The notes beneath the pieces were generated by a model. The model was not told the DNA's origin and did no database searches. It saw nothing but the letters and a program-made list of their open reading frames with translations. The position numbers were made by a program, and so were the translations under genes. This document shows, in pieces, positions 1 through 64,000 of a stretch of 64,000 nt of DNA (positions within the stretch are counted from its first letter, which is position 1; every line of letters begins with the position of its first letter). The DNA comes from Marsupella aquatica. Its lineage: Eukaryota; Plantae; Marchantiophyta. The stretch lies in NCBI GenBank assembly GCA_973895155.1, contig OZ316892.1, positions 23,941,971 through 24,005,970 on the forward strand. The letters run 5' to 3'.

Positions 1-2
1 TG

Positions 3-626
3 TTGGTATGCTTGGAGAAGTTGGAGCTCCACTTGAATCGGCTCAAGACTATACCACCATCGGTCTGCCAAATCAAATCTCTCAAGCACCTCGATCTGCA
101 CATGAACAAAATGAGGGCCCTCCCAGCATCGATCGGGAACCTTACTCAATTAGAGTTCTTGGATGTGAGCAGCAATTTCAATGACTTGGTCTCCCTGCCT
201 GAATCTGTTGGTGATCTTGTTTCTCTGACACACTGCGATTTGAGCTTCAATCAAATCAAGGAACTACCAGACGCCTTAGGTAGACTCGAAAAGCTGAGAA
301 CGCTCAAACTGGAGGGAAATCCATTGGTGGTTCCACCGATGGACGTGGTGGAACACAGTCATGATGCCGTAATGGCGTATCTGCACCAAAGATATGTCAA
401 TAACACTGCAGGTGACTTACAAGTTTCTGCGAGTAGCAAGACCCTGCTTTATAATGGTAAAAACGACTACAGTCCATGGGTTCCTGCTTGTGCTGGAAAC
501 TCTCCTCTCGCTGCATGGATGGGTAGCATCTGCGGAAATATGGGGAACGTTCTCAGTGGTGGGAAAGGTGACTTCCTTGGATTTCAACAGTACCAGAGAG
601 ATGAAATGCTTGGGCAAAGACTTTAA
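3..626 (+). CDS. PIRL: 3' part of a plant intracellular Ras-group-related LRR protein (PIRL family); gene starts upstream of the window
   Basis: Tandem LxxLxLxxNxLxxLP LRRs, the LDVSSNFNDLVSLPESVGDL repeat and the C-terminal cap LEGNPLVVPPMDVVE..DAVMAYL typical of PIRLs; stop at 624-626. Confidence 0.8.
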   Translation: MVCLEKLELHLNRLKTIPPSVCQIKSLKHLDLHMNKMRALPASIGNLTQLEFLDVSSNFNDLVSLPESVGDLVSLTHCDLSFNQIKELPDALGRLEKLRTLKLEGNPLVVPPMDVVEHSHDAVMAYLHQRYVNNTAGDLQVSASSKTLLYNGKNDYSPWVPACAGNSPLAAWMGSICGNMGNVLSGGKGDFLGFQQYQRDEMLGQRL

Positions 627-3306
627 GCTTCCTTTACTCCGATATAAATACAGCCGCAGACAACGACAGACTCGAGATATGTGTATCTAGTTAGATAAGG
701 ACTTAGGGGAGGATACCCTTGAAATCTTCTCCTAGTCTGCCTTCCCAAGGCAGTTTTTGACGATCGTAGGACGTCAGCTCCAGATCCATCCGCTCTTAAC
801 AGTTAACTTTGTTGTCTTCCCCATCCCCAGAGAAATGTTTTAGACTTTGCTCAGTTTTCCACGGAAAGGAAGTTTTCCTTCTCCGGACAAGAGCACTTAC
901 CCGGTACCTATTGCTGTTTCAAAAGCAGGGGAATATTTGGTACTCTTCCAGATCGACAGCTTGTCATGAAAGTGTCACCAACTTCAATGGACAATGGCTG
1001 GTGTCGAACCAGAAAACAAAGTTATGTAATATATAACTTGAGCAGGTTATCAAATATTATGTAAAAGTATATGTTATTCATTCTGGAGTTCAAACCTCTG
1101 AAATGCTCGAGGACGCCGGTGAGTGGAGTAGGATCTTAGTTTGGGACTTTATATGGCTGTGCTGAGTGGTTACCTCCGAGTTATTAGTTAGATACCTTTA
1201 ATTTTCATTCCATTGGAACCTGCAAAGATCAGAAGGAATCGTGGTATTAATAACAGTACTTACACCTTGGTGCCACTCATTTTGAAATTCATTGCAGTCA
1301 TGGGTGAGAAGTCACTTCCATAGCAATGGAAAGTCACAACTACAGCTGCAAACGAAGATTCTGATTTCACATTCTACCACCGGGACTACCACTCGAACTT
1401 AGTTACTGGTGAAATCTGGAAAAGTGAAGCGCTTCCACGTTTCGAAACACATTAGAAAACTCAAGGTCGAAAATCTACAAACAAAACTCCCCATGGCTCA
1501 CGTCCGTTTCCAGGCACTTATTACATGAGTAGCAGGACTTTATCGATGGAAAATTGGGAGGACGTCTTTCTGCCTTACCTCAAACTTTATTCGAGATAAT
1601 TTTGTGCCCTTCGTAGTAATCTCATGATGCAAAGAACATAAATGACGCTGTCGATGAGGACAGCTTTAGCCCAGGTGCTGGTCGCCCTGCAGGGGTAAAC
1701 TTGTGCGTATACTGGACTATCTGCACACATTTTCCCGCACATTTTCTCCTTCACACCATTGTAACGTCAGTTTTAGTACAGGATGCCAGTTTGCCCTCGA
1801 TGCTGTCCGCGCTAGTTCTAAATAGTAACAATGGGGGCATTTTATAGTTTATAAGGACATGTATTACTTGCATGAAAAATCCAGGAAACTGGGATGCACA
1901 GATTGCCATGAAGTAGGTTTTGTTCTGTGTCACACTAGCCCAAAAGCAACCTTCAAAATCTCAAAGATTTCCGTGAATTGAACATTTTGTGCATGAACTG
2001 CTCTCCATACACTAGGAAAATGATGCCATCTCCAAGATGTGGTGGAGTTTGGCGGACTTACTATCGGTGATTGACAAATACTCAGGTCAGAACTGCTTCG
2101 GAGGTGCAATAAAGTTCATTACCAGAAGTGCAATTGACATGATTATGAACAACACGTCTAAATTGTTTCTGATAAACACTTGATTTGACATTACAGTAAA
2201 GTCCAGGAACTCTATTCGGGCAGAACTTTATCCTTTTGCAGTGATCACAGGATTTGAAAGAATTTTAATTTAACTTTCTCAGCCCGACATCATCAAAGCT
2301 CCAAAGCTCTGGCTATGGAATTGAAAAACTACAGGGATTACCGATCCGTGCCAAGAGACTCTAGCTCGAAACCTTGGCTATGACAAAACCCCCACCCGTC
2401 AAACGTATTTCTTCAGACATCAATGGAACAAGTGTTGTTTTCTTTGACGTCTCCTGCCGAAATCCATCGAACCATCTCTTCAAATTTTGTTACTCCAACC
2501 TCACAGCTCAGGGGGAGCCTTCATGACTTCCTTTTGAGATAATGTCCTAAATCATGCTATTATCCCAACGAGAGAGATGGTTACGTCCTCTCACTGAAGT
2601 CGTAACGTTATTAAAAACAGAACAAAAGTTCCATGAATTGGTGAATGCCGTGACCATTCTAAACTTCCTATCCTGACAAACCTGTTAATACTACTTCTGG
2701 ATCATTTTCAGCGTATCAGACATACCAACAGAGCCGGAAGAGAGTCTTGACGCTTCACATAGCATTAAAGAATTGACAGATCAGGCAGTGGGACATCCAA
2801 AGGAACCCACATTACCAATTCAAAACCGTACGAAAGAGAGACACAAGTAGAACCTAAGCCCAGCGCCAAGCGAAGTATGAATTAGCTAACATTTGTGGAA
2901 AAAACAACAAAAACTATACAGATGATACAGGCTTGCTCTCCTTACGATGAAACCATGATGAAAATTGCTCCGCACCCTGACTACCATGAGGAAAACAAAT
3001 ACACGGGTAATCACTTCTACTCATACGCGACAGATCACTTACGCCATCCCAACAATGTATGTCTCTGGAGTAATCGGATGGCAGCTGGTAATGACAATAA
3101 TTCTAAAGACGGAGTTTCCTATTCTCCTCTTCTGATGCATCAGATATTGTTTTCACCAGGTTTCTCAGCAGATTGATTGATCTGACTCGACCGGGAATGA
3201 GAACAAAACTCCACTCTGACAATTTGCCACCTTGAATCTATCCGTCCCGGATTGAGCACAACCTTTGCCATTGCGCTGACAAGTCTCATCATGTGGCTTG
3301 ATAATC

Positions 3307-3936
3307 TCAGAAACGAGCAGTGCTTGGGATCCGCTGCAACCCCTGAGTAGCAGATCCTCGCTTCTTCCGGTAATGTACAGCTGGAGCACTGAGCAGCAAG
3401 CTTACAAGGACCACTCCTTCAAACCCATACACACTCAGCTTCTCCTTCACCTCTTGGGGTATGCATGTCTTGTAGATGATAGTCTTCTGAGACACAGCCT
3501 CTCCAACGAGCCCCCGCCCCTTGGACACGTCTCCATCCACATCGTCATCAATGGGCTCCTGGTCATTCCCTTGAATGGGATCTTTCGTCACCCCCGTGTT
3601 CACCTCATCTTTCGACTTCGTGGACATGTCCACGGCGTCCCTGTCTTCAGCACACTGCTGAGCCTGATGGTATCCCGTGGGAGAGCACTTGAATTTGGAA
3701 TCTCCCTTCTCGCTGCTCGTGCAAGCCACACAGGGCCCCGAAGTGCACCACAGCGTCGTGTTTCCATCCGTCTCCTTACTCCTCAGCCTCAATTCCTCGT
3801 CCCAACTCCCATACGGGTCGGACTCGTAGAATACGGAGAGTATCCACGGAGCTATGAACAGAACGGCGGAAACACAGAGGAAGACCAGCACTGCAATTGC
3901 CCATCTCCTGTTGGAAATGCGAGCAATGTCCACCAT
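3307..3936 (-). CDS. JTB-like (jumping translocation breakpoint-like) cysteine-rich membrane protein, single exon
   Basis: ATG at 3936; N-terminal hydrophobic segment (WAIAVLVFLCVSAVLFIAPWIL), Cys pattern WCTSGPCVAC..KC..TGY...C..YKTC, C-terminal TM followed by HYRKKR, as in JTB-family (PF05439-like) proteins. Confidence 0.65.
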   Translation of the reverse strand: MVDIARISNRRWAIAVLVFLCVSAVLFIAPWILSVFYESDPYGSWDEELRLRSKETDGNTTLWCTSGPCVACTSSEKGDSKFKCSPTGYHQAQQCAEDRDAVDMSTKSKDEVNTGVTKDPIQGNDQEPIDDDVDGDVSKGRGLVGEAVSQKTIIYKTCIPQEVKEKLSVYGFEGVVLVSLLLSAPAVHYRKKRGSATQGLQRIPSTARF

Positions 3937-4019
3937 CTTCAGCGTTCTGTCCCCAAACCCTAATCCTCCCCCAAACACTGGCAATTTACCTGATCGACCT
4001 CAACGGAACCCAGTCCAAA

Positions 4020-4110
4020 ATCAATTCAATCCAATCCAATCCAATCCACTCCAATTCAGTTCAGTTCAATCCGATTCAACTCAATGCAATCCAATCCAAT
4101 CCAATTCAAG
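4020..4110. repeat. (CAATC/CAATT)n pentanucleotide microsatellite upstream of the JTB-like gene
   Basis: caattcaatccaatccaatccaatcc...caatccaatccaatccaattc read directly. Confidence 0.85.
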
Positions 4111-4546
4111 CGAAGTCCATTCCGATTGTTCTCCTCTCCATCTTCCTGCTCTGGCTGCTGCAGGCCCTGGACCGAGGATCAGCTGAGAGGTCTCTCCGAT
4201 TCTCTGCTGTTTGCTCTGGCTGGCTTCTGTTCTGCTGTGAATCATGGGAAAACGCATGCGTTTCTCGTCCTGTCGTCAATTCATGAGGAGGGTCAGCTGA
4301 CAGATCCCTCCGATTCTGCTGTTTGCTCTGGCTGGCTTCTGCTCTGCTGTGATTCATGGAAAACGCACTAATTTCTCGTCCTGTACTCAAACGATGAGCT
4401 CAGGAGCGCATGAAAAGAAGTAAAAATAATTATGTTACTAGTCTTATTTTAGGGCCGTTTTGCATGCGTGAGCTACTAAAAAAGATTAGTCCCTTTGCAC
4501 TTTCTAAATTGCCTAAATTGGAGGGATCTACACTACACTACAGGTA

Positions 4547-5008
4547 CATCGTTCACCTTAATCAGCCTTGTGCAAGAATTAGCTTTAGTACAAAATTAGT
4601 GTATGGTACTAATTTTGGTAAAAATGATTTTGAATTGCACTTACTTCACTTCCTAAATTTTCATGGATTTACACTACACATACATGGTGCACCTTAATTA
4701 GTGGCATGCAAGAATAGCTTTAGTACAAAATTAGTGTCTGGTACTCATTTTGGTAAAAATGATTTTGAATCCAAGTAACACAATTTTTTGTCGGTTTGCA
4801 GACTAGTTTTTTCCCAGTTTACATTTTGTGTAAACTGCTTGGTACTTTTAAAAATATTTGTTTCCCTCTAATTTTCCACTCTTGAGACCATAGTAACACC
4901 ATTCATGTCTGCCAAAAAAGTGTTAGCACAAAATTAGTGTGACTAACACTAATTTGTGTGTCGACGCTCTTGAATTAGTGTTGGTCAAATTAATTACAAT
5001 GAACAGTG
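4547..5008. mobile_element. Degenerate MITE, reverse-oriented relative of the 58469-58850 element, with a duplicated left end
   Basis: Right end ...taattacaatgaacagtg|ta; left ends ta|catcgttcaccttaatcag (4547) and ta|catggtgcaccttaattag (4683); internal sequence is the reverse complement of parts of 58.5-58.85 kb (aattagtgt motifs, tttggtaaaaatgattttga). Confidence 0.7.
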
Positions 5009-5274
5009 TAGATTTCTCTTGTCCAGCTAAGTCTCACTATATAGAGCCATGCATCCACAAGTCTGCAACATTTTGGAGGCTCAGACTCCCTAAAACTTAA
5101 GAAAAAGAAGTTTTACAAATGTTCTTGACCCTTACTAGTTTGGAATATTCTTAGATTTTTCTGAAAGTTGGTAAAAAGCCCCTATCTTTTCCCCATTGTT
5201 TTGTTCTATCAATGTGATATATATCATTGAGTGTTTTTCCTTCTACTTTTTGATCTGCAATTACAGGGGCACCA

Positions 5275-6605
5275 ATTCATGGTGACTAGGCTCCCATATA
5301 CTCGGAATGTGGAGCAGGAAGCCCTTCCTCCCCATGATACCAAATCCTAGATGGATCTTGGGAGCTGATAAGTCTCACAAAGGTAAGAGTGTGTGTCCTC
5401 TACCAATGGTTAGCCAAATTCTCCATACCACAATGAACCCCATTGTTTGGTCAATCAGTGTGCTATATCACTCACTCTTGTCCATTCTAGTTTTTGATGT
5501 GCAACTACCATAAGATGCACAATTCATGGTGACTAGGCTCCTAGATACCCAGAATGGGAGCAGGAAGCCCTTTCTCCCCATGAAACCCTGAGGGTCAAAT
5601 TTGAGATGGATTTTGGGAGCTGACAACTCTAACAAAAGTAAGAGTGACTGTGTACACCAACTTAATTTCCACCTCCCCCAAAAATGGTTGCCACTTTTGG
5701 GTAACATTCATTACAGTTTTTGTATGTCATTGGTACTTTCCCACCTAATCATGGACCCCATTGCCAGAATCTAATGGTCATCAGTAAATCTAGGGATATC
5801 TGATGGTCCGGATGTAATCCAGGACAAACCAACAAAGAATATTCCTAGCATCTCCTCCCTTAGAGCTGCTGACATTCACCACACTGGCTAAAAATTTAAA
5901 AAACCTTACAAATTACGCTGGTGTGTACTATACCATGTGACCACTGGTAGGACAAACTTTCCATACTACAATGAACCCCTATTCTTTTTGTTATATCAAT
6001 GTCCTATATCACTCACTGTTGTCCATTCTAGTTTTTGATGTGCAATTACACAAGACGCACACTTCATGGTGACTAGGCTCCTAGATAACCGGAATGGGAG
6101 CAGGAAGCCCTTCCTCCCCATGAAACCCAGAGGTCAAATCTGAGATGGATCTTGGGGGCTGACAACTCTACCATGGGACCACCGGTTGGACAAATTTTCC
6201 ATACCACGCATTGCTTTGTTATATGAGTGTGCTATATCACTGAGTGTTTCCATTCTACTTTCTGATGCGCAACTACACAATACACACAATTGGTGGTGAC
6301 TGGCTCCCAGCTACCCAGAATGGGAGCAGGAGGCCCTTTCTCCCCATGAAACCTTCGTGGTGACTAGGCTCCTAGATACCCGGAATGGGAGCAGGAAGCC
6401 CTTCCTCCCCATGAAACCTTCACGGTGACAAGACTCCTAGATATCCGGAATGGGAGCAGGAAGCCCTTTTTCCCCATGAAACCTTCATGGTGACAAGACT
6501 CCTAGATATCCGGAATGGGAGCAGGAAGCTCTTTCTTCCCATGAAACCCAGAAGGTCAAATCTGAGATGGATCTTGGGAGCTGACAACTCTCACAAGGGG
6601 AAGAG
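5275..6605. repeat. Complex repeat array with an ~60-bp core (gtgactaggctcctagatacccggaatgggagcaggaagcccttcctccccatgaaacc)
   Basis: Dispersed longer units near 5280, 5525 and 6065, and four head-to-tail ~60-bp units at about 6295-6550, just upstream of the TMEM256-like ATG. Confidence 0.85.
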
Positions 6606-6723
6606 TGTCGAGTGGAGAAAAGGAAGAGCAGAGTCGACTCTGGTCCTCTCTTCAATTATGTCATGAGAAGATCGCACGAAGAAGCGCATCAGGAGCTACT
6701 GAAATTTGCAATCGAGGAAGGAA

Positions 6724-8787
6724 ATGAGTGAAAACGGAACGGCTGAAGAAGAAGAGCGCCTGATGGGTGGTGGCAGTCCTGCAACCAGGCCTCTGTGGCT
6801 CTATGCCTCCGATGCGCATGTGTGGCACAAGGTGGCTGCCGTCTCAGGTCTGACTGTGTTTCTATACTGGCTCTGCCGCTTTTGGACGTCCAATTCGATG
6901 ATATGTTTCATCTGAATGGACTTGAATTTCTTGTGATCTGGGTGGCAATCGATCATTGAAAGAGTGGTCTAGTCTTGCAAACGCTGCACTCAGCAATGCT
7001 CACGAATTGATGTTGAGTGGCTTACTTTCTCTCCGTCCGACTAATCTCCGTATGTAAAGGGCGAATGTTGGATTCGCCGGATCGATTTGGGACCGGACCC
7101 CAGTGAGCCCCTGAGCTGAGAGATTGCAATACGTTAGAAGAAAGTCGGGCAGTATTAGAGTATGATTGCCGCTGATAGGTTTTTCATGAAAGGAACAAAG
7201 AACGTCAGACCTCCATCGGCCGGCATGTTCCAGTTCTACAGTGGAGCCCTTGTGAATAGGGGTTGGATCTGCCAGCATGTTCTGTTCTACAGTAGAACTC
7301 TGGTGAATTAGGGTTGAGGCAAGCTAAACATGAAATTTTGCAAACTGGAAGGGTAATTACTAGTTTATGCTCTGAAGATAGAGTCCGCGGGCCTTAACAC
7401 ATACAACGGCCAGTCCGTAACAGGAGATTATACGTGTGATGAAGCACGAGCGTTATTCAGTTTGTTGAAGCACGACTGTTTGTTCAATTTGTTGTTCAGT
7501 TCTTGTTCCTAAATAGTTCTTATGAAGGAATTTTGTCTCTCGCTTGCTTTGCTTCTCTGGTAGTCGCATAGCATCCTGGTTAAATACGTCGTCCGCAATT
7601 CGCTGTGACGTCCAAATTTAGTATGCTATGGACCTCAACATGCACTAGGTTTATTACATCTCGCAAAGGTCAGGCCAGAGTAACTTGGTCATGCTCTTCA
7701 ACATATTAGCGACCTGCAAGCGCGTCTCATAAATTGATCCCACTCGGATAGATTTCTGCTGGGCTTTGCTGGGAGTGTTGCTTCTTCATGTTTGGCTTTT
7801 GGAATACAATGATAGGCTCTCATATTCTCTTCATATTACAGATTTTAATGTGTCCTTTGGTCTGTGTGCTGGAATCTTAGTCCGAAACGACCACTTGGGA
7901 GTATATTTTCATGCTTAGGATGGCCTCTAATTATCATATTCTCGTTTCTGCAGGTATGGCAGCCCTAGCTTTAGGGTCATATGGTACACACATCTTCAAG
8001 CCGAAGAATTTGGCCTATAAAGATGTACTACCTTAAAATCTCTTGAAGTTGGTCCTAATGCTTCTGCTTGCCTTGACTGCCCGCTAAATCGAATAACGGT
8101 TATGATAAAGATGCCACGCAACTAATCCTGAACTGTTCGTCTGGTTTTAACCTTGCCAAGATTCTCCTGTCGTCGTCCACATTAATGTATTTGATAATAT
8201 CAACTGATCTTGATTCTCTGTGCTCAATGGGCAGGTCTATCAAGCAGCGAATTTGTATCACTTGGTGCACACGGCAGCCTTGCTTGGAGCTCCCCTCACA
8301 AAGAGACCAAATCTTGTAAACTTTCTTTCTTAGTTCACTCTAGTTCGGCTAAATAAAGAAAGATGTTTTCCGATTGCCAAGATCTTGTTTCCCTTAAGAT
8401 TTGTTCATTATTTGCTCTGACTCCAGTTTCCTACATGTGACAGTTTGGAGGCCTGCTATCTTTAGGGATTGTCGCCTTTTCTGGATCGTAAGTACCCACA
8501 CTTTTTCTCTTTCATTTGCAAGTTCTCGATTCTCAACTTTAAAGGACTTGCTGATTTGGCTCAGATATGAAATGCATTCTCACCGCGTCTATCAGATAAA
8601 ATGACAGACGATATTGCTGCACTTGTTGCCACAGCAATATCTGACCAGGAATGGGGCTTCTAATTCATAATATGAATTTAATCACAGGTGCTACGCAACG
8701 GCCGTAATGGAAAGTCGAGATTGGGCACTCCCAGCTCCTTTTGGTGGCTTTGCTTTGATAGCGGCATGGGCATCTTTGTTATTCTGA
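6724..8787 (+). CDS. TMEM256: TMEM256/DUF423 family small membrane protein; exons 6724-6847, 7954-8024, 8235-8315, 8444-8487, 8688-8787
   Basis: GT-AG introns with compatible phases join ...WHKVAAVSG-MAALALGSYGTHIF..YKD-VYQAANLYHLVHTAALL..RPNL-FGGLLSLGIVAFSGS-CYATA...APFGGFALIAAWASLLF*, the DUF423 (PF04241) pattern. Confidence 0.9.
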
Positions 8788-9299
8788 GATTTTCCGATTA
8801 GTAGCATTAAAGCAATGTCTTTCTGAGGTTGGGGACTGGACCCCTTGACGGACACAAATCGCCAAAACAGTAGGGTGCCAAGTAAGCCACGGTATGGTAT
8901 CCCCACTACCGGATGGCTTAAAATGTAAAGTGGTAGCTTGATGAAGAGCATTTCCCTGCAGGTAGACCCTTTGGCATTTGGTGATCGAGCCACGCACTGT
9001 AAGTGGGCTCCTCTTCAAGAACATTCTCATTCTGTGTATTTCGCTTGTAGCAAATCTAAACTATAATAAAGGATCCTGGGTCTCCTTATGAAATGCCATT
9101 TGTGGGAACAACCCAGGCGGATGGAGTTTGTTAGCCATTTTCTCTGACCATTGGATTCCTTAGCCCCACTGCTTGCCCTCCGCATCCATTCAATTGCCAC
9201 TGCCTTTGTGGATTCAATATGGCCAATTTCCATTGCCTGCCTGGCTGCCTCCCTTGTGTAGTGCCCTAAGGTCAGCCTCAGAGGGTCTCCACTGGGACT

Positions 9300-9560
9300 G
9301 CATACCGCCCTGTAACCACCATATGAGATAGATAGGCTCAATTTGCAGGCCGGGTGCCCTACTGCCACCCCACAACCTCTATTATAGCCCCTAACCACCA
9401 TTGAAGATGAATAGCGGCTCAATTTGCTGGCGGGATGCTCCACCACCCCCCCACAACCTCTATTAAATTTGTGGCCTCTAACCACCATTCAAGATGGGGA
9501 GCGTCTTAATTTGCCTCTGGGATGCTCCACTGCCACCCCGCAACCTCTATTAAATTTGCA
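9300..9560. repeat. Degenerate ~80-90-bp tandem repeat (3 units; core ccaccccacaacctctatta)
   Basis: Core recurs near 9365, 9445 and 9535. Confidence 0.65.
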
Positions 9561-11294
9561 GCCAGCCCTACCCTCAAAACACTGACCCCAACCGCTAGTT
9601 TCGGTTGTGTTGGTGGTCTGGGAACGAAACCTCCATTCGTTTGCCACCTGAATGGGTGAATGCACATAAAGCACCTGATCCAAGCATGGCCACTGGTGGA
9701 CCGCCAACTTTGCAGCTTGCCCTATGTATCACCCCAATGCTCCCCTTTGCTTCAAACAATATGGCCTTTGCTTCAACAATAGTTTCTGGATCTAACGAAG
9801 CATTCGGTTATAACCCAATGCATTTGGTTCTGTTAGATCTATGAATTACATTTAGGTTATAACCCAATGCATTTGGTTCTATTAGATATGTGAATTACAT
9901 GTAGAATGATGAAGAGAATAGTTACTCTCTCTCCAACCTACACCCCATGGAGGCCGAGATGTGTGGAACTAATCTAAGTGAATCTTATCTTAATGTACTC
10001 CAGGGTTAACTAACCTTAATAAAGCCAAACTAACTAAAACCGAGAATTCAAGTCAATTACTAACACCAATTCAGGTCTATATCTTATTTTATTTATTGGA
10101 CCAGCAAGTGTGGATACTCCCTTTAACAACATGACTAACAACATGATAATTATTTTGACAATGATTTGTTAGGGAGTCTCAAAGCTTCAAAGTTGCCTAT
10201 GATGAGTTTGGCCATAAACAAATGATTGTCACTTTTTCATAGAGTTGTGTAATAGTTTTTTTTCAAATCCTTTTGCACTAGCCTCTATAGTGACTTATAG
10301 CCATGGCATATGAACAATATTTATTTATGGAAAACAATTATGGACTACTGATTTATGGCATATGACCAATCTATATACATGGAAAATGTTATGGACTACA
10401 AATTTGGTTGTTTGTAACTTTTTCTGTCCATAACCTTAATTTCTATTTTGTCTGGCACAGGTTGCTAGATCTCATCATTTGTCACTACCAATTCTCTTGC
10501 AACAGTTTTTATTTGTTCTGCTTACTTCTCTAGTGAACCATCAGCATCTACCAAAAATTTCCTCCTTGCTGTGTTTAATTGTTTCCAATTGGCCACAAAT
10601 GTTTATGCATATAAGGAAGATTATCAATATTTGTTTGATCCCATTGCTGTGGGCACTGTCATTCGGCCAATAAATGCTGATGCATGCATGTAAATTGTAA
10701 CCGAGTAGGGGAGTATTTGTTGGTTGTGTTTTGTTTGTACCGGAATCACACTTTGTTTTGAGTGATTTTATGCTTTGGATCCAAAGGATAAAGGCTCAGA
10801 GCATGTAATTTAGGGTTTTAGTCATTGACATCAGTCTACCGTATCTAAGTGCGTGTCTAAGTGCGTGTCTCCTGGGAAGACACCCCAAGCCCGCAGTTAT
10901 CCACATTATGCACATCATCATAAGTGCATGTTGCACTTCTCCATATGTGCCTGTTGCACATTCCTCTAAGTGCATATGAAATTGCTGATGCGTTTAAGAT
11001 TTAAGATTGTCTTGTTGGGTCATCCACATCAATTTCTCAAACTAAGAATTCTCTTATTGCACAATTCAACTGGCTAAATACATGAAATTACAATATGTAG
11101 TTGTCTGCAGCACTTATCAACAAATGCTTCAATGTGTTGCAATAATTGATAAATGTATCTGTACTTTTATAGACAAAAAAATGGGCAACTTACACATGGT
11201 GCATTTTTTGATGCATTTACAATATAATTTGGTGTATTATTGAAGGATTACATGACCACCCTGCAATTAGCCACTAAATGCAGTTATACAAGCT

Positions 11295-11880
11295 GCACTT
11301 ATACACGGGAGGCTGTATATATTTGCCCGTGTAAATTTAATCTTCACACCTTCGATGAGTGCTGAAATTCTTTGTAACACTGACTTCTAAATAAAAGTTT
11401 CCGGTGCGTTTCCTAGAGATGACTGGTGCCGATTAGATCAGTGCACTTATACAGGGTAGGCTGTATTTATTTGCCCGTGTAAATTTAATCTTCACACCTT
11501 CGATGAGTGCTGAAATTCTTTGTAACACTGACTCCTAAATAAAAGTTTCCGGTGCGTTTCCTAGAGATGACTGGTGCAGATTAGATCAGTGCACTTATAC
11601 AGGGTAGGCTGTATTTATTTGTAAATTTAATCTTCACACCTTCGATGAGTGCTGAAATTCTTTGTAACACTGACTCCTAAATAAAAGTTTCCGGTGCGTT
11701 TCCTAGAGATGACTGGTGCAGATTAGATCAGTGCACTTATACAGGGTAGGCTGTATTTATTTGCCCGTCTAAATTTAATCTTCACACCTTGGATGAGTGC
11801 TGAAATTCTTTGTAACACTGACTCCTAAATAAAAGTTTCCGGTGCGTTTCCTAGAGATGACTGGTGCAGATTAGATCAGT
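11295..11880. repeat. Tandem repeat, 4 units of ~142-148 bp
   Basis: tgcacttataca...cttcacaccttcgatgagtgctgaaattctttgtaacactgac...ccggtgcgtttcctagagatgactggtgc recurs at about 11295, 11442, 11590 and 11732. Confidence 0.95.
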
Positions 11881-12254
11881 TCACCTGCGACTCTCTCCCG
11901 TCGTTTGCACCCGAAGGAAATTTCGACTTTCAACGCCCAGTTGTGTGAGTGGTGAGTGGTGATGTTCACTGGGTACGTCCTGTCATATGAGTGAAATAAT
12001 ATCTCGTGTACACACACTGCAATAGGATCCAAGGCTAACAAGCTTGGTACTCGAACAACACCCAATCTAAGTAGAGTTCAAACTTGAACCTCCATCAAGG
12101 CGTGTGAAACCCCTCCAAGTAAATGTCTGATACTCTGCCTGTATCTAAGCTTGGCAGGAATGTTCTGCTCAGATCATGTACTTAAGTTCTCGAAATAGAA
12201 TGAAACGACAGAGCTGGTGGAACATCGATCCTAGCTTGAATTCAAAATCACCAT

Positions 12255-12862
12255 TTCATGAAGATCGATGCTCATGGACATGTACGTGGATCACGAATCA
12301 TTGAAGATTTGAATTCATGAAGATCGATACTCATGGACCATGGACGAGAGAGTGACATGTACGCGGATCACGAATCAGAAGCATTTGAATTCATGAATGT
12401 CGATGCTCATGGACCATGGACGAGTGAGTGACATGTACGTGAATCACGAATCATTGAAGCATTTCAATTCATGAAGATCGATGCTTATGGACCATGGACG
12501 AGTGAGTGACATGTACGTGGATCACGAATCATTGAAGCATTTCAATTCATGGAGATCGATGCTCATGGACCATGGACGAGTGAGTGACATGTACGTGGAT
12601 CACGAATCATTGAAGCATTTAAATTCATGAAGATCGATTCTCCTGGACCATGGACGTAGGAGTGAGTGACATGTACGTGGATCACGAATCATTGAAGCAT
12701 TTCAATTCATGAAGATCGATGCTCATGGACCATATATGGACGAGTGACATGTACGTGGATCACGAATCATTGAAGCATTTCAATTCATGAAGATCGATTC
12801 TCATGGACCATGGACGAGTGAGTGACATGAACGTGGATCACGAATCATTGAAGCATTTCAAT
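12255..12862. repeat. Tandem repeat, ~8 units of ~78 bp
   Basis: acatgtacgtggatcacgaatcattgaagcatttcaattcatgaagatcgatgctcatggaccatggacgagtgagtg repeated with an ~78-bp period. Confidence 0.95.
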
Positions 12863-13664
12863 GAAACATGTAGTTGACTGGACTGTCCTCAGCAATTGGA
12901 CTCTCCTCTTCGTTTTCAGAAGACAGATAATGGACTCAATGCCAGGATACAAAAAGGTTACACATCGTAAAGTTATTATTCCTTTGCTGAAGAATTCACG
13001 ATACAAGTATGTCTTGTGTTATAGCTGAAAATTTCAGTATCAACATAACAAAATGTTGAGTAAAATGCAAACAAACAGCTCTATCACGTCTCCGCTGTAA
13101 CAACAGTGCCGAGCATCGTGAATCCAACCAGCTGAGATCCGAACCATTCCGCAGTTTCTAGCTAGCATCGAGCACGTACTTCCAAAATTCTCGACGCGTG
13201 AACGGGCACGTGAAGAAGTGGCTGTTGGTGAAGTCCATCGATCATTCTCGTAGCTTGTCACAAACAGCTTCAAAATCCTCTTCCAATCAAAATTGGGGGC
13301 ATAATTAACAAAATCAGACGACCTGACTAGCATAACTAAAGAATTGGCCTAGACTGGGTCAAAAGCACCCAAACTTCAATCCTCTATAAACACTTCGCAA
13401 GGTATAATGTCTATCGAGCAGATGCCCCAGCGGTAATCAAAATGTCAAAATTGGGGGAACACCAGATCATTCAAAATTCTGGTCGTCCCGTTTTCCGAGG
13501 ACCATCTAATGGAGTGGATAGATCCGTATCCAATGATCCTACTGTGGCCAGCGGCCTGGGCCGAGCAGAGAGCCACTGCACTTACTGCCTCGTCAATGAA
13601 CCGGGGTTTGATGGGTAGAAATCCACGTCCGTCGGGACCGCATGGATTTCCTTGCCTGCCGAAA

Positions 13665-15243
13665 CTAATTAGTAGTCACAGCCTCCGATTCTTTCTGCGA
13701 CTGGAACTGGGAAAGAATCACTTTCTTGTTGGGGCCACCTCCGTTATAGAAGTTCTTGAGAAAGTGTCCATAAGTGAACTCAACATACTGAGGGGGGTGC
13801 TTCTCATCCACGAGAGCTGGAGCAGGCTTGATCTGAGCGGTCAGAGCTGGTGACAAGAAGAGCGCAACAGATGTACGTGACTGCGTCGTGTTGGTCACGA
13901 CTCGGTGCAAACAGCTCGGGTATCTTCCATTGCTCACGATCTGCACAGACCATGAAAGGATCGATGGTGACGAGAGTATTCTGGGGTTGAGCGAATAGAC
14001 GAAGTCCCCAACGTATATTAACCCAGCGATGAAACAAACTAAGAAAGACATGGACTCAAAGACTCCCAGATTTGAAGCACTACAGTTCACGAAGATGATC
14101 ATGACAAAGAGTATGTACCTGCAAGTGGTCACCAACGTTCACGACAAGTGCGTTCTCCAGGGATTTCACGTCAAACCATAGACCGTCTTTGAACATCTGC
14201 AAGCCTGCAATTTGATTCTGCTGTAGGATCGTGATCGTGTTGGGATCGGAGTGTTCCCGAATGCCCATCGTTAGACTGGGGTCAGGGCAGGGAGGGTAAT
14301 GATTTATCGCATAAAGCATTCTTGGATCTGTGCACTCGTTGCGAATGTAGTTGCTGTCAAGGCCTAACGATTCGCTGATGACCTCCAGCAGTCTCCACAC
14401 CAACGCTTGCTGTTCCAAGGAATATTTCATGATTGTTTCTCTGCAAGTTAAGTATCAAGAACACATACGGATTATTAGTTATATGGCTCCTAAGTATCAC
14501 TTAATTAATTGATAATAAGATGGATGATCAGTATCGGTCGCAGTTCGAAGGGTCCGTCACGGTCTCTAATATTAATTGGATTACAAACAAACAGTCTTGC
14601 TCCGAAATTGTCGTCCCGATTGCGTCCGTTCCACAGTCTGATCTGAACTCGGGACTATGCTGGGAACGGTACGTGTGAACCGCGAGAGAACTAGAGAAAA
14701 TTTACTCACACCACCACAAACAGTGATTACGTACCTGTAGCCTACTGGATGGACAGGCCAGTAGTCCATTGCGACAGCAGAGGCCGGCGCGCAGTTGATC
14801 TTCAAGACATCTCTCCAATCCCCTCGGCTACCCCCTCCGAAGTGAATCGGACCAGCAACTTTCTGCGGTGTGGTGGAGCGAATTTTCTCTTCTACCGGAA
14901 GCGCGAAGAATTCCTCCGATTCGGTGAACATTTTGCTGAGCAAAGTTGGATCCGACCCGTGGTTGACGATCTGGAAAAATCCCCACTCACAGGCCTTTCC
15001 GACGGCTCTTACCAACTCGTCCCGGGGAGACCCAAGGTCAACGACCGGAAGATAGGCTTGCGCGGTATCTGCGTCAACTATGGGAGAAGAATGCAGCCTC
15101 ATACTCTCCGGCTTGATGTAGTACTCGGGAATCGCCCCGTCGAAGTTTTTCAACAATTCCTGAACCCCTTTTTTTTCCAGAATGTCATCGCTTACCAGCG
15201 GTATCGCCTGCGACGGGCTGCAAATCTGAGCAAATGCTGCCAT
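13665..15243 (-). CDS. 2-oxoglutarate/Fe(II)-dependent dioxygenase (DOXC class, DMR6/flavonoid-hydroxylase-like); exons 15243-14735, 14440-14119, 13940-13665
   Basis: DIOX_N motifs (LPVVDL, ACEWGFFQIVNHG, DWRD), INHYPPCPDP, iron-binding HSD...H (REHSDPNTITIL / SCLHRVV) and the RTS 2OG-binding motif; GT-AG junctions found. Confidence 0.92.
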
Positions 15244-15259
15244 CGTCCCTTCAAAGCTG

Positions 15260-17160
15260 TCCGCACAAGCAAGTTTGTTTCACGATTAGACTCAGACCTC
15301 GACGTATCACGAATAGGTTGAACGGCAAAGCAGCTCAGAAACGCGTCCTTGAGAACTGTCGGCACAGACAAATTCGTTTCACGATTGAACTCAGACCTCG
15401 ATGTATCACAGATGGGTTGAACGGCAACGCAGCTGAGAAACGCAAAGGAAGGAACCACTTCAAAAGACCGACAGCTACCAGCACAGACAGCTTCGTTTCA
15501 CGATTTAAGAAGACCTCCACGCAGCACGGATGGATATAATGACAGTGCTACGTACTGAGAATAGAATCCCAAAGGTAAGAACCACCAAGAAACGGAGAGT
15601 TGTCGACACAGACAAATTCGTTTTACGATTGAACTCAGACCTCGACGCATCACGGATAGATCGAACGGCAATGCTACTTTAACACGCAAAGGAATGAACC
15701 ACCAAAAAAACCAAGAGTTGTCGACACAGACAATCTCTTTTCACGATTCAACTCAGACCTCGACAAACTCGGTTCACGATCCAACTCAGACCTCGACGCA
15801 GCCAGGATGGATGGGTCCCAACGGCAATGCTACTTTGTGACGCAAAAGAGTGAACCACCAAGTAAACCTAGAGCTGTGGGGCACAGAAAATTCGTTTCAC
15901 GATTGAACTCAGACCTCGACGCAGCAAACGGATATATAGATCGAACCGCAATGCTTCGAAACGCAAAGGAACCACCAAGTAAACCGAGAGCTCTGGGGCA
16001 CAAAAAATTAGTTCCACGATTGAACTCAGACCTCGACGCACCACACGGATATAGAGGTCGAACCGCAATGCTTCGAAACGCAAAGGAAGGAACCGCCAAG
16101 AAGACCAAGACCTGTGCAGGGCCGCACAGAACAATTAATTCGTCTCACGATTGAATACAGACCTCGACGCAGCACACGCGTAGATCGAACGGCAATGCTG
16201 TTTCGAAACGCAAAGGAAGGAACCACCAAGAACAGTTAGTCTCGAATACAGACCTCGACGCAGCACACAGATAGATCGAACGGCAATGCTACTTCGAAAC
16301 GCAAAGGAAGAGGGAACCACCAAGAACAATTCGTCTCACGATTGAATACAGACCTCGACGTAGCACACGGATAGATCGAACGGCAATGCTACTTCGAAAC
16401 GCAAAGGAAGGAACCACCAAGACGATCGACCAAGAGCTGTGAAGCGCACAGAAATTCGTTTCACGAGTGAACGCCGACCCTACACGGAAATTCGTTTCAC
16501 GATGGAACGCACACTTCGATGCAGCACGGATAGATCGAATGGGCATGCCACTGAGAAACGCAACGGAAGGAACGCACTCGCTCAGACGACCACAGCGAGA
16601 GCTCGTCGATGAGGAGTGAGAGAGAGATGGAATGGGAATGCCACTGAGAAACGGAACGGAAGGAACCCACTCGCTCAGACGACCCCACAGCGAGAGCTCG
16701 TCGATGAGGAGTGAGGGAGAGATCGAATGGGAATGCCACTGAGAAACGCAACGGAAGGAACGCACTCGCTCAGACGACCACAGTGAGAGCTCGTCGATGA
16801 GGAGTGAGAGAGAGATGGAATGGGAATGCCACTGAGAAACGGAACGGAAGGAACCCACTCGCTCAGACGACCACAGCGAGAGCTCGTCTATGAGGAGTGA
16901 GGGAGAGATCGAATGGGAATGCCACTGAGAAACGCAACGGAAGAAACCCACTCGCTCAGACGACCACGTACAGCGAGAGCTCGTCTATGAGGAGTGAGGG
17001 AGGGATCGAATGGGAATGCCACTGAGAAACGCAACGGAAGGAACCCACTCGCTCAGACGACCACAGCGAGAGCTCGTCGATGAGCAGTGAGGGAGAGAGC
17101 TCAGACGACCACAGCGAGAGCTCGTCGATGAGGAGTGAGGGAGAGAGAGAGAAAGAGAGA
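15260..17160. repeat. CpG-rich compound satellite: type A (~100-125-bp units, 15260-16520) grading into type B (~93-96-bp units, 16520-17160)
   Basis: Type A core tttcacgattgaactcagacctcgacgca..gatcgaacggcaatgct; type B core gaatgggaatgccactgagaaacgcaacggaaggaacccactcgctcagacgaccacagcgagagctcgtcgatgaggagtgag; both share the gaaacgcaa.ggaaggaacc segment. Confidence 0.9.
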
Positions 17161-17304
17161 GTGACTTCAGACAGCGAGAACTTGACAATATATACGTACA
17201 TGGCAACTGTGAGCGGCGAGACGATGCCGTCATTGTTCGGTAAAGGATGTGGACGCTGCCAGGTGTGGATTGGGTACACGTCGGTCTGACTGGCACTGGT
17301 CGGG

Positions 17305-18280
17305 CCGATTAAATGAGTTGATAGCTTAGTAAGCTTCCTCATTCATATTTGAGGTTTCACTATTGGCCCCCAAAATACATGCACCCAAAATGAAAAATGT
17401 TATAATTTGACAGGGGGTTACTGCATGGCAATGTTCGGGGGGGGGGGGGGGGGGAGTTAAATGAGTGAGTAGCTTAGTAAGCTTCCTAATTAATATTTGA
17501 GGTTTCACTATTGGCCCCCAAAATACACCCAAAATATTGACACGCAAAATGAAAAATGTCATTTGACGGGGATCCTGCATGGCACTGGTTTGGGCATAGC
17601 TTAGTACTAAGCTTCCTAATTAATATTTGAGGTTTCACTATTGGCCCCCAATATACACCCAAAATATTGACACCCAAAATGAAAAATGTTATTTGATAGG
17701 GATCCTGCATTGCACCGATTGCAGTGATTAAATGAGTGAGTAGCTTAATAATCTTACTAATTAACATTTGAGGTCTCAATGTTGGCTCGGGGGTTTCACT
17801 TCCATAAAAATGGCATATCACGTGCGACGAAGGATAGGGTCATTTTATTGGTTCTAAGAGAAGACTTAAGAATTTTTGTAGAAGAACAATAGGGTCTTTT
17901 AAATTCCATTTTGAGACTTATAAGAACATTATGGCATTTTTAATCCAATTTTTAGAATATTCCAACTTTATAGGGGTTAAAAAATTAAAAAAAATTCTTA
18001 CATTTTAGGGGGTCCGAGCCCTAAAAACGTCACAGGCGATGGGGAGGTCCCCATATAGTGAGACCCCCGAGAATGTTGGCCCCTAAAGTACACCCAAAAT
18101 ATACCCATAATTTTGACACCCAACATGAAAACTATTATTTAACAGGGATACTGCATGGCACTGGTAGGGGGGATTAAATGAGTGATAAGCTTAGTAATCT
18201 TACAAAATAATATTTGAGGTCTCAATATTGGCCCCAAAAATACACCCCAAATGAAAATTGTTATTTGATAAGGATCCCTC
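17305..18280. repeat. Degenerate AT-rich tandem repeat (ttaaatgagtgagtagcttagtaagcttcctaattaatatttgaggtttcactattggccccc...), ~5 units
   Basis: Core recurs near 17310, 17460, 17600, 17730 and 18175. Confidence 0.8.
17786..18071. mobile_element. 286-bp MITE with CTCGGGGGT..CACT TIRs and an 8-bp TSD (AATGTTGG)
   Basis: aatgttgg|ctcgggggtttcact ... agtgagacccccgag|aatgttgg; removing it restores the host repeat unit gaggtctcaatgttggcccc (compare the intact unit near 18217). Confidence 0.85.
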
Positions 18281-20374
18281 AGGAGTCCAGTCAGTTGATT
18301 AACATATATCCAGTCAGTTGATAACCTTATATCAATACACTTAAACCTAGGGGTTCCAATAATGAAGTCACAACAATTTTCATTTTGAGTGTTCATCCAG
18401 GTCAGCAAATACCTTATTTTTGCTAAGTCAAAATACATAATGCTCTTCAACCATACCTACCCTTTAAAACTTCTGGGTTACTTGTAACTAGCTACCATTA
18501 AAAATAATTTTCCTTGAAATTGTGGAGCAAATTGGCACAGCAGACGAGAGAAGTTGAATGGAATCTATTGAAGGAGAAGATATATGCTACAAAAATTCCT
18601 TCTCTCAGGTAGCCATGGGTTGGCTGACAGGGTCTCCAAATGTGAGTAATGTTTTAACAGAGTAAGCCCCTAAAGTGCACAACTACGTACCCTCTTAAGT
18701 TGCCCTGACCACTTTTTCAATTAGAAAGGTTCCCCTCGTCGGAGTTGTACATTCCTCACGCATTCAAGTTATTTATTGCAGTCTTCTCCAAACAAGCAAT
18801 ATAGTAGTTAGTTAGTTTAGGGGAATTTAGTAATATTTTGTTCAATGTAATTTTGAAAGTGGGATTGTATTCTTTTCACCACCGTGGCCAATGTTATATT
18901 GTATGAAGGAGAAGGTATATGCTACAAATATTATTTATCTCAGATAGCCATGCATTCTGGCTGATGGGGCCTGCTAATGTGAGTAACATATCTACTGAGT
19001 TAGCACAAGCTCTTCAGTTGCCCTGGCTGAAAACCGCACTGAAAACTAATTTAATTAGAAAGCTGCCCCATGGATTAATCATAGTCAATGCATGCATTCA
19101 TTTCAAAAAATCATAGGCATACATTCCTCACGCATTTGCATTATTTATGGCAGTTTATTTCAAATGGGTAATATAGTAATATAATTAGTTAGGGGGGGAG
19201 CTTACTGGGAATGATTTAATTTGTTAGGTAACACAATACACAAATTCTTTTTACAGGGTGGCTAAAGAATATGATTGGTGGCTAAATTAAGAATATTCTT
19301 AGCATCTTCACCTTCACACAATAATCTTTATCTGATTTTCATGCTTTACTTTCTGACCATTAGATATCCCTCTTTTCAGCCAGGGTAAGCCATGGATTAT
19401 GGCTAATGGCGCCTTTGGCTAGGTAGAAAATTGACTGATGGTAAACAAAAAACCTGGTGTGTTTTTCTCAAATTGGGATGACATTCAGGGTGGTGGGCCT
19501 TTGCTGAGTTTTCACCACTTCAAAAATTCAGGCAGTGGGTTTTAGAGTTTAGGGTTTAAGAGTGACACTGGTGATTGATGTGATTTTTATCAATGATAAT
19601 TATATTACATTGCCAAAAAACAAATTAGGGCAAACCTGGAAATATAATCATAAAGACACCAGACCCAATGAAAGAAACAAAACAAGGGAAATCCCCACCA
19701 ATGAATACAAAGTGCCCAAAATCTTGAGAGTCCCCTAGAGAGTCCCCGACAGCAGAAAATTCACCCCATAGGAAGTCCAGGACAGAACCTCTGAAAAAAT
19801 GGAAGAAAATAGAGGCTAGGGAGGAAGGAGCTGGTTGTCAGCCTGTACACCACAACAATGAAAGCTACTGTGCGTACCCATCATGAAGCATGTGCTTTTG
19901 TGACAAAAACTAGCCAAATTTCACCTGATTGGACAGGGCTAGCCACTTTTGGCAATGCATGTCTTTTTGGTCTCAGGAAGAGCTATTTGCTCAATGTCAT
20001 TTGAGCAAATGACATAATGCTATATGCAAGATTTGGCTTGACTTGGCCAAATTATTATGCAAATGCCAAATGTCAATCTTGCAATGCATTTGATTTGAAA
20101 GAGTTATCAACCCTCTCAAAACTATGGTCTAGTATGGCCGTTCCATTTCATGTGTTTTGGTTCAAAAGTTTAGCAGTCATTTGTGCATAAGAATTTGCAT
20201 ATAATATTCTGTACAAACCTATCATACCTCTCTGGAAAGAGAATTGAATAAGCTTTCTAACAAGCTAATTTGTATTTGATTCCAATTTGATTTGAGAGAG
20301 TCATAAGCACTAAAAGCATCATGAGTAAATTATTTAACGCACCAATTAACCCACCACTCAAGTACTAAGTAAGG

Positions 20375-20586
20375 TGTTAGGATTTACTCTTAGGTCTAGA
20401 GTTACAACTATACCGTAGTTAAGGCTAACCTTAGTTGCAGAGTTTAAGATGAAGGACTTAGGGCCAGCTCTGATATCAATTGTTATGATTTACTCTTAGG
20501 TCTAGAGTTACGACTATACAGTACTTAAGGCTAACCTTAGTTGCAGAGTTTAAGATGAAGGACTTAGGGCCAGCTCTGATACCAAT
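20375..20586 (+). repeat. Two 106-bp units made of LTR 5' end + RT fragment + reverse-complement PBS, directly upstream of the Copia LTR
   Basis: Units start with TGTTA at 20375 and 20481; each contains gcagagtttaagatgaaggacttagggccagct (31/33 identical to 37761-37793) and ends gctctgata(t/c)caat. Confidence 0.85.
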
Positions 20587-20931
20587 TGTTAGGATATCCT
20601 CTTAGGTCTAGAGTTACGACTATACCGTAGTTAAGGCTAACCTTAGTTGCAGACTTGGTTAGGTTAGTCATGTTGTGCACACTCTATAACCAAGAGGTGT
20701 TTGCTTGGAGAGAGGGAACTCAGGCTCATTGTTACGGAGCCAGTTGAGAGATAGGGAGAGCTTGCAATGTGGATGCTTGGTATGGCTGGTTGGCCTAGAG
20801 TGCAGTAAAGCTCTCGTGTGTTCCCGTGGACGTAGCCTCATGTGGAGGTGAACCACATATCTCTCTGTGTCGACTACTGTGCATTGGATGATTCATGGGC
20901 TTGCCGTTGCAATTGTCGTCTATGCTCAAAA
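20587..20931 (+). repeat. 5' LTR of the Copia element
   Basis: Begins TGTTAG; contains the cccgtggacgtag...gtgaaccac U5 motif common in plant Copia LTRs; immediately precedes the PBS. The 3' boundary is approximate. Confidence 0.75.
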
Positions 20932-20933
20932 AT

Positions 20934-20945
20934 TGGTATCAGAGC
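20934..20945 (+). promoter_or_regulatory. Primer-binding site complementary to the initiator Met-tRNA 3' end
   Basis: TGGTATCAGAGC directly after the LTR. Confidence 0.92.
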
Positions 20946-22474
20946 ATGCCTGGGAGGTGACGAGGTTTTTTCGTGACGGTTTTCCAACGTTCATTGTCAG
21001 TGTTGCATTTGGAGTTTCACGCATGAAACTTGTATGTGTGTGGCTGAGCGGATAGATTAGTGAGAGGGCTTTCTATCGGTGTATAGAACTCACTGGTTGG
21101 TATCTGTGGTGCGGAGGAATCGGACTTTGCGTCATTCTGGATTTATTTGTGTTCGACGGTTTTTTGGGGGAGAGACCAGAGCTTGTGTTTTCAACGGTGT
21201 GAGTTGTGCGGTGCTGGCGGCGTCGCATGTTATAGCTCAAGTTGGAGGTTAAGGAGAGCTGATCGTTTCGGTAGCTGAGTTGCTACCGAGTGGTTACCGA
21301 GTGCGTCGTGACGAGCGAAAGAAGCGTTCAGGTTTTTTCACAGGCTATAGAGCTTGTTCCCATCTGAACCGGGTTTCTCATCGTGACGTCTAACTTGGAG
21401 GAAGAAACGCAAAGTGCTACGGCTCAACGGTGAGATCGCGACAAGGCGGTCGTTTTGAGTCCGGGATTGGCACTTGATGCGGAGTGATGGCGACGTGATA
21501 GAAGTTTTTTCTTTGCTGGAGCAGCAAAGTGTGCCGATGCAATTTGGCAACTTTTTCCGTCGGTGGCATTCACTTTCCTCATGTAAACGGCAGCGGCAAA
21601 GGTGTGTAATCAACACAGTTTTCTTTGGAGTTGTTTTTGTTTTTAAAGGGGTTTTTAAACACCCTTTTTGGTGTATATTGTGTGTGTATACACACAATAT
21701 TGGCTGGCCTTGTACCCCCGTCTTCTCTCCCGTTTGTAGTTGCAACGACGAGCTGTGCAGCGCCGGCCGGCGCTTTTCGCGCGCTCGTACGCCCTTCGCC
21801 ATACCCCGCCAGTCGATGTCGCGGCCCCGTCCTGTCATCGTATGCCCGGCCCTTAGTGTACTCATGGCTGCGTATGCAGCTGCTTTGTCCCCCGCGCCCT
21901 TCGTACACCCCTGCGCAATCCCGGCCCGACCCCTTTATACGTGCATTTTTCTTAAGGGGCCTTAAAACTCCTTTTGGGCCCAGTTTTATTTTAGCCCTCC
22001 CCCCTTCTCATTGGTTGTGCCGCATCTTGGGCCCTGTGACCCTCCATTTTAACCGCTTAGATAGGGGGGACGGCCCCCTGTGAGACCTGTCGGACTGTGC
22101 GGGAATATTCCCAAAAAACAGAGAGCTATTTTTTGGCCATCCGACAAAGATTCCGCGCGCCGAATGGTAATTGTTTTGGTTCTTTTTTGGCGAGGTCGTA
22201 GCCATTGAAGTTAGCAACGTGGCGCACCAATCAAATTGCGATTCCGACAATGGGTTGTACTTGGCATTTTGGTTGTTCCCTGAGGTGGTCAAACGGGGGA
22301 GTTTCCCAAGGTTTTACCCACCCCGACCAAAATTTGAATAACTTTTCTGTCGAACTTCAATTTTGATTTTGGTTTTCAATGTTGGACTCCTAGCTTTGTG
22401 GGCTACACAACGGTGTTTTGTTTTGAGTTTTTTGAGAAGTTGTGAAAAACGACATTTTTTTGTGATTTTCTCAT

Positions 22475-23258
22475 ATGAGTGATTTGGAAGAGATTTTCGA
22501 AGACGTGGAACTTGAAGCACGAGGATCACCGCGACAGTTTGAGGTGGAGAGAGAAGAGCAGGAGGAAGAGCACGTGACATCGGTACCATCACCGATGCGC
22601 CTTGTGGTGGAGGAAGCTGTTCTACTACCGGAGCTCATGGTAGTGCAAAAAAAGAAGATGGGGACGTTCAAGCTTGGGGGACCCAAGTATGAAGTGACAA
22701 AGTATGATGGGCGCTCTGACTACTTGCTATGGAAGAAGCAGGTGAAGGGAGTGCTCTATGCATCAAGGATGGGCCAACTGCTGAGCCCTCATGAAGACAA
22801 TGTTGACTGCATGCAGGAGCAGGGAGTGTGGTGTGTTACACTCTATCTCATGCCTCCCATCATCAAGCAGTTGGGTGCACATAAGGATTGCATGTCCTTA
22901 TTTGCGGAATTGCAGAGCAAGTATCACTGCAAGGAATTGTCGAACCGGCTCTACACTTCCTACAAACTGATGAGTTTCAGGATGAAGGAATCCGGTACAA
23001 AGTTGCAAGACCATGTGGATGCTTTCAACGACATGGTCGTTGACTTGGAAAACCTTGCCTAGGGAGACTTTGAATGATGAGACGAAGGCTCTGCAACTTC
23101 TCAGTTCATTGCCTCCATCTTACCAGTCTCTATCACGAGTCAGTGTTGTTGCATCGTGATAAGGATAATATTTCATACAATGACGTGGTAAGTTCTCTAC
23201 TTAGTGATGATCTTTAGCAGAAGATGCACATCACGTCACAGCCTTCATCAGCTGGTAT
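22475..23258 (+). pseudogene. gag: Copia gag, 5' part (stops/frameshifts; cut by the DNA transposon)
   Basis: KYEVTKYDGRSDYLLWKKQVKGVL and ...LMSFRMKESGTKLQDHVDAFNDMVVDL (UBN2-type gag), LLSSLPPSYQ. Confidence 0.85.
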
Positions 23259-23848
23259 CACTATATTCATTAAAACTGAAATTATAAAGGATATAGGGAA
23301 ATTTGGCGATTTAAAAACATAGTTTTAGGCATGAAAATCGTAAATTTGGAAGATGAAAAATGAAAATTCAAGCATCATTAAATGTAAATTTGGGGACGAA
23401 AAAATGAAATTTGGGGAAAGTAAAATATTAAATTGGATGATATTAAAAAACATTTGGGTGATAAAAGTGTTCATTTGGTTGGAAAATAGATAGAATCTAG
23501 TAATAACATATAAGCTTGGATAGCATCTATATTCAAAACATTTAGCTTGAGTAAGATATCTAACTAAGCACCAATACAATGGAATGACTATAGTGTCTAG
23601 ACAAAGTTAACTAGGATGATATCCAACCTACTAGAAGGAATGAAATGGCATCATTTTCTAGAATTAAAATATACTAAGACAAATAAAATAATAATTATAA
23701 GAAAGTCCATTCAATAGCTTTGAGAGATCATAGAGTATTAATTTGATTGTCTTGTTCTCTCACTTTAGACAAACGCATGGAAATCAACTCGACCCTCTTA
23801 ATCACAAGTCATTTGAGTGGAGACTTGTAACCTACGAGTTCTATCAAT

Positions 23849-26800
23849 CTACTCATCAATTATACCTTCCATGTAAATTTTGAGAGTTTTCAAAACATTC
23901 TTAGGAATTGTCAAACCTCTATCCATAATATTTTGTTCTTTAGCACCTGACTTAAACCCATACATTGCAGAATTTGCAAACTGCCAACTTTGAGTAACAT
24001 TGTCAAACCCAAGATCCAGCTCCCAAGTCTTAGTGGTTTGAAAGCAACGTTCATATCGAACATCATCCTTTGCATCATGCTTACCATGTTTAGACCTCCA
24101 CCATTGTACTTGGAACATAGGAGCATTCCTCTTAGGAATGCTCTCAACAGATGTTGAAGAAGACCCTTCAATATGTTGCAAATCTGTTGAGGGAACCTCA
24201 TGGTTTGGATCCACACCACCCAAAGCTCGAACCAACCAGAAACGCCCTTTGCCATTTTCCTGTTCCCATTCATCCTCTGGACGTAAAAATACAAAGTGAC
24301 CTTCTTGAATATCTTGTAGAGGAATCCAACGTGCAGGTTCTCGCTCTTGTCGTGCACCAACAAAGGGTGCAGCTTGATCTTCCATCTCTTCCATGTACTC
24401 ATTTTGAAGGTCCATCATCTCTGGATTTTGAGAAGGTTCACTTGACGGTTGAGATGTCCCAAAAATCATCTTGTAACCTGTGCCATGGTTAGTCTTTGGC
24501 CAAAAATCAGTTGTCAATGGCAAATGTCTTTCCCCCTCCCCTTCTATTGTAAGTTCCTCGGACAGTGCTTGCACAAGATTCTCCCAATATTTGACTAGAG
24601 GAAATCTCTCTTTATATGCTGCAGAGGTCTCACCCTTACAACTTTTCTTCAAGAAATCAATATAGCGATTAAGGAATGGGATGATTTCTCCAGCCTTCTT
24701 TTGTACATCCCCAGATATAGGTTTTGCAAATGGTTGGCCTTCCGGTAAAATGAGTGCATTTGTGATGGGATCAGTTCTCCAAATGGACCTCCCCATTGCT
24801 GGAAGCCAAGGTTGCTTGACATGTGCTTTACATTGATACACTGGCACATTATCCCTCATGGAGAAAAGAAATGCCACTGGTTTTGAGTGACCTTCTATCT
24901 CTTTCACCTGGAAAGTTTTCAAATACTCCTTGTAAGATGCAACCTCTTGAATCAATCGTGGTACAGGATGAATGCTTTCACACTCCCAAACCTCAGCCAT
25001 CAACCCCAAGAGGGTAGCAACCTCTTTGTATCTGACCTGTTTGGATACTTGAGAAAATAATGCATCCACGTCTTCATGGGTGTGGCCAACCATGAGGAAT
25101 GACATTTGCACAGTTTCAAACACCCCCCTGCTAACAAGCTCAGTGCAAAATGCCATCACATATTGATTTTTGTTATCTTTCCCTGAATTGTCCATCTGCA
25201 ACGTTAGGTGCCTTGGTAAGGGCTTGAAAGAGCCCCTAGTAGTCTCAGGATCATCCTTAGAACCAACATCCACTGTGCTTGACTTTTTAGTCTCCTGACC
25301 ATCTTCAATGCCTTGAAATCGAACAATTGAAACATTTTTGGGTTCCAAGTAACCGGCCAGAAATGCTTCAAAGTCTAGAAGGGACTGAAATATTGGCCTA
25401 GTTGCATTCCAATTCAATCCCTCAAGAAGGTCTCCAGTTTTGTCTCCTGTGTAATCTTCCAAATCTCGGAGGCATTTGGCCAAAGATGTCACGGTAAAGT
25501 CTGCATCTCCAGGCCAAAGTCCAGTCAAACTGAAATGTGCATAAACTCCAGGATCTCTTCCATGGGTTAACATCCCAGTAAGAGCAATAGGCAAAGGCTG
25601 ACCACTACCAAAGAGGGATTTTGGAGTGGGGACCAACCTGGGGATCCAAGTCTTGGCTTGATCCATCTTATCGTGAATAATGCAAAGATAGTTTTGAGGA
25701 TCTTTCTTTGCAAGAACCCTATGAGCATAGTAAACATATCTTCTTGACATTTGTTCACGAAGATGTCGCGCTCTTTTCTCTTCAATCTCTGCACGCTCTT
25801 TTTTTCTCTTCTCCCGCATCAATTGATCTTTGAACTCAGTGCAAAATGTGCACTTGGCAAATGCACTTCCCTTGTGAAAGTCAAAATTATCAAATGAGTT
25901 TTTCCAGATGTTGTACATAGTAACTTCAGTAACCTTAGCAAACCCATCTAATTCCATCTTGGTAAACACCTCTTGGAAAATCTCCTTCTTAGTAAAACAA
26001 GATGGGAGCCGATATTCAATAGTGTCAGTGCCGTTGGACCCACCATAGGGAAGATGTGGCATTGGTTCCCCATTTTGGATTAAAATGGACTCCAACAAGG
26101 CGCGAGCGTGCAAAGTGCTTGATCGTGTCTTCCGTTGTCCCTGATTTCCATGGAAACCAATTGTGCAACCAGCTTTGTATTGATTTTTGTAGTCATAGTA
26201 CTTTGTTGTACTGAACCCATGCATTTTAATAAATGCATCTTTACAAACCACACGTCCCTTTAGAACAAAAAATCCCTTTCTCTTGACTTGCTCCTCTCTA
26301 CACCCAAAGAGACTAAAGATGTGACTTGTTTTGTTGTCACTTGACATTCCATGGCATTCCCTCCTCATTGCCTCTAAGTCCTCCCTGGGCATGTTCAAGC
26401 AACACTTCAGCTTGCAACAACCTTCTCTTTGGATGGAATCAATGGACTCCTCGTTAATTTTCAAAAGTGCCCTCGACTCCAAATGCCTTTTCTTCCTCTC
26501 CTCAAGATCAACTTTTGTCCTCCTAATGAAATTGTATGGTCTTTTTGTAGGTTTACCATCACCATCCGAATCCGGATCGCCCTTAGTTCGACCCGACTCC
26601 ATCCACTTCTCTGAAACTTCCTCAAGGATATCCCCAAGAAACCTTTGAGACGAAATCAATAGAAGGGATTTGATTTCCCACCTCACCAAGCCAGGGGTAC
26701 CAACACGGATATTTGGAAATAATCCGGGTTCATTGATATTCACAACAGCAACACCAACATGATCTGCACCAAGAAGTTCATCGTCAACGGCACCTGTTTC

Positions 26801-27570
26801 AAATGGGACCGTGATAACACCTGTTGCAACCTTTCGACAACGAGAAGCGTCATACAAATCAACCTCCTCCGCCATCCAGTTGGAACGTAGTGTAAAATAT
26901 TTAAATGGAAGATCATTGAAAATATTTGAACTACCAAACACGCCAAAATCTCGTAGAGTGCCCTTTCTAGAAACATGCGCAACATCCCAGATAACCCAGG
27001 TATGCAAGGCCTCTTCTATTGTATCAGCTCCAGGGTGCGAGTATGACAATTTTTGATTTCCTTTAACAATATCATATATTCTTATACTGATGCGACCAAC
27101 CCCGAGTGTTTCAGTATGACAAATATCCATCGGATTTGTCTTGAAAACGACTCCATTTGCAACCAACTGATCAAAAATGAACATCTGAACTTCATCTCCT
27201 TCCTTGAACACGTCCTCTTCAACCCTTGCATCAATTTTGGATTTATCATTTCCAGCATCTCCAGCCAAAGAGAAATCATCGACATTGATTCTTCGGCGCT
27301 GAGTTGATGACCTCAAGTATGCCAATGCACAATCCCAAATCACGCAGGAGTCAATTGCCTCAGCCAAATGAATGTAGAAAATTTGGGCGAAGGAAATGGA
27401 AGTTGACGCGATCCATCAAAACACTTTTCAATCAATACCCCAATTCGATTGTCCCCTAGACAAATGTTTTGTATAGTATCCTGGGGGTCAACCTTTTGAA
27501 CTATCCCAATTGCCGTTTCAAATCCATCGATCACCAATGACACTTCATCCCCTCGTGTAAAATTGATCAT
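23849..27570 (-). CDS. DDE transposase with a Sola1/DUF7869-like core, three N-terminal Tnp1/En/Spm-like repeats and a C-terminal beta-rich module; one apparent frameshift near 27368
   Basis: 1172-aa ORF with CCKLKC, AKCTFC and H zinc-type motifs, IIHDKMDQ, LQMDNSGKDNKN and FLMVGHTHEDVD; the upstream 76-aa ORF (27570-27340) is homologous to the repeated N-terminal module and joins it out of frame. Confidence 0.85.
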
Positions 27571-27696
27571 GATAGCGGACTATCTGTATTCAAATAAAGT
27601 TAGAAATTGTTAAGTTCCCCATGTTACAATCATGTTTCAAAATCTGTACTCTCCTCCAAAAAATATTGTGAAATCACTCAAAACCCTAAATACATT

Positions 27697-28025
27697 CAAG
27701 TCGGGTCGGAATTATTTCGACCCTCCTCCAACATTATGTCTTGAAATGATTGAATTGACTAAACATTTACAAGTCGGGTCGGAATTATTTCGACCCTCCT
27801 CCAACAATATGTCTTGAAATGATTGAATTGACTAAACATTTACAAGTTGGGTCGGAATTATTTCGACCCTCCTCCAACAATATGTCTTAAAATGATTGAA
27901 TTGACTAAACATTTACAAGTCGGGTCAGAATTATTTCGACCCTCCTCCAACAATATGTCTTAAAATGATTTAATTGACTAAACATTGATAAGTTGGGTCG
28001 GAATTATTTCGACCCTACTCCAACT
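27697..28025. repeat. Five 73-bp tandem units, each containing the inverted repeat GGGTCGGAATTATTTCGACCC
   Basis: GGGTC starts at 27703, 27776, 27849, 27922 and 27995 (exact 73-bp period); an inverted variant lies at about 28118-28143. Confidence 0.95.
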
Positions 28026-29188
28026 ATTAAGTTGAAATTATGTCAAAACTATTTGTGAAACTATCTTGCTTATGCTTTTATATACCAGTTTAAAATGCTA
28101 GTTAAGATGACATAGTCAGGTCGGCACAAAATAATTCCGACCCACTTCTAGAAACTATGTTAGTAATCACATAAAGGGGTACAGTAAGTTCTACACATGC
28201 TAGACTGTGGATAAAGGTCTAGAAATGAGTAAAATATATGATCTAGAACCTAATGTGTAAATCTTAATCTAGGTTTGGCTTAAAGGTATTGAATTAGATG
28301 TAGTTGAGCTAGTACTTCTAAGATAAATAAATAAAATCACTAACCTGCTCCGCAATATATCTTTGCCCACCCTTGTACAAGCTAAATGGGTACCTTGGAT
28401 GCCAGCATTGTATCTCTTAGCACCACAGTGCTCACCAGTGCCCTTACTAAACCTTGCATTCAACCATGCGGACCTAAATAAGGCACTCGGACAGAGGAGA
28501 GTCAGTGATCGTACCAATCACTGTCTAAATGACAATGAACCAAAAAATGGATTGTGGGAGGTCTATACTCAGTTTGAGAGGCAAAAAGCCCACACATTAC
28601 CCAGCACACGAGTGGACACCAACAGATCGAGCACGGGTGGATGAGGCACGCACCCAGCACACAAGTAGACATCGGATAGGGTGTCAGCCAATCACTCACG
28701 AGTGATAGGTGAGTTGCGAGCACACACCGCTGACAGCTCGGAAGTTTAAAATTGGTAGGTGAGTCGCAAGTGGTCGTGAGTGGTCACACCATCGGTGACT
28801 CACGATCACATGCACCGAGGAGGGTCTCCATCATTGGCGCACATTGATGCCTCCGTACCCTCTCGGATCCTTGCCTCCTCGGACTCCTCGCTCGCAGGGG
28901 GTATAGGAAGGCAGGCCTTGCGCTTGAGGCCTCATTTCCTTGCCTCCCTCTTGCCTCCTCTCTCGTCTCCTCACTCCTTGCCTCCCTCTTGCCTTGCTCT
29001 AGGGCTTTTGTTTTTGCCTCGCTCTTGGGATTTTTTTTCCGCCTCGCTCTAAGGCTTTTATTTCTGCCTTGCTCCCTTCCCTTTTGGGTCACTCCCTCGA
29101 TCATTGTTTGCTTGTTAGTGCCCTCTTGCAGCCTGTGGCATTCTCCATTGCTGCCACGTGTCATCTTAAATCTCACTCGCCCCTTACA

Positions 29189-32100
29189 ATGTCTACTTCC
29201 TCCAGTTCTGAAGCTTCCACCACCACCGCCAGTTCTCAAGAGTCATTGAACTTCAATTATAACTCTCTGTATGAATATGACCCTGAAGACCCGGATGTCC
29301 AAAAATTGGTTAACAATGCGTTGGAGGCGTCAAAGAAAGCCCAGTTAACTTTTCCACGTAAGGCACCACCTGCTTCAACTTCTTGCCTCGCCCTTAGGGC
29401 GAGGCAACTTTACTTTAATTTGGATTTCAAACTTCTTATTAGGAAAATTTCTATATTCCTTTGTAGTCGCCTCGCCCCAAGGTCGAGGCGACGTCTACTT
29501 CATTCTAGATTTCTTGTTGCTCCGAAGGCGTATTGGACCTTGTATCTTACATTAATAAAGGATCTAAGTTAGCTATATTCTATTTTTTGCCTCGCTCTTG
29601 GGGCGAGGTGATGTCGTCTGCATTCCTCAAATGTAGTCTGCATTCCCAGAAGTTGCCTCGCCCTTGGGGTGAGGAGATGTTATCTGCATTCCTAAATGTT
29701 GTCTGCATTCCCAGAAGTTGCCTCGCCCTTGGGGCGAGGCGATGTCCTCTACATTCCTAAATGTTGTCTGCTTTCCCAGAAGTTGCCTCGCCCTTGGGGC
29801 CAGGCGATGTCCTCTGCATTCCTAAATGTTGTCTGCTTTCCAGAAGTTGCCTCGCCCTTGGGGCGAGGTGATGTTGCCTGCAATGTCCTCTACATTCCTA
29901 AATGTTGTCTGCTTTCCCAGAAGTTGCCTCGCCCTTGGGGCGAGGCGATGTCCTCTGCATTTCTAAATGTTGTCTGCTTTCCAGAAGTTGCCTCGCCCTT
30001 GGGGCGAGGCGATGTTGTCTGCATTCCTAAATGTTGTTTGCTTTCCTAGAAGTTGCCTCGCCCTTGGGGCGAGGCGATGTCGTCTGCATTCCTAAATAAT
30101 GTTTGATTGCTTGGATGAGGTGGCAGGGCTAATTGCACTAGGAGCAAAGAAGATTTTGCAATCTTCTATTTGTCGCCTCGCCCCAAGGGCGAGGCACCTT
30201 GAAAGTTTTCCACATGTCAATGTTAAAAATATGATGCTGACCATTTTGTTTTCAATGTTTCTTACCAGGAAAAAATCTTGAGAAGCAGGAGTTAAATATT
30301 ATGGACGAGGATATCAAGGACTTTGTTTTCCCTGACCAAGATACTCCAGGATTTAGATGGGCACTAGAAGTTGGGGTGTCGGCGGAAGGCAGTCTCTTGA
30401 TTTGTTTCAAGGGCCTCACAAGTCAATTGAATGACCGCAAGACAATTGTTACTCTAGGTCTAGTCGTCCTTGTGAACACGGACAACAACCGCAATGCAAC
30501 GATTATTGTTGAGTCCAATGAGAAATCTCAGTGGATGAGACTTCTAGTGCCAATAAAACTCTACTCGACTTTACTGAATGTTGAGTGGATGGCTCGATTG
30601 GAGATAAGCGTAGCTGATATGGGATTCTTCCCAGATGGAGTAACAATTGATCAGATGTTTGAGAAGATGCGTTCTCAAATAAGTGGAGTTGACCTAGTGT
30701 TTGGATTTCTCTACGTAAAGAAGCACATGCATGACAATGCGGACAGTGTGGACCCTCCGTCTACTTGGATAGTTCAAAGGATGATTGATAAGGCACATTT
30801 TTCATACGAGCAAGCAATCGACAAGAGTTTCATTTTTTGTCCAGAGTTTCAAGAGGCCGCGTGCCGGACGTGGATTTCAGAGATGAAGAAAAAAGAAGCA
30901 AAGCATAAGGCAAAGGAGAGAAAGAAGACAGTGGAAAGAAGTGCGCAATCAAAGACAGAGAAGAAACGAAAGCTTCAAGAGCCGGTTGTTCAACAAGAGA
31001 AACAATTTGGGAGTTCACGCCGTAAGAAGATGGCTAAAAAAAATGAAGATGATGAGGGCCCCCAAAAAAAGCAGACAAAGAAGGCAAAGGTTGTGAAATC
31101 AAAACCAATGTCAGGGTCGACTTCAAACTTTGTCTTGCATCCAAAGGATGATATGTGTCCGACAGAAGGACCCAAAGAAGATGATGTGCTCAAAGGCCAA
31201 GAGGTTTTGTGTAATATTGAGCAGTATTATACTTTTGGCATCCGCGAAGTTTTTGATATTCCTGTAAAAAGTATTAATCCGCCATCGGCCGTTTTTGTAT
31301 ATCGAATGTTCAATCTTTCACATGCAATGGAGATATCAAAGTCTATGATGAAAAACCCTGGACAGGAACCACAAGTTGTTGATTTGATTCCGTATCGCGA
31401 GAGCACTAAACAGTTGCTTCATTATGACAACACACCTCAGGATAGGAAAGAGTTTTTGATTGGTGTGAAGAAGCATGAGATCCAATTCCTTGCCATTAGT
31501 GGCCAGCATTCTGCAAGAGCTGCCCAATGGATCCAAGGGTGGGCCGAGACTGACGCCAAGCTGACAGATCTTGCCAACAAACTAAAGTATAGGAAAGCAA
31601 GGATCCTATCTGACCTCACTCCGAAGACAATTTTGGTTGAGCATTCAAGTTTATCGAATGTTGTCAATGATACTATGCAATTTAAGTCTTGTTTTTTAGA
31701 GACTATTGTTCATGCACGAAGGCAGTTTGAGGAGTGCGGGAAACCGCCGCGTCCAAGGATTGGGACCAATCAAAATACAGACAAGAAAAACTATCAGGTA
31801 CATGTTGGAGCAACGCAAACTATTCTTGATCCGCTTTGGTTAAAGATTGTCAATGGTAGAGGTTTGCCTCGCCCCAAGGGCGAGGCTGCCTTTTCTTGTT
31901 TTCCTTGGTTAGAAGATTAAAGCAAATGTTTGCCTCGCCCTCAGGGCGAGGCAACCTAGACTAGTCTCTCTAAGAATAATTCCCTAGTTCCGTTTCAGTC
32001 AATTGCGGTTAGATGTAGAGGTTCGCCACGCCCTTGGGGCGAGGCGGCTTAGCCTGTTTCAAACATAGGTATAAATTTTCTAACATATGCATTGTACCCT

Positions 32101-34411
32101 GAAACTAATGTCAAGTCCATTGGATATGCAGGATTGGTTTGCCCTGGCAAAGGTTACAATGGGGAAGTCAAGCCTAAAGAGCATTTATTGGTTACTTTTT
32201 GCCGAACATGAGCTCTTTGAATTATGGCGGAATGTGTGTGCAAAATGGTTGAGTGGGAAGCTCCAAGATGGGGGTGGTGGGTATGGAGGGCCAAGACCCC
32301 CAAAATTGATCACTCCCGGTACCTTTCGATGCTTTGAAGGAGAGATTAGTAGCAAATAGATAATTGAGATCTTGAAGGACGTTGAAGAGGAGCGTGTCTT
32401 GCTGAAGAAGGATATCACCAACAAATCAGAGCTTGTCGCAATGGGAGACTTGGCCCTTACAATCAAGATAATGTCCAACTTGAGAACAGTCATTATTGGC
32501 TATTTCGTGGAAAAGTATCGTGAGAAGTTTCCTGTTGGCACATCTTGGGAGTCTCTGGTGATATTGTTGCCTTCCTTGAAATCTGAGCTTGAGATGACAA
32601 AATTGAGGAGAGCAGCGGGTGAGGTTTACCTCAACAATTCATTGAAGAAGAATGTGGTCAAGGAGAGTTTCCCACAAAGTCTGATGGTCAGACTAGATGG
32701 GTTGTATTGTAAAGAATTTGGTGGGATTGGTCGTTCTTGCACGGAGCCTTTCTTGACATTTTTTAGTGAGAATTTGATGAAGACGACCGTGCCGGAAATG
32801 CTACAAGAGCCTTCGCCTTTGTGTCCTCTTGCCATTGTTGACTTCAGTAGGCTCCGACAACATGTTTGGACCGATGCTGAAATTATTGCATTACTGCAAT
32901 ACATTGTGGATCTTCCAAGAAATCCAACAATTGTTGTTGTCATGACTGTGCATCCGGGGCCACTTGCTGCAAACATTTTGAGTGCCCTTAGGAAATTGCA
33001 ACATGAAAAGGGAATGGACATCCACGTTGACTACGGGAGCTATCGACGGAGTGATACACCAGTTCCAGAGGGCTTACTTTTCAGTTGTGGTATGGAGGAG
33101 ATAATCTTTGCAGGAATCACCACTGAGGAGAAATTTGATTGGAAGCAAGTGTTCAGGCCTGGATTTAATTGCCAATTTTCTTACAATTCGGCAATCGACC
33201 CTGATTTCCAAGTGGAAGACAAGACGGAGAAACGAGATAAGAATAAGAGTAAGACAAGTAAGGAGACAGAGACTAAGTCAACTTCGACATTTCACATTGG
33301 AGATTTCTTACGAAAGGCTCCCATGTTTGAGATGGTGGGAAGTAGAGGTGGCTTTGTGAATATTCACGCTAAGCCAAAATGTATGCTGCAGAGTATTATT
33401 GAATTTTTTTCGGCTGAAGGGGAGACTATACTTGACTTTTTCTCGGGAGGACAGGTTATGAAGGTGTCATTGTTGTGTTTTAGAGAATGCTTTGCGTATT
33501 CAGACATTGAGGATGAATATGATTTCACTCAGGCATATGGAAGGGTTCTCTGCGAGAAAGTTCCTTCCATAATGAGTGACCGGATGGGTGGTTCCAAATT
33601 TGGGAGAGCCCGTGATGGGGTTTTCGAGCATGTTGGTGCCAAAGAAGGCGTAGACCAGGGCGAAGATGATATTGAGGAAGGAGAATTGGGTCACGACACA
33701 GACGACAGGGTCACCCGAAATTTGGATGAACGTGGAACACAAGTGGTAGGTATTCCCTACTTTGGTGTGGGGTTGGCTGATGTTGTGGGTCGACCTGAGG
33801 GTGACCCACCAAGAAATCCCTTTGCCGGTGTAGAGAATTGGATGCACCAATCGGACCTAGATCTTACATCGTCCACATCGAACGGACATTGGAAGGCAAC
33901 CGCAGATGGTCTAGGCAATATTGACGCAGTAGAATTGGGAGAAATGTCGGACATTGCGCTTGCAAAGGAGGATGATCGTCAAGTACCTGAGACCGCTGCA
34001 AATGAAGAAGAGAAGGCAGGTGCTTCAAATCCTCCCCTGTCTCCTCTATATTGCTCATCAGAGACTAAATTGGTTTTTACAAGTGCTTCTATAGGAAGCC
34101 CCATAGTATTATCATTTTCACAAAATTCTGGATCCGAGATCGGCAGGACTGGATATATGAAAATAGTCCGTCCTGCAACTCATTTTATATGGAGAAATGG
34201 ACCAAAGGTTGGAATGATAGAATCACTAGACGATGCTCCAAAGATAATGGCAAAATCAGATTACAAAAAACTGAACTTGAGACTGAGCCCAGTTTTTGCA
34301 CCCCCATCCTTTGAAGAACAACTTCCCAGTGGTATCAATTCCGAGATACAGAGTGTTCTAGGTGATCAAACAATAGATGAATTTGGGCATTTTAGCATTG
34401 GAAATTATTAG
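29189..34411 (+). CDS. Transposon cargo gene: ParB/Srx-like domain + beta-class N6A/N4C DNA methyltransferase-like domain; exons 29189-29357, 30269-31797, 32132-34411; one in-frame TAG at 32357-32359
   Basis: Phase-compatible GT-AG introns (c|gtaag...accag|ga gives CGA; cag|gtac...tgcag|gat). ParB-like: FDIPVKSINPP..YR..N..H..EISKSM..P..VVDL..FLAISGQHSARAA..KARIL. MTase-like: LAIVDFSR...EEIIFAG...NIHAKPKCMLQSIIEFFSAEGETILDFFSGG..KVSLLCFRECFAYS. The 3' end may be further spliced (candidate exon about 34482-34572). Confidence 0.75.
29385..30195. repeat. Intron-1 array of 11 palindromes GCCTCGCCC-NNN-GGGCGAGGC, eight of them in an ~65-bp tandem repeat
   Basis: Copies at about 29385, 29469, 29589, 29655, 29720, 29785, 29849, 29926, 29990, 30055 and 30175. 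Confidence 0.92.
31866..32045. repeat. Three further copies of the same palindrome in intron 2
   Basis: Copies at about 31866, 31932 and 32025. Confidence 0.9.
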
Positions 34412-35108
34412 CCATTTCTTTGGTTCTTGGTATTTTAATGACAATCTAAGCTTCATCTTTGTAATAATATACTTTTTTACAGACCAAAGTTCCGTCGTAG
34501 AATCTCCTTCCTCAAAGGATTTTGTTGGCATTCCCTCGGAAAGCGTTGCTGTGGAGGAAGGGTTTGACCCAGGTATACTTTGGATCTGAAAAATGGCAAT
34601 TGAATGTAATTAATGTTCTAGTGCCTGCCCTGAATTGTACATTCAAATGTTGCTCTAGTGCCTACCCTGAATTGTACATTCATATTATGTCTTGAAAGGA
34701 TATGTTTTGAACATGTAGGATAAAGTAAATAATTAGGATATATGCTTAGTGTGAGGCTCTCTCACTGGACTGGACAATTTAATAATTATATAGTGGGTCA
34801 ATCTCATTTTGACCCTTGATTTATGACCATCTATATTTTTTAATTTATAGATGGTCTGAGTGGTATTGGCCTCTGATTTTTGGACTAAATTAAATTTACT
34901 CTAGTTTTTAAATTAATTAGAATATATGATTTAAGTTATTATTAAAAATTTGGGTGAAAAAAAACAAAATTTTGGGCGTTCAAAAGTGTATATTTGGGCT
35001 GAAAAAAATTAGCTTTTGGGAATGCTTTAATAGAAATTTGGCCTGAAAAAAATAACTTTAGGGTTCATCTTATGGACTTTTAAAAGTACAGTTTTAATGA
35101 ATATAGTG

Positions 35109-37892
35109 ATTGGTGCTGCCCTCAATGTTAACCGTGGGAGGAGTATGCAGCGACCAACTGGGGACCGTAGAACCCAATTTAGATCTAAATCCAGATCTAA
35201 GTCCATGGGTAAATCCCCTTAGAGGAGGCAGGTGACATGTTGGAAGTGCAACCAAGTTGGACACTTCAAGTGAGACTGTAAGGGAAAGGCAACGGAAATT
35301 TCATCACCAAATGTGGCTAGGGCTGATGGAGAAGCTGATTTACTCAATGATGAGTATGTTTTATGAAGCCGGGGGTATGCCCTATGCACGTCATCTAGGA
35401 GAGCAGATGATGTGTAGATTCTTGATTGTGCTTGCTCTTTTCATATTTGTTACATTTGTGAGTTTTTCAGTTCTTACTCTATTTCAAACGGTTCAGTTCT
35501 AATGGGAAATGATCACTCTTCTCAAATTGAGGGAATTGCGTCTGTGACGGGGTCTGTGAAGATTCAAATGTTTGATGGTGCTATGCACACAATGTCCAGA
35601 GTCAGGTATGTACCTGGCATGCGTAAGAATCTGATTTCACTCGGTGTGTTGGATTCAAATGGTCATCAATAGAGCGTTATTGATGGTGAACTTCAAGTCA
35701 GGTCGAGAGAGACAGTAATTTTGAAGGGGAGCAGACAAAAGAATTTGTATTTGTTGCAAGGCAATACTGTATGTGGAGAGGCCAATGTAACCAAGTCTCA
35801 CGAGGAGATGACTCAATTGTGGCATTCACAGCTAGGTCACATGAGTGAGAAGGGTTTGGCTATCTTACGGAAGAATGGACTCATTTCTGATTTGCAATCT
35901 TGTAAATTAGAGTTTTGTGAGCATCGCATTTTATGAAAATAGTATCGTCGTGCTTTCGGTGTTGGAACTCATCGTTCCAAAGCGGTTCTTGAGTACATAC
36001 ATAGTGACGTGTGGGGTCCATCCCCAACTCCCTCACACTCTGGAAAGTTGTACTATGTATCTTTTATTGACGATTACTCAAGATTTGTGTGGATTTATTT
36101 CATGACGCATAAGTCTGATGTCTTGTCCATTTTTAAGAAGTGGAAGGCCCAGGTGAAGAATCAGACAAGAAACACGGTCAAGTGTTTGGATACAAGGGTG
36201 AAGAGTTTGAGGTCAGACAATGGTGGGGAGTACACTTTAGTGGAATTTGAAGAGTACTATTCAGAACAGGGGATAACTCGCCATCTCACCACAGTTTATA
36301 CTCCATAGCAGAATGGTGTCGCTGAGAGGCTCAATCGGACATTGTTGGAGCGGTCACGGAGTATGTTGAGCCAATCAGGTACGTTTACCACAAGAATTTT
36401 GGGCATAAGTTGTCAATACCGCAACTTATTTGGTAAATTTTTCACCTTCTGGTGCTATCAATTTCAAAACGCCGTTTGAGATGCGCTATAAGCGGCAAGC
36501 AGACTATCATGGCTTGGTAGTTTTTGGAAGTGATGCATATGCTTTTACACCAAAGCAAAATAGGACCAAGTTGGATCCTACCTCCAAGAAATATGTTTTT
36601 CTTGGGTACCAGAGTGGTGTGAAAGCCTATATAGGCTATGGGACCCTATTGCCTGTAAGCTCGTTGTCAATAGGGATGTTTCCTTCAATGAATCCAGATT
36701 ATTAAAGGAGGGGAAGAAAACTCAGGTCTCCCGTACTGACAAAGGAAAATCTCCTATCCTGGATCTCGTTGAGGGGGAGATTGGTCATGAGGTGCATGAC
36801 CGAAGAGAAGGAGTTGCTCCAGTTATGGAGTTGGTTCCTGTGCCAGAGGAACTAGAGGAGTTTGTTGATGCTGGTGAGTAGCAAGTGGATGCTGCTGAGC
36901 TTCAATTTGTACCAACACACGCAAATCAACCGAAGTCATCGGCTAGAAGAGCATCTGGTTGCACTGTACGCGCTCCACCAAGGTATGGACAGTGGGTTGA
37001 TTCATCTCAGTTGCAAGAGGAGGATTTTGTTATTGACGATAAGGGTGATGCGTTGATTTTGGAAGAAGGGGAACCTTCTTCATTTCACGAAGCAAGTGCT
37101 TCAAAGGAGAAGCAGGAGTGGACTGCAGCAATGCAAACAGAGATGCAGTCCCTGAAGGACAACAAAACTTGGGAGCTTGTCAAGATGCTTGAGGGACAGC
37201 AAGTGGTGGACAGCAAGTGGTGGACAACAAGTGCATGGATATACAAGCTGAAGGATCAGTCCACAGGAGGTGGATCAAAGGTCTACAAGGCTAGGTTGGT
37301 AGCCAAGGGATTCACACGGGAAAAAGGTGTGGATTACAATGAGGTCTTCTCACCAGTTGCTAAGTACTTAACAATACGGCTATTGTGTGTGCTTGTTGTT
37401 ATGTTTGGTCTGCTGCTAGATCAGATGGATGTTGTCACAACTTTCCTCTATGGCACCTTGGAAGAGGTGATCTTCATGAGACAGCCGCTAGGTTTTGTGA
37501 AGAAAGGGCAAGAGGATTTGGTTTGCAGATTGTTGAGATCCTTGTACGGGTTGAAGCAGTCAGCAAGATAGTGGAATAAGCAGTTTGATGATTGGATTCG
37601 TGCACAAGGCTTTCACAGGAGTGTGTTTGACCCATGTGTGTATCTTAAACCGGTGAAGAATGTTGTCTTTGGGTTCATTGTTTTAGTACTTTATGTGGAT
37701 GACATGCTTATTGCGGCCAAGGATAGGTCTGAGATTGTTAAGCTCAAGGCACTACTTAGTGCAGAGTTTAAAATGAAGGACTTAGGGTCAGCTAAGAGAA
37801 TTTTGGGTATGGAGATCACTAGGGACTTGGAGGCTGGCAAGCTATGGTTGACGTAGAGTAGTTATGCGAGGAAGGTAATTGCAAGGTTCAAC
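35109..37892 (+). pseudogene. pol: Copia gag 3' end and pol (zinc knuckle, protease, integrase, truncated RT)
   Basis: CWKCNQVGHFK*DC, ILDCACSFHIC, LWHSQLGHMSEKGL, HSDVWGP..FIDDYSR..LRSDNGGEY..NGVAER, YKARLVAKGF..QMDVVTTFLYG..YVDDML..FKMKDLG; numerous stops. Confidence 0.93.
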
Positions 37893-38139
37893 TGGCTTGC
37901 TATCCCTCATGTTGAACCTTGCAATTTGAGATAAGTCATCATAGTAAAATTTGAGATAAAGTCAATTTGAGTTTCACAAGCAGATAAAGTTGTCGAGTGC
38001 CCTTTCAGTTGAGTATGTGTGTCTAAGCTTTTGCTCCAAAAATCATTGCAACTATTACAATAGACGCTGCAAAAATTGTGGACAGCTTTTTTGGTTCAAT
38101 TTTGCTTCAACTTTGAATGTAGCGAGAAACACAAAATAG

Positions 38140-38425
38140 GATCTCTCTCAAACACAGGGCGCAATTTTGAACATAGCATCAACTATTCGAACATTGCACC
38201 AACTATTTGAACACAACGCGAACTTCAAATCTCTCAAAAATGGGGTGCAATTTTGAACACAATGCCAACTATTTGAACACAATGCCAACTTCAAACACAA
38301 CGCCCGAGCGTTGTGTTAATACGGCGTTGTGTTTGAAGAAAAACAACTTTTTTCTGTTTAGGACCCTAAAAATCCCATATTCAAACATAGTGCCTGGGCG
38401 TTGTGTTTGGGGGAAGACAGTAGTA
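38140..38425. repeat. Dispersed repeat/MITE-like remnant rich in (t)caaacac / tgtgtttg motifs, related to 63033-63427
   Basis: gggcgttgtgtttgggggaagacagtagta (about 38396-38425) resembles the reverse complement of taccaccatctttccccaaacacagcgctc (about 63033-63063). Confidence 0.5.
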
Positions 38426-39319
38426 AAACAATTGGCAGGTGCACATTTATACAGGAGCATGCAATTATTTTCCTGGTCTATAGCATTTGCTAGCAGGATC
38501 TTTTTGTGGGCAAATATTTGTGAATTTAACCTACATTAAGATGGGGCTGCAAATGATATTTGGGCTTAAAATGGATAATCTCCCTGCCATTTGCATACCA
38601 GAAAGTATGTTAGAACTAGGAATAATAACTCTAAATGCCTTTCAGTAGTATAAAGTACCTGCACCCCTTCCAAAATATAGTTGTACAGTCACCTGGCTCA
38701 TGAGGATTGCACAATTTCAAAATTTGGTTGAGTGTAATGACATTGCAGACTAGGAACTTTGCAGAAATAGAATTGCAAATGCTATTGATTTCTTGCTAGC
38801 ACAAGTTGTTACTATTGCGATAAGTACTTAATTCACAACAAGTGCACACTTGATGGCCAGACACATCTAATCCACCTAGTGACGAATTTTGATTGAGTCT
38901 TTTCTCTTTTTTAGATATAACTTTGTCTTCACTTTGTGTTTTTTTTTCCCCTGATAGTCCTGACTCTGTATTTGTCTTCACTTTGTGTTTTGCGACTGAC
39001 ATTGCAATTTTGGCTGTGATCCCCTACTACACTTTCAGCAGTTGACTGTCTGGTGCGCAAAAGTGTGTGGGTTCATCTTCACCAAGTTGACATTTGATCA
39101 TAGCTTACAATGTAGTGGGTCCTGACTACAATGGAGGGCTGCACCGTGAAGGAACTATTACAAGAACATCTACCCCAAGTCTCACCCTCTAAACTGTAAG
39201 GAAAGGTTTACAGGGCCCATCATGCCAAGTTTTCCAGCCAGCTACTGTATGGGTCCATCAAGCATTCCCCATGGGAGGGAGAGATATGCTTAATACACCC
39301 TCTAAGGCAAAAAGTGCAA

Positions 39320-39520
39320 CTACTTAAAATTGTGTATCCTTGCCCTATATTGCAAGGGCACCAACATGGTAAACCAAGGCACAAGTGCAACCACAAAAAC
39401 GTGTAAGCTAGCCCTGGACTGCAGTGGCACCTACATGGTAAACCAAGGCACAAGTGCAACTACAAAAACTGTGTATGCTAGCCCTGGACTGCAATGGCAC
39501 CTACATGGTAACCATGGCAC
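39320..39520. repeat. ~70-75-bp tandem repeat, about 3 units
   Basis: ggcacc.acatggtaa(a)cca.ggcacaa recurs near 39357, 39426 and 39496. Confidence 0.75.
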
Positions 39521-40852
39521 AAAACCTGGTCAGTCTGGATAGCAAAACTGTGCAGTTCCTTGGTTTACAAGAAAGCAGCCTATGGCTCATTAAGAGGGGC
39601 TAGATTGGGGGAAAAACGTTTGGAGTGGGTTCACGAAGCAAACAATTTTACGGAAAGGGGTGTATTTATGCATATTTCTCTGACTAGCTTCTTCAATCTG
39701 CTTAGGAGACTAGGCAGGCTGGGGCACAAAATCTCACGAGCCGCTTGGGATGCAGAGAGTGGAAGGAGGTAAGGTGTGTTAGAATCAGCACAATAGCGAT
39801 GGCGCAAACTTGCTAATATCGTAGTCGATACAGAGGTGATCTAGCTGGGGAGCCATATCTTACGACAACTCTTGCTTATCAGTGACGACGAAGACGACTG
39901 CGAGAGGGAGGGATGGCTGATGTCTGCCGACAGATTTAGCAGAAGAAGAAAACAGAAGTATGTGAGATGGTCTCGCAAGAGAATGCTTGGAAAGATCTCA
40001 ACTAAAATTTGTCGAATCATTTTCAATAACGGAAATGAATGAATTTGTTTTCGTCCAAATCTGATTGGCTTCGATTTGTGCCGCAGCAGCTCATGGTCAG
40101 CCATCGCTACGGAATTCTTCATCTCTCAATCCGCAACCAGTCTTCGGCAGCTGCTACTTCAATGCAAGGGTTTCGTTTGATAGCATGAATTGAAGCGGGT
40201 AGTACCCAGCCTGACTGGGGTTCGATTTCTCGTAAACTTATGCCAATTTCTTTCGCCTATATTGCTTTCAAAACCTTCGATCTTTAAATTTCAGATTCCA
40301 CACGACTGTTTCATTCTGTCGAAAGATTGATCGAATTTCAAGGTTCTGATCTATCTCTCGTACGTAGATCTCTCTTTTGATTTCAATCTATCACTACTCT
40401 GATCCAGATCGAGTCAAGTAAAATCTCTCCTGTTTCTGCCTTGCTTTGTTCTTCTACTACATACGTACGTATAGTAGTGATCAATGATAAGTACGCATTC
40501 CGTGTCGAGTAATTCGCACTTTGAATCTAGAGGACAAAAGCTGGTTAATTACAGATAATTGCACTTCGAGTTCAGTATTCATTCAGTTGTCACACCCTCT
40601 AGAAATGCATTGTATCTTTAGAGCTCCAGTCGCTGGCTTATGGTGCATTTTGTGAAGTCCATTGGCGTAAACCAGGAATGAATTAGGTGTAAAGTTGATC
40701 GCTAGAACATTGTAAGTGCATAATCTTTTTAACACCTCTGAATGACACCTTTGAGTGCATATTTTAGAGAACTTGGGTGTAAACCACGAAAGTAGCCCTG
40801 TGGTAGATTGCAGCTAGAGCAGTGATTTCGCTGCAACAAGGGATTTGTTCTT

Positions 40853-43800
40853 TCAGTGGACAGGACAGCCTGGACGATGGACTCCAGGAGCTGTGGGGCA
40901 CGAGGCGAGAGGGCAGTGATCGCCGTTTGCCTTCTTGCCCCACCAGTTCAACACCTTGTTGTGTTCGTCGAGAGAATAGTACAGCAACAGCGCCATCACC
41001 ACCGTTCCCGCATCCAGGGCTGCACTCAGGATGTAGTTGTATCGCTTCCACCACTGTTTCTTGTAGTTGAACACATAGATGCTGAAGAAAAGAGCCACGT
41101 AAATCCACATGGAATTGTTGACGACGGGGGATGGCGGCATGAGGGTCGCCCCTTTGACGAGCAGCGGGGCGTTGATGAGATGTAGCCATTCACTCCGAGG
41201 CAGGGCGATACCGAGCAGCCATAGAATCATGGGAAAGAGGAAGCCCGGGATGAAGTAGAAGTTCAAGGTTCTGTATGGAGCGCCGCCCTTAGTGAGAAGC
41301 CGGTGAGGGCCGGCGATTCCGAACATCACTGCTTGGTCGTAGAAAACCCTGTCGTGTGGACACGTCCACGGAGAGTTGCTCGGCAGCTTCGAGATGTCGC
41401 AGATGTTGCTGATCGATCCTGTTAGCCACGATGCCACCACCGTGCTCACTAAAGCTGCGATGAGAGTGCTTATCAGCTGTTTCGGAGCAGAATTCATGAA
41501 TCGAAATCCACCCACAAAGACGGGTTCACGATTAGATTTCTCGTTGACCAATGCGATACGGCGAACTTGAATGGAAATCATTCTGCGTAACTTAGTACAA
41601 AAGCATGATTGGTAATCTTGATTTAACCCATGATTGACTTTTGTTTAAGATGCAAACCTGATTGTAAGTTCTCAAAGAATTATGGTGAAAATAAATAAAT
41701 GTCCGTTCAGTTAGATGTGATCGAGGCGTGTTGAAAAAATAAGCGGGACGCTATTCATTTAAACTAATGAAAGAAATCGAAATGTTTGATCAAAACTAGT
41801 AAAATAACTTGACTTCCAGATACACATCTACACGGCCTAGTTCAATCAGTAATTATGATTCCTGTCTCCTGTACTTGTTGTACTATTATGATTCTTGTCT
41901 TCTGTACTTGTTGTACTGTGTAGCTGTTAGAAACCTCGACAACTTCCTTGTGTTCAACTTTAGAAGACTTCTCAGAATCAGGATCCCCATTTTGCTTCGA
42001 ATTGCACTAGCTTAACCGTGATCATCGTTTAGGGTACACCGAAGATAGAGTTTCTGCCCAATCTTTTACAACATTCCAGATTTTTCCAGATCCTTTCACA
42101 CTGTCTAAAGATTCGTGGACGAAGAGTTTCGTGGAATCTTTTGTGATTACCTGTGCAACGAAGGTTGCCCTGGGTGGGATCTTCATATAGTGGCCAAGCT
42201 TGAAATTCCCCAAGTAATTGGCCGTCCGACCGCAAACGACGGCGCTGTAGGTTCGAAACATCACACTCGTGATGGGCTCTCCCGCGCGTATGAACCCCAT
42301 GAGATACTGCGGAATGATTCCCAAGTTCGGTACCTGGTCCCCGTACCGAATCCAATTATCCACTGAAATTTCAGGAGTATCTTACTGTACAATCATGTTG
42401 AAGGGGAGTAGTATCTTACTGCCTCTATATTCTGTATTCTGAGGAGTAGCTGCCTATTTTCTGATATTGAATGGCTCTCATGATCGATGCAACAGCAGGC
42501 TAATTAACCATTTTCCATTGATCCATACCTGGCTAGTAGTTCCGACAAGTATACAGATGGGGACCACCAAGACGGCGGTAACGCCAGTGGCAAGGATGAC
42601 GCCCCACCATTTCATTTCCAGCTGGTCTTTGTAAACTACCAGATTCACAATCGCAGCGAGATGCGTGCCTAACAGCAGGAGCAAACACCATCGAAATGGA
42701 ATTTCCGGGTACTTGCGCATCAACCTAGTGTGAACGTCTGGAGGATCTGCTGATCGTTGCGTGATCGCAGATTTGAACGTTCTCAGAAGATCCCTGTACA
42801 TCATGTGACAAATTTGAGCAAACATTAGAATTGATGAGTACGTGGCCGGTTGAATTGGCTGAGACCAAGGCACACAACATTGCAGAAAGGTTTAATTAGA
42901 ACAAGAGCTGAGTCCGTTGCCTAAATGTTTTGAAGCGGAGAAGAGTCCAGTCATGAAGTAGTCTGGTCGTTCGTGGCAGAAGAAGCTGACTCACTTTCCA
43001 TTGAAGAAAAGTACTTGTGAGATCACAGCGCCGAAGAGAGCAAAAGTGATGCCAACGCCCGTGGTGTAGAAAGCGCTGAAATGCGGAAGAGATTCGACAT
43101 CACGAATGGTGCCTCTGCTGCGGTGCAGTTTGGAATGTGTTCGCTCGAGTACTTTAGCGACATCATATATCTGACCTGAAGTCCAAGTTCCAAAGATCTT
43201 AGTCAATGGCGCGCGTCGATAATCTTCAGTCAGAGTTCACATATAATGACAACTCTCAATTTAATTGACAGCGACCTCTGTAAAGTTTATAAATCCCACA
43301 GAAGAGACTTCGTCCAACCAACATTCATCTCTGAAGGAATCTATTGGAAGGGAAGGCGTAGTCCTTCGTCGAAATAGCCCACGTTGGCAAAGTACATTAT
43401 CGGAAATAATTATATCATACGCGTGCATTTTGGCAATTTGAGCTCTCATTTAAAGCATCATTAATATAAGAACATCTAGATCGACCGTTATATATTCAAT
43501 AAGTTGGACGTACGCTTTAGTTAGGAATTGAGCTCGAGATCGGAGCCTTGACTAGCTGAAAGATTTAAGTCCATACCTGACCGGGTGAAGAGGCCCATGG
43601 AGAAAATGGGGTAGTTCTTGGAGTGGAACCAGTTCTTCCAGTAAGTGAGGGGAGCGAGAAGATAAGCTTGGAGGACAAATCCAACGAGGATATTGATAAC
43701 AGCAGCCCAAGGAAGAATGAGTGGGCTACCATTAAATGACGAGATCGTGGCCCAGTTCAGACTAAACGCACCAAGGCCCAGTCCGCTTAATCCTGAGCCC

Positions 43801-46516
43801 AGTTGCTGGGCCAGCACATTGTGCTTGAAAGCATAGCATACCACGGAGACACTGCTGAGGGAGGGAATGAATAAACCGGGTATGACGTAGTACGCGCACG
43901 ACGCAGTAAAACAGATGATGAAGAAGGAAAGGAGTGATATCCCCTTTCGTTTTTCGTCCTTGTGAAGAGCCCTGCGTATATATGCGCGCGGGCAACCTTA
44001 GTTTAGATGTTAGAAAGCACCAATCTCAATTACCACCGGCAACCGAATCCAAATCTATAGAGACTGAGGCAGATTCCTAATTATTGAGTCAGAACGGACT
44101 CTTCATTTTTGTCCCATTGATATCTGCGTTTCTGTTTTCTTCTTAATATGCATGCCCGGTATTCTTGCAGGGAATATAATCGAGTACTTAGCATCATTCC
44201 AACTGAGGAGCTAAGACGTTAGAAATTAACCCGATGTCCTTCAATTCCTAATCATACTGGATTCTCTCCTTTCACTGCTACCGAACTTCATTTCCGTGAC
44301 ACTTCATCTCCCTGTTTAGTGCTTCATTATGAGGATTTCCGCTGACGCTGAGTTAGATTTCTGATGTCCACCTTTAGTATCCCAGAGACTGATTACGCTA
44401 AATGCCTCCGTTGCCAGAATATGCAATTGAGACCACCCATTGATGGTTGGTAAAGGTCCACAACTCTTTATTATTCTTCCGAAGCCTCGTTTTGCCAACA
44501 TGTAGAGTCCTTGAACAATATCAGCTACTGCGCTCTTTCATTTCCGTTGATTAATTATGTGGAATGTTTTGCCCTCTTTCTAGCTTCATCAAAGGAAGGG
44601 CACGTTCATTCATTATAGGGAGCCTTCATTAGCTAGCAGAAGTTCGTGCTAACTTCGATGGAAATTTCAAATTGCATTATGCTTCCTTGAAGCAGGATAT
44701 GCTCTTGAACTATTAGCCGGGGTATAAATTATAAGGGTGATTGAAGTAATTAGACCAATTGCATCATGTTAGACAGTCATTTTTAAATTCGGCAGAACAA
44801 AGATAGAATGGACTAGATCGAGATTCAATACAGTACATGAAATGTAAACAGAGTGACGACGTAAATGAACGATCTGAATCACTTACTGAGAAAGGGAGAT
44901 ATTGACCAAGCTTGCAGGCCACCAAAACCTCGCCGGCTCCACCAAAAACTTGTACAGCAGTACCGCCCAACTAAATCCAAACAACTGCACCCTTGATTCA
45001 ATCAATCACAAATTCATTTGGACTGATCGGCCACGTACCGATTAAGCATAAATATATCACATACGGAACAATTTTGCGAAGAGGAACCGAGGCCCGAGAG
45101 AATTGAAGAATTGAGTAGTTGTGTTACCTCGCAAGTGATGGTGACCACGAACCCAGGCAGGAACCCGATGTGCTCGTGCAGAAACACCTTGATCATGTTG
45201 AACACGAATATGCCTCCCGGCCTCACCGACCCGGCGCTGGCGAAGATTGTAATCAGCCCATGCTCCTTCGTGCTGAACGGCCCCGGATTCAGCGAGAATC
45301 CCCGTTGCGTTCCGGGAATCCGAACAAACCTGTCGGGCAGCGTGTTCGCCATGAACTTCCCAAGCGGAGCAGTGGCGATGAGCACCGTCGTCACAGTGAT
45401 GACGATCGGCTCGTTCCGGTACGAGAAGTAGGTGTTGAGGAAGGTGATTCCAATGCATGAGAGGGTGCCCAGCACAGCAGTCCGGAACGTCCAATACGGA
45501 ATGGATGGATCGTCCGTGGTCGGAACAATGAGAGCCACCTGCTCAATCGGGGACTGGTCGACAGCATCGTCGCCCAGCCCCCCGTTCTCGCTCGTGCTAG
45601 CTGTCGTGCCTTCATCCTGACCTGCAGCATGAGCGATCATGCCCCCGTCGGACTCCTTGCTCAAATCTCTCGACCTCGGCAGCTCGAATCCCGCGCTCGT
45701 ATATGAGGGAATGGACTTTGTTCGGGCAACTGATGAGCCCCCGGACGCTGGTGAGCTCAAAGCGTTATCTAGTTTAATTTCTAGGCTCTCCATTTTCGAC
45801 TTGACGTTTGACAGCCATCCGGACAGACCTGACCGAGTGCGTTCTGAGCGTTGCAGAGTCTTCGTCTCCAACTCACTGCCGACGCTCTTCGCTCTCGGGA
45901 GAACGGATGTGCTCCTTCCATAAATGCTTTTGAGATCTTGACCATCTGCATCATTAGGTCCAGGTGACCTGCAGTCCTGCGGCCGAGAGCTCTCTTTATA
46001 GGTTTGAGCTCGAAGGAGAGTCCCTAAAAAGTTTTGAGCTGCTTTCGAGTGTGGCACAGATTTACTCCGTCTGGTCACGTCCGAGACTGAATCATCGCTT
46101 GGTCCGGTTATGTCCTCGGAATTCCTCGAGCTGTCTTCAGCTTGATCGCTGCCCCCGTCGCTGCCTTGTTGGACTTCCGCTCTGAGGTTAGACTGAGCAT
46201 TCTCGTCGCCTGGATTGATCGAGTTCTCAGACCATAATTTACGTCTGGTCTTTCGCAACGGTGGAGTTGGAAGCACTGCGCCTACAGCAGCTTCAAAACG
46301 CTGAATTACTGTCTTGACTGAAATGCTTCCGTGTTGAGACCACGAATCAGCGCTGGACTCTGAGCCGAATTCATCTTGTTCCGCGGGATGTTTGCTACCG
46401 TGAAACTCCTGACTACCACCGCTTCTTTCCAAAATTGTGCTGGGACTCCCAATTTTCTCCTCCACCGCTTGCTCTTTACCTGGGCCTTTTGACGCGGCAG
46501 TTCGATCGCCGATCAT
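40853..46516 (-). CDS. OPT: Oligopeptide transporter (OPT family); exons 46516-45128, 44984-44887, 43971-43577, 43175-42995, 42793-42529, 42333-42151, 41476-40853
   Basis: QSPIEQV..TDDPS..TFR, LNPGPFSTKEH, WWPASLV, DVHTRLMRKYPEIP, FKLGHYMKIPPR, WTCP, WWKRYNYILSAALDAG, CPLASCPTAPG motifs; GT-AG junctions found. Confidence 0.93.
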
Positions 46517-48564
46517 TGTGACCTCTACTAGACCAAATTTAGCGAGCACCTTGCTTTACATAATTTGATGACCCAATATCTCTGCGCATCGATCTCCAAA
46601 TCCACGTGATCGAAGTGCTGGAGTCTCCTTCTAAATTCCTATACTAACTCCAAATTCTAAATCTATCAATATATCAATATATCAATATATCGAATGCTTC
46701 TAAGGCTTGACTTCAGCACCACTAATCGTGTATTCACTTCCCATATCACCTGATCATGAAGAGCAAGCCACTTGTATTATTGTTCGAAGTGGTCGTAAGA
46801 ATGATCGCACTGTCACCGATATCCTCTTGCAAATTACTTGCACCGAAATGCAGCTTCGATTGATCTCTCCTCCAATAGAGCTTATTCCAATTGATTCAAC
46901 CCTGACAATGAATTGCACTATGTACTGGGCATTTTCCACTACATAACGTAATTGACGTGGACTGACGTTTTCCATAACACCATCCCTTGAGTACTATCAG
47001 GTCATGCATCTCAATGAACCTTAATTTGCAACCAGACTGTTCAATTCACGAATGGATGAAGTTTTCTGAGATCACATCCAACAAATTGAAGTTGCACCGA
47101 GCTAATATTAAGATTACAGAGCCTGCCAGCGTGATAAACATTTTGCCCGAAATTGCTTCATTCCCGGACCTAGATATGCCATCCAATGAATCCTAGTCAT
47201 GGTTGAATAAATTGGAAGAATCGCAGCATCAATTCTAGAATGAACTGAGAGGACATGCCTATCAAACGTCCGAGGTAGCTGGTATACGTGCATGCAAGAT
47301 AAAAGCGGCACTCTCAACCAGGCCTTCCCATTGAGAATACAGGATTTTGTGCTCTGTGCCTGAGCACGACAGTAGAGCTTGGAGGTCTTTGTAGCTCACT
47401 GCTTATCCTTGCTTGCGGGCAGGTGTGACTGTATGATGGGTTCCTCAATCCCATGATTTCCAGCGAAATTTATTGTAATCCGATCCACGTTACTGAACAA
47501 TTGCTGAAGAGATCAATCTCGGTGTGCTGATTTCCCGTTCAGAAGCTCTCCGTTACTTATTAGACATTGACTTGCCCTGGAGACTGCTGCTGAGGTTATC
47601 TCTTCATAGCTAGGCGACGAGACACCAACGATACATCAGATATTCTCGAGCTAATCTGTCGAGCTGGACATCAGATGATCTCTTCAATCCACGGTAAATT
47701 CTGATAGTAGAGTGGCTGGTCGGTTAGTTTGTCCATCAGCCACATTCTACTGTAGAACACAAACCTCGAATAATACGCATTTTGTCACTAACTTCCTCAA
47801 TTGAGTCCATGAATTTGGGACGGGTAGATCGAACCGAAGTAGAATTTGAGGGCGAGAGGACACTTGCGAAACGAATCTCTGGCCAGCTCCAATTGCCGGT
47901 AGACACATTTACACGTCCCACACCTGATTGAAGTCTTTCCATCGCCTAGTGATCAAGACTCTGACCTTCCTCAAAAAATCAATAAATGCTTCAATTAGTT
48001 GGCAGTCTCTAAAGCCCAATCAGTCCTCTCGAACGGGTGCTCTACCTTCCCTTAATTTCCGTTCATTCACCACGATAGTATTGAACTGGAGCAGTATCAG
48101 CATGTTCAAATGACTCAACTGGTTCGATCACTTCAATTCAATTCAATTCAGTTCAATCGCTTCAGTGAAAAGGGCCAATGCAACAAAGTGCAGACGTGGA
48201 ACCGTGTTTAAGAGGACCGTCTGTCGATAGAAATGTCAATTACGTGAGTAGGGTAGGCGAGCTTCCAGTGCCAAGAGCTGCGGCATGCACCTGCAACCTG
48301 GACGTCGAGCTTTTCTTCGGTAAGGTGCACCTACAACAATGCATGTCGATCAGATGATTGCGAGAAGTGAGGGCAAGCTCCAGCTCCCAGCAAAGCTCAC
48401 TCAGTCAAACATGAGAGTGAGGCTGCCAACATTACCTACGAACCGACCTCACCTCAAGGATTCATGGAAGCCTGTCGGTTGGAATGATCTCCAAAGGAAT
48501 GACAAAGTAGAAGTTGAACAATGTACGAATGATCGTTCATAATCATTATCCGAATTTGATCCTT

Positions 48565-49243
48565 CTGCTATTCACTAACCTATCCCCCAAATTGACCCCT
48601 AATTATCATATATCTCTCAAACTATTTTAATTCTTACGTTACCCCCTTTTTGAATATTGGTTACTCTAACTCCCGTACCCAGAGGTTAGTCCGCATTGGT
48701 TGCCTGCCACATGACAATGTGCTATTTGCCATAAGAAACTCTGACTTACGTTTACCCCCTTTTTGAATATTGGTTACTCTAACTCCCTTACCTGGAGATC
48801 AGTCCGCATTGGTTGCCTGCCACATGACAATGTGCTATTTGCCATAAGAAACTCTGACTGGCTCAGTCTACCCTAACCCGGGTTGACTCATCTTCAATTT
48901 TACATTTTAGGGAGTACCGGGCTGCCCCCTTGCATTGTGCCAAGGCAGCCCCGACCCCGGCCGCAAAGGCAGGCCTGCCACCCCTTCCTCCCTTTTCCGG
49001 CCAGGTACTCCCTAAATTTTCATAACGGGAGTGAGTCGGCCTAGGTTAGGGTAGAAGCGGCTGGGGTTTGGCGGGGTCAATAGTGCCTTGCTACATGGTA
49101 GGCGACCAATGCGGAACAAACTCAGGTTAAGTACAAGAGTTAGAGTAACCCATATTTGAAGGGGGTTGACTTAGGAGTCAAATAGGTTAGGGGGACAGGT
49201 TAATAATTACTTTCAGTTTGGGGGATTGGCTAATAAAATGCTG
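48565..49243. mobile_element. Mutator-like foldback element (long imperfect TIRs) with a 10-bp TSD TTTGATCCTT
   Basis: tttgatcctt at 48555-48564 and 49244-49253; arms pair (atcccccaaa/tttgggggat, ggttactctaactc/gagttagagtaacc, cgcattggttgcct/aggcgaccaatgcg, ctaccctaacc/ggttagggtag); ~111-bp internal duplication in the left arm. Confidence 0.85.
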
Positions 49244-50275
49244 TTTGATCCTTTGACTGAGTGGAAACACTCTTTAGCTGTTAGCAGGAAATGTAGACTT
49301 AACCCGGATTCGCCATGCCTATGGGTCCCTTAATGGTTCTACATGGGCTTCATTGTTTGATTCTTTGGAGGTTCCATGGGGCTTTTTGGCTCTTACTGGT
49401 TTAAATTCCTTTCTTCTCCCCCTACATTTTGTTACTTGCCTTTGGAATACCCTTTATTTTCCCCCCTTTATTGGGTTTCTTGCCTTTGGGATAACCTTTA
49501 ATTTCCCCCCTTAATTGGGTTTTTTCCTTTTGGAACACATTGGACTCATTTTCGTTCTTTGGCAGTGATACATATATAGAGCTCTATATTTGTGTGTTCC
49601 AGAGAAGGTGTCATTGTGTAAAAAATGTCAATTTGCAAAAGATATTGATGTGTAAACAATGTCAGTATACAAAAGATGTTGTGCAAAAACTGTAGTAGAC
49701 AAATAGAAATTGTTGCATAAAGGAGGTAGTTATGTTGAAAATGTTATTTAAAAGAGTTCATCTCACAGAATAGCCATTTCACAAAATTCAGAAGTTAAGG
49801 CATAATGGTGTAAATTTGTTGCATCTAGATGTCATGCAGCAAAAGATGTTTAGTAAAATTATAATGTATAGTTCATGCAAAAGAGATTACAGTGTAACTA
49901 TGCAAATTGAGTGTCAAGAAAAACATAATCAACATTGAAAATGAAAAGAAAACAGGAGTCCTTAGTCATTTCAGTAGAGAATCTATTTGTATCAAAGGGG
50001 GAGGGGGACTTTGCCAGCCACCTAATAAATTTATTTTCAGTATTTCCATGGCAGTGCAATCTGGCTCCAAGGGGGTAAACCAAGAGAGAGGGGCATGAGG
50101 TGAGGTCCCGGGTCAGGTGGTGCGACTCTTCCCATCATGACATAGATTGTGGGATTGAGATTTTGACACTACATGAATAGAAAAATGCTTCAAGCTTGTC
50201 ACTCACACTTCTGCAAAAGTTGGACATTCAATGAATCAACAAAGTGCTTTGCTCCCTCTAGGCCTGTTTGGGTTC

Positions 50276-50538
50276 CTCGGGGGGGAGGGTCACTATATGA
50301 AGGGTCATATATCACGTGCGACGGTTTGGGTCATTTATGACCCCCCTAAGTCACTTTCTAGAAAGTTGTACGGCACCAATCATGTGATGATCGACACATA
50401 TGCATTTTGCAATTAAACAACCCTATATTTCCATAGAAGACTTAATAAGTCTTCCGCCAAAACCATTTAAATGGCCCTATACTTCGTCGCACATGATATG
50501 CCACTTCCATGGAAGTGACCCCCCCCCCCCCCCCCAAG
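50276..50538. mobile_element. Second, inverted copy of the 17786-18071 MITE family; a third degenerate copy lies at about 50734-51035
   Basis: ctcggggg..gtcactatatg at the left end; ccctatacttcgtcgcacatgatatgccacttccatggaagtgaccccc..aag at the right end (close to the reverse complement of 17797-17840); flanks ttgggttc/cttggttc match 6/8. Confidence 0.65.
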
Positions 50539-51109
50539 CTTGGTTCCCCCATCCGTGCAGTTCAGGCAGAATACATATCAATTTTAAAATAAAATTAAAA
50601 TGAATCAACAAGGTCTCGAGATGTATGGCCAGGCCTCCATATACATCCCGTGCAACATTGGTTTCCCCATCCATACGTTTCATGTAGAATAAATTTCAAT
50701 TTTGAAAAATCAATAAAAAATGAATGAACAAGGTCTTGGGGGTCACTATATGGAGGGTCATATATCCGGTGCGACATTTTAGAGATTGACCCCCTTAACT
50801 TATAAGTGAATAAAAATTATCTTTCTTTTAAAATTTTTGTCATTTTTGAATTAAAAAACCCTAAAAATTCTAAAGCAAATATTTTTTACAATTAAATAGG
50901 TATATTTGTCCTTTCAAGCCAACCAATCAATAAAATATGTTATATTTGTTCTTCCATAAAAGTTTTTAAGTTTTTTGTCACATCCATTTAAATGGGCCTA
51001 TATTTCGTTACATGTGATGTCCCACTTCCATGAAAACTGTATAAAATGTTCTACATCATGTGACGGTTTAGGGTCTGGTCTTTTAAACAAAAATACTAAT
51101 TTTGCATCA

Positions 51110-51750
51110 CCCTTTCATCCCCTCCATCATTGGATAGGCAAATGGCACCTGATTTTATTTGTGAGGTGACCAGAGAAGAGGTGACTTATAGGAAGGCAAA
51201 ACATCCCCTCCATCATTGGATAGGCAAATGGCACCTGATTTTATTTGTGAGGTGACCAGAGAAGATGTGACTTATAGGAAGGCAAAAGAGCCCGGCTTTA
51301 CTCTGTTAATAGAGGACCAATTTGCCTCACCCTTTCATACCCACTATCATTTGATGGCCAATGGCACCTGATTTTGATCTTTGAAGTGACCAGACAAGAT
51401 GTGATGTGACTTATAGGAAGGCAAGAGAGTCCGGCTGTAGACTGTTAATACATAACCAACTATTCGCATCATCCCAACTATCTCATGTGGAGACAGCATT
51501 CCACTGTCTGATCCTTCTGGACCAACTGTTGGCCCCATCCGAAACGTCTGAAGTGGAGACATCACTCCACTGTCTGATGTGGAGACATCACTCCACTGTC
51601 TGATGTGGAGACATCATTCTACTGATATTTCAGGACCAACTGTTGGCACCATCCACATTGTCTGATGTGGAGGCAGCATTCCAACGTCTGTAACTCAGGA
51701 ACGACTGTTGGCAATACATTGTCTGACGTGGAGGCAGCACTCCACGTTCG
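51110..51750. repeat. Tandem repeats: ~88-bp units (51110-51430) and ~26-bp tctgatgtggagacatcactccactg units (51480-51750)
   Basis: Direct repetition visible in the sequence. Confidence 0.75.
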
Positions 51751-53158
51751 ATACTTGGATGCATCTAGAAAATATTGGGTCTCATTACCTAGAGTGCTGA
51801 CTTGAACAAGCGTCTGGCCTGGGGCAATTCAACCCCAACACAACCTGGATTACGGTCCATTTGACCAACTAACACCACCATGAGCTGGTGAAGAGTTGAA
51901 CCCGTCTAGAATGCCATCCAGGATCAAGTCTTTGACTGACAGGACTGAAAAAGAGAACCCAGGGTCAAAACCAGCCTCAAATTCCAGGACAGCTCAATAA
52001 AACCATCACAACCAGAGGAACCGACAGTGCAATGTTATATCCGAAAGGACACGCATGTCACTGGATAATCTGGAAATAGATTGCGATTCAAACTTGGCCT
52101 AGAATGGAACCCTGAATCATACTTGAATTTGGAAACTCGGCCTAGAATTAAACTCATTCCAAATGTTTTCAAGATAGCTCAGTTTACCAGAACTCACTCA
52201 TTCGTTGCTTGCATATCTGGCCATAACTGTTCACCTAATCTCGGAGTTGTCATATAAAGTCTAGATTCAGTCCACAAGACGTTTAAGGAAACCAGCAACT
52301 CACATTGAAGTAGGCAGGATAGCCCTTCAATGAATCTGCTCGGAAAAGCCATGTTCTGTCGCTAGCTTCTCACGACCATCAACAACCACAAACAGAAGGG
52401 GAAATAGGAAATTGCTCCAAATCCTTCAGCTACTATGATTAGTTTCAATCTTGCCTCTTAAGTCAATGACACTGCTCTCATGAATGCTGGCAGCTAACTT
52501 GACTCATATCCTTTCAACAACCCGGAAATGCAGAAATTAGCAAAATTAGTGCATTGCTTACGAAACGAGATTTTAAAACATCCCATTGTAGCTCTAGAAT
52601 TTGACCAGAGAAATAACAGAAAGAATTCGTCGATTTCTACTGATCACAAGGAATACTTTGTCCCTCAGAAATCTTGCGCCATCCAGGATTCCATTATCCT
52701 TTACTCTATTACGACACAAGAGGTCCGATGCCCCTACTACATGCGTTAATCGGCAACAGCATAATCATCACTTGGATTCAAGAAGGCCAAGGTACGAAAA
52801 GTGAGTATTTCTGGAGTTCAACCTCCTTCTGGAAGGGAACTACGTCCATATATTCGTTCTATATAACTCTGAAATTGTTAACAACTAACACCACCAATGA
52901 ACTCTGGAGTTCTGTGCTGACACAACGCTACGGGATCGAACAACAAAATAAGCTCTTTTCGCCAAAGTTAACAGAGCCTAAAATTTAAGGGAGAAGTGGA
53001 ACGCAAAATGGTATGATCGACGGTAAATGAATTTTCCTAGACTACTAATGAAATCTGAAGTAAAAGCCGATCTAATTTCAACTCTGAGAATATTATACAC
53101 AGGTAGTTTGCTTCTCAAAATGTTGAAATGCCGATGCTTAGGGATTATTATATTTCCA

Positions 53159-55105
53159 CTACAATAACCTTGCTACTCTTCTCAGAACTTTTACAGGATC
53201 AACATGAACGACATGGACGTGATCTGCTTCTAATATGCCCCCATCTGAATGACCAGCCAGTTCCCCGTGGTCATGATGATGAAACAAAAATGTCAAAAAT
53301 CCAACGAAGCAAAGCACTACACCGACTAACAACTTGTCATAGCGTTCAATCCAGTGGAACTTGAGCTGGCTCGCTCCGTAGAAGGATAATGCAACCAGAG
53401 AGCACATCACAGTGAGCGTGCTCACGAGGAGGACTGCAATTGCCAGTAGCAAAGCACTTGAGGAAGAATCTCCAACTGCGAGAAACACCGGTAAAGTGGT
53501 GGCACACGGGGAAAGAGCCGGAACCAATATGAGTCCGACGACTGCGTACTTCTCCATGTTGTGGCTGTGGGCATGGCCATGCCCGCCTTTGCCCGAGATA
53601 AAGAGTACAATGTAGCTCCCACCGAGAACAACAAGCAAAAGAGAAGCCAATTTGTGTACCGTCTCGTCACCAGCGATTGTATTAGCCATCTTGATGGCCA
53701 CAAGACCTAAAATCGATGTGGACAGTACATGGCACACGGCACCAAAAGCAGCTGCACAACAGGAAAGGCACAAACATCAGTCTAGGATCTCACTTCCCGG
53801 AAAATTAATCGAACTCTGAACATTCGAAAAGTTTTACAGAGATTGGCATTTTGTCAGATCAAGACTCTAGTGGCAAAATTCACCTAAACTTTCATTTCCA
53901 ATCGTTGGCAGGCTATTATCTCTGCAGGGAATTGGAACGAAAGGTGTGGTCTCTCTAGACCCAGCAACACAAGGTATGACACTCAGGAGCGACACCCCCA
54001 CGGAGCCCTGTAGTACATAGTAGGATATGAAGTCCTGGCCAGTTTCTCGGTAGGGAAAACCACCAACACGCATTTACTTTGGGGCTTGAGAACGAACTAG
54101 CTTTCAAAAGTGGTGCGAATTTAAGTTACCAATTCCATGTCTTGCTTACAGGCAGGAACAACCACCAACTAATTTAACTAGTCTTCAGACAAGACGACAA
54201 TGTGATCAACCGGCAAAATAATTACGAAACTTGAGCCATTTTCTTTTAGAGCATCGAAAGAACCAACACGTGTCTTAAAGGGTCGCATTGTAGCATGTCG
54301 TAAGAACCCTCAATGTTACAACAATTGAAGGCCACATCTCGCTCTTCCTTGCAAACAGGCTGAAAGACCAGTTTGTTAAACCAAGGTTACAGTGATTAGC
54401 ATAGTACAGAGACCCCACTTGCTGACAAATCAGGCAATAGTATAATGTGACAGCGGCTTCTTGAAGAGTATTTGTCACAATGCTCTGTGGAGAAAAAGAA
54501 GTGCTCTGAATCAGTGCCATAATTTTCTCAGAGGGAAGTGCTCCTTAGAATGCTGTGCTGGTGAAATACAGTGCTCTCAATCCATCTCATTTCTTGTGAA
54601 GTCCGAGTTTGAAAGAGTTGCCTTCTTTGGAATCATCTGTAGTGGAAGCGAGGCTACCCATTAATCCAATTATGTTGTGAAAGAGCAGTGATCTTCAAAA
54701 ATGTCCTGCTGGCTGAAAAGGGTGCTCTCAGTCAATCGTAAAGCTTGCCAAATAGGACGGTTCACTTGAGTGTTCTCTTGGTGAAAAGTGCTCTCAATTC
54801 TAAGTTTCGTGACAGAGCATGGTTCTTCAGAATGCTCAGTTGGTGAAAGGATTGATTGAAAAGCAAGCCACAGACAAAAGCGAGATCTAACTCGACAGCA
54901 TTGACTCAAGCAGTGATTAATCAGTCAAAAGGTTAGAGGGTTAGAGGTGGAACTTACTGACGAGAAGCGTTCGAGTAATGGACCATTTCTGAGCACGTCC
55001 AACAATCGAGAAGGGCAACCAATGCGTGGGAATAAACGAATGCAGCACCGAGACCGTCGCAATCCCACCAATCGTCGTCAATTCGTCAATCGCAGTTCCC
55101 GTCAT
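53159..55105 (-). CDS. His-rich multi-pass membrane protein of NiCoT/RcnA-like type; exons 55105-54958 and 53751-53159
   Basis: Exon 1 MTGTAIDELTTIGGIATVSVLHSFIPTHWLPFSIVGRAQKW joins in phase to AFGAVCHVLST..; His-rich loops GHGHAHSH and HHHDH, LSPC motif, about 6 TM helices. Confidence 0.75.
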
Positions 55106-58100
55106 CTTCCCCTCCACACCTCGTTTTCTCTCTCACACAAATCGACCTTCAGAACACTCGTGCCCTAACCCCCACACACCCTGTTGACCTCCGATCTCAT
55201 CCCCTCTCGCTCTCCATCAGCAGCAAAACACCCGCATCCAGCTGCTATACGCTGTCCGAACTCTGATCTCTCCCTTTCCTGCCCTCCCCTTCACCAGACC
55301 CCCATTCTTGGAGCTCGTCAGACGCATGAACAACAAGATCTCGAACGCCCAAGCATCACCATTACTGCACCAAAACTTCGACACTCTTCATCGACGAATC
55401 GTCGATTTGCTCTCCCGTTTGACCCTCGCCTCCACGCGCGACTCCAGATCTGCACCGGAATCGAGGAGGTTCCACGATCGATGTGAGTTCCAGCTCCTTG
55501 TTCGTTTGTGGGTGGATCCAAGACTGATTGTAGTAAACTAGAGTCCTAGTCTACTGAAACGCCTTCGATCTTTCGCAATTTTGACTGGAGAGCAGAATGG
55601 TTTTCCTTTACCACACAAAAGAAACGCTTCTGGAATTCGACCTTCAACAGAACAGAGTGATCAAAGGGAAAAAACTGTCCATGAAGGACAGTGTAAAGCC
55701 AGTAAACTAACTAAGAAGCTTCCTTTGGAAGGTGGACGGCCGAGATTGTCTTCATCAAGAAGGAACCCAGGTCCTGCATGAAACCCATTTCCCGCAACTG
55801 GGAGTGAGAGAGGGAGTGTCAGGCCCGGTTCCTAGTTCATTGTGCATATGACCCCTATATTTTTAATTTTGGGGGCAACATGGCACAAGAGTAGGAGCAA
55901 TTTTCCGTTGAGTAAAGATGACATTCACAAGAGCAAACCCATGATCAACTAATGAACAAGTACTCGGCATAGAGAGATAGATGATTCACCTCACCTGCGA
56001 CTACGTCCATGGGAACACATGAGAGCTTTATTGCACTCAAGCCCATCGGCCATAATTTATTGAGTCCTTGTAATACAAGTTCTCTCGAGAGTTCTATCTC
56101 TCAAGTGGCTCTATCTCGAGAGTTCTATCTCTCAATACGGTTACAATAGTAACTATAAATTTAAAAGTAATCACCATAAGTCAAAAACTTGTATAGCGGG
56201 GACTCAAAAGATTGTTAGGCTGAACTTTTTAACTTATGGCCGGTGATAAAACCCAGTGTCTGCAGGTGGACTCCTGGTTTCCCCCAACTACAAGTAGCGG
56301 TAGACAGAATAGGTCAAAGGATGTCTGGGATTCTGAGGGGTATATGTTGTGGTGTGTGTTTCAGAATGAGGTATTCTATGTTGCGAGCAAACAAGAGATT
56401 TTGATAGCGAGGAAATGTTATTAGCGAGACACTATGGTTTCACATTTCATTTGTTTTTTGGTGTCATTTATATTTTTTGTGTTTTTTTAAAGTCTCCAGA
56501 TGACTAGCGAGCTCGCTAGCAAAAAGGGGAGTCCCCAAAAGGGATGCTACCAACCAGGTAGTTGATAGCAAGGCAATTGGATGTAGAAAAATAGGGGTCA
56601 TGCAAGAAATTGTTTTTGCTCGTGCGAGGAAAAGTTTTACTGTTTGCTCGCACGTTACAATTACCCGTTCAGAATCTTATGGCATGACTAGTTAGGTGGT
56701 TTGTTTTGCTGGTTTTCCGGCCCCTAGGGCGCTTGGCACATTGCTCTCCTTCAACCCTTGGGCGGCTTTTGTCCCCTTGCATGACCGTATTGATGGGCCT
56801 TGCATCCCCTTTTTCCCCAAAAACACAGAACACATATATAATAAATTCAAGTAGTACTGTTGTACATAAGGAGGTCTTTGCAGATTGTGACCAGGCATGG
56901 TCTATCAAAGTGCCACCTAAGTGTCAAATGTTTTCCGGCACTCTATGGGAGTGTTCCAAGCAGCCACTTTCTTGTAGGGAAAAAGTTACCTAAATCTTAT
57001 CTAGAAAACAGTTTGTTGAATCATATAATGGAAAGCCACACAGTGAAAAGCAGTGTCATTCACCAAACACAGATCCATGGCTAAGGAATATTAATTATTT
57101 TGGTAGATCTAAGAAAATCTAAATAATGGTCATCCTGAATAGGAAGATCCGAAGGTAAATATATATTCAACAGTGGCAAATGGGCTCCATGCAGGGAGCC
57201 CAAGTGGAAGCTGGGATCCTGGCTTGGATGGACACAAACATCTGACATTGCTACTAACTTTGGTTGAACTCATGAACTTCACGTGTCATAATACTCTCAG
57301 AACCTTAAAGTGTCATGATATGGAATGATAAGGCTAGATACATGACAACCAAGTGAACCCAACTCCTTCAATAATTGAATAAGAATGGAGGCCGGTGCAT
57401 GGACTTCTTACTTGAGGAATCCACTGAAAATTTTCTATTACGGGTCAAATCCATGTTAAATTCATGTTATTTTTGGACTATGAGTGTCAAATGTGCTATG
57501 ACGGTGAGTAAATTTAAATGTTTCCTTTGTATCCATTAGGATTTTGTATGCTCCCCTGGACATCATGATTGTCAAAAGTTTGTGTGTAACATCTAAACTT
57601 CTACTTACTTAGGGTGACTTATGAGACTCACTAGGCACTTGTGACTTTTTTCTCCAAATCAAACTAGAGGACCATTTCTTTTTCCAAAGATAGACTTCAG
57701 ACAAAAAATCAATTGATATGAAGTTCAATAAATTCAAATCCCTTGGATGAAGTGGCCATTTGAAGTTACTGTGGAATGTTCAAACCACCTCAATCTGGAG
57801 GTGGTCTAAATTTTATACAAATAAGCACTTGACATTAACAATCATTTACCTTGGCCTTGACTTGATCCCACTGCTTGCCATGTAGGATCGTTAGACACCA
57901 AACCTACAGAGACCCCTTAATGCCAACTGCGGCCATTCCCACTTGATCACTACACAGTCCACATGCAGTCTTGCAAGGAAAAAGAAGAAGCAAGGCCTTA
58001 GGGTGCTTTCATACAAAGTGGGAAAGCACCTTCTGATTTTATTTTTTTGAATGGCTTACGGCTTGTTCTAAGCCAAATACAAAACAAATAACTAAAAATC

Positions 58101-58468
58101 AAGTATGGCTGGTGACCCCAGTGAGCCAAGGTAGGAGTGGCCATGGAGTAAGGTGATTTTTAAGGTTTAATTTCTGTTTTTGCCAAGGTAGCAAATGGCA
58201 CCGTGTGTGAAGGGAAGATGCTCAGCATATTATTTCTCAATTTGTCCTAGATTGATTTATGATGGGTAGATTCCCGAGACTTCACGGTAATCATCAGATT
58301 CTGGTTAGTGAGGTCTTGACTAAGTAGGAAATGGACTAATCCAAGATAAAAGGCTGGTACATTTGAGCCATTCAAATACAACTAATATTTTCCAATGAGA
58401 TGCGCATAAGATGAGATGCGCATAAGATGATGTTAAGAATAACATTGTCTAATTTTATAGATTAACTA

Positions 58469-58850
58469 CACTGTTCACCGTAATTAGTGTGACTACCACT
58501 AATTCGAGAGTGCCCATTTTCAGGGTCTACTCGCGAATTAGTGTTAGTCACACTAATTTTGTGCTAACACTATTTTCACACACATGAATTAGTGTTATTA
58601 TGGTCTTAAAAGTGGCAAAATACAAAGAAAAAAACTATTAAAAAAAATCCACAACAATTAGTGTTACTTTGGACTAGAGATCATCCATTTTTTACAAGCA
58701 ATTTAAACTAAACTGAAAAAAATTCATTTTGAAAACCGACAAAAATTAGTGTTACTTGGACTCAAAATCATTTTTACCAAAATTAGTGTTAGTAACACTA
58801 ATTTTTTACTAACACTAATTCTTGCATAACACTAATTACGGTGAACAGTG
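58469..58850. mobile_element. 382-bp MITE with perfect 22-bp CACTG-starting TIRs flanked by TA
   Basis: ta|CACTGTTCACCGTAATTAGTGT ... ACACTAATTACGGTGAACAGTG|ta; many internal AATTAGTGT/ACACTAATT motifs. Confidence 0.9.
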
Positions 58851-61800
58851 TAGCTCAATACTTGTGCATTGCACCTTGGGGGATTCAGTCTAATGGAGGT
58901 CCCATCTCACGCGCAAAGTTTTCACCCTGAAACTTAAGGAAACACAGTAGATTTCACTATTTGTAACCCCTAACTTTATGGAATAGGAATATTCTCACAT
59001 TTGGTTAAAAAAAACCCCTATAGTTCTTCTAATTCTCAAAATTGGATTAAAACACCCCTATATTTCTTTAACAAGTTTTTTAAAGTCTTCTGTGAAATTG
59101 AATTAAAAAAGCCCATAACTTCTTTGCGAGCGATAGGTTGGAAGAAAATAAGTGAGGACCCTGGCATTGCGTAGAAGATATCGTTGGGTAAAAGACGTCC
59201 TTGTGAAAGTGATGCCATAGCGCAAAAGATATTGTTGCACAAAAGAGATCAGTACAAAATTGATGTTGTTATGCAAGAGATGTTATGGACAAAAATAAGT
59301 TGTTGCATAAAATAGATCATTCCACAAAGCATGTTGTTACATTAAAGGGTTTTATTCCATAATTACGGGATTCCATAAAAAAGTTGTTGCGAAAAAGATA
59401 TCCTTTGCTTAGAATACTGACTCAGGATATCAAGATAGCATTCTTTACAATTTTGACTCATATGTGACTTGTAAGCACACTCCTGACTGTTTGCACAGTG
59501 GTCAGTCCGGGGTTCAGTCCCTGCTCATGCAAACTACTCAGGGTGTCGTTCACAAAAGTGAAGCGTTCTTTCTCCTCGTCTTTCTCAAAGTGGTAAATTG
59601 GTGCTCGTGCCCCCAAGTACTGAGAGCGTTCTTCACAAAAGTGAAACTTACATTGGTGGTTAATTTATAATATTTGTCTATCTTTGCACTCAGCGGCAAA
59701 GATAGACAAATGGTTTCAGAAAAAACAAAGAAACTTTGTCAGGTAATAGATTGGACACCCTGAGAGAACATGCTGGAAAATTTGATCAGAAACAGAGATC
59801 CAAGAGTTAACCACAAGTAAATGCACAATTTTGCTGAAAACTAGCATTTTACAGTTGGTCAAGACACCTGGAAGAACTACTCAGGGTGTCCTTCTCAAAA
59901 TGAAGTTCATTCTAAGGATAACCAGACAGTGTGTGTTTAGGGAGTAAAGTGAGACAGTGTGTGTCATAGTCCATGGGGATGGGCATAACAAACCCCTCTG
60001 TCTATCCGGACTTAACTTTCTAGAAGGTATTGATATTTAATTAGTAAATAATAAATTTGCACTGAAGAAGAGCTTCCCCTCTCTTTCCCTAAGGAAGAAC
60101 CACACATTAACCAGCCAAATATATATATACATATAACCTCCTTAAAAATACAATACCAACAAACCCCACAAAATTGTCTCCTGATCGCCTACAAGAACAT
60201 CAAATGGAAAAGGCAAAATGTTTCCCAAAAATGAAAAAGGAAAAAATAATGCCTTGGTCATCCGTCCTTTTCTTTCCATAGCAGTCATGCCCATTAGTGA
60301 TTGAGTGTACACTGTACCTACACAGCTTGCACTTCCTGTATCAGTGTCACTCTATTAGATGTATTCATATAAAATGTACTGTCTACACACCAGAAATGCA
60401 TTCATAAATTATACATTTTCTTTAGTTGATAGCTTGCCCCTTTTTCAGATTTCACAGGGCCCAAGATATTGTAAGAATGAAGGCTCTGATAGATTTCCTC
60501 CAAAAGCTGGTTTGTAAATTATGGACTATGAGCAATTTTGGCAGGATTGTACATAATAGTGGTTGATTTGGGACCGCTCGATCTCTACAGTTTATGGATG
60601 ACACTCCGATTCTGATTCAACCTTGGTCATTGGTTAGGTTGGAGACTGGCTAAAGGAAAAACACATTAACCAAATTGACATTTTGGGTTAGAGTTCAGAG
60701 CACTACAATGAGCCCAGACCTTGTGGCATACATGAATGCTCGGTTATTGATTGCCCAAGATAATTCAGTGGTGGGATGTGAAACATAATGTAGCCAAGTT
60801 TTGTGGCACTTGTTCTTGTAGAAGAACTCGGATTGTGAGGAACAAATGCTTAAGACACACTGCACAAAGCCAAGAACTCTATGTGACAAAGCATCCCAAG
60901 CAAAAAGAGTTTGGGTGTCTGGACTGCCTGTAACTCTTGAAGGACTGCCAAAGATTTGCCAACACAGCTGCCAACATGCAACCGGGCATGCGACCAAGCC
61001 AAAAGCAAAGAGAGGGAAGGAGGAGTGCCCTCCCACTCCACAATTACCTGACCAAGTTGATGACGAACCAACTATAGTTGGTGGTGTCAAAAATGACACA
61101 GGAAGTAGCCATGTAAAGAGTGGTGGGCAGCATACTTAGGCCAATTTTGATTAGATATGTTTAGAATTTTTTGTTGACAAGCAAGCAGAGAGGTTGCAAG
61201 ATGAAGAATATTTTGGGTGACTGAAAATGCCCAGCTAGACATGCCTGGTTGACATCAATAGCAAGAGGCTGAAGAGTGCTTGAATGGAACAAAATCTACC
61301 AAATCTCTTTTACTTTGAGAGCTGCCAAGGGTCAACAGTGGTGTGGAGTGTACTAGAGAGTTTTTCAGCTCTGCAACTGAGCATGGGAGTTGGGCAAAAT
61401 ACAAGCGGCAGATGGAAGCATAGGAGGAAATGGTGGCAATCAGGAGGACGCTTCCCAGATCGGCACTCTATGTGACCCTCCGATGTTGGCTCACCTGAGG
61501 ATGTGGAGGAGCAGCTCATACACACCCAGCCACAAGGCCTTGGGGTGCAGGGCCTCAATACAGAATTTGATAAGGAGCTGGGATTTCAGTACCACAATGG
61601 TTTGTTCTAGAAATTATAGAGTGCATGTGTACCGAGTGGACACATAGTGGGAAACAAATGGCAATTTTGATTAGATATGTTTAGAATTTTTTGTTGACAC
61701 CCAAGTATATCACTTTTCTGTATATATTCTAAACCACCCATATCGTGCAAGTGAACAATGTGATTCAATTCCAATGTGGAATTCTAGTATACATCATGGA

Positions 61801-63032
61801 AATGCTTGATTGAAATTGAGCAAAATAATCTCCTATTGAAATGGTACTTGGCTTGGTGCAATGGTACCACTTGAATTCATTGCATTGCTATCCAGAGGAC
61901 AAGGCAGAGTTCACTTTGTCCATGCAGGTCACCATCTCAATTTCTATCGCCACAAATTCTCTTATTGTCTGCTCCCCAACTCCCACTTAACTGAGTCAAG
62001 TGTTCCTGCTTTGCTGCCTTGAAAATCCAAAATTTCCTCAACAAAATTAAAGGATAAAATACAAACAAGGGAGGATCACAAAGAACAAGTGTTCATTCAA
62101 AGCCACAAAATAAACAAAGCAAGAGGATAAATCTGATTCATGTTGCATGATTAGATAACGGCATATTATAGCAGCATTATATATACTTTCTTGGTCATAA
62201 TTCAAGACTAATAATTATGTTCAGGAGATTTAAGGGGCAAAGAGGGCGGAGGGAACTTTAGGTCATGGGTGATGAAACTTGGGGAGTTAACTCTATTTTC
62301 ATTATTACAGGTAGATATTTTTGAGGTAGCAAACTTACGCAATAAGATATTTCACTAGTCCTTACGTTATCTATATTTTAAAATTTAAAATTTAATAATT
62401 TTTTTGTACGTTATCTTTCATTTTGATAGCTGGTGGAATGATTCTTGACGCACTTCATCACTACTTGACGAATCTTTTGTTTATTAGGACAATTATGGTT
62501 CCATGAACCTTTGCAATCATTCACTGGAAGGGCGCCATAAATTGTGAAGATTAAAAAACACTTTTCTTAACTGGCCCTCACATTTAGGTCAATTATTGTT
62601 TTGTGATGTTATTCACGCTTTACTCATCCCCGTCCTCATCAGCCCAAAGAAATTAAAAAACAATGTTTGACAAACCACTAAGATGGACCACCATCACCCA
62701 GTCTGACCATTTTCAAATGTTGAAGTGAACTCGAATGGTACTGTTTCTTTGTATAATTAAATGACCACACAATGGATTTCAAAAAGCTGATTTGAGTTGC
62801 ATGGTAAAACATTTTAATCCATCCAAGCATCAACTTTGCCAAGTTCAAGTGATACCTGTTAGTAGATTGTAGCTTTTATTGAGTCTTATTTAGTGGTAGT
62901 CGTGTTTACGTTTCACTGAAGTAAAATTAAGACACATAATAATTCAATTGATGGCTAAGAAGAATCCCATTCTTAAGGGCTCCAGAGTTCTTGTTGAGAC
63001 TTTTGTTTGTTTTATTATAGACAGTTATTTCA

Positions 63033-63427
63033 TTACCACCATCTTTCCCCAAACACAGCGCTCGGGAGTTTATTCAAAAATAAAATTTTTTTAGGTCTCC
63101 ATAAGATAAATATTTTTTCTTCAAACACAGTGCCCGGCGTTGTGTTCAAATTTTGGTGTTGTGTTTGAGTTCGACACTCTCGAGATTTGACCCTAAACTG
63201 TTATACATTGAGCACAAGTAATAAAAAATTCAAGAATCATGTGCGAATGCAAATTTACATTCAAACACAAGGTCAATATTCAAACATAATGCCCATTTTC
63301 AAACACAAATCCTGAAAATACAAAAAAAATGAAAACACATTGATAGTCAAAACTTGAATCCAACACCCCATGGCCCACTATTCGAATACAAGGCCATGAC
63401 ATTATGTTTGGATGAAAACGGTAGTAT
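63033..63427. mobile_element. Degenerate MITE-like element with internal caaacac repeats
   Basis: Imperfect inverted ends taccaccatctttccccaaacaca / tatgtttggatgaaaacggtagta; related to 38140-38425. Confidence 0.45.
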
Positions 63428-64000
63428 TTCATTAGCCTCTTTTAGGACTCAATCTTGCTGTTCACTGGTGGTTTGTTGCCTCAGAAACCATTTTCTTTTA
63501 AAAAATCATCATAACATATGTTCGTTGACCTGATTTTCTCCCTTGGGAATGTAATTTATTTATTTATTACTGAAACAAAGGGCCTTCCTTCGCCCAAAAT
63601 AGCTTTCCTTTCCGTGCATAGTTTTGGGAGTCACCTTCCTGCCAAACATGGAAAAAACACAAACAATTTAAAAAGGTCCAAGTGAAGGAAGTTGATGCTC
63701 GGACGGATCAACACAATGAACATGTCTGCATTGAAAGGAAATGTGCAAAGTGAGTCAAAAGTATTGTACAGTGGTCCATCCAAGCTTCCTGTCAAACATT
63801 GTGCAGGTCTATTGGAGATGTTTAAAGGGAGCCTGAACCTACTAGCTCAGTTTTTGGAAACAATCCCTCCCATATTAACCTAGTGGATGTATATAAAGTC
63901 CAGATATATGAAACTTTTGTAGAAATGGCATAAGAAATCCCAAGGACTACAGTTTTCAATAGATATGTATATTTTTTGAGTGGGGTATTTTTTTAAGGTG

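Follow-up and report, generated by a model that had tools for sequence, protein, structure and literature searches.

The window analysed is a 64,000-nucleotide stretch of contig OZ316892.1 from Marsupella aquatica (Marchantiophyta). It contains a DNA transposon inserted in the gag region of a decayed retrotransposon. The element carries a transposase gene and an accessory gene on opposite strands, together with arrays of short palindromes. Its features are listed below in window coordinates.

22466-37571, plus strand: decayed copia-type LTR retrotransposon, coding span only, with the gag region interrupted by the element
23253-23256, plus strand: left target-site duplication (TSD) TGGT, from the empty-site joint in four of four runs and the sequence
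23257-23278, plus strand: left terminal inverted repeat (TIR), 22 bp, starting ATCACTA, exact inverted match
23849-27570, minus strand: DUF7869 Sola-type transposase gene, about 1,240 aa, ATG at 27570
25064-25066, minus strand: likely third catalytic D of the transposase
25190-25192, minus strand: second catalytic D of the transposase
25670-25672, minus strand: first catalytic D of the transposase
25763-25852, minus strand: CxxC-H motif of the transposase
27697-28024: tandem array of a 73-bp unit, 4.5 copies, upstream of the transposase
29189-34411, plus strand: accessory gene, 1,325 aa, predicted exons 29189-29357, 30269-31797, and 32132-34411
29384-30196: intron-1 array, 65-bp tandem unit, about 10 copies of the 21-bp palindrome GCCTCGCCC-NNN-GGGCGAGGC
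31495-31512, plus strand: ISGQHS, possible ParB-like region of the accessory gene
31865-32046: three intron-2 copies of the same palindrome
32357-32359: internal stop in the accessory gene
32831-32851, plus strand: degenerate motif IV site within the putative amino-methyltransferase fold
33431-33451, plus strand: motif I, LDFFSGG, within the same putative fold
35089-35110, minus strand: right TIR, 22 bp, from the exact match and element-side contig ends
35111-35114, plus strand: right TSD TGGT, where copia contigs resume at 35111

The host copia contains Retrotran_gag_2, Pol_BBD, rve, and RVT_2 domains, and a search for its LTR pair found none. It is multicopy, and empty sites are therefore present in public data. 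The 20-mer CACTATATTCATTAAAACTG has two exact inverted occurrences in the window (23259-23278 and 35089-35108), as first reported, with 0 matches in 100 shuffles. The preliminary description read these 20-mers as CACTA termini flanked by a 2-bp AT duplication. From the window alone, AT is readable as a duplication or as the two outermost bases of the TIR. The arms of the repeat finder had already reached 23257 and 35110, since the flanking AT reads the same on both strands.

Public contigs from four runs of three studies were aligned to positions 22700-35700 as an empty-site check. At the empty copia site, contigs of all four runs (1, 3, 6, and 2 joint contigs per run) go straight from 23252 to 35111; the skip is 11,858 bp, and 4 bases at the joint are ambiguous. 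Four variant joints were present at the site, all of the same net length among the joints listed. An 11,854-bp element with a 4-bp TSD predicts a skip of 11,858 bp, whereas the AT model predicts 11,852 bp, a value found in none of the 15 joints listed. A second contig alignment of four runs covered the region 34960-35230. It yielded 23 copia contigs (4, 7, 3, and 9 per run, in four of four runs) that link 35111 to the left flank, whose last base is 23252. Element-side contigs stop at 35110 in runs X2, X4, and X6, among the pieces listed for 34960-35230, and in run X5; among the pieces listed for run X3, no element-side piece reaching the right end was found. Three contigs of run X4 pass 35110 into dissimilar letters (agreement 0.59), so other insertions keep the AT. 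A single X2 contig begins precisely at 23257.

The 11,858-bp skip and the contig ends at 23257 and 35110 thus define a 22-bp TIR starting ATCACTA and a 4-bp TSD. The element occupies positions 23257-35110, is 11,854 bp in length, and is flanked at this one insertion by TGGT. CACTA sits 2 bp inside each end and is not the terminus, and the AT that flanks both 20-mers belongs to the TIR. A 4-bp duplication is the outcome that the preliminary description had itself named as contrary to its reading. A gag reading-frame test, which had first favoured the 2-bp TSD, was dropped because models 6 bases apart are indistinguishable by frame.

The element is a multicopy TIR DNA transposon, with other copies carrying other flanks. 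Family contigs differ from the present copy by about 1% (10 of 1,365 and 19 of 1,675 letters in run X1). This copy is young and nearly intact; it is broken by one frameshift in the transposase and one private stop in the accessory gene. Metagenome loci (80 loci in 63 distinct groups, the best 80 of 517) were examined by an inverted-repeat scan on 50 of the 80 and by boundary clustering, and were too decayed and nested for ends or TSDs to be read.

The transposase ORF at 23849-27415 (minus strand) contains IIHDKMDQ, LQMDNSGKDNKN, FLMVGHTHEDVD, and the CxxC-H motif, as noted earlier. Its sole Pfam match is DUF7869 (E 1.7e-43), with no Transposase_21, which agrees with the original view of a non-CACTA, DUF7869/Sola-like transposase. 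Homologues (tblastn of P0001) align in two frames, starting from the ATG at 27570, which gives a gene of about 1,240 aa that is frameshifted near 27370-27390 in this copy. There are 132 transposase homologues, 120 of them listed, and those named include Riccia sorocarpa (72), Physcomitrium, Ceratodon, and Mytilus. The closest among the 120 are at 43-49%. These homologues suggest a host of moss or liverwort type, outside the seed plants.

Of 107 rows, 95 have D at core residue D88, 105 at D248, and 99 at D290. The other rows are gaps, save one N each at D248 and D290. The core model (mean pLDDT 88, 107 sequences) has the five-strand RNase H order, in which D88 ends strand 1, D248 comes after strand 4, and E287, D288, and D290 lie on the helix after strand 5. 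This last helix follows strand 5 directly, with no insertion there. Mariner and retroviral integrase cores are the best structural matches (Z 9.1-8.0), led by Mos1 (Z 9.1), the SIV intasome (Z 9.1), and Metnase (Z 8.8). RAG1/Transib is not among the 50 fold-search rows listed, and Foldseek gave zero matches at E 0.001 for the core model or for the methylase model described below. Compared by eye, the core and the Sola2 alignment in PMC3627910 (additional file 10) run parallel in SDG..Q[YF]KN and FF..HGK..[CV]D, and the second-to-third D spacing is 42 here versus 41 there. D290 was chosen because of this likeness, and is likely to be the third catalytic residue.

The transposase N-terminus has three repeats. 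In alignments they correspond to segments of relatives that have weak Transposase_23 matches (P0107, E 6.4e-7; P0036, E 0.0029), and the window's own repeats gave zero Transposase_23 match in a profile search. The Transposase_23-like N-terminus is the sole remaining CACTA-like trait, and a weak one. An insertion of about 70 aa lies between the first and second D and is missing from the Mytilus homologue.

Membership of CACTA/EnSpm is excluded. This group (CMCT) has CACTA/CACTG termini and a TSD of 3 bp, or 2 bp in some related lineages, and was ruled out by the ATCACTA terminus, the 4-bp TGGT, and the DUF7869-only Pfam match. The Transposase_21 core, in which C(2)C and H(3-4)H lie between the second D and E, was also rejected: the sole CxxC precedes the first D, and nothing is inserted after strand 5 in the model. 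Published systems are compared here and below through excerpts of the cited papers. CACTA/EnSpm elements (PMC10741241, PMC12730594) resemble this one in their short TIRs, length above 10 kb, two genes, and internal repeat arrays, and also in weak Transposase_23-like repeats at the transposase N-terminus, but differ in their ends, TSD length, and transposase core.

The element had been thought to fit no standard superfamily. With a TSD of 4 bp rather than 2 bp, the mismatch with Sola disappears. Sola elements are described as having a DDD transposase, a 4-bp TSD, variable termini, and TIRs of 11-1124 bp, and as present in moss (PMC10741241). The one insertion here has a 4-bp TSD, and its 22-bp perfect TIR agrees with variable termini. 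The three conserved D, the model, and the fold matches are consistent with a DDD RNase H fold, the third D being placed by eye. Sequence and model thus support Sola membership, and placement in the Sola1 group is likely from the TSD, fold, and motif likeness. Sola1 of Physcomitrella (PMC10741241, PMC9033089) shares the DDD, 4-bp TSD, variable termini, and bryophyte distribution, moss being the recorded plant host of Sola1. In the excerpts it has an AWWT target and no accessory gene is mentioned, whereas TGGT and an accessory gene are present here. AWWT has been called a Sola1 hallmark (PMC3845634); the site here is a single one, and a preference would need many. Sola1-1_Ec32 of Ectocarpus has another target bias than AWWT (PMC12477816).

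The accessory gene lies on the plus strand, opposite the transposase and inside the TIRs. The head-to-head two-gene layout proposed at first is therefore upheld. The unclassified lineage suggested along with it is not. A design of this kind with two genes was published earlier for Sola1-1_Ec32; the preliminary description did not identify the second gene. The predicted exons have GT-AG borders and phases that join, and contain one internal stop. At 32357 another base makes up about 99-100% of depth in four of four runs, and the stop is therefore private to this copy. Homologue alignments span the second junction and have few gaps (47% over 307 aa for P0146). No homologue support was found for exon 1. 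An exon 2 query against longer proteins found no relative, which is weak evidence.

The ISGQHS part of the accessory protein, which we take to resemble ParB/Srx, has surroundings conserved in six relatives. Atlas gave ParB-like leads at 0.85-0.88, under its trust line (0.9), and the region had zero matches in Pfam, PHROGs, and NCBIfam. A ParB-like domain is possible.

The methyltransferase domain was matched by Pfam at E 0.0015, under the cut-off, which relatives P0129 and P0187 reach. Atlas assigned N6_N4_Mtase at 0.93, with ten of the ten best hits in agreement, and a profile match to M.RsrI was obtained (E 0.00025). A PDB sequence search with the methylase region gave no match. Amino-methyltransferases fill the first 11 places of the fold search, CcrM among them with Z 9.2 and an rmsd of 4.4 over 192; the underlying model is of poor overall quality (mean pLDDT 44, six sequences). 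Together, the Pfam, Atlas, profile, and fold matches place the C-terminal half in the beta-class N6/N4 amino-methyltransferases, with the fold and motif order of CcrM, M.MboIIA, M.RsrI, M.PvuII, bdelloid N4CMT, and Marchantia DN4MT1.

Motif IV was assigned from motif and strand order, the aligned ranges of the fold search, and CcrM residue numbering. At E 0.001, 202 relatives of the accessory protein were recovered by profile search. Of the 154 relatives aligned, motif I is covered by 58 (exactly DFFSGG in 33 of them) and the inferred motif IV site by 41. The D at this site is kept in 38 of the 41. PPY is found in none (0/41), with both prolines and the aromatic residue missing in every one, so that none fits the catalytic pattern (D/N/S)PP(Y/F/W). 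Beta-class amino-methyltransferases carry DPPY or SPPY; the accessory protein does not, and is predicted from this to be catalytically dead. Marchantia DN4MT1 keeps TSPPY, and the excerpt of its report (bioRxiv 10.1101/2021.02.12.428880) does not place it on a transposon.

Among the accessory relatives looked up, 15 of 20 are from Riccia, and two further relatives are from Calypogeia. Long intact relatives at 33-47% identity occur in several lineages. Gene linkage was examined in Riccia sorocarpa with 16 accessory tags, hand-picked among the longer matches, and 136 transposase tags, an incomplete set. Two of the 16 accessory tags adjoin a transposase tag (expected 0.16). These pairs are R1sor_018196/018197, which includes the best Riccia transposase match, and R1sor_013424/013425. 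Five of the 16 are at most five tags from a transposase tag (expected 0.75), and 11 are away from any of the 136. The transposase tags also cluster among themselves (15 of 136 within five of another). Support for a linkage of the two gene families in Riccia is moderate. An accessory trace was present in one of 93 transposase loci, which are old, fragmented copies; the remnant (L034) has E 5.8e-8 and lies on the same strand about 7.4 kb upstream. Viral contigs gave 0 relatives among 105 pattern matches, and plasmids gave no match. In one Riccia gene model, DUF7869 is joined to another kind of methylase-like domain, one that has a D-x-P motif.

Two palindrome patterns are present in the element. 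The 73-bp unit contains the 21-bp imperfect palindrome GGGTCGGAA-TTA-TTTCGACCC, of which the array holds five copies. The introns of the accessory gene together contain 13 copies of the second pattern. Neither 21-bp pattern occurs elsewhere in the window.

The locus is probably best explained as a broken copy of a Sola1-like cut-and-paste element with a dead, palindrome-binding accessory protein of methylase fold. The identity of the element as a multicopy 11,854-bp TIR DNA transposon with a 4-bp TSD, likely of the Sola1 group, is held with high confidence. In the proposed mechanism, a transposase dimer would bind the 22-bp ends, cut with its DDD site, and join with a 4-base stagger. The accessory protein would act in cis and in trans on its own family. 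Its possible ParB-like part and the SAM-binding methylase fold may grip CG-containing 21-bp palindromes, candidates for which are arrayed beside both promoters and in the accessory introns. Such binding could shield the palindromes from host methylation or help gather the element, like VANC for VANDAL. That the accessory protein binds its own CG-containing palindromes and so protects or organises the element is a tentative proposal, with chances slightly below even. A wider scenario would have a Sola-related lineage widespread in non-seed land plants, whose bacterial-derived ParB-methylase passenger turned into a SAM-binding pseudo-enzyme on parS-like arrays, serving anti-silencing or end-gathering as a second independent VANC-like origin; this is speculative and rather doubtful as a whole.

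The original model, in which CACTA ends and a 2-bp AT duplication go with a foreign transposase and an unclassified lineage, is now extremely improbable. It can point to CACTA 2 bp inside each end, to a local gag frame left intact when the element and one AT are excised, and to the alignment of the N-terminal repeats with relatives' weak Transposase_23 (TNP1/EN/SPM) regions, but the empty site refutes it here unless the copia copy had a private prior 6-bp insertion. Placement of the DUF7869 family in a separate Sola subgroup or sister superfamily, rather than in Sola1 proper, is unlikely. The non-AWWT target, the ATCAC ends, the insertion of about 70 aa absent from the Mytilus homologue, and the three N-terminal repeats would suit it, and the term DUF7869 was not found in the literature searched. 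Against this, Sola termini are described as variable (PMC10741241), the Physcomitrium homologue matches at E 2.8e-69, moss is the plant host recorded for Sola1 (PMC10741241, PMC9033089), and the Ectocarpus Sola1 element has as its best match one named Sola1-1_PPa (PMC12477816).

Two further alternatives concern the accessory gene within a Sola1-like element. An active methyltransferase with a non-canonical loop, writing 6mA or 4mC as proposed for the algal proteins, would fit the strong conservation of the SAM-binding motif I, the acidic residue retained at the motif IV site, and the D-x-P domain joined to DUF7869 in the Riccia gene model. It is nonetheless improbable given the loss of both prolines and the aromatic residue in all 41 relatives that cover the site; a change of SPPY to APPA abolished the activity of rotifer N4CMT (PMC8885841), and inactive methylase domains are known from DIRS1 retrotransposons (PMC4738411). 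Neutral cargo, acquired once and irrelevant to transposition, would agree with the single accessory trace in 93 moss-like transposase loci, but the age and fragmentation of those loci weaken the point. The long intact relatives, the Riccia linkage, and the same design in a brown alga (PMC12477816) argue for long-term selection on the accessory gene, and make cargo of this kind very unlikely.

The element has its nearest described counterpart in Sola1-1_Ec32 (PMC12477816). Both are large Sola-type elements with a 4-bp TSD and an accessory gene, opposite the transposase, that has an N4/N6 methyltransferase part and a ParB-like part (a possible one here), and by description the present element would work in the same way. 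The accessory protein is 1,104 aa in Sola1-1_Ec32 versus 1,325 aa here. Sola1-1_Ec32 is 21.5 kb in length, with AACCG ends and 282-bp imperfect TIRs, whereas the present element is 11.85 kb, with ATCAC ends, 22-bp perfect TIRs, and a land-plant host. Red algal Plavaka (EnSpm) elements (bioRxiv 10.1101/2025.02.11.637652) carry PF01555 methylase-like and ParB-like accessory proteins (PAG2/PAG3) and, as here, have associated tandem repeats inside giant DNA transposons; they differ in a CMCT-type transposase and in that methylase and ParB belong to different genes, where they are fused to SET and 2OG-oxygenase domains.

According to these excerpts, the ParB-methylase accessory design is already known from algae (PMC12477816; bioRxiv 10.1101/2025.02.11.637652). 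In the literature searched, which was mostly non-subscription and without Repbase, no description of a land-plant Sola element with such a gene was found. Within that literature, what is new is that the family belongs to land plants, that its ends are exactly defined, and that the catalytic motif has been lost throughout the lineage. The element is a compact land-plant example of an accessory design otherwise found described from algae. The corrected ends remove a false signal of a new superfamily, and a palindromic dinucleotide at the end of a TIR cannot be counted as a TSD without an empty site. The lineage-wide loss of PPY suggests that the conserved job of the protein may be binding rather than methylation. 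With candidate binding sites in view, whether such proteins bind or modify their own element becomes testable. Sixteen of the 24 short GC-rich palindromes of the window fall inside the element, which spans 18.5% of it.

Palindromes of the sequence GTGGCCAC are present in at least four copies per locus in 12 of the 80 moss-like loci, which are metagenome loci with decayed transposase relatives (the 12 include L013, L034, L056, and L057). The palindromes of these 12 loci are frequently arrayed on both sides of the transposase remnant. Weak transposase relatives were also identified on 13 contigs of prokaryote genomes. Eleven of these contigs are short and likely represent binned eukaryotic DNA, but L087 and L089 are located on contigs of 589 and 733 kb.

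Fused gene models were observed in Riccia. In the gene model P0312 (R1sor_024984), which is 1,660 amino acids in length, DUF7869 is fused with an N6_N4_Mtase-like domain that differs from that of the accessory gene. This domain contains a D-x-P motif and was not matched by the accessory-gene profiles. It is possibly a second methylase passenger. The accessory-gene relatives P0183, P0235, and P0242 are fused, in their gene models, to a NIF/FCP1-like phosphatase domain.

Two joints, 25646 to 33860 and 28937 to 31938 (window positions), were each found in a single contig of one public sequencing run (X3), with short sides. These joints suggest putative internally deleted derivatives of the element.

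Further features of the window are as follows.

4542-5011 and 58466-58855, two members of a single repeat family in opposite orientation, 82-87% similar
5523-6607, tandem array, 65-bp unit
11182-11884, tandem array, 148-bp unit
12252-12940, tandem array, 78-bp unit
14584-15279, minus strand, DIOX_N (2OG dioxygenase N-terminal) match
40767-46555, minus strand, OPT oligopeptide transporter gene with multiple exons
48644-49165, MITE-like hairpin formed by inverted repeats that are nested

Long degenerate tandem arrays (approximately 15240-17170) adjoin the DIOX_N match. The OPT transporter is a host gene located downstream of the copia element. The left arm of the MITE-like hairpin is partly duplicated internally.

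Follow-up and report, generated by a model that had tools for sequence, protein, structure and literature searches.

What does a prokaryote-like DNA-modification gene do on a plant transposon? The 64,000-nt stretch of Marsupella aquatica DNA analysed here (the window) carries a TIR element in which a first-pass annotation had recognised a gene fusing a ParB-like region to an N6A/N4C methyltransferase (MTase)-like region. Such a protein could methylate DNA, bind it, or simply be carried along.

The element and its transposase

Sequence comparison within the window placed an 11,854-bp TIR element at 23257–35110, nested within a Copia element (Table 1). An empty site joining 23252 to 35111 occurs in contigs of four of four sequencing runs. 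The joint leaves out 11,858 bp and shares 4 letters, giving a 4-bp TSD, and because of this the alternative reading of the ends as CACTA (CACTA..TAGTG with 2-bp AT) is ruled out. The TIRs enclose the gene, and together with the TGGT duplication and the empty sites this bears out the proposal that it is carried on a cut-and-paste transposon.

The transposase matches PF25273 (DUF7869; Pfam E 1.7e-43, 148.9 bits), and its motif positions give a candidate DDD triad (HDKMDQ / MDNS / HEDVD). A PDB search with the single transposase sequence gave no useful match, and a literature search for DUF7869 found no report. The DUF7869 transposase motifs presumably resemble those of Sola1, and TIRs with a 4-bp TSD are likewise listed for the Ectocarpus element Sola1-1_Ec32. 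The transposon is probably of Sola1 type.

Table 1. Features of the element, in window coordinates
Feature	Position	Strand	Basis or remark
Left 4-bp TSD, TGGT	23253..23256	.	Sequence and empty-site joint
Left TIR	23257..23288	+	First 22 bp same as right TIR
DUF7869 transposase ORF, 1,188 aa between stops	23849..27415	-	PF25273 match
73-bp tandem array upstream of transposase, with five GGGTCG-N9-CGACCC palindromes	27660..28024	.	Repeat analysis
Cargo exon 1, 56 codons + 1 base	29189..29357	+	No homologue support
11 palindromes GCCTCGCCC-N3-GGGCGAGGC, within intron 1	29385..30195	.	8 in array of 65-bp tandem repeats; other 3 with unrelated flanks
Cargo exon 2: N-terminal domain, then a KKRK-bearing Lys/Glu-rich linker and the ParB/Srx-like domain	30269..31797	+	13 homologues and model
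N-terminal domain of exon 2, weakly PH-like in fold	about 30301-30747	+	PH-type Z up to 4.7
ParB/Srx-like domain	about 31219-31680	+	Model; SGQHS at 31498
3 further palindromes, within intron 2	31866..32045	.	Motif count
Cargo exon 3: helical region, MTase-like domain, acidic linker and a conserved C-terminal domain with no assigned fold	32132..34411	+	Homologues, model
Early TAG stop at codon 642, seen in this copy alone	32357..32359	+	C in other contigs
Beta-class amino-MTase-like domain	about 32732-33586	+	DFSR 32840, DFFSGG 33434
Right TIR	35079..35110	-	Repeat comparison
Right TSD, TGGT	35111..35114	.	Interrupted Copia continues after TSD

The cargo gene and the state of this copy

From an ATG at 29189, the three exons of the accessory (cargo) gene join across two GT..AG introns, the first of phase 1 and the second of phase 0, to give 1,325 codons and a stop. 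Junction 2 (31797/32132) is backed by homologues, and junction 1 (29357/30269) is placed by splice signals and phase only. The contig joints listed (15 of 146 in one set, 8 of 8 in the other) include no splice-site joint and are uninformative on splicing. All peptides quoted in the first-pass annotation were found in the sequence; besides those in Table 1, FDIPVKSINPP lies at 31252, KARIL at 31594, KKRK at 30961 and HAKPK at 33365.

The spliced gene of about 1,325 codons described earlier is thus present between the TIRs with its exons in phase, but its frame is broken by the TAG at codon 642. The codon is CAG in the covering contigs of six of six runs, where T32357 reads C (X1, X2, X3, X4, X5 and X6). 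With this in-frame stop the window copy is unable to make the MTase half, and it is a pseudogene. Its decay is biased to CG/CHG, at which 25 of 26 listed transitions fall against a background of 27%. We read this 5mC deamination pattern as host pressure. Contig depths in run X1 were 474-480 for the cargo gene, 509-517 for the transposase and 12-18 for identical host contigs, from which we infer about 30–40 near-identical element copies in that run.

A predicted ParB-like fold with an altered GxxR motif

Exon 2 is predicted to hold a ParB N-terminal fold. In a structure search with its AlphaFold model (pLDDT 71), the best 8 of 48,161 chains were ParB/Srx-type by title or known identity, and matches to the ParB-like domain included KorB (Z 8.8, rmsd 2.7, 95 aligned) and PadC (Z 8.5). 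The ESM Atlas returned a ParB_N cluster (0.91) at rank 29. Foldseek E-values for the ParB matches were above 0.001, Pfam gave no ParB match for the window protein, and a profile search with exon 2 returned only Lys/Glu-rich noise. The Arg of GxxR is a nucleotide-binding residue of the ParB/Srx superfamily. Here the motif reads GQHS, and all 14 of the sequences aligned carry SGQHS unchanged. The ParB/Sulfiredoxin assignment therefore holds for the modelled fold but not for the GxxR signature or for Pfam. The protein resembles ParB, KorB, Noc and PadC in its predicted CTP-binding-domain fold and differs from them in having Ser for the GxxR Arg in all of those 14 family members. A conserved helical region follows, where ParB proteins would carry an HTH DNA-binding domain.

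A predicted methyltransferase fold lacking the PPY motif

The second half of the protein models with higher confidence (AlphaFold pLDDT 89.6). Exon 3 is predicted to hold a permuted beta-class amino-MTase fold, matching CcrM at E 2.6e-08 (Z 17.8, rmsd 3.6, 216 aligned) and beta-class enzymes (CcrM, M.RsrI, M.PvuII, N4CMT) at Z 14.5-17.8. A profile search matched RsrI at E 2.5e-09, and a single-sequence PDB search with the MTase piece found nothing useful. The order is permuted, with DFSR (motif IV, aa 803) before DFFSGG (motif I, aa 1001). In Pfam the window piece scores 19 bits for PF01555 against a gathering cut-off of 26.7, reached only by homologues P0009 (29.2) and P0083 (26.7).

The catalytic residues are a different matter. 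A motif scan found [DNS]PP[YFW] in none of the 181 fetched family proteins. The motif IV column reads D-F/L-x-R/H instead (D in 50, F/L in 51 and R/H in 44 of 54 rows), DFSR being assigned to motif IV by model strand position, aligned ranges and D..W spacing, with no residue-level superposition. At the motif II Glu column we find Ser in 25, Ala in 21 and Val in 8 of 66 rows, followed by an Asp in 26/66. Phage control MTases keep both D-x-P-Y and the motif II Glu (7/7), and hhalign, at probability 94.6 with only motifs X-II aligned, sets the phage Glu against Ser in the family. Other positions are kept: the motif X Lys in 71/72 and DFFSGG in 38/64, with most of the remainder near variants. The kept motif IV Asp, motif X Lys and DFFSGG are as expected if the SAM or base pocket still works.

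The earlier assignment to N6_N4_Mtase is thus upheld for the permuted fold and motifs X and I, but the site itself has DFSR in place of (D/N/S)PP(Y/F/W) and PF01555 stays below cut-off. A working N6A/N4C enzyme is not what these proteins look like. CcrM, M.RsrI, M.PvuII, MpDN4MT1 and N4CMT share the fold and motif order, but they are active and keep DPPY or SPPY, whereas the cargo family has neither. According to the accessible part of PMC10406627, N4CMT and CcrM hold the target amino group through these residues. Nor was the proposed kinship to DN4MT1 and N4CMT in particular supported, since those keep (T)SPPY. N4CMT is no closer structurally than the bacterial enzymes, and a sequence search allowing E values up to 5 did not match it. 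The family looks like a pseudo-enzyme rather than a DN4MT1/N4CMT-type writer, because PPY is absent, the motif II Glu is mostly absent and the GxxR Arg is Ser. This suggests a shift in the role of the MTase domain, from writing to binding.

Palindromes confined to the introns

The window contains 14 CpG-containing 21-bp palindromes, all of them within the introns of the cargo gene; none appeared in 100 shuffles. Each holds two CpG, and six of the 14 lie in unrelated flanks, outside the tandem array repeats. They sit mid-element, away from the element ends. These palindromes are candidate self-binding sites for the cargo protein; they could instead be transposase sites.

A family in liverworts and a fern

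Of the 186 proteins fetched, eleven match the profiles of both exons, in support of the ParB-like and MTase-like regions belonging to one fused gene; five have both motifs, one of them in a continuous 1,009-aa ORF. Among the best 150 of 240 matches, land-plant relatives came from Calypogeia, Riccia and Ceratopteris. Conservation follows the domains in both liverwort classes and in the fern, and Riccia has many diverged paralogues. The MTase core is 31-49% identical to six long homologues and the linker 15-23%, which we count as a sign of selection. A good number of the relatives in databases are fragmentary or come from gene models cut short. In a quick tree of 25 selected rows (no outgroup, long-branch warning), Calypogeia is the nearest named relative of the window protein; we read no donor or transfer from it.

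Outside land plants the searches returned little. The named matches include no algal sequence. A weak search for fusions 1,002-2,860 aa long found none among 4,488 candidates (P0182 surfaced later), and scans confirmed 0 of 12 candidate stretches in prokaryotes and 0 of 24 in viruses. Phage tblastn reached a best E of 0.04, PHROGs gave weak MTase matches only, NCBIfam gave no relevant match, and a metagenome scan gave one 1.8-kb contig with no room for gene context.

Discussion

The novelty of this architecture had been overstated. The accessible part of PMC12477816 describes an Ectocarpus element, Sola1-1_Ec32, whose ParB + N4C/N6A methyltransferase gene and transposase lie on opposite strands; the best match listed for that transposase is Sola1-1_PPa_tp. 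Both are large TIR elements with a 4-bp TSD and a second, opposite-strand gene for a single ParB-like + N4C/N6A MTase protein (1,104 aa in the alga and 1,325 in the liverwort) for which binding to its own element is proposed. They differ in length (21.5 kb against 11.9 kb), termini (AACCG against ATCAC) and host, here a land plant. The likeness is one of described layout. The catalytic motif is absent from our family; the text available on Sola1-1_Ec32 neither gives the state of that motif nor reports a counterpart to our intronic palindrome array. In the red alga Bostrychia, the available text of bioRxiv 10.1101/2025.02.11.637652 describes transposon-borne PF01555 and ParB-like domains in Plavaka PAG2/PAG3, with PAG3 (the ParB gene) adjoining tandem arrays of inverted repeats. 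Plavaka elements are EnSpm-type and use two genes (MTase+SET; ParB+2OG oxygenase), whereas here a DUF7869 element has one fusion, in which no SET or 2OG domain was detected. As far as the accessible parts of both sources go, the proposal for the algal proteins is that they modify the elements carrying them. Our search of freely readable article texts found no land-plant report of a DNA transposon with a ParB + methyltransferase gene.

A self-binding role for the cargo protein is plausible. Given the missing catalytic residues, it likely binds the palindromes of its own introns rather than methylating DNA. A precedent, from what is accessible of PMC5735166, is VANC of VANDAL elements, which binds repeated motifs within its own introns; there too the target motif accumulates by tandem repeats in the introns and upstream of the transposase. 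VANC belongs to Mutator-like elements of Arabidopsis and has proven activity; the likeness is a functional analogy. The reading we favour, at about an even chance, is of a non-catalytic, VANC-like accessory protein. It would enter the nucleus through KKRK and contact the CpG-containing palindromes by means of the helices that follow ParB and the DNA surface of the MTase fold. By analogy with VANC, the bound protein may then help intact copies to withstand 5mC silencing by the host, or to remain transcribed and mobile.

It is unlikely, in our estimate, that the protein is instead an active amino-MTase with a non-canonical D-F-x-R site, writing 4mC/6mA on its own palindromes and so blocking or outcompeting 5mC. 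The whole beta-MTase fold is retained with its conserved Asp, Lys and DFFSGG, each palindrome offers two CpG, the algal counterparts have been proposed to modify their elements, and permuted MTase clades with unusual strand-4 motifs are described in the available text of Iyer et al. (PMC4738411). Yet PPY is missing from 181/181 proteins and the motif II Glu is mostly replaced, the residues by which N4CMT and CcrM grip their target (PMC10406627, as available) are gone, and the window copy bears the 5mC deamination pattern.

Two further explanations were weighed. A structural transposition cofactor with no chromatin role, clamping or bridging the long element or recruiting the transposase, would suit a ParB-like fold with parS-like palindromes, the divergent two-gene layout and the similar depth of both genes in X1. 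We consider it improbable: the palindromes lie in introns far from the ends, the ParB nucleotide-binding Arg is Ser, and the retained MTase fold is left unexplained. Least probable is a passenger or host-domesticated gene, its palindromes serving as sites for the transposase or left over from a nested repeat. The broken window copy and the many truncated relatives fit this idea, but conservation over both liverwort classes and the fern, the diverged Riccia paralogues, the lack of a stop at codon 642 in other copies and the same layout in Ectocarpus Sola1 (as described) all speak against it.

An anti-silencing role for the VANC-like binding protein would, again by analogy, place the family in a small company. 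To our knowledge, few transposon-encoded counter-silencing proteins have been characterised (VANC, TnpA). More tentatively still, seed-free land plants may have an old transposon-borne anti-silencing system built of prokaryotic parts, in which a ParB-fold protein with an MTase-fold reader or D-F-x-R writer would recognise intronic CpG palindromes and keep copies free of 5mC. This would be a second, independently derived VANC-like system, its layout shared with brown and red algal elements. As a vehicle for non-5mC methyltransferases, another role suggested for it, the family leaves the origin of Marchantia 4mC unexplained.

New here are the land-plant family, the multi-copy element and the confinement of the palindromes to introns; the layout was known from a brown alga. 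Algal ParB–MTase accessory genes have so far been predictions, and this family would widen their range to liverworts and a fern. It is also young, multi-copy and equipped with a clear candidate for the target motif, so that the self-binding hypothesis is directly testable in a transformable liverwort.

Results

The ParB-methyltransferase (MTase) cargo gene lies inside the TIRs of a DNA transposon, as the first-pass annotation had it. The TIR pair delimits 11,854 bp, with the first 22 bp of both repeats identical and TGGT on both flanks. Contigs in four of four runs hold the empty site, connecting 23252 to 35111 with four letters in common, which fixes a 4-bp target-site duplication (TSD). The element is inserted within a Copia element, very abundant in sequencing run X1 (summed depth about 10,000-20,000, against 12-18 for host DNA). 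Head-to-head with the cargo gene, 1.8 kb away, is a 1,188-aa minus-strand transposase ORF matching DUF7869 (E 1.7e-43). Its three acidic motifs, which we take to be like those of Sola1, and the 4-bp TSD would fit that superfamily. Passages of PMC9033089, PMC4455052, PMC5751038 and a 2026 TPase preprint name Physcomitrella as a Sola1 host.

Features of the window
Feature	Position	Strand	Remarks
Weak JTB family match	3307-3999	-	E 2.6e-4, just under cut-off
Tandem arrays (65, 148, 78, 93-120, 106 bp units)	5300-6600, 11180-12940, 15240-18240, 20375-20692		Probably other transposon interiors
2-oxoglutarate/Fe(II) dioxygenase gene	13665-15279	-	DIOX_N, 2OG-FeII_Oxy
Interrupted Copia	22000-23256, 35111-38100		gag upstream, RVT_2 downstream; several stops and frameshifts
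TIRs of the element	23257-23288, 35079-35110
73-bp tandem array	27660-28024		Second palindrome
Cargo exons 1, 2, 3	29189-29357, 30269-31797, 32132-34411	+
Cargo N-terminal domain	30301-30747
In-frame TAG	32357-32359		Codon 642
Cargo C-terminal domain	34050-34411		About 115 aa, ends DE(F/Y)G
OPT oligopeptide transporter gene pieces (PF03169)	40853-46555	-	Low depth, like single-copy host DNA
Fold-back (MITE-like) inverted repeat	48558-49250
Distant inverted repeat copies	4542-5011 with 58466-58855; 20791-20878 with 55959-56045

The first-pass annotation had spliced three pieces through GT-AG introns, and these and its quoted peptides are all in place. Together they give 1,325 codons; the frame contains a single TAG, overlooked there, between the ParB and MTase parts. 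T32357 reads C in the covering contigs of all six runs, so this stop is private to the window copy. Homologues numbered nine for exon 3 and 13 for exon 2. The exon-3 profile matched 240 representatives, the best 150 of which underlie the homologue description; matches listed include Calypogeia fissa, Ceratopteris richardii and Riccia sorocarpa, the last with many diverged paralogues. Both exon profiles were matched by 11 of 186 fetched proteins, five of them with both motifs, and the homologue P0182, a continuous 1,009-aa ORF, supports the fusion. Judged from homologous sequence, intron 2, the one intron with such junction support, is conserved, because Val (the read-through GT) stands at the junction in 10/13 exon-2 homologues, followed by divergence or the end, and Gln (CAG) immediately precedes DW in homologues P0006 and L001. 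The N-terminal domain, whose model has a weak PH/PTB likeness (Z up to 4.7), is kept in homologues, and the C-terminal domain is conserved. A NIF/FCP1-like phosphatase domain (PF03031, E about 1e-12) lies at the C-terminal end of two relatives, P0085 from Riccia and P0133, through either a true fusion or a gene-model merge.

Host contigs of X1 that match the window without a single difference (5,275 + 2,342 bases) are covered at depth 12-18, cargo contigs at 474-480 and transposase contigs at 509-517; taken as a rough ratio only, since the tool warns that depth measures copies poorly, this gives 30-40 element copies. Because the copies are so similar that they merge into contigs of 1.4-1.7 kb, we infer a recent burst with both genes aboard. 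Of the 31 listed exon differences between the window copy and the X1 majority, taken from the 40 of 317 rows with the best support, 21 change a residue and 10 are silent. Among these listed differences 25 of 26 transitions are in CG or CHG context, against 442 of 1,651 cytosines, so the window copy was likely 5mC-methylated in the past and is now decaying. No listed difference touches SGQHS (ParB signature), DFSR (candidate motif IV) or DFFSGG (motif I, the SAM loop), with 10/10 and 17/19 of the differences on the two long contigs located, which marks these motifs as family features.

Structural models support both folds proposed earlier. Built from 72 sequences, the 417-aa model of exon 3 (pLDDT 89.6) matches a beta-class amino-MTase: CcrM at Z 17.8 (rmsd 3.6, 216 aligned), and BceJIV, MboIIA, RsrI, PvuII and N4CMT at Z 14.5-16.1. 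ESM Atlas pointed the same way with PF01555 clusters (0.93), as did a viral structure library. The exon-2 model (pLDDT 71) matches a ParB-like fold, with KorB at Z 8.8 (rmsd 2.7, 95 aligned) and PadC at Z 8.5; the leading Foldseek matches were Noc, ParB and Srx (E 0.006 or weaker).

The catalytic motif of beta-class N6A/N4C enzymes, which the first-pass annotation had assumed, did not hold up: [DNS]PP[YFW] occurs in 0/181 of the proteins fetched, a set that takes in fragments and exon-2 pieces. The site is instead D-F/L-x-R/H (in 54 covering rows D 50, F/L 51, S/T/G/A 48, R/H 44). Its Asp is the last residue of a strand spanning model residues 157-161; a loop and a helix come next, as at motif IV. 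A conserved Trp lies 9 residues further on, versus 10 in most of the phage controls. All 7 phage control MTases (7 of 129 tblastn records) have the motif II Glu, which aligns to Ser in the cargo family, and this position is S, A or V in 54/66 rows. The ParB signature reads GQHS in 14/14 aligned sequences. The motif X Lys is kept in 71/72 rows and DFFSGG in 38/64; identity to six long homologues is 31-49% in the MTase core versus 15-23% in the linker.

The window holds 14 copies of the palindrome GCCTCGCCC-N3-GGGCGAGGC, all of them intronic (11 in intron 1, three in intron 2), whereas 100 shuffles gave none. Eight copies are in a 65-bp tandem array; the other six are in unrelated flanks, and this points to selection of the motif as such. 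Between the two genes, upstream of the transposase, are five copies of GGGTCG-N9-CGACCC, which could be sites of the transposase or the cargo protein.

Discussion

Conservation of the motif X Lys and DFFSGG, together with the core identity, speaks against a dead MTase domain; it is under selection, probably for binding rather than canonical catalysis. Inactive DIRS1 MTase domains and METTL14 are precedents in passages of PMC4738411. Intact copies would express a nuclear, non-catalytic protein that binds the CpG palindromes, and this putative binding would help to keep cognate copies unsilenced or mobile; this is the most likely reading, and we give it an even chance. According to passages of PMC5735166, VANC21 binds motifs that tandem repeats have amplified both within the introns of its gene and ahead of the transposase. 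By analogy, the cargo gene may be comparable, with a palindrome array in its own introns and a second array upstream of the transposase.

A non-canonical writer is unlikely. Less probable again is a structural cofactor in transposition, and a passenger or domesticated gene is slightly less probable still.

The relation to plant 4mC writers suggested in the first-pass annotation is unsupported, since the motif is TSPPY in MpDN4MT1 and SPPY in N4CMT, in contrast to the cargo family. Parts of a Bostrychia preprint describe Plavaka PAG2 (PF01555+SET) and PAG3 (ParB+2OG) with adjoining inverted-repeat arrays; no land-plant report of such a transposon gene was found in the literature searched. The layout is published, with a ParB+N4C/N6A MTase gene opposite the transposase in Ectocarpus Sola1-1_Ec32 (PMC12477816), and the window copy is broken. 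The cargo gene is real and its kind was described earlier, but with predicted function. New here are the land-plant host, a probably altered catalytic site and an evident candidate target motif.
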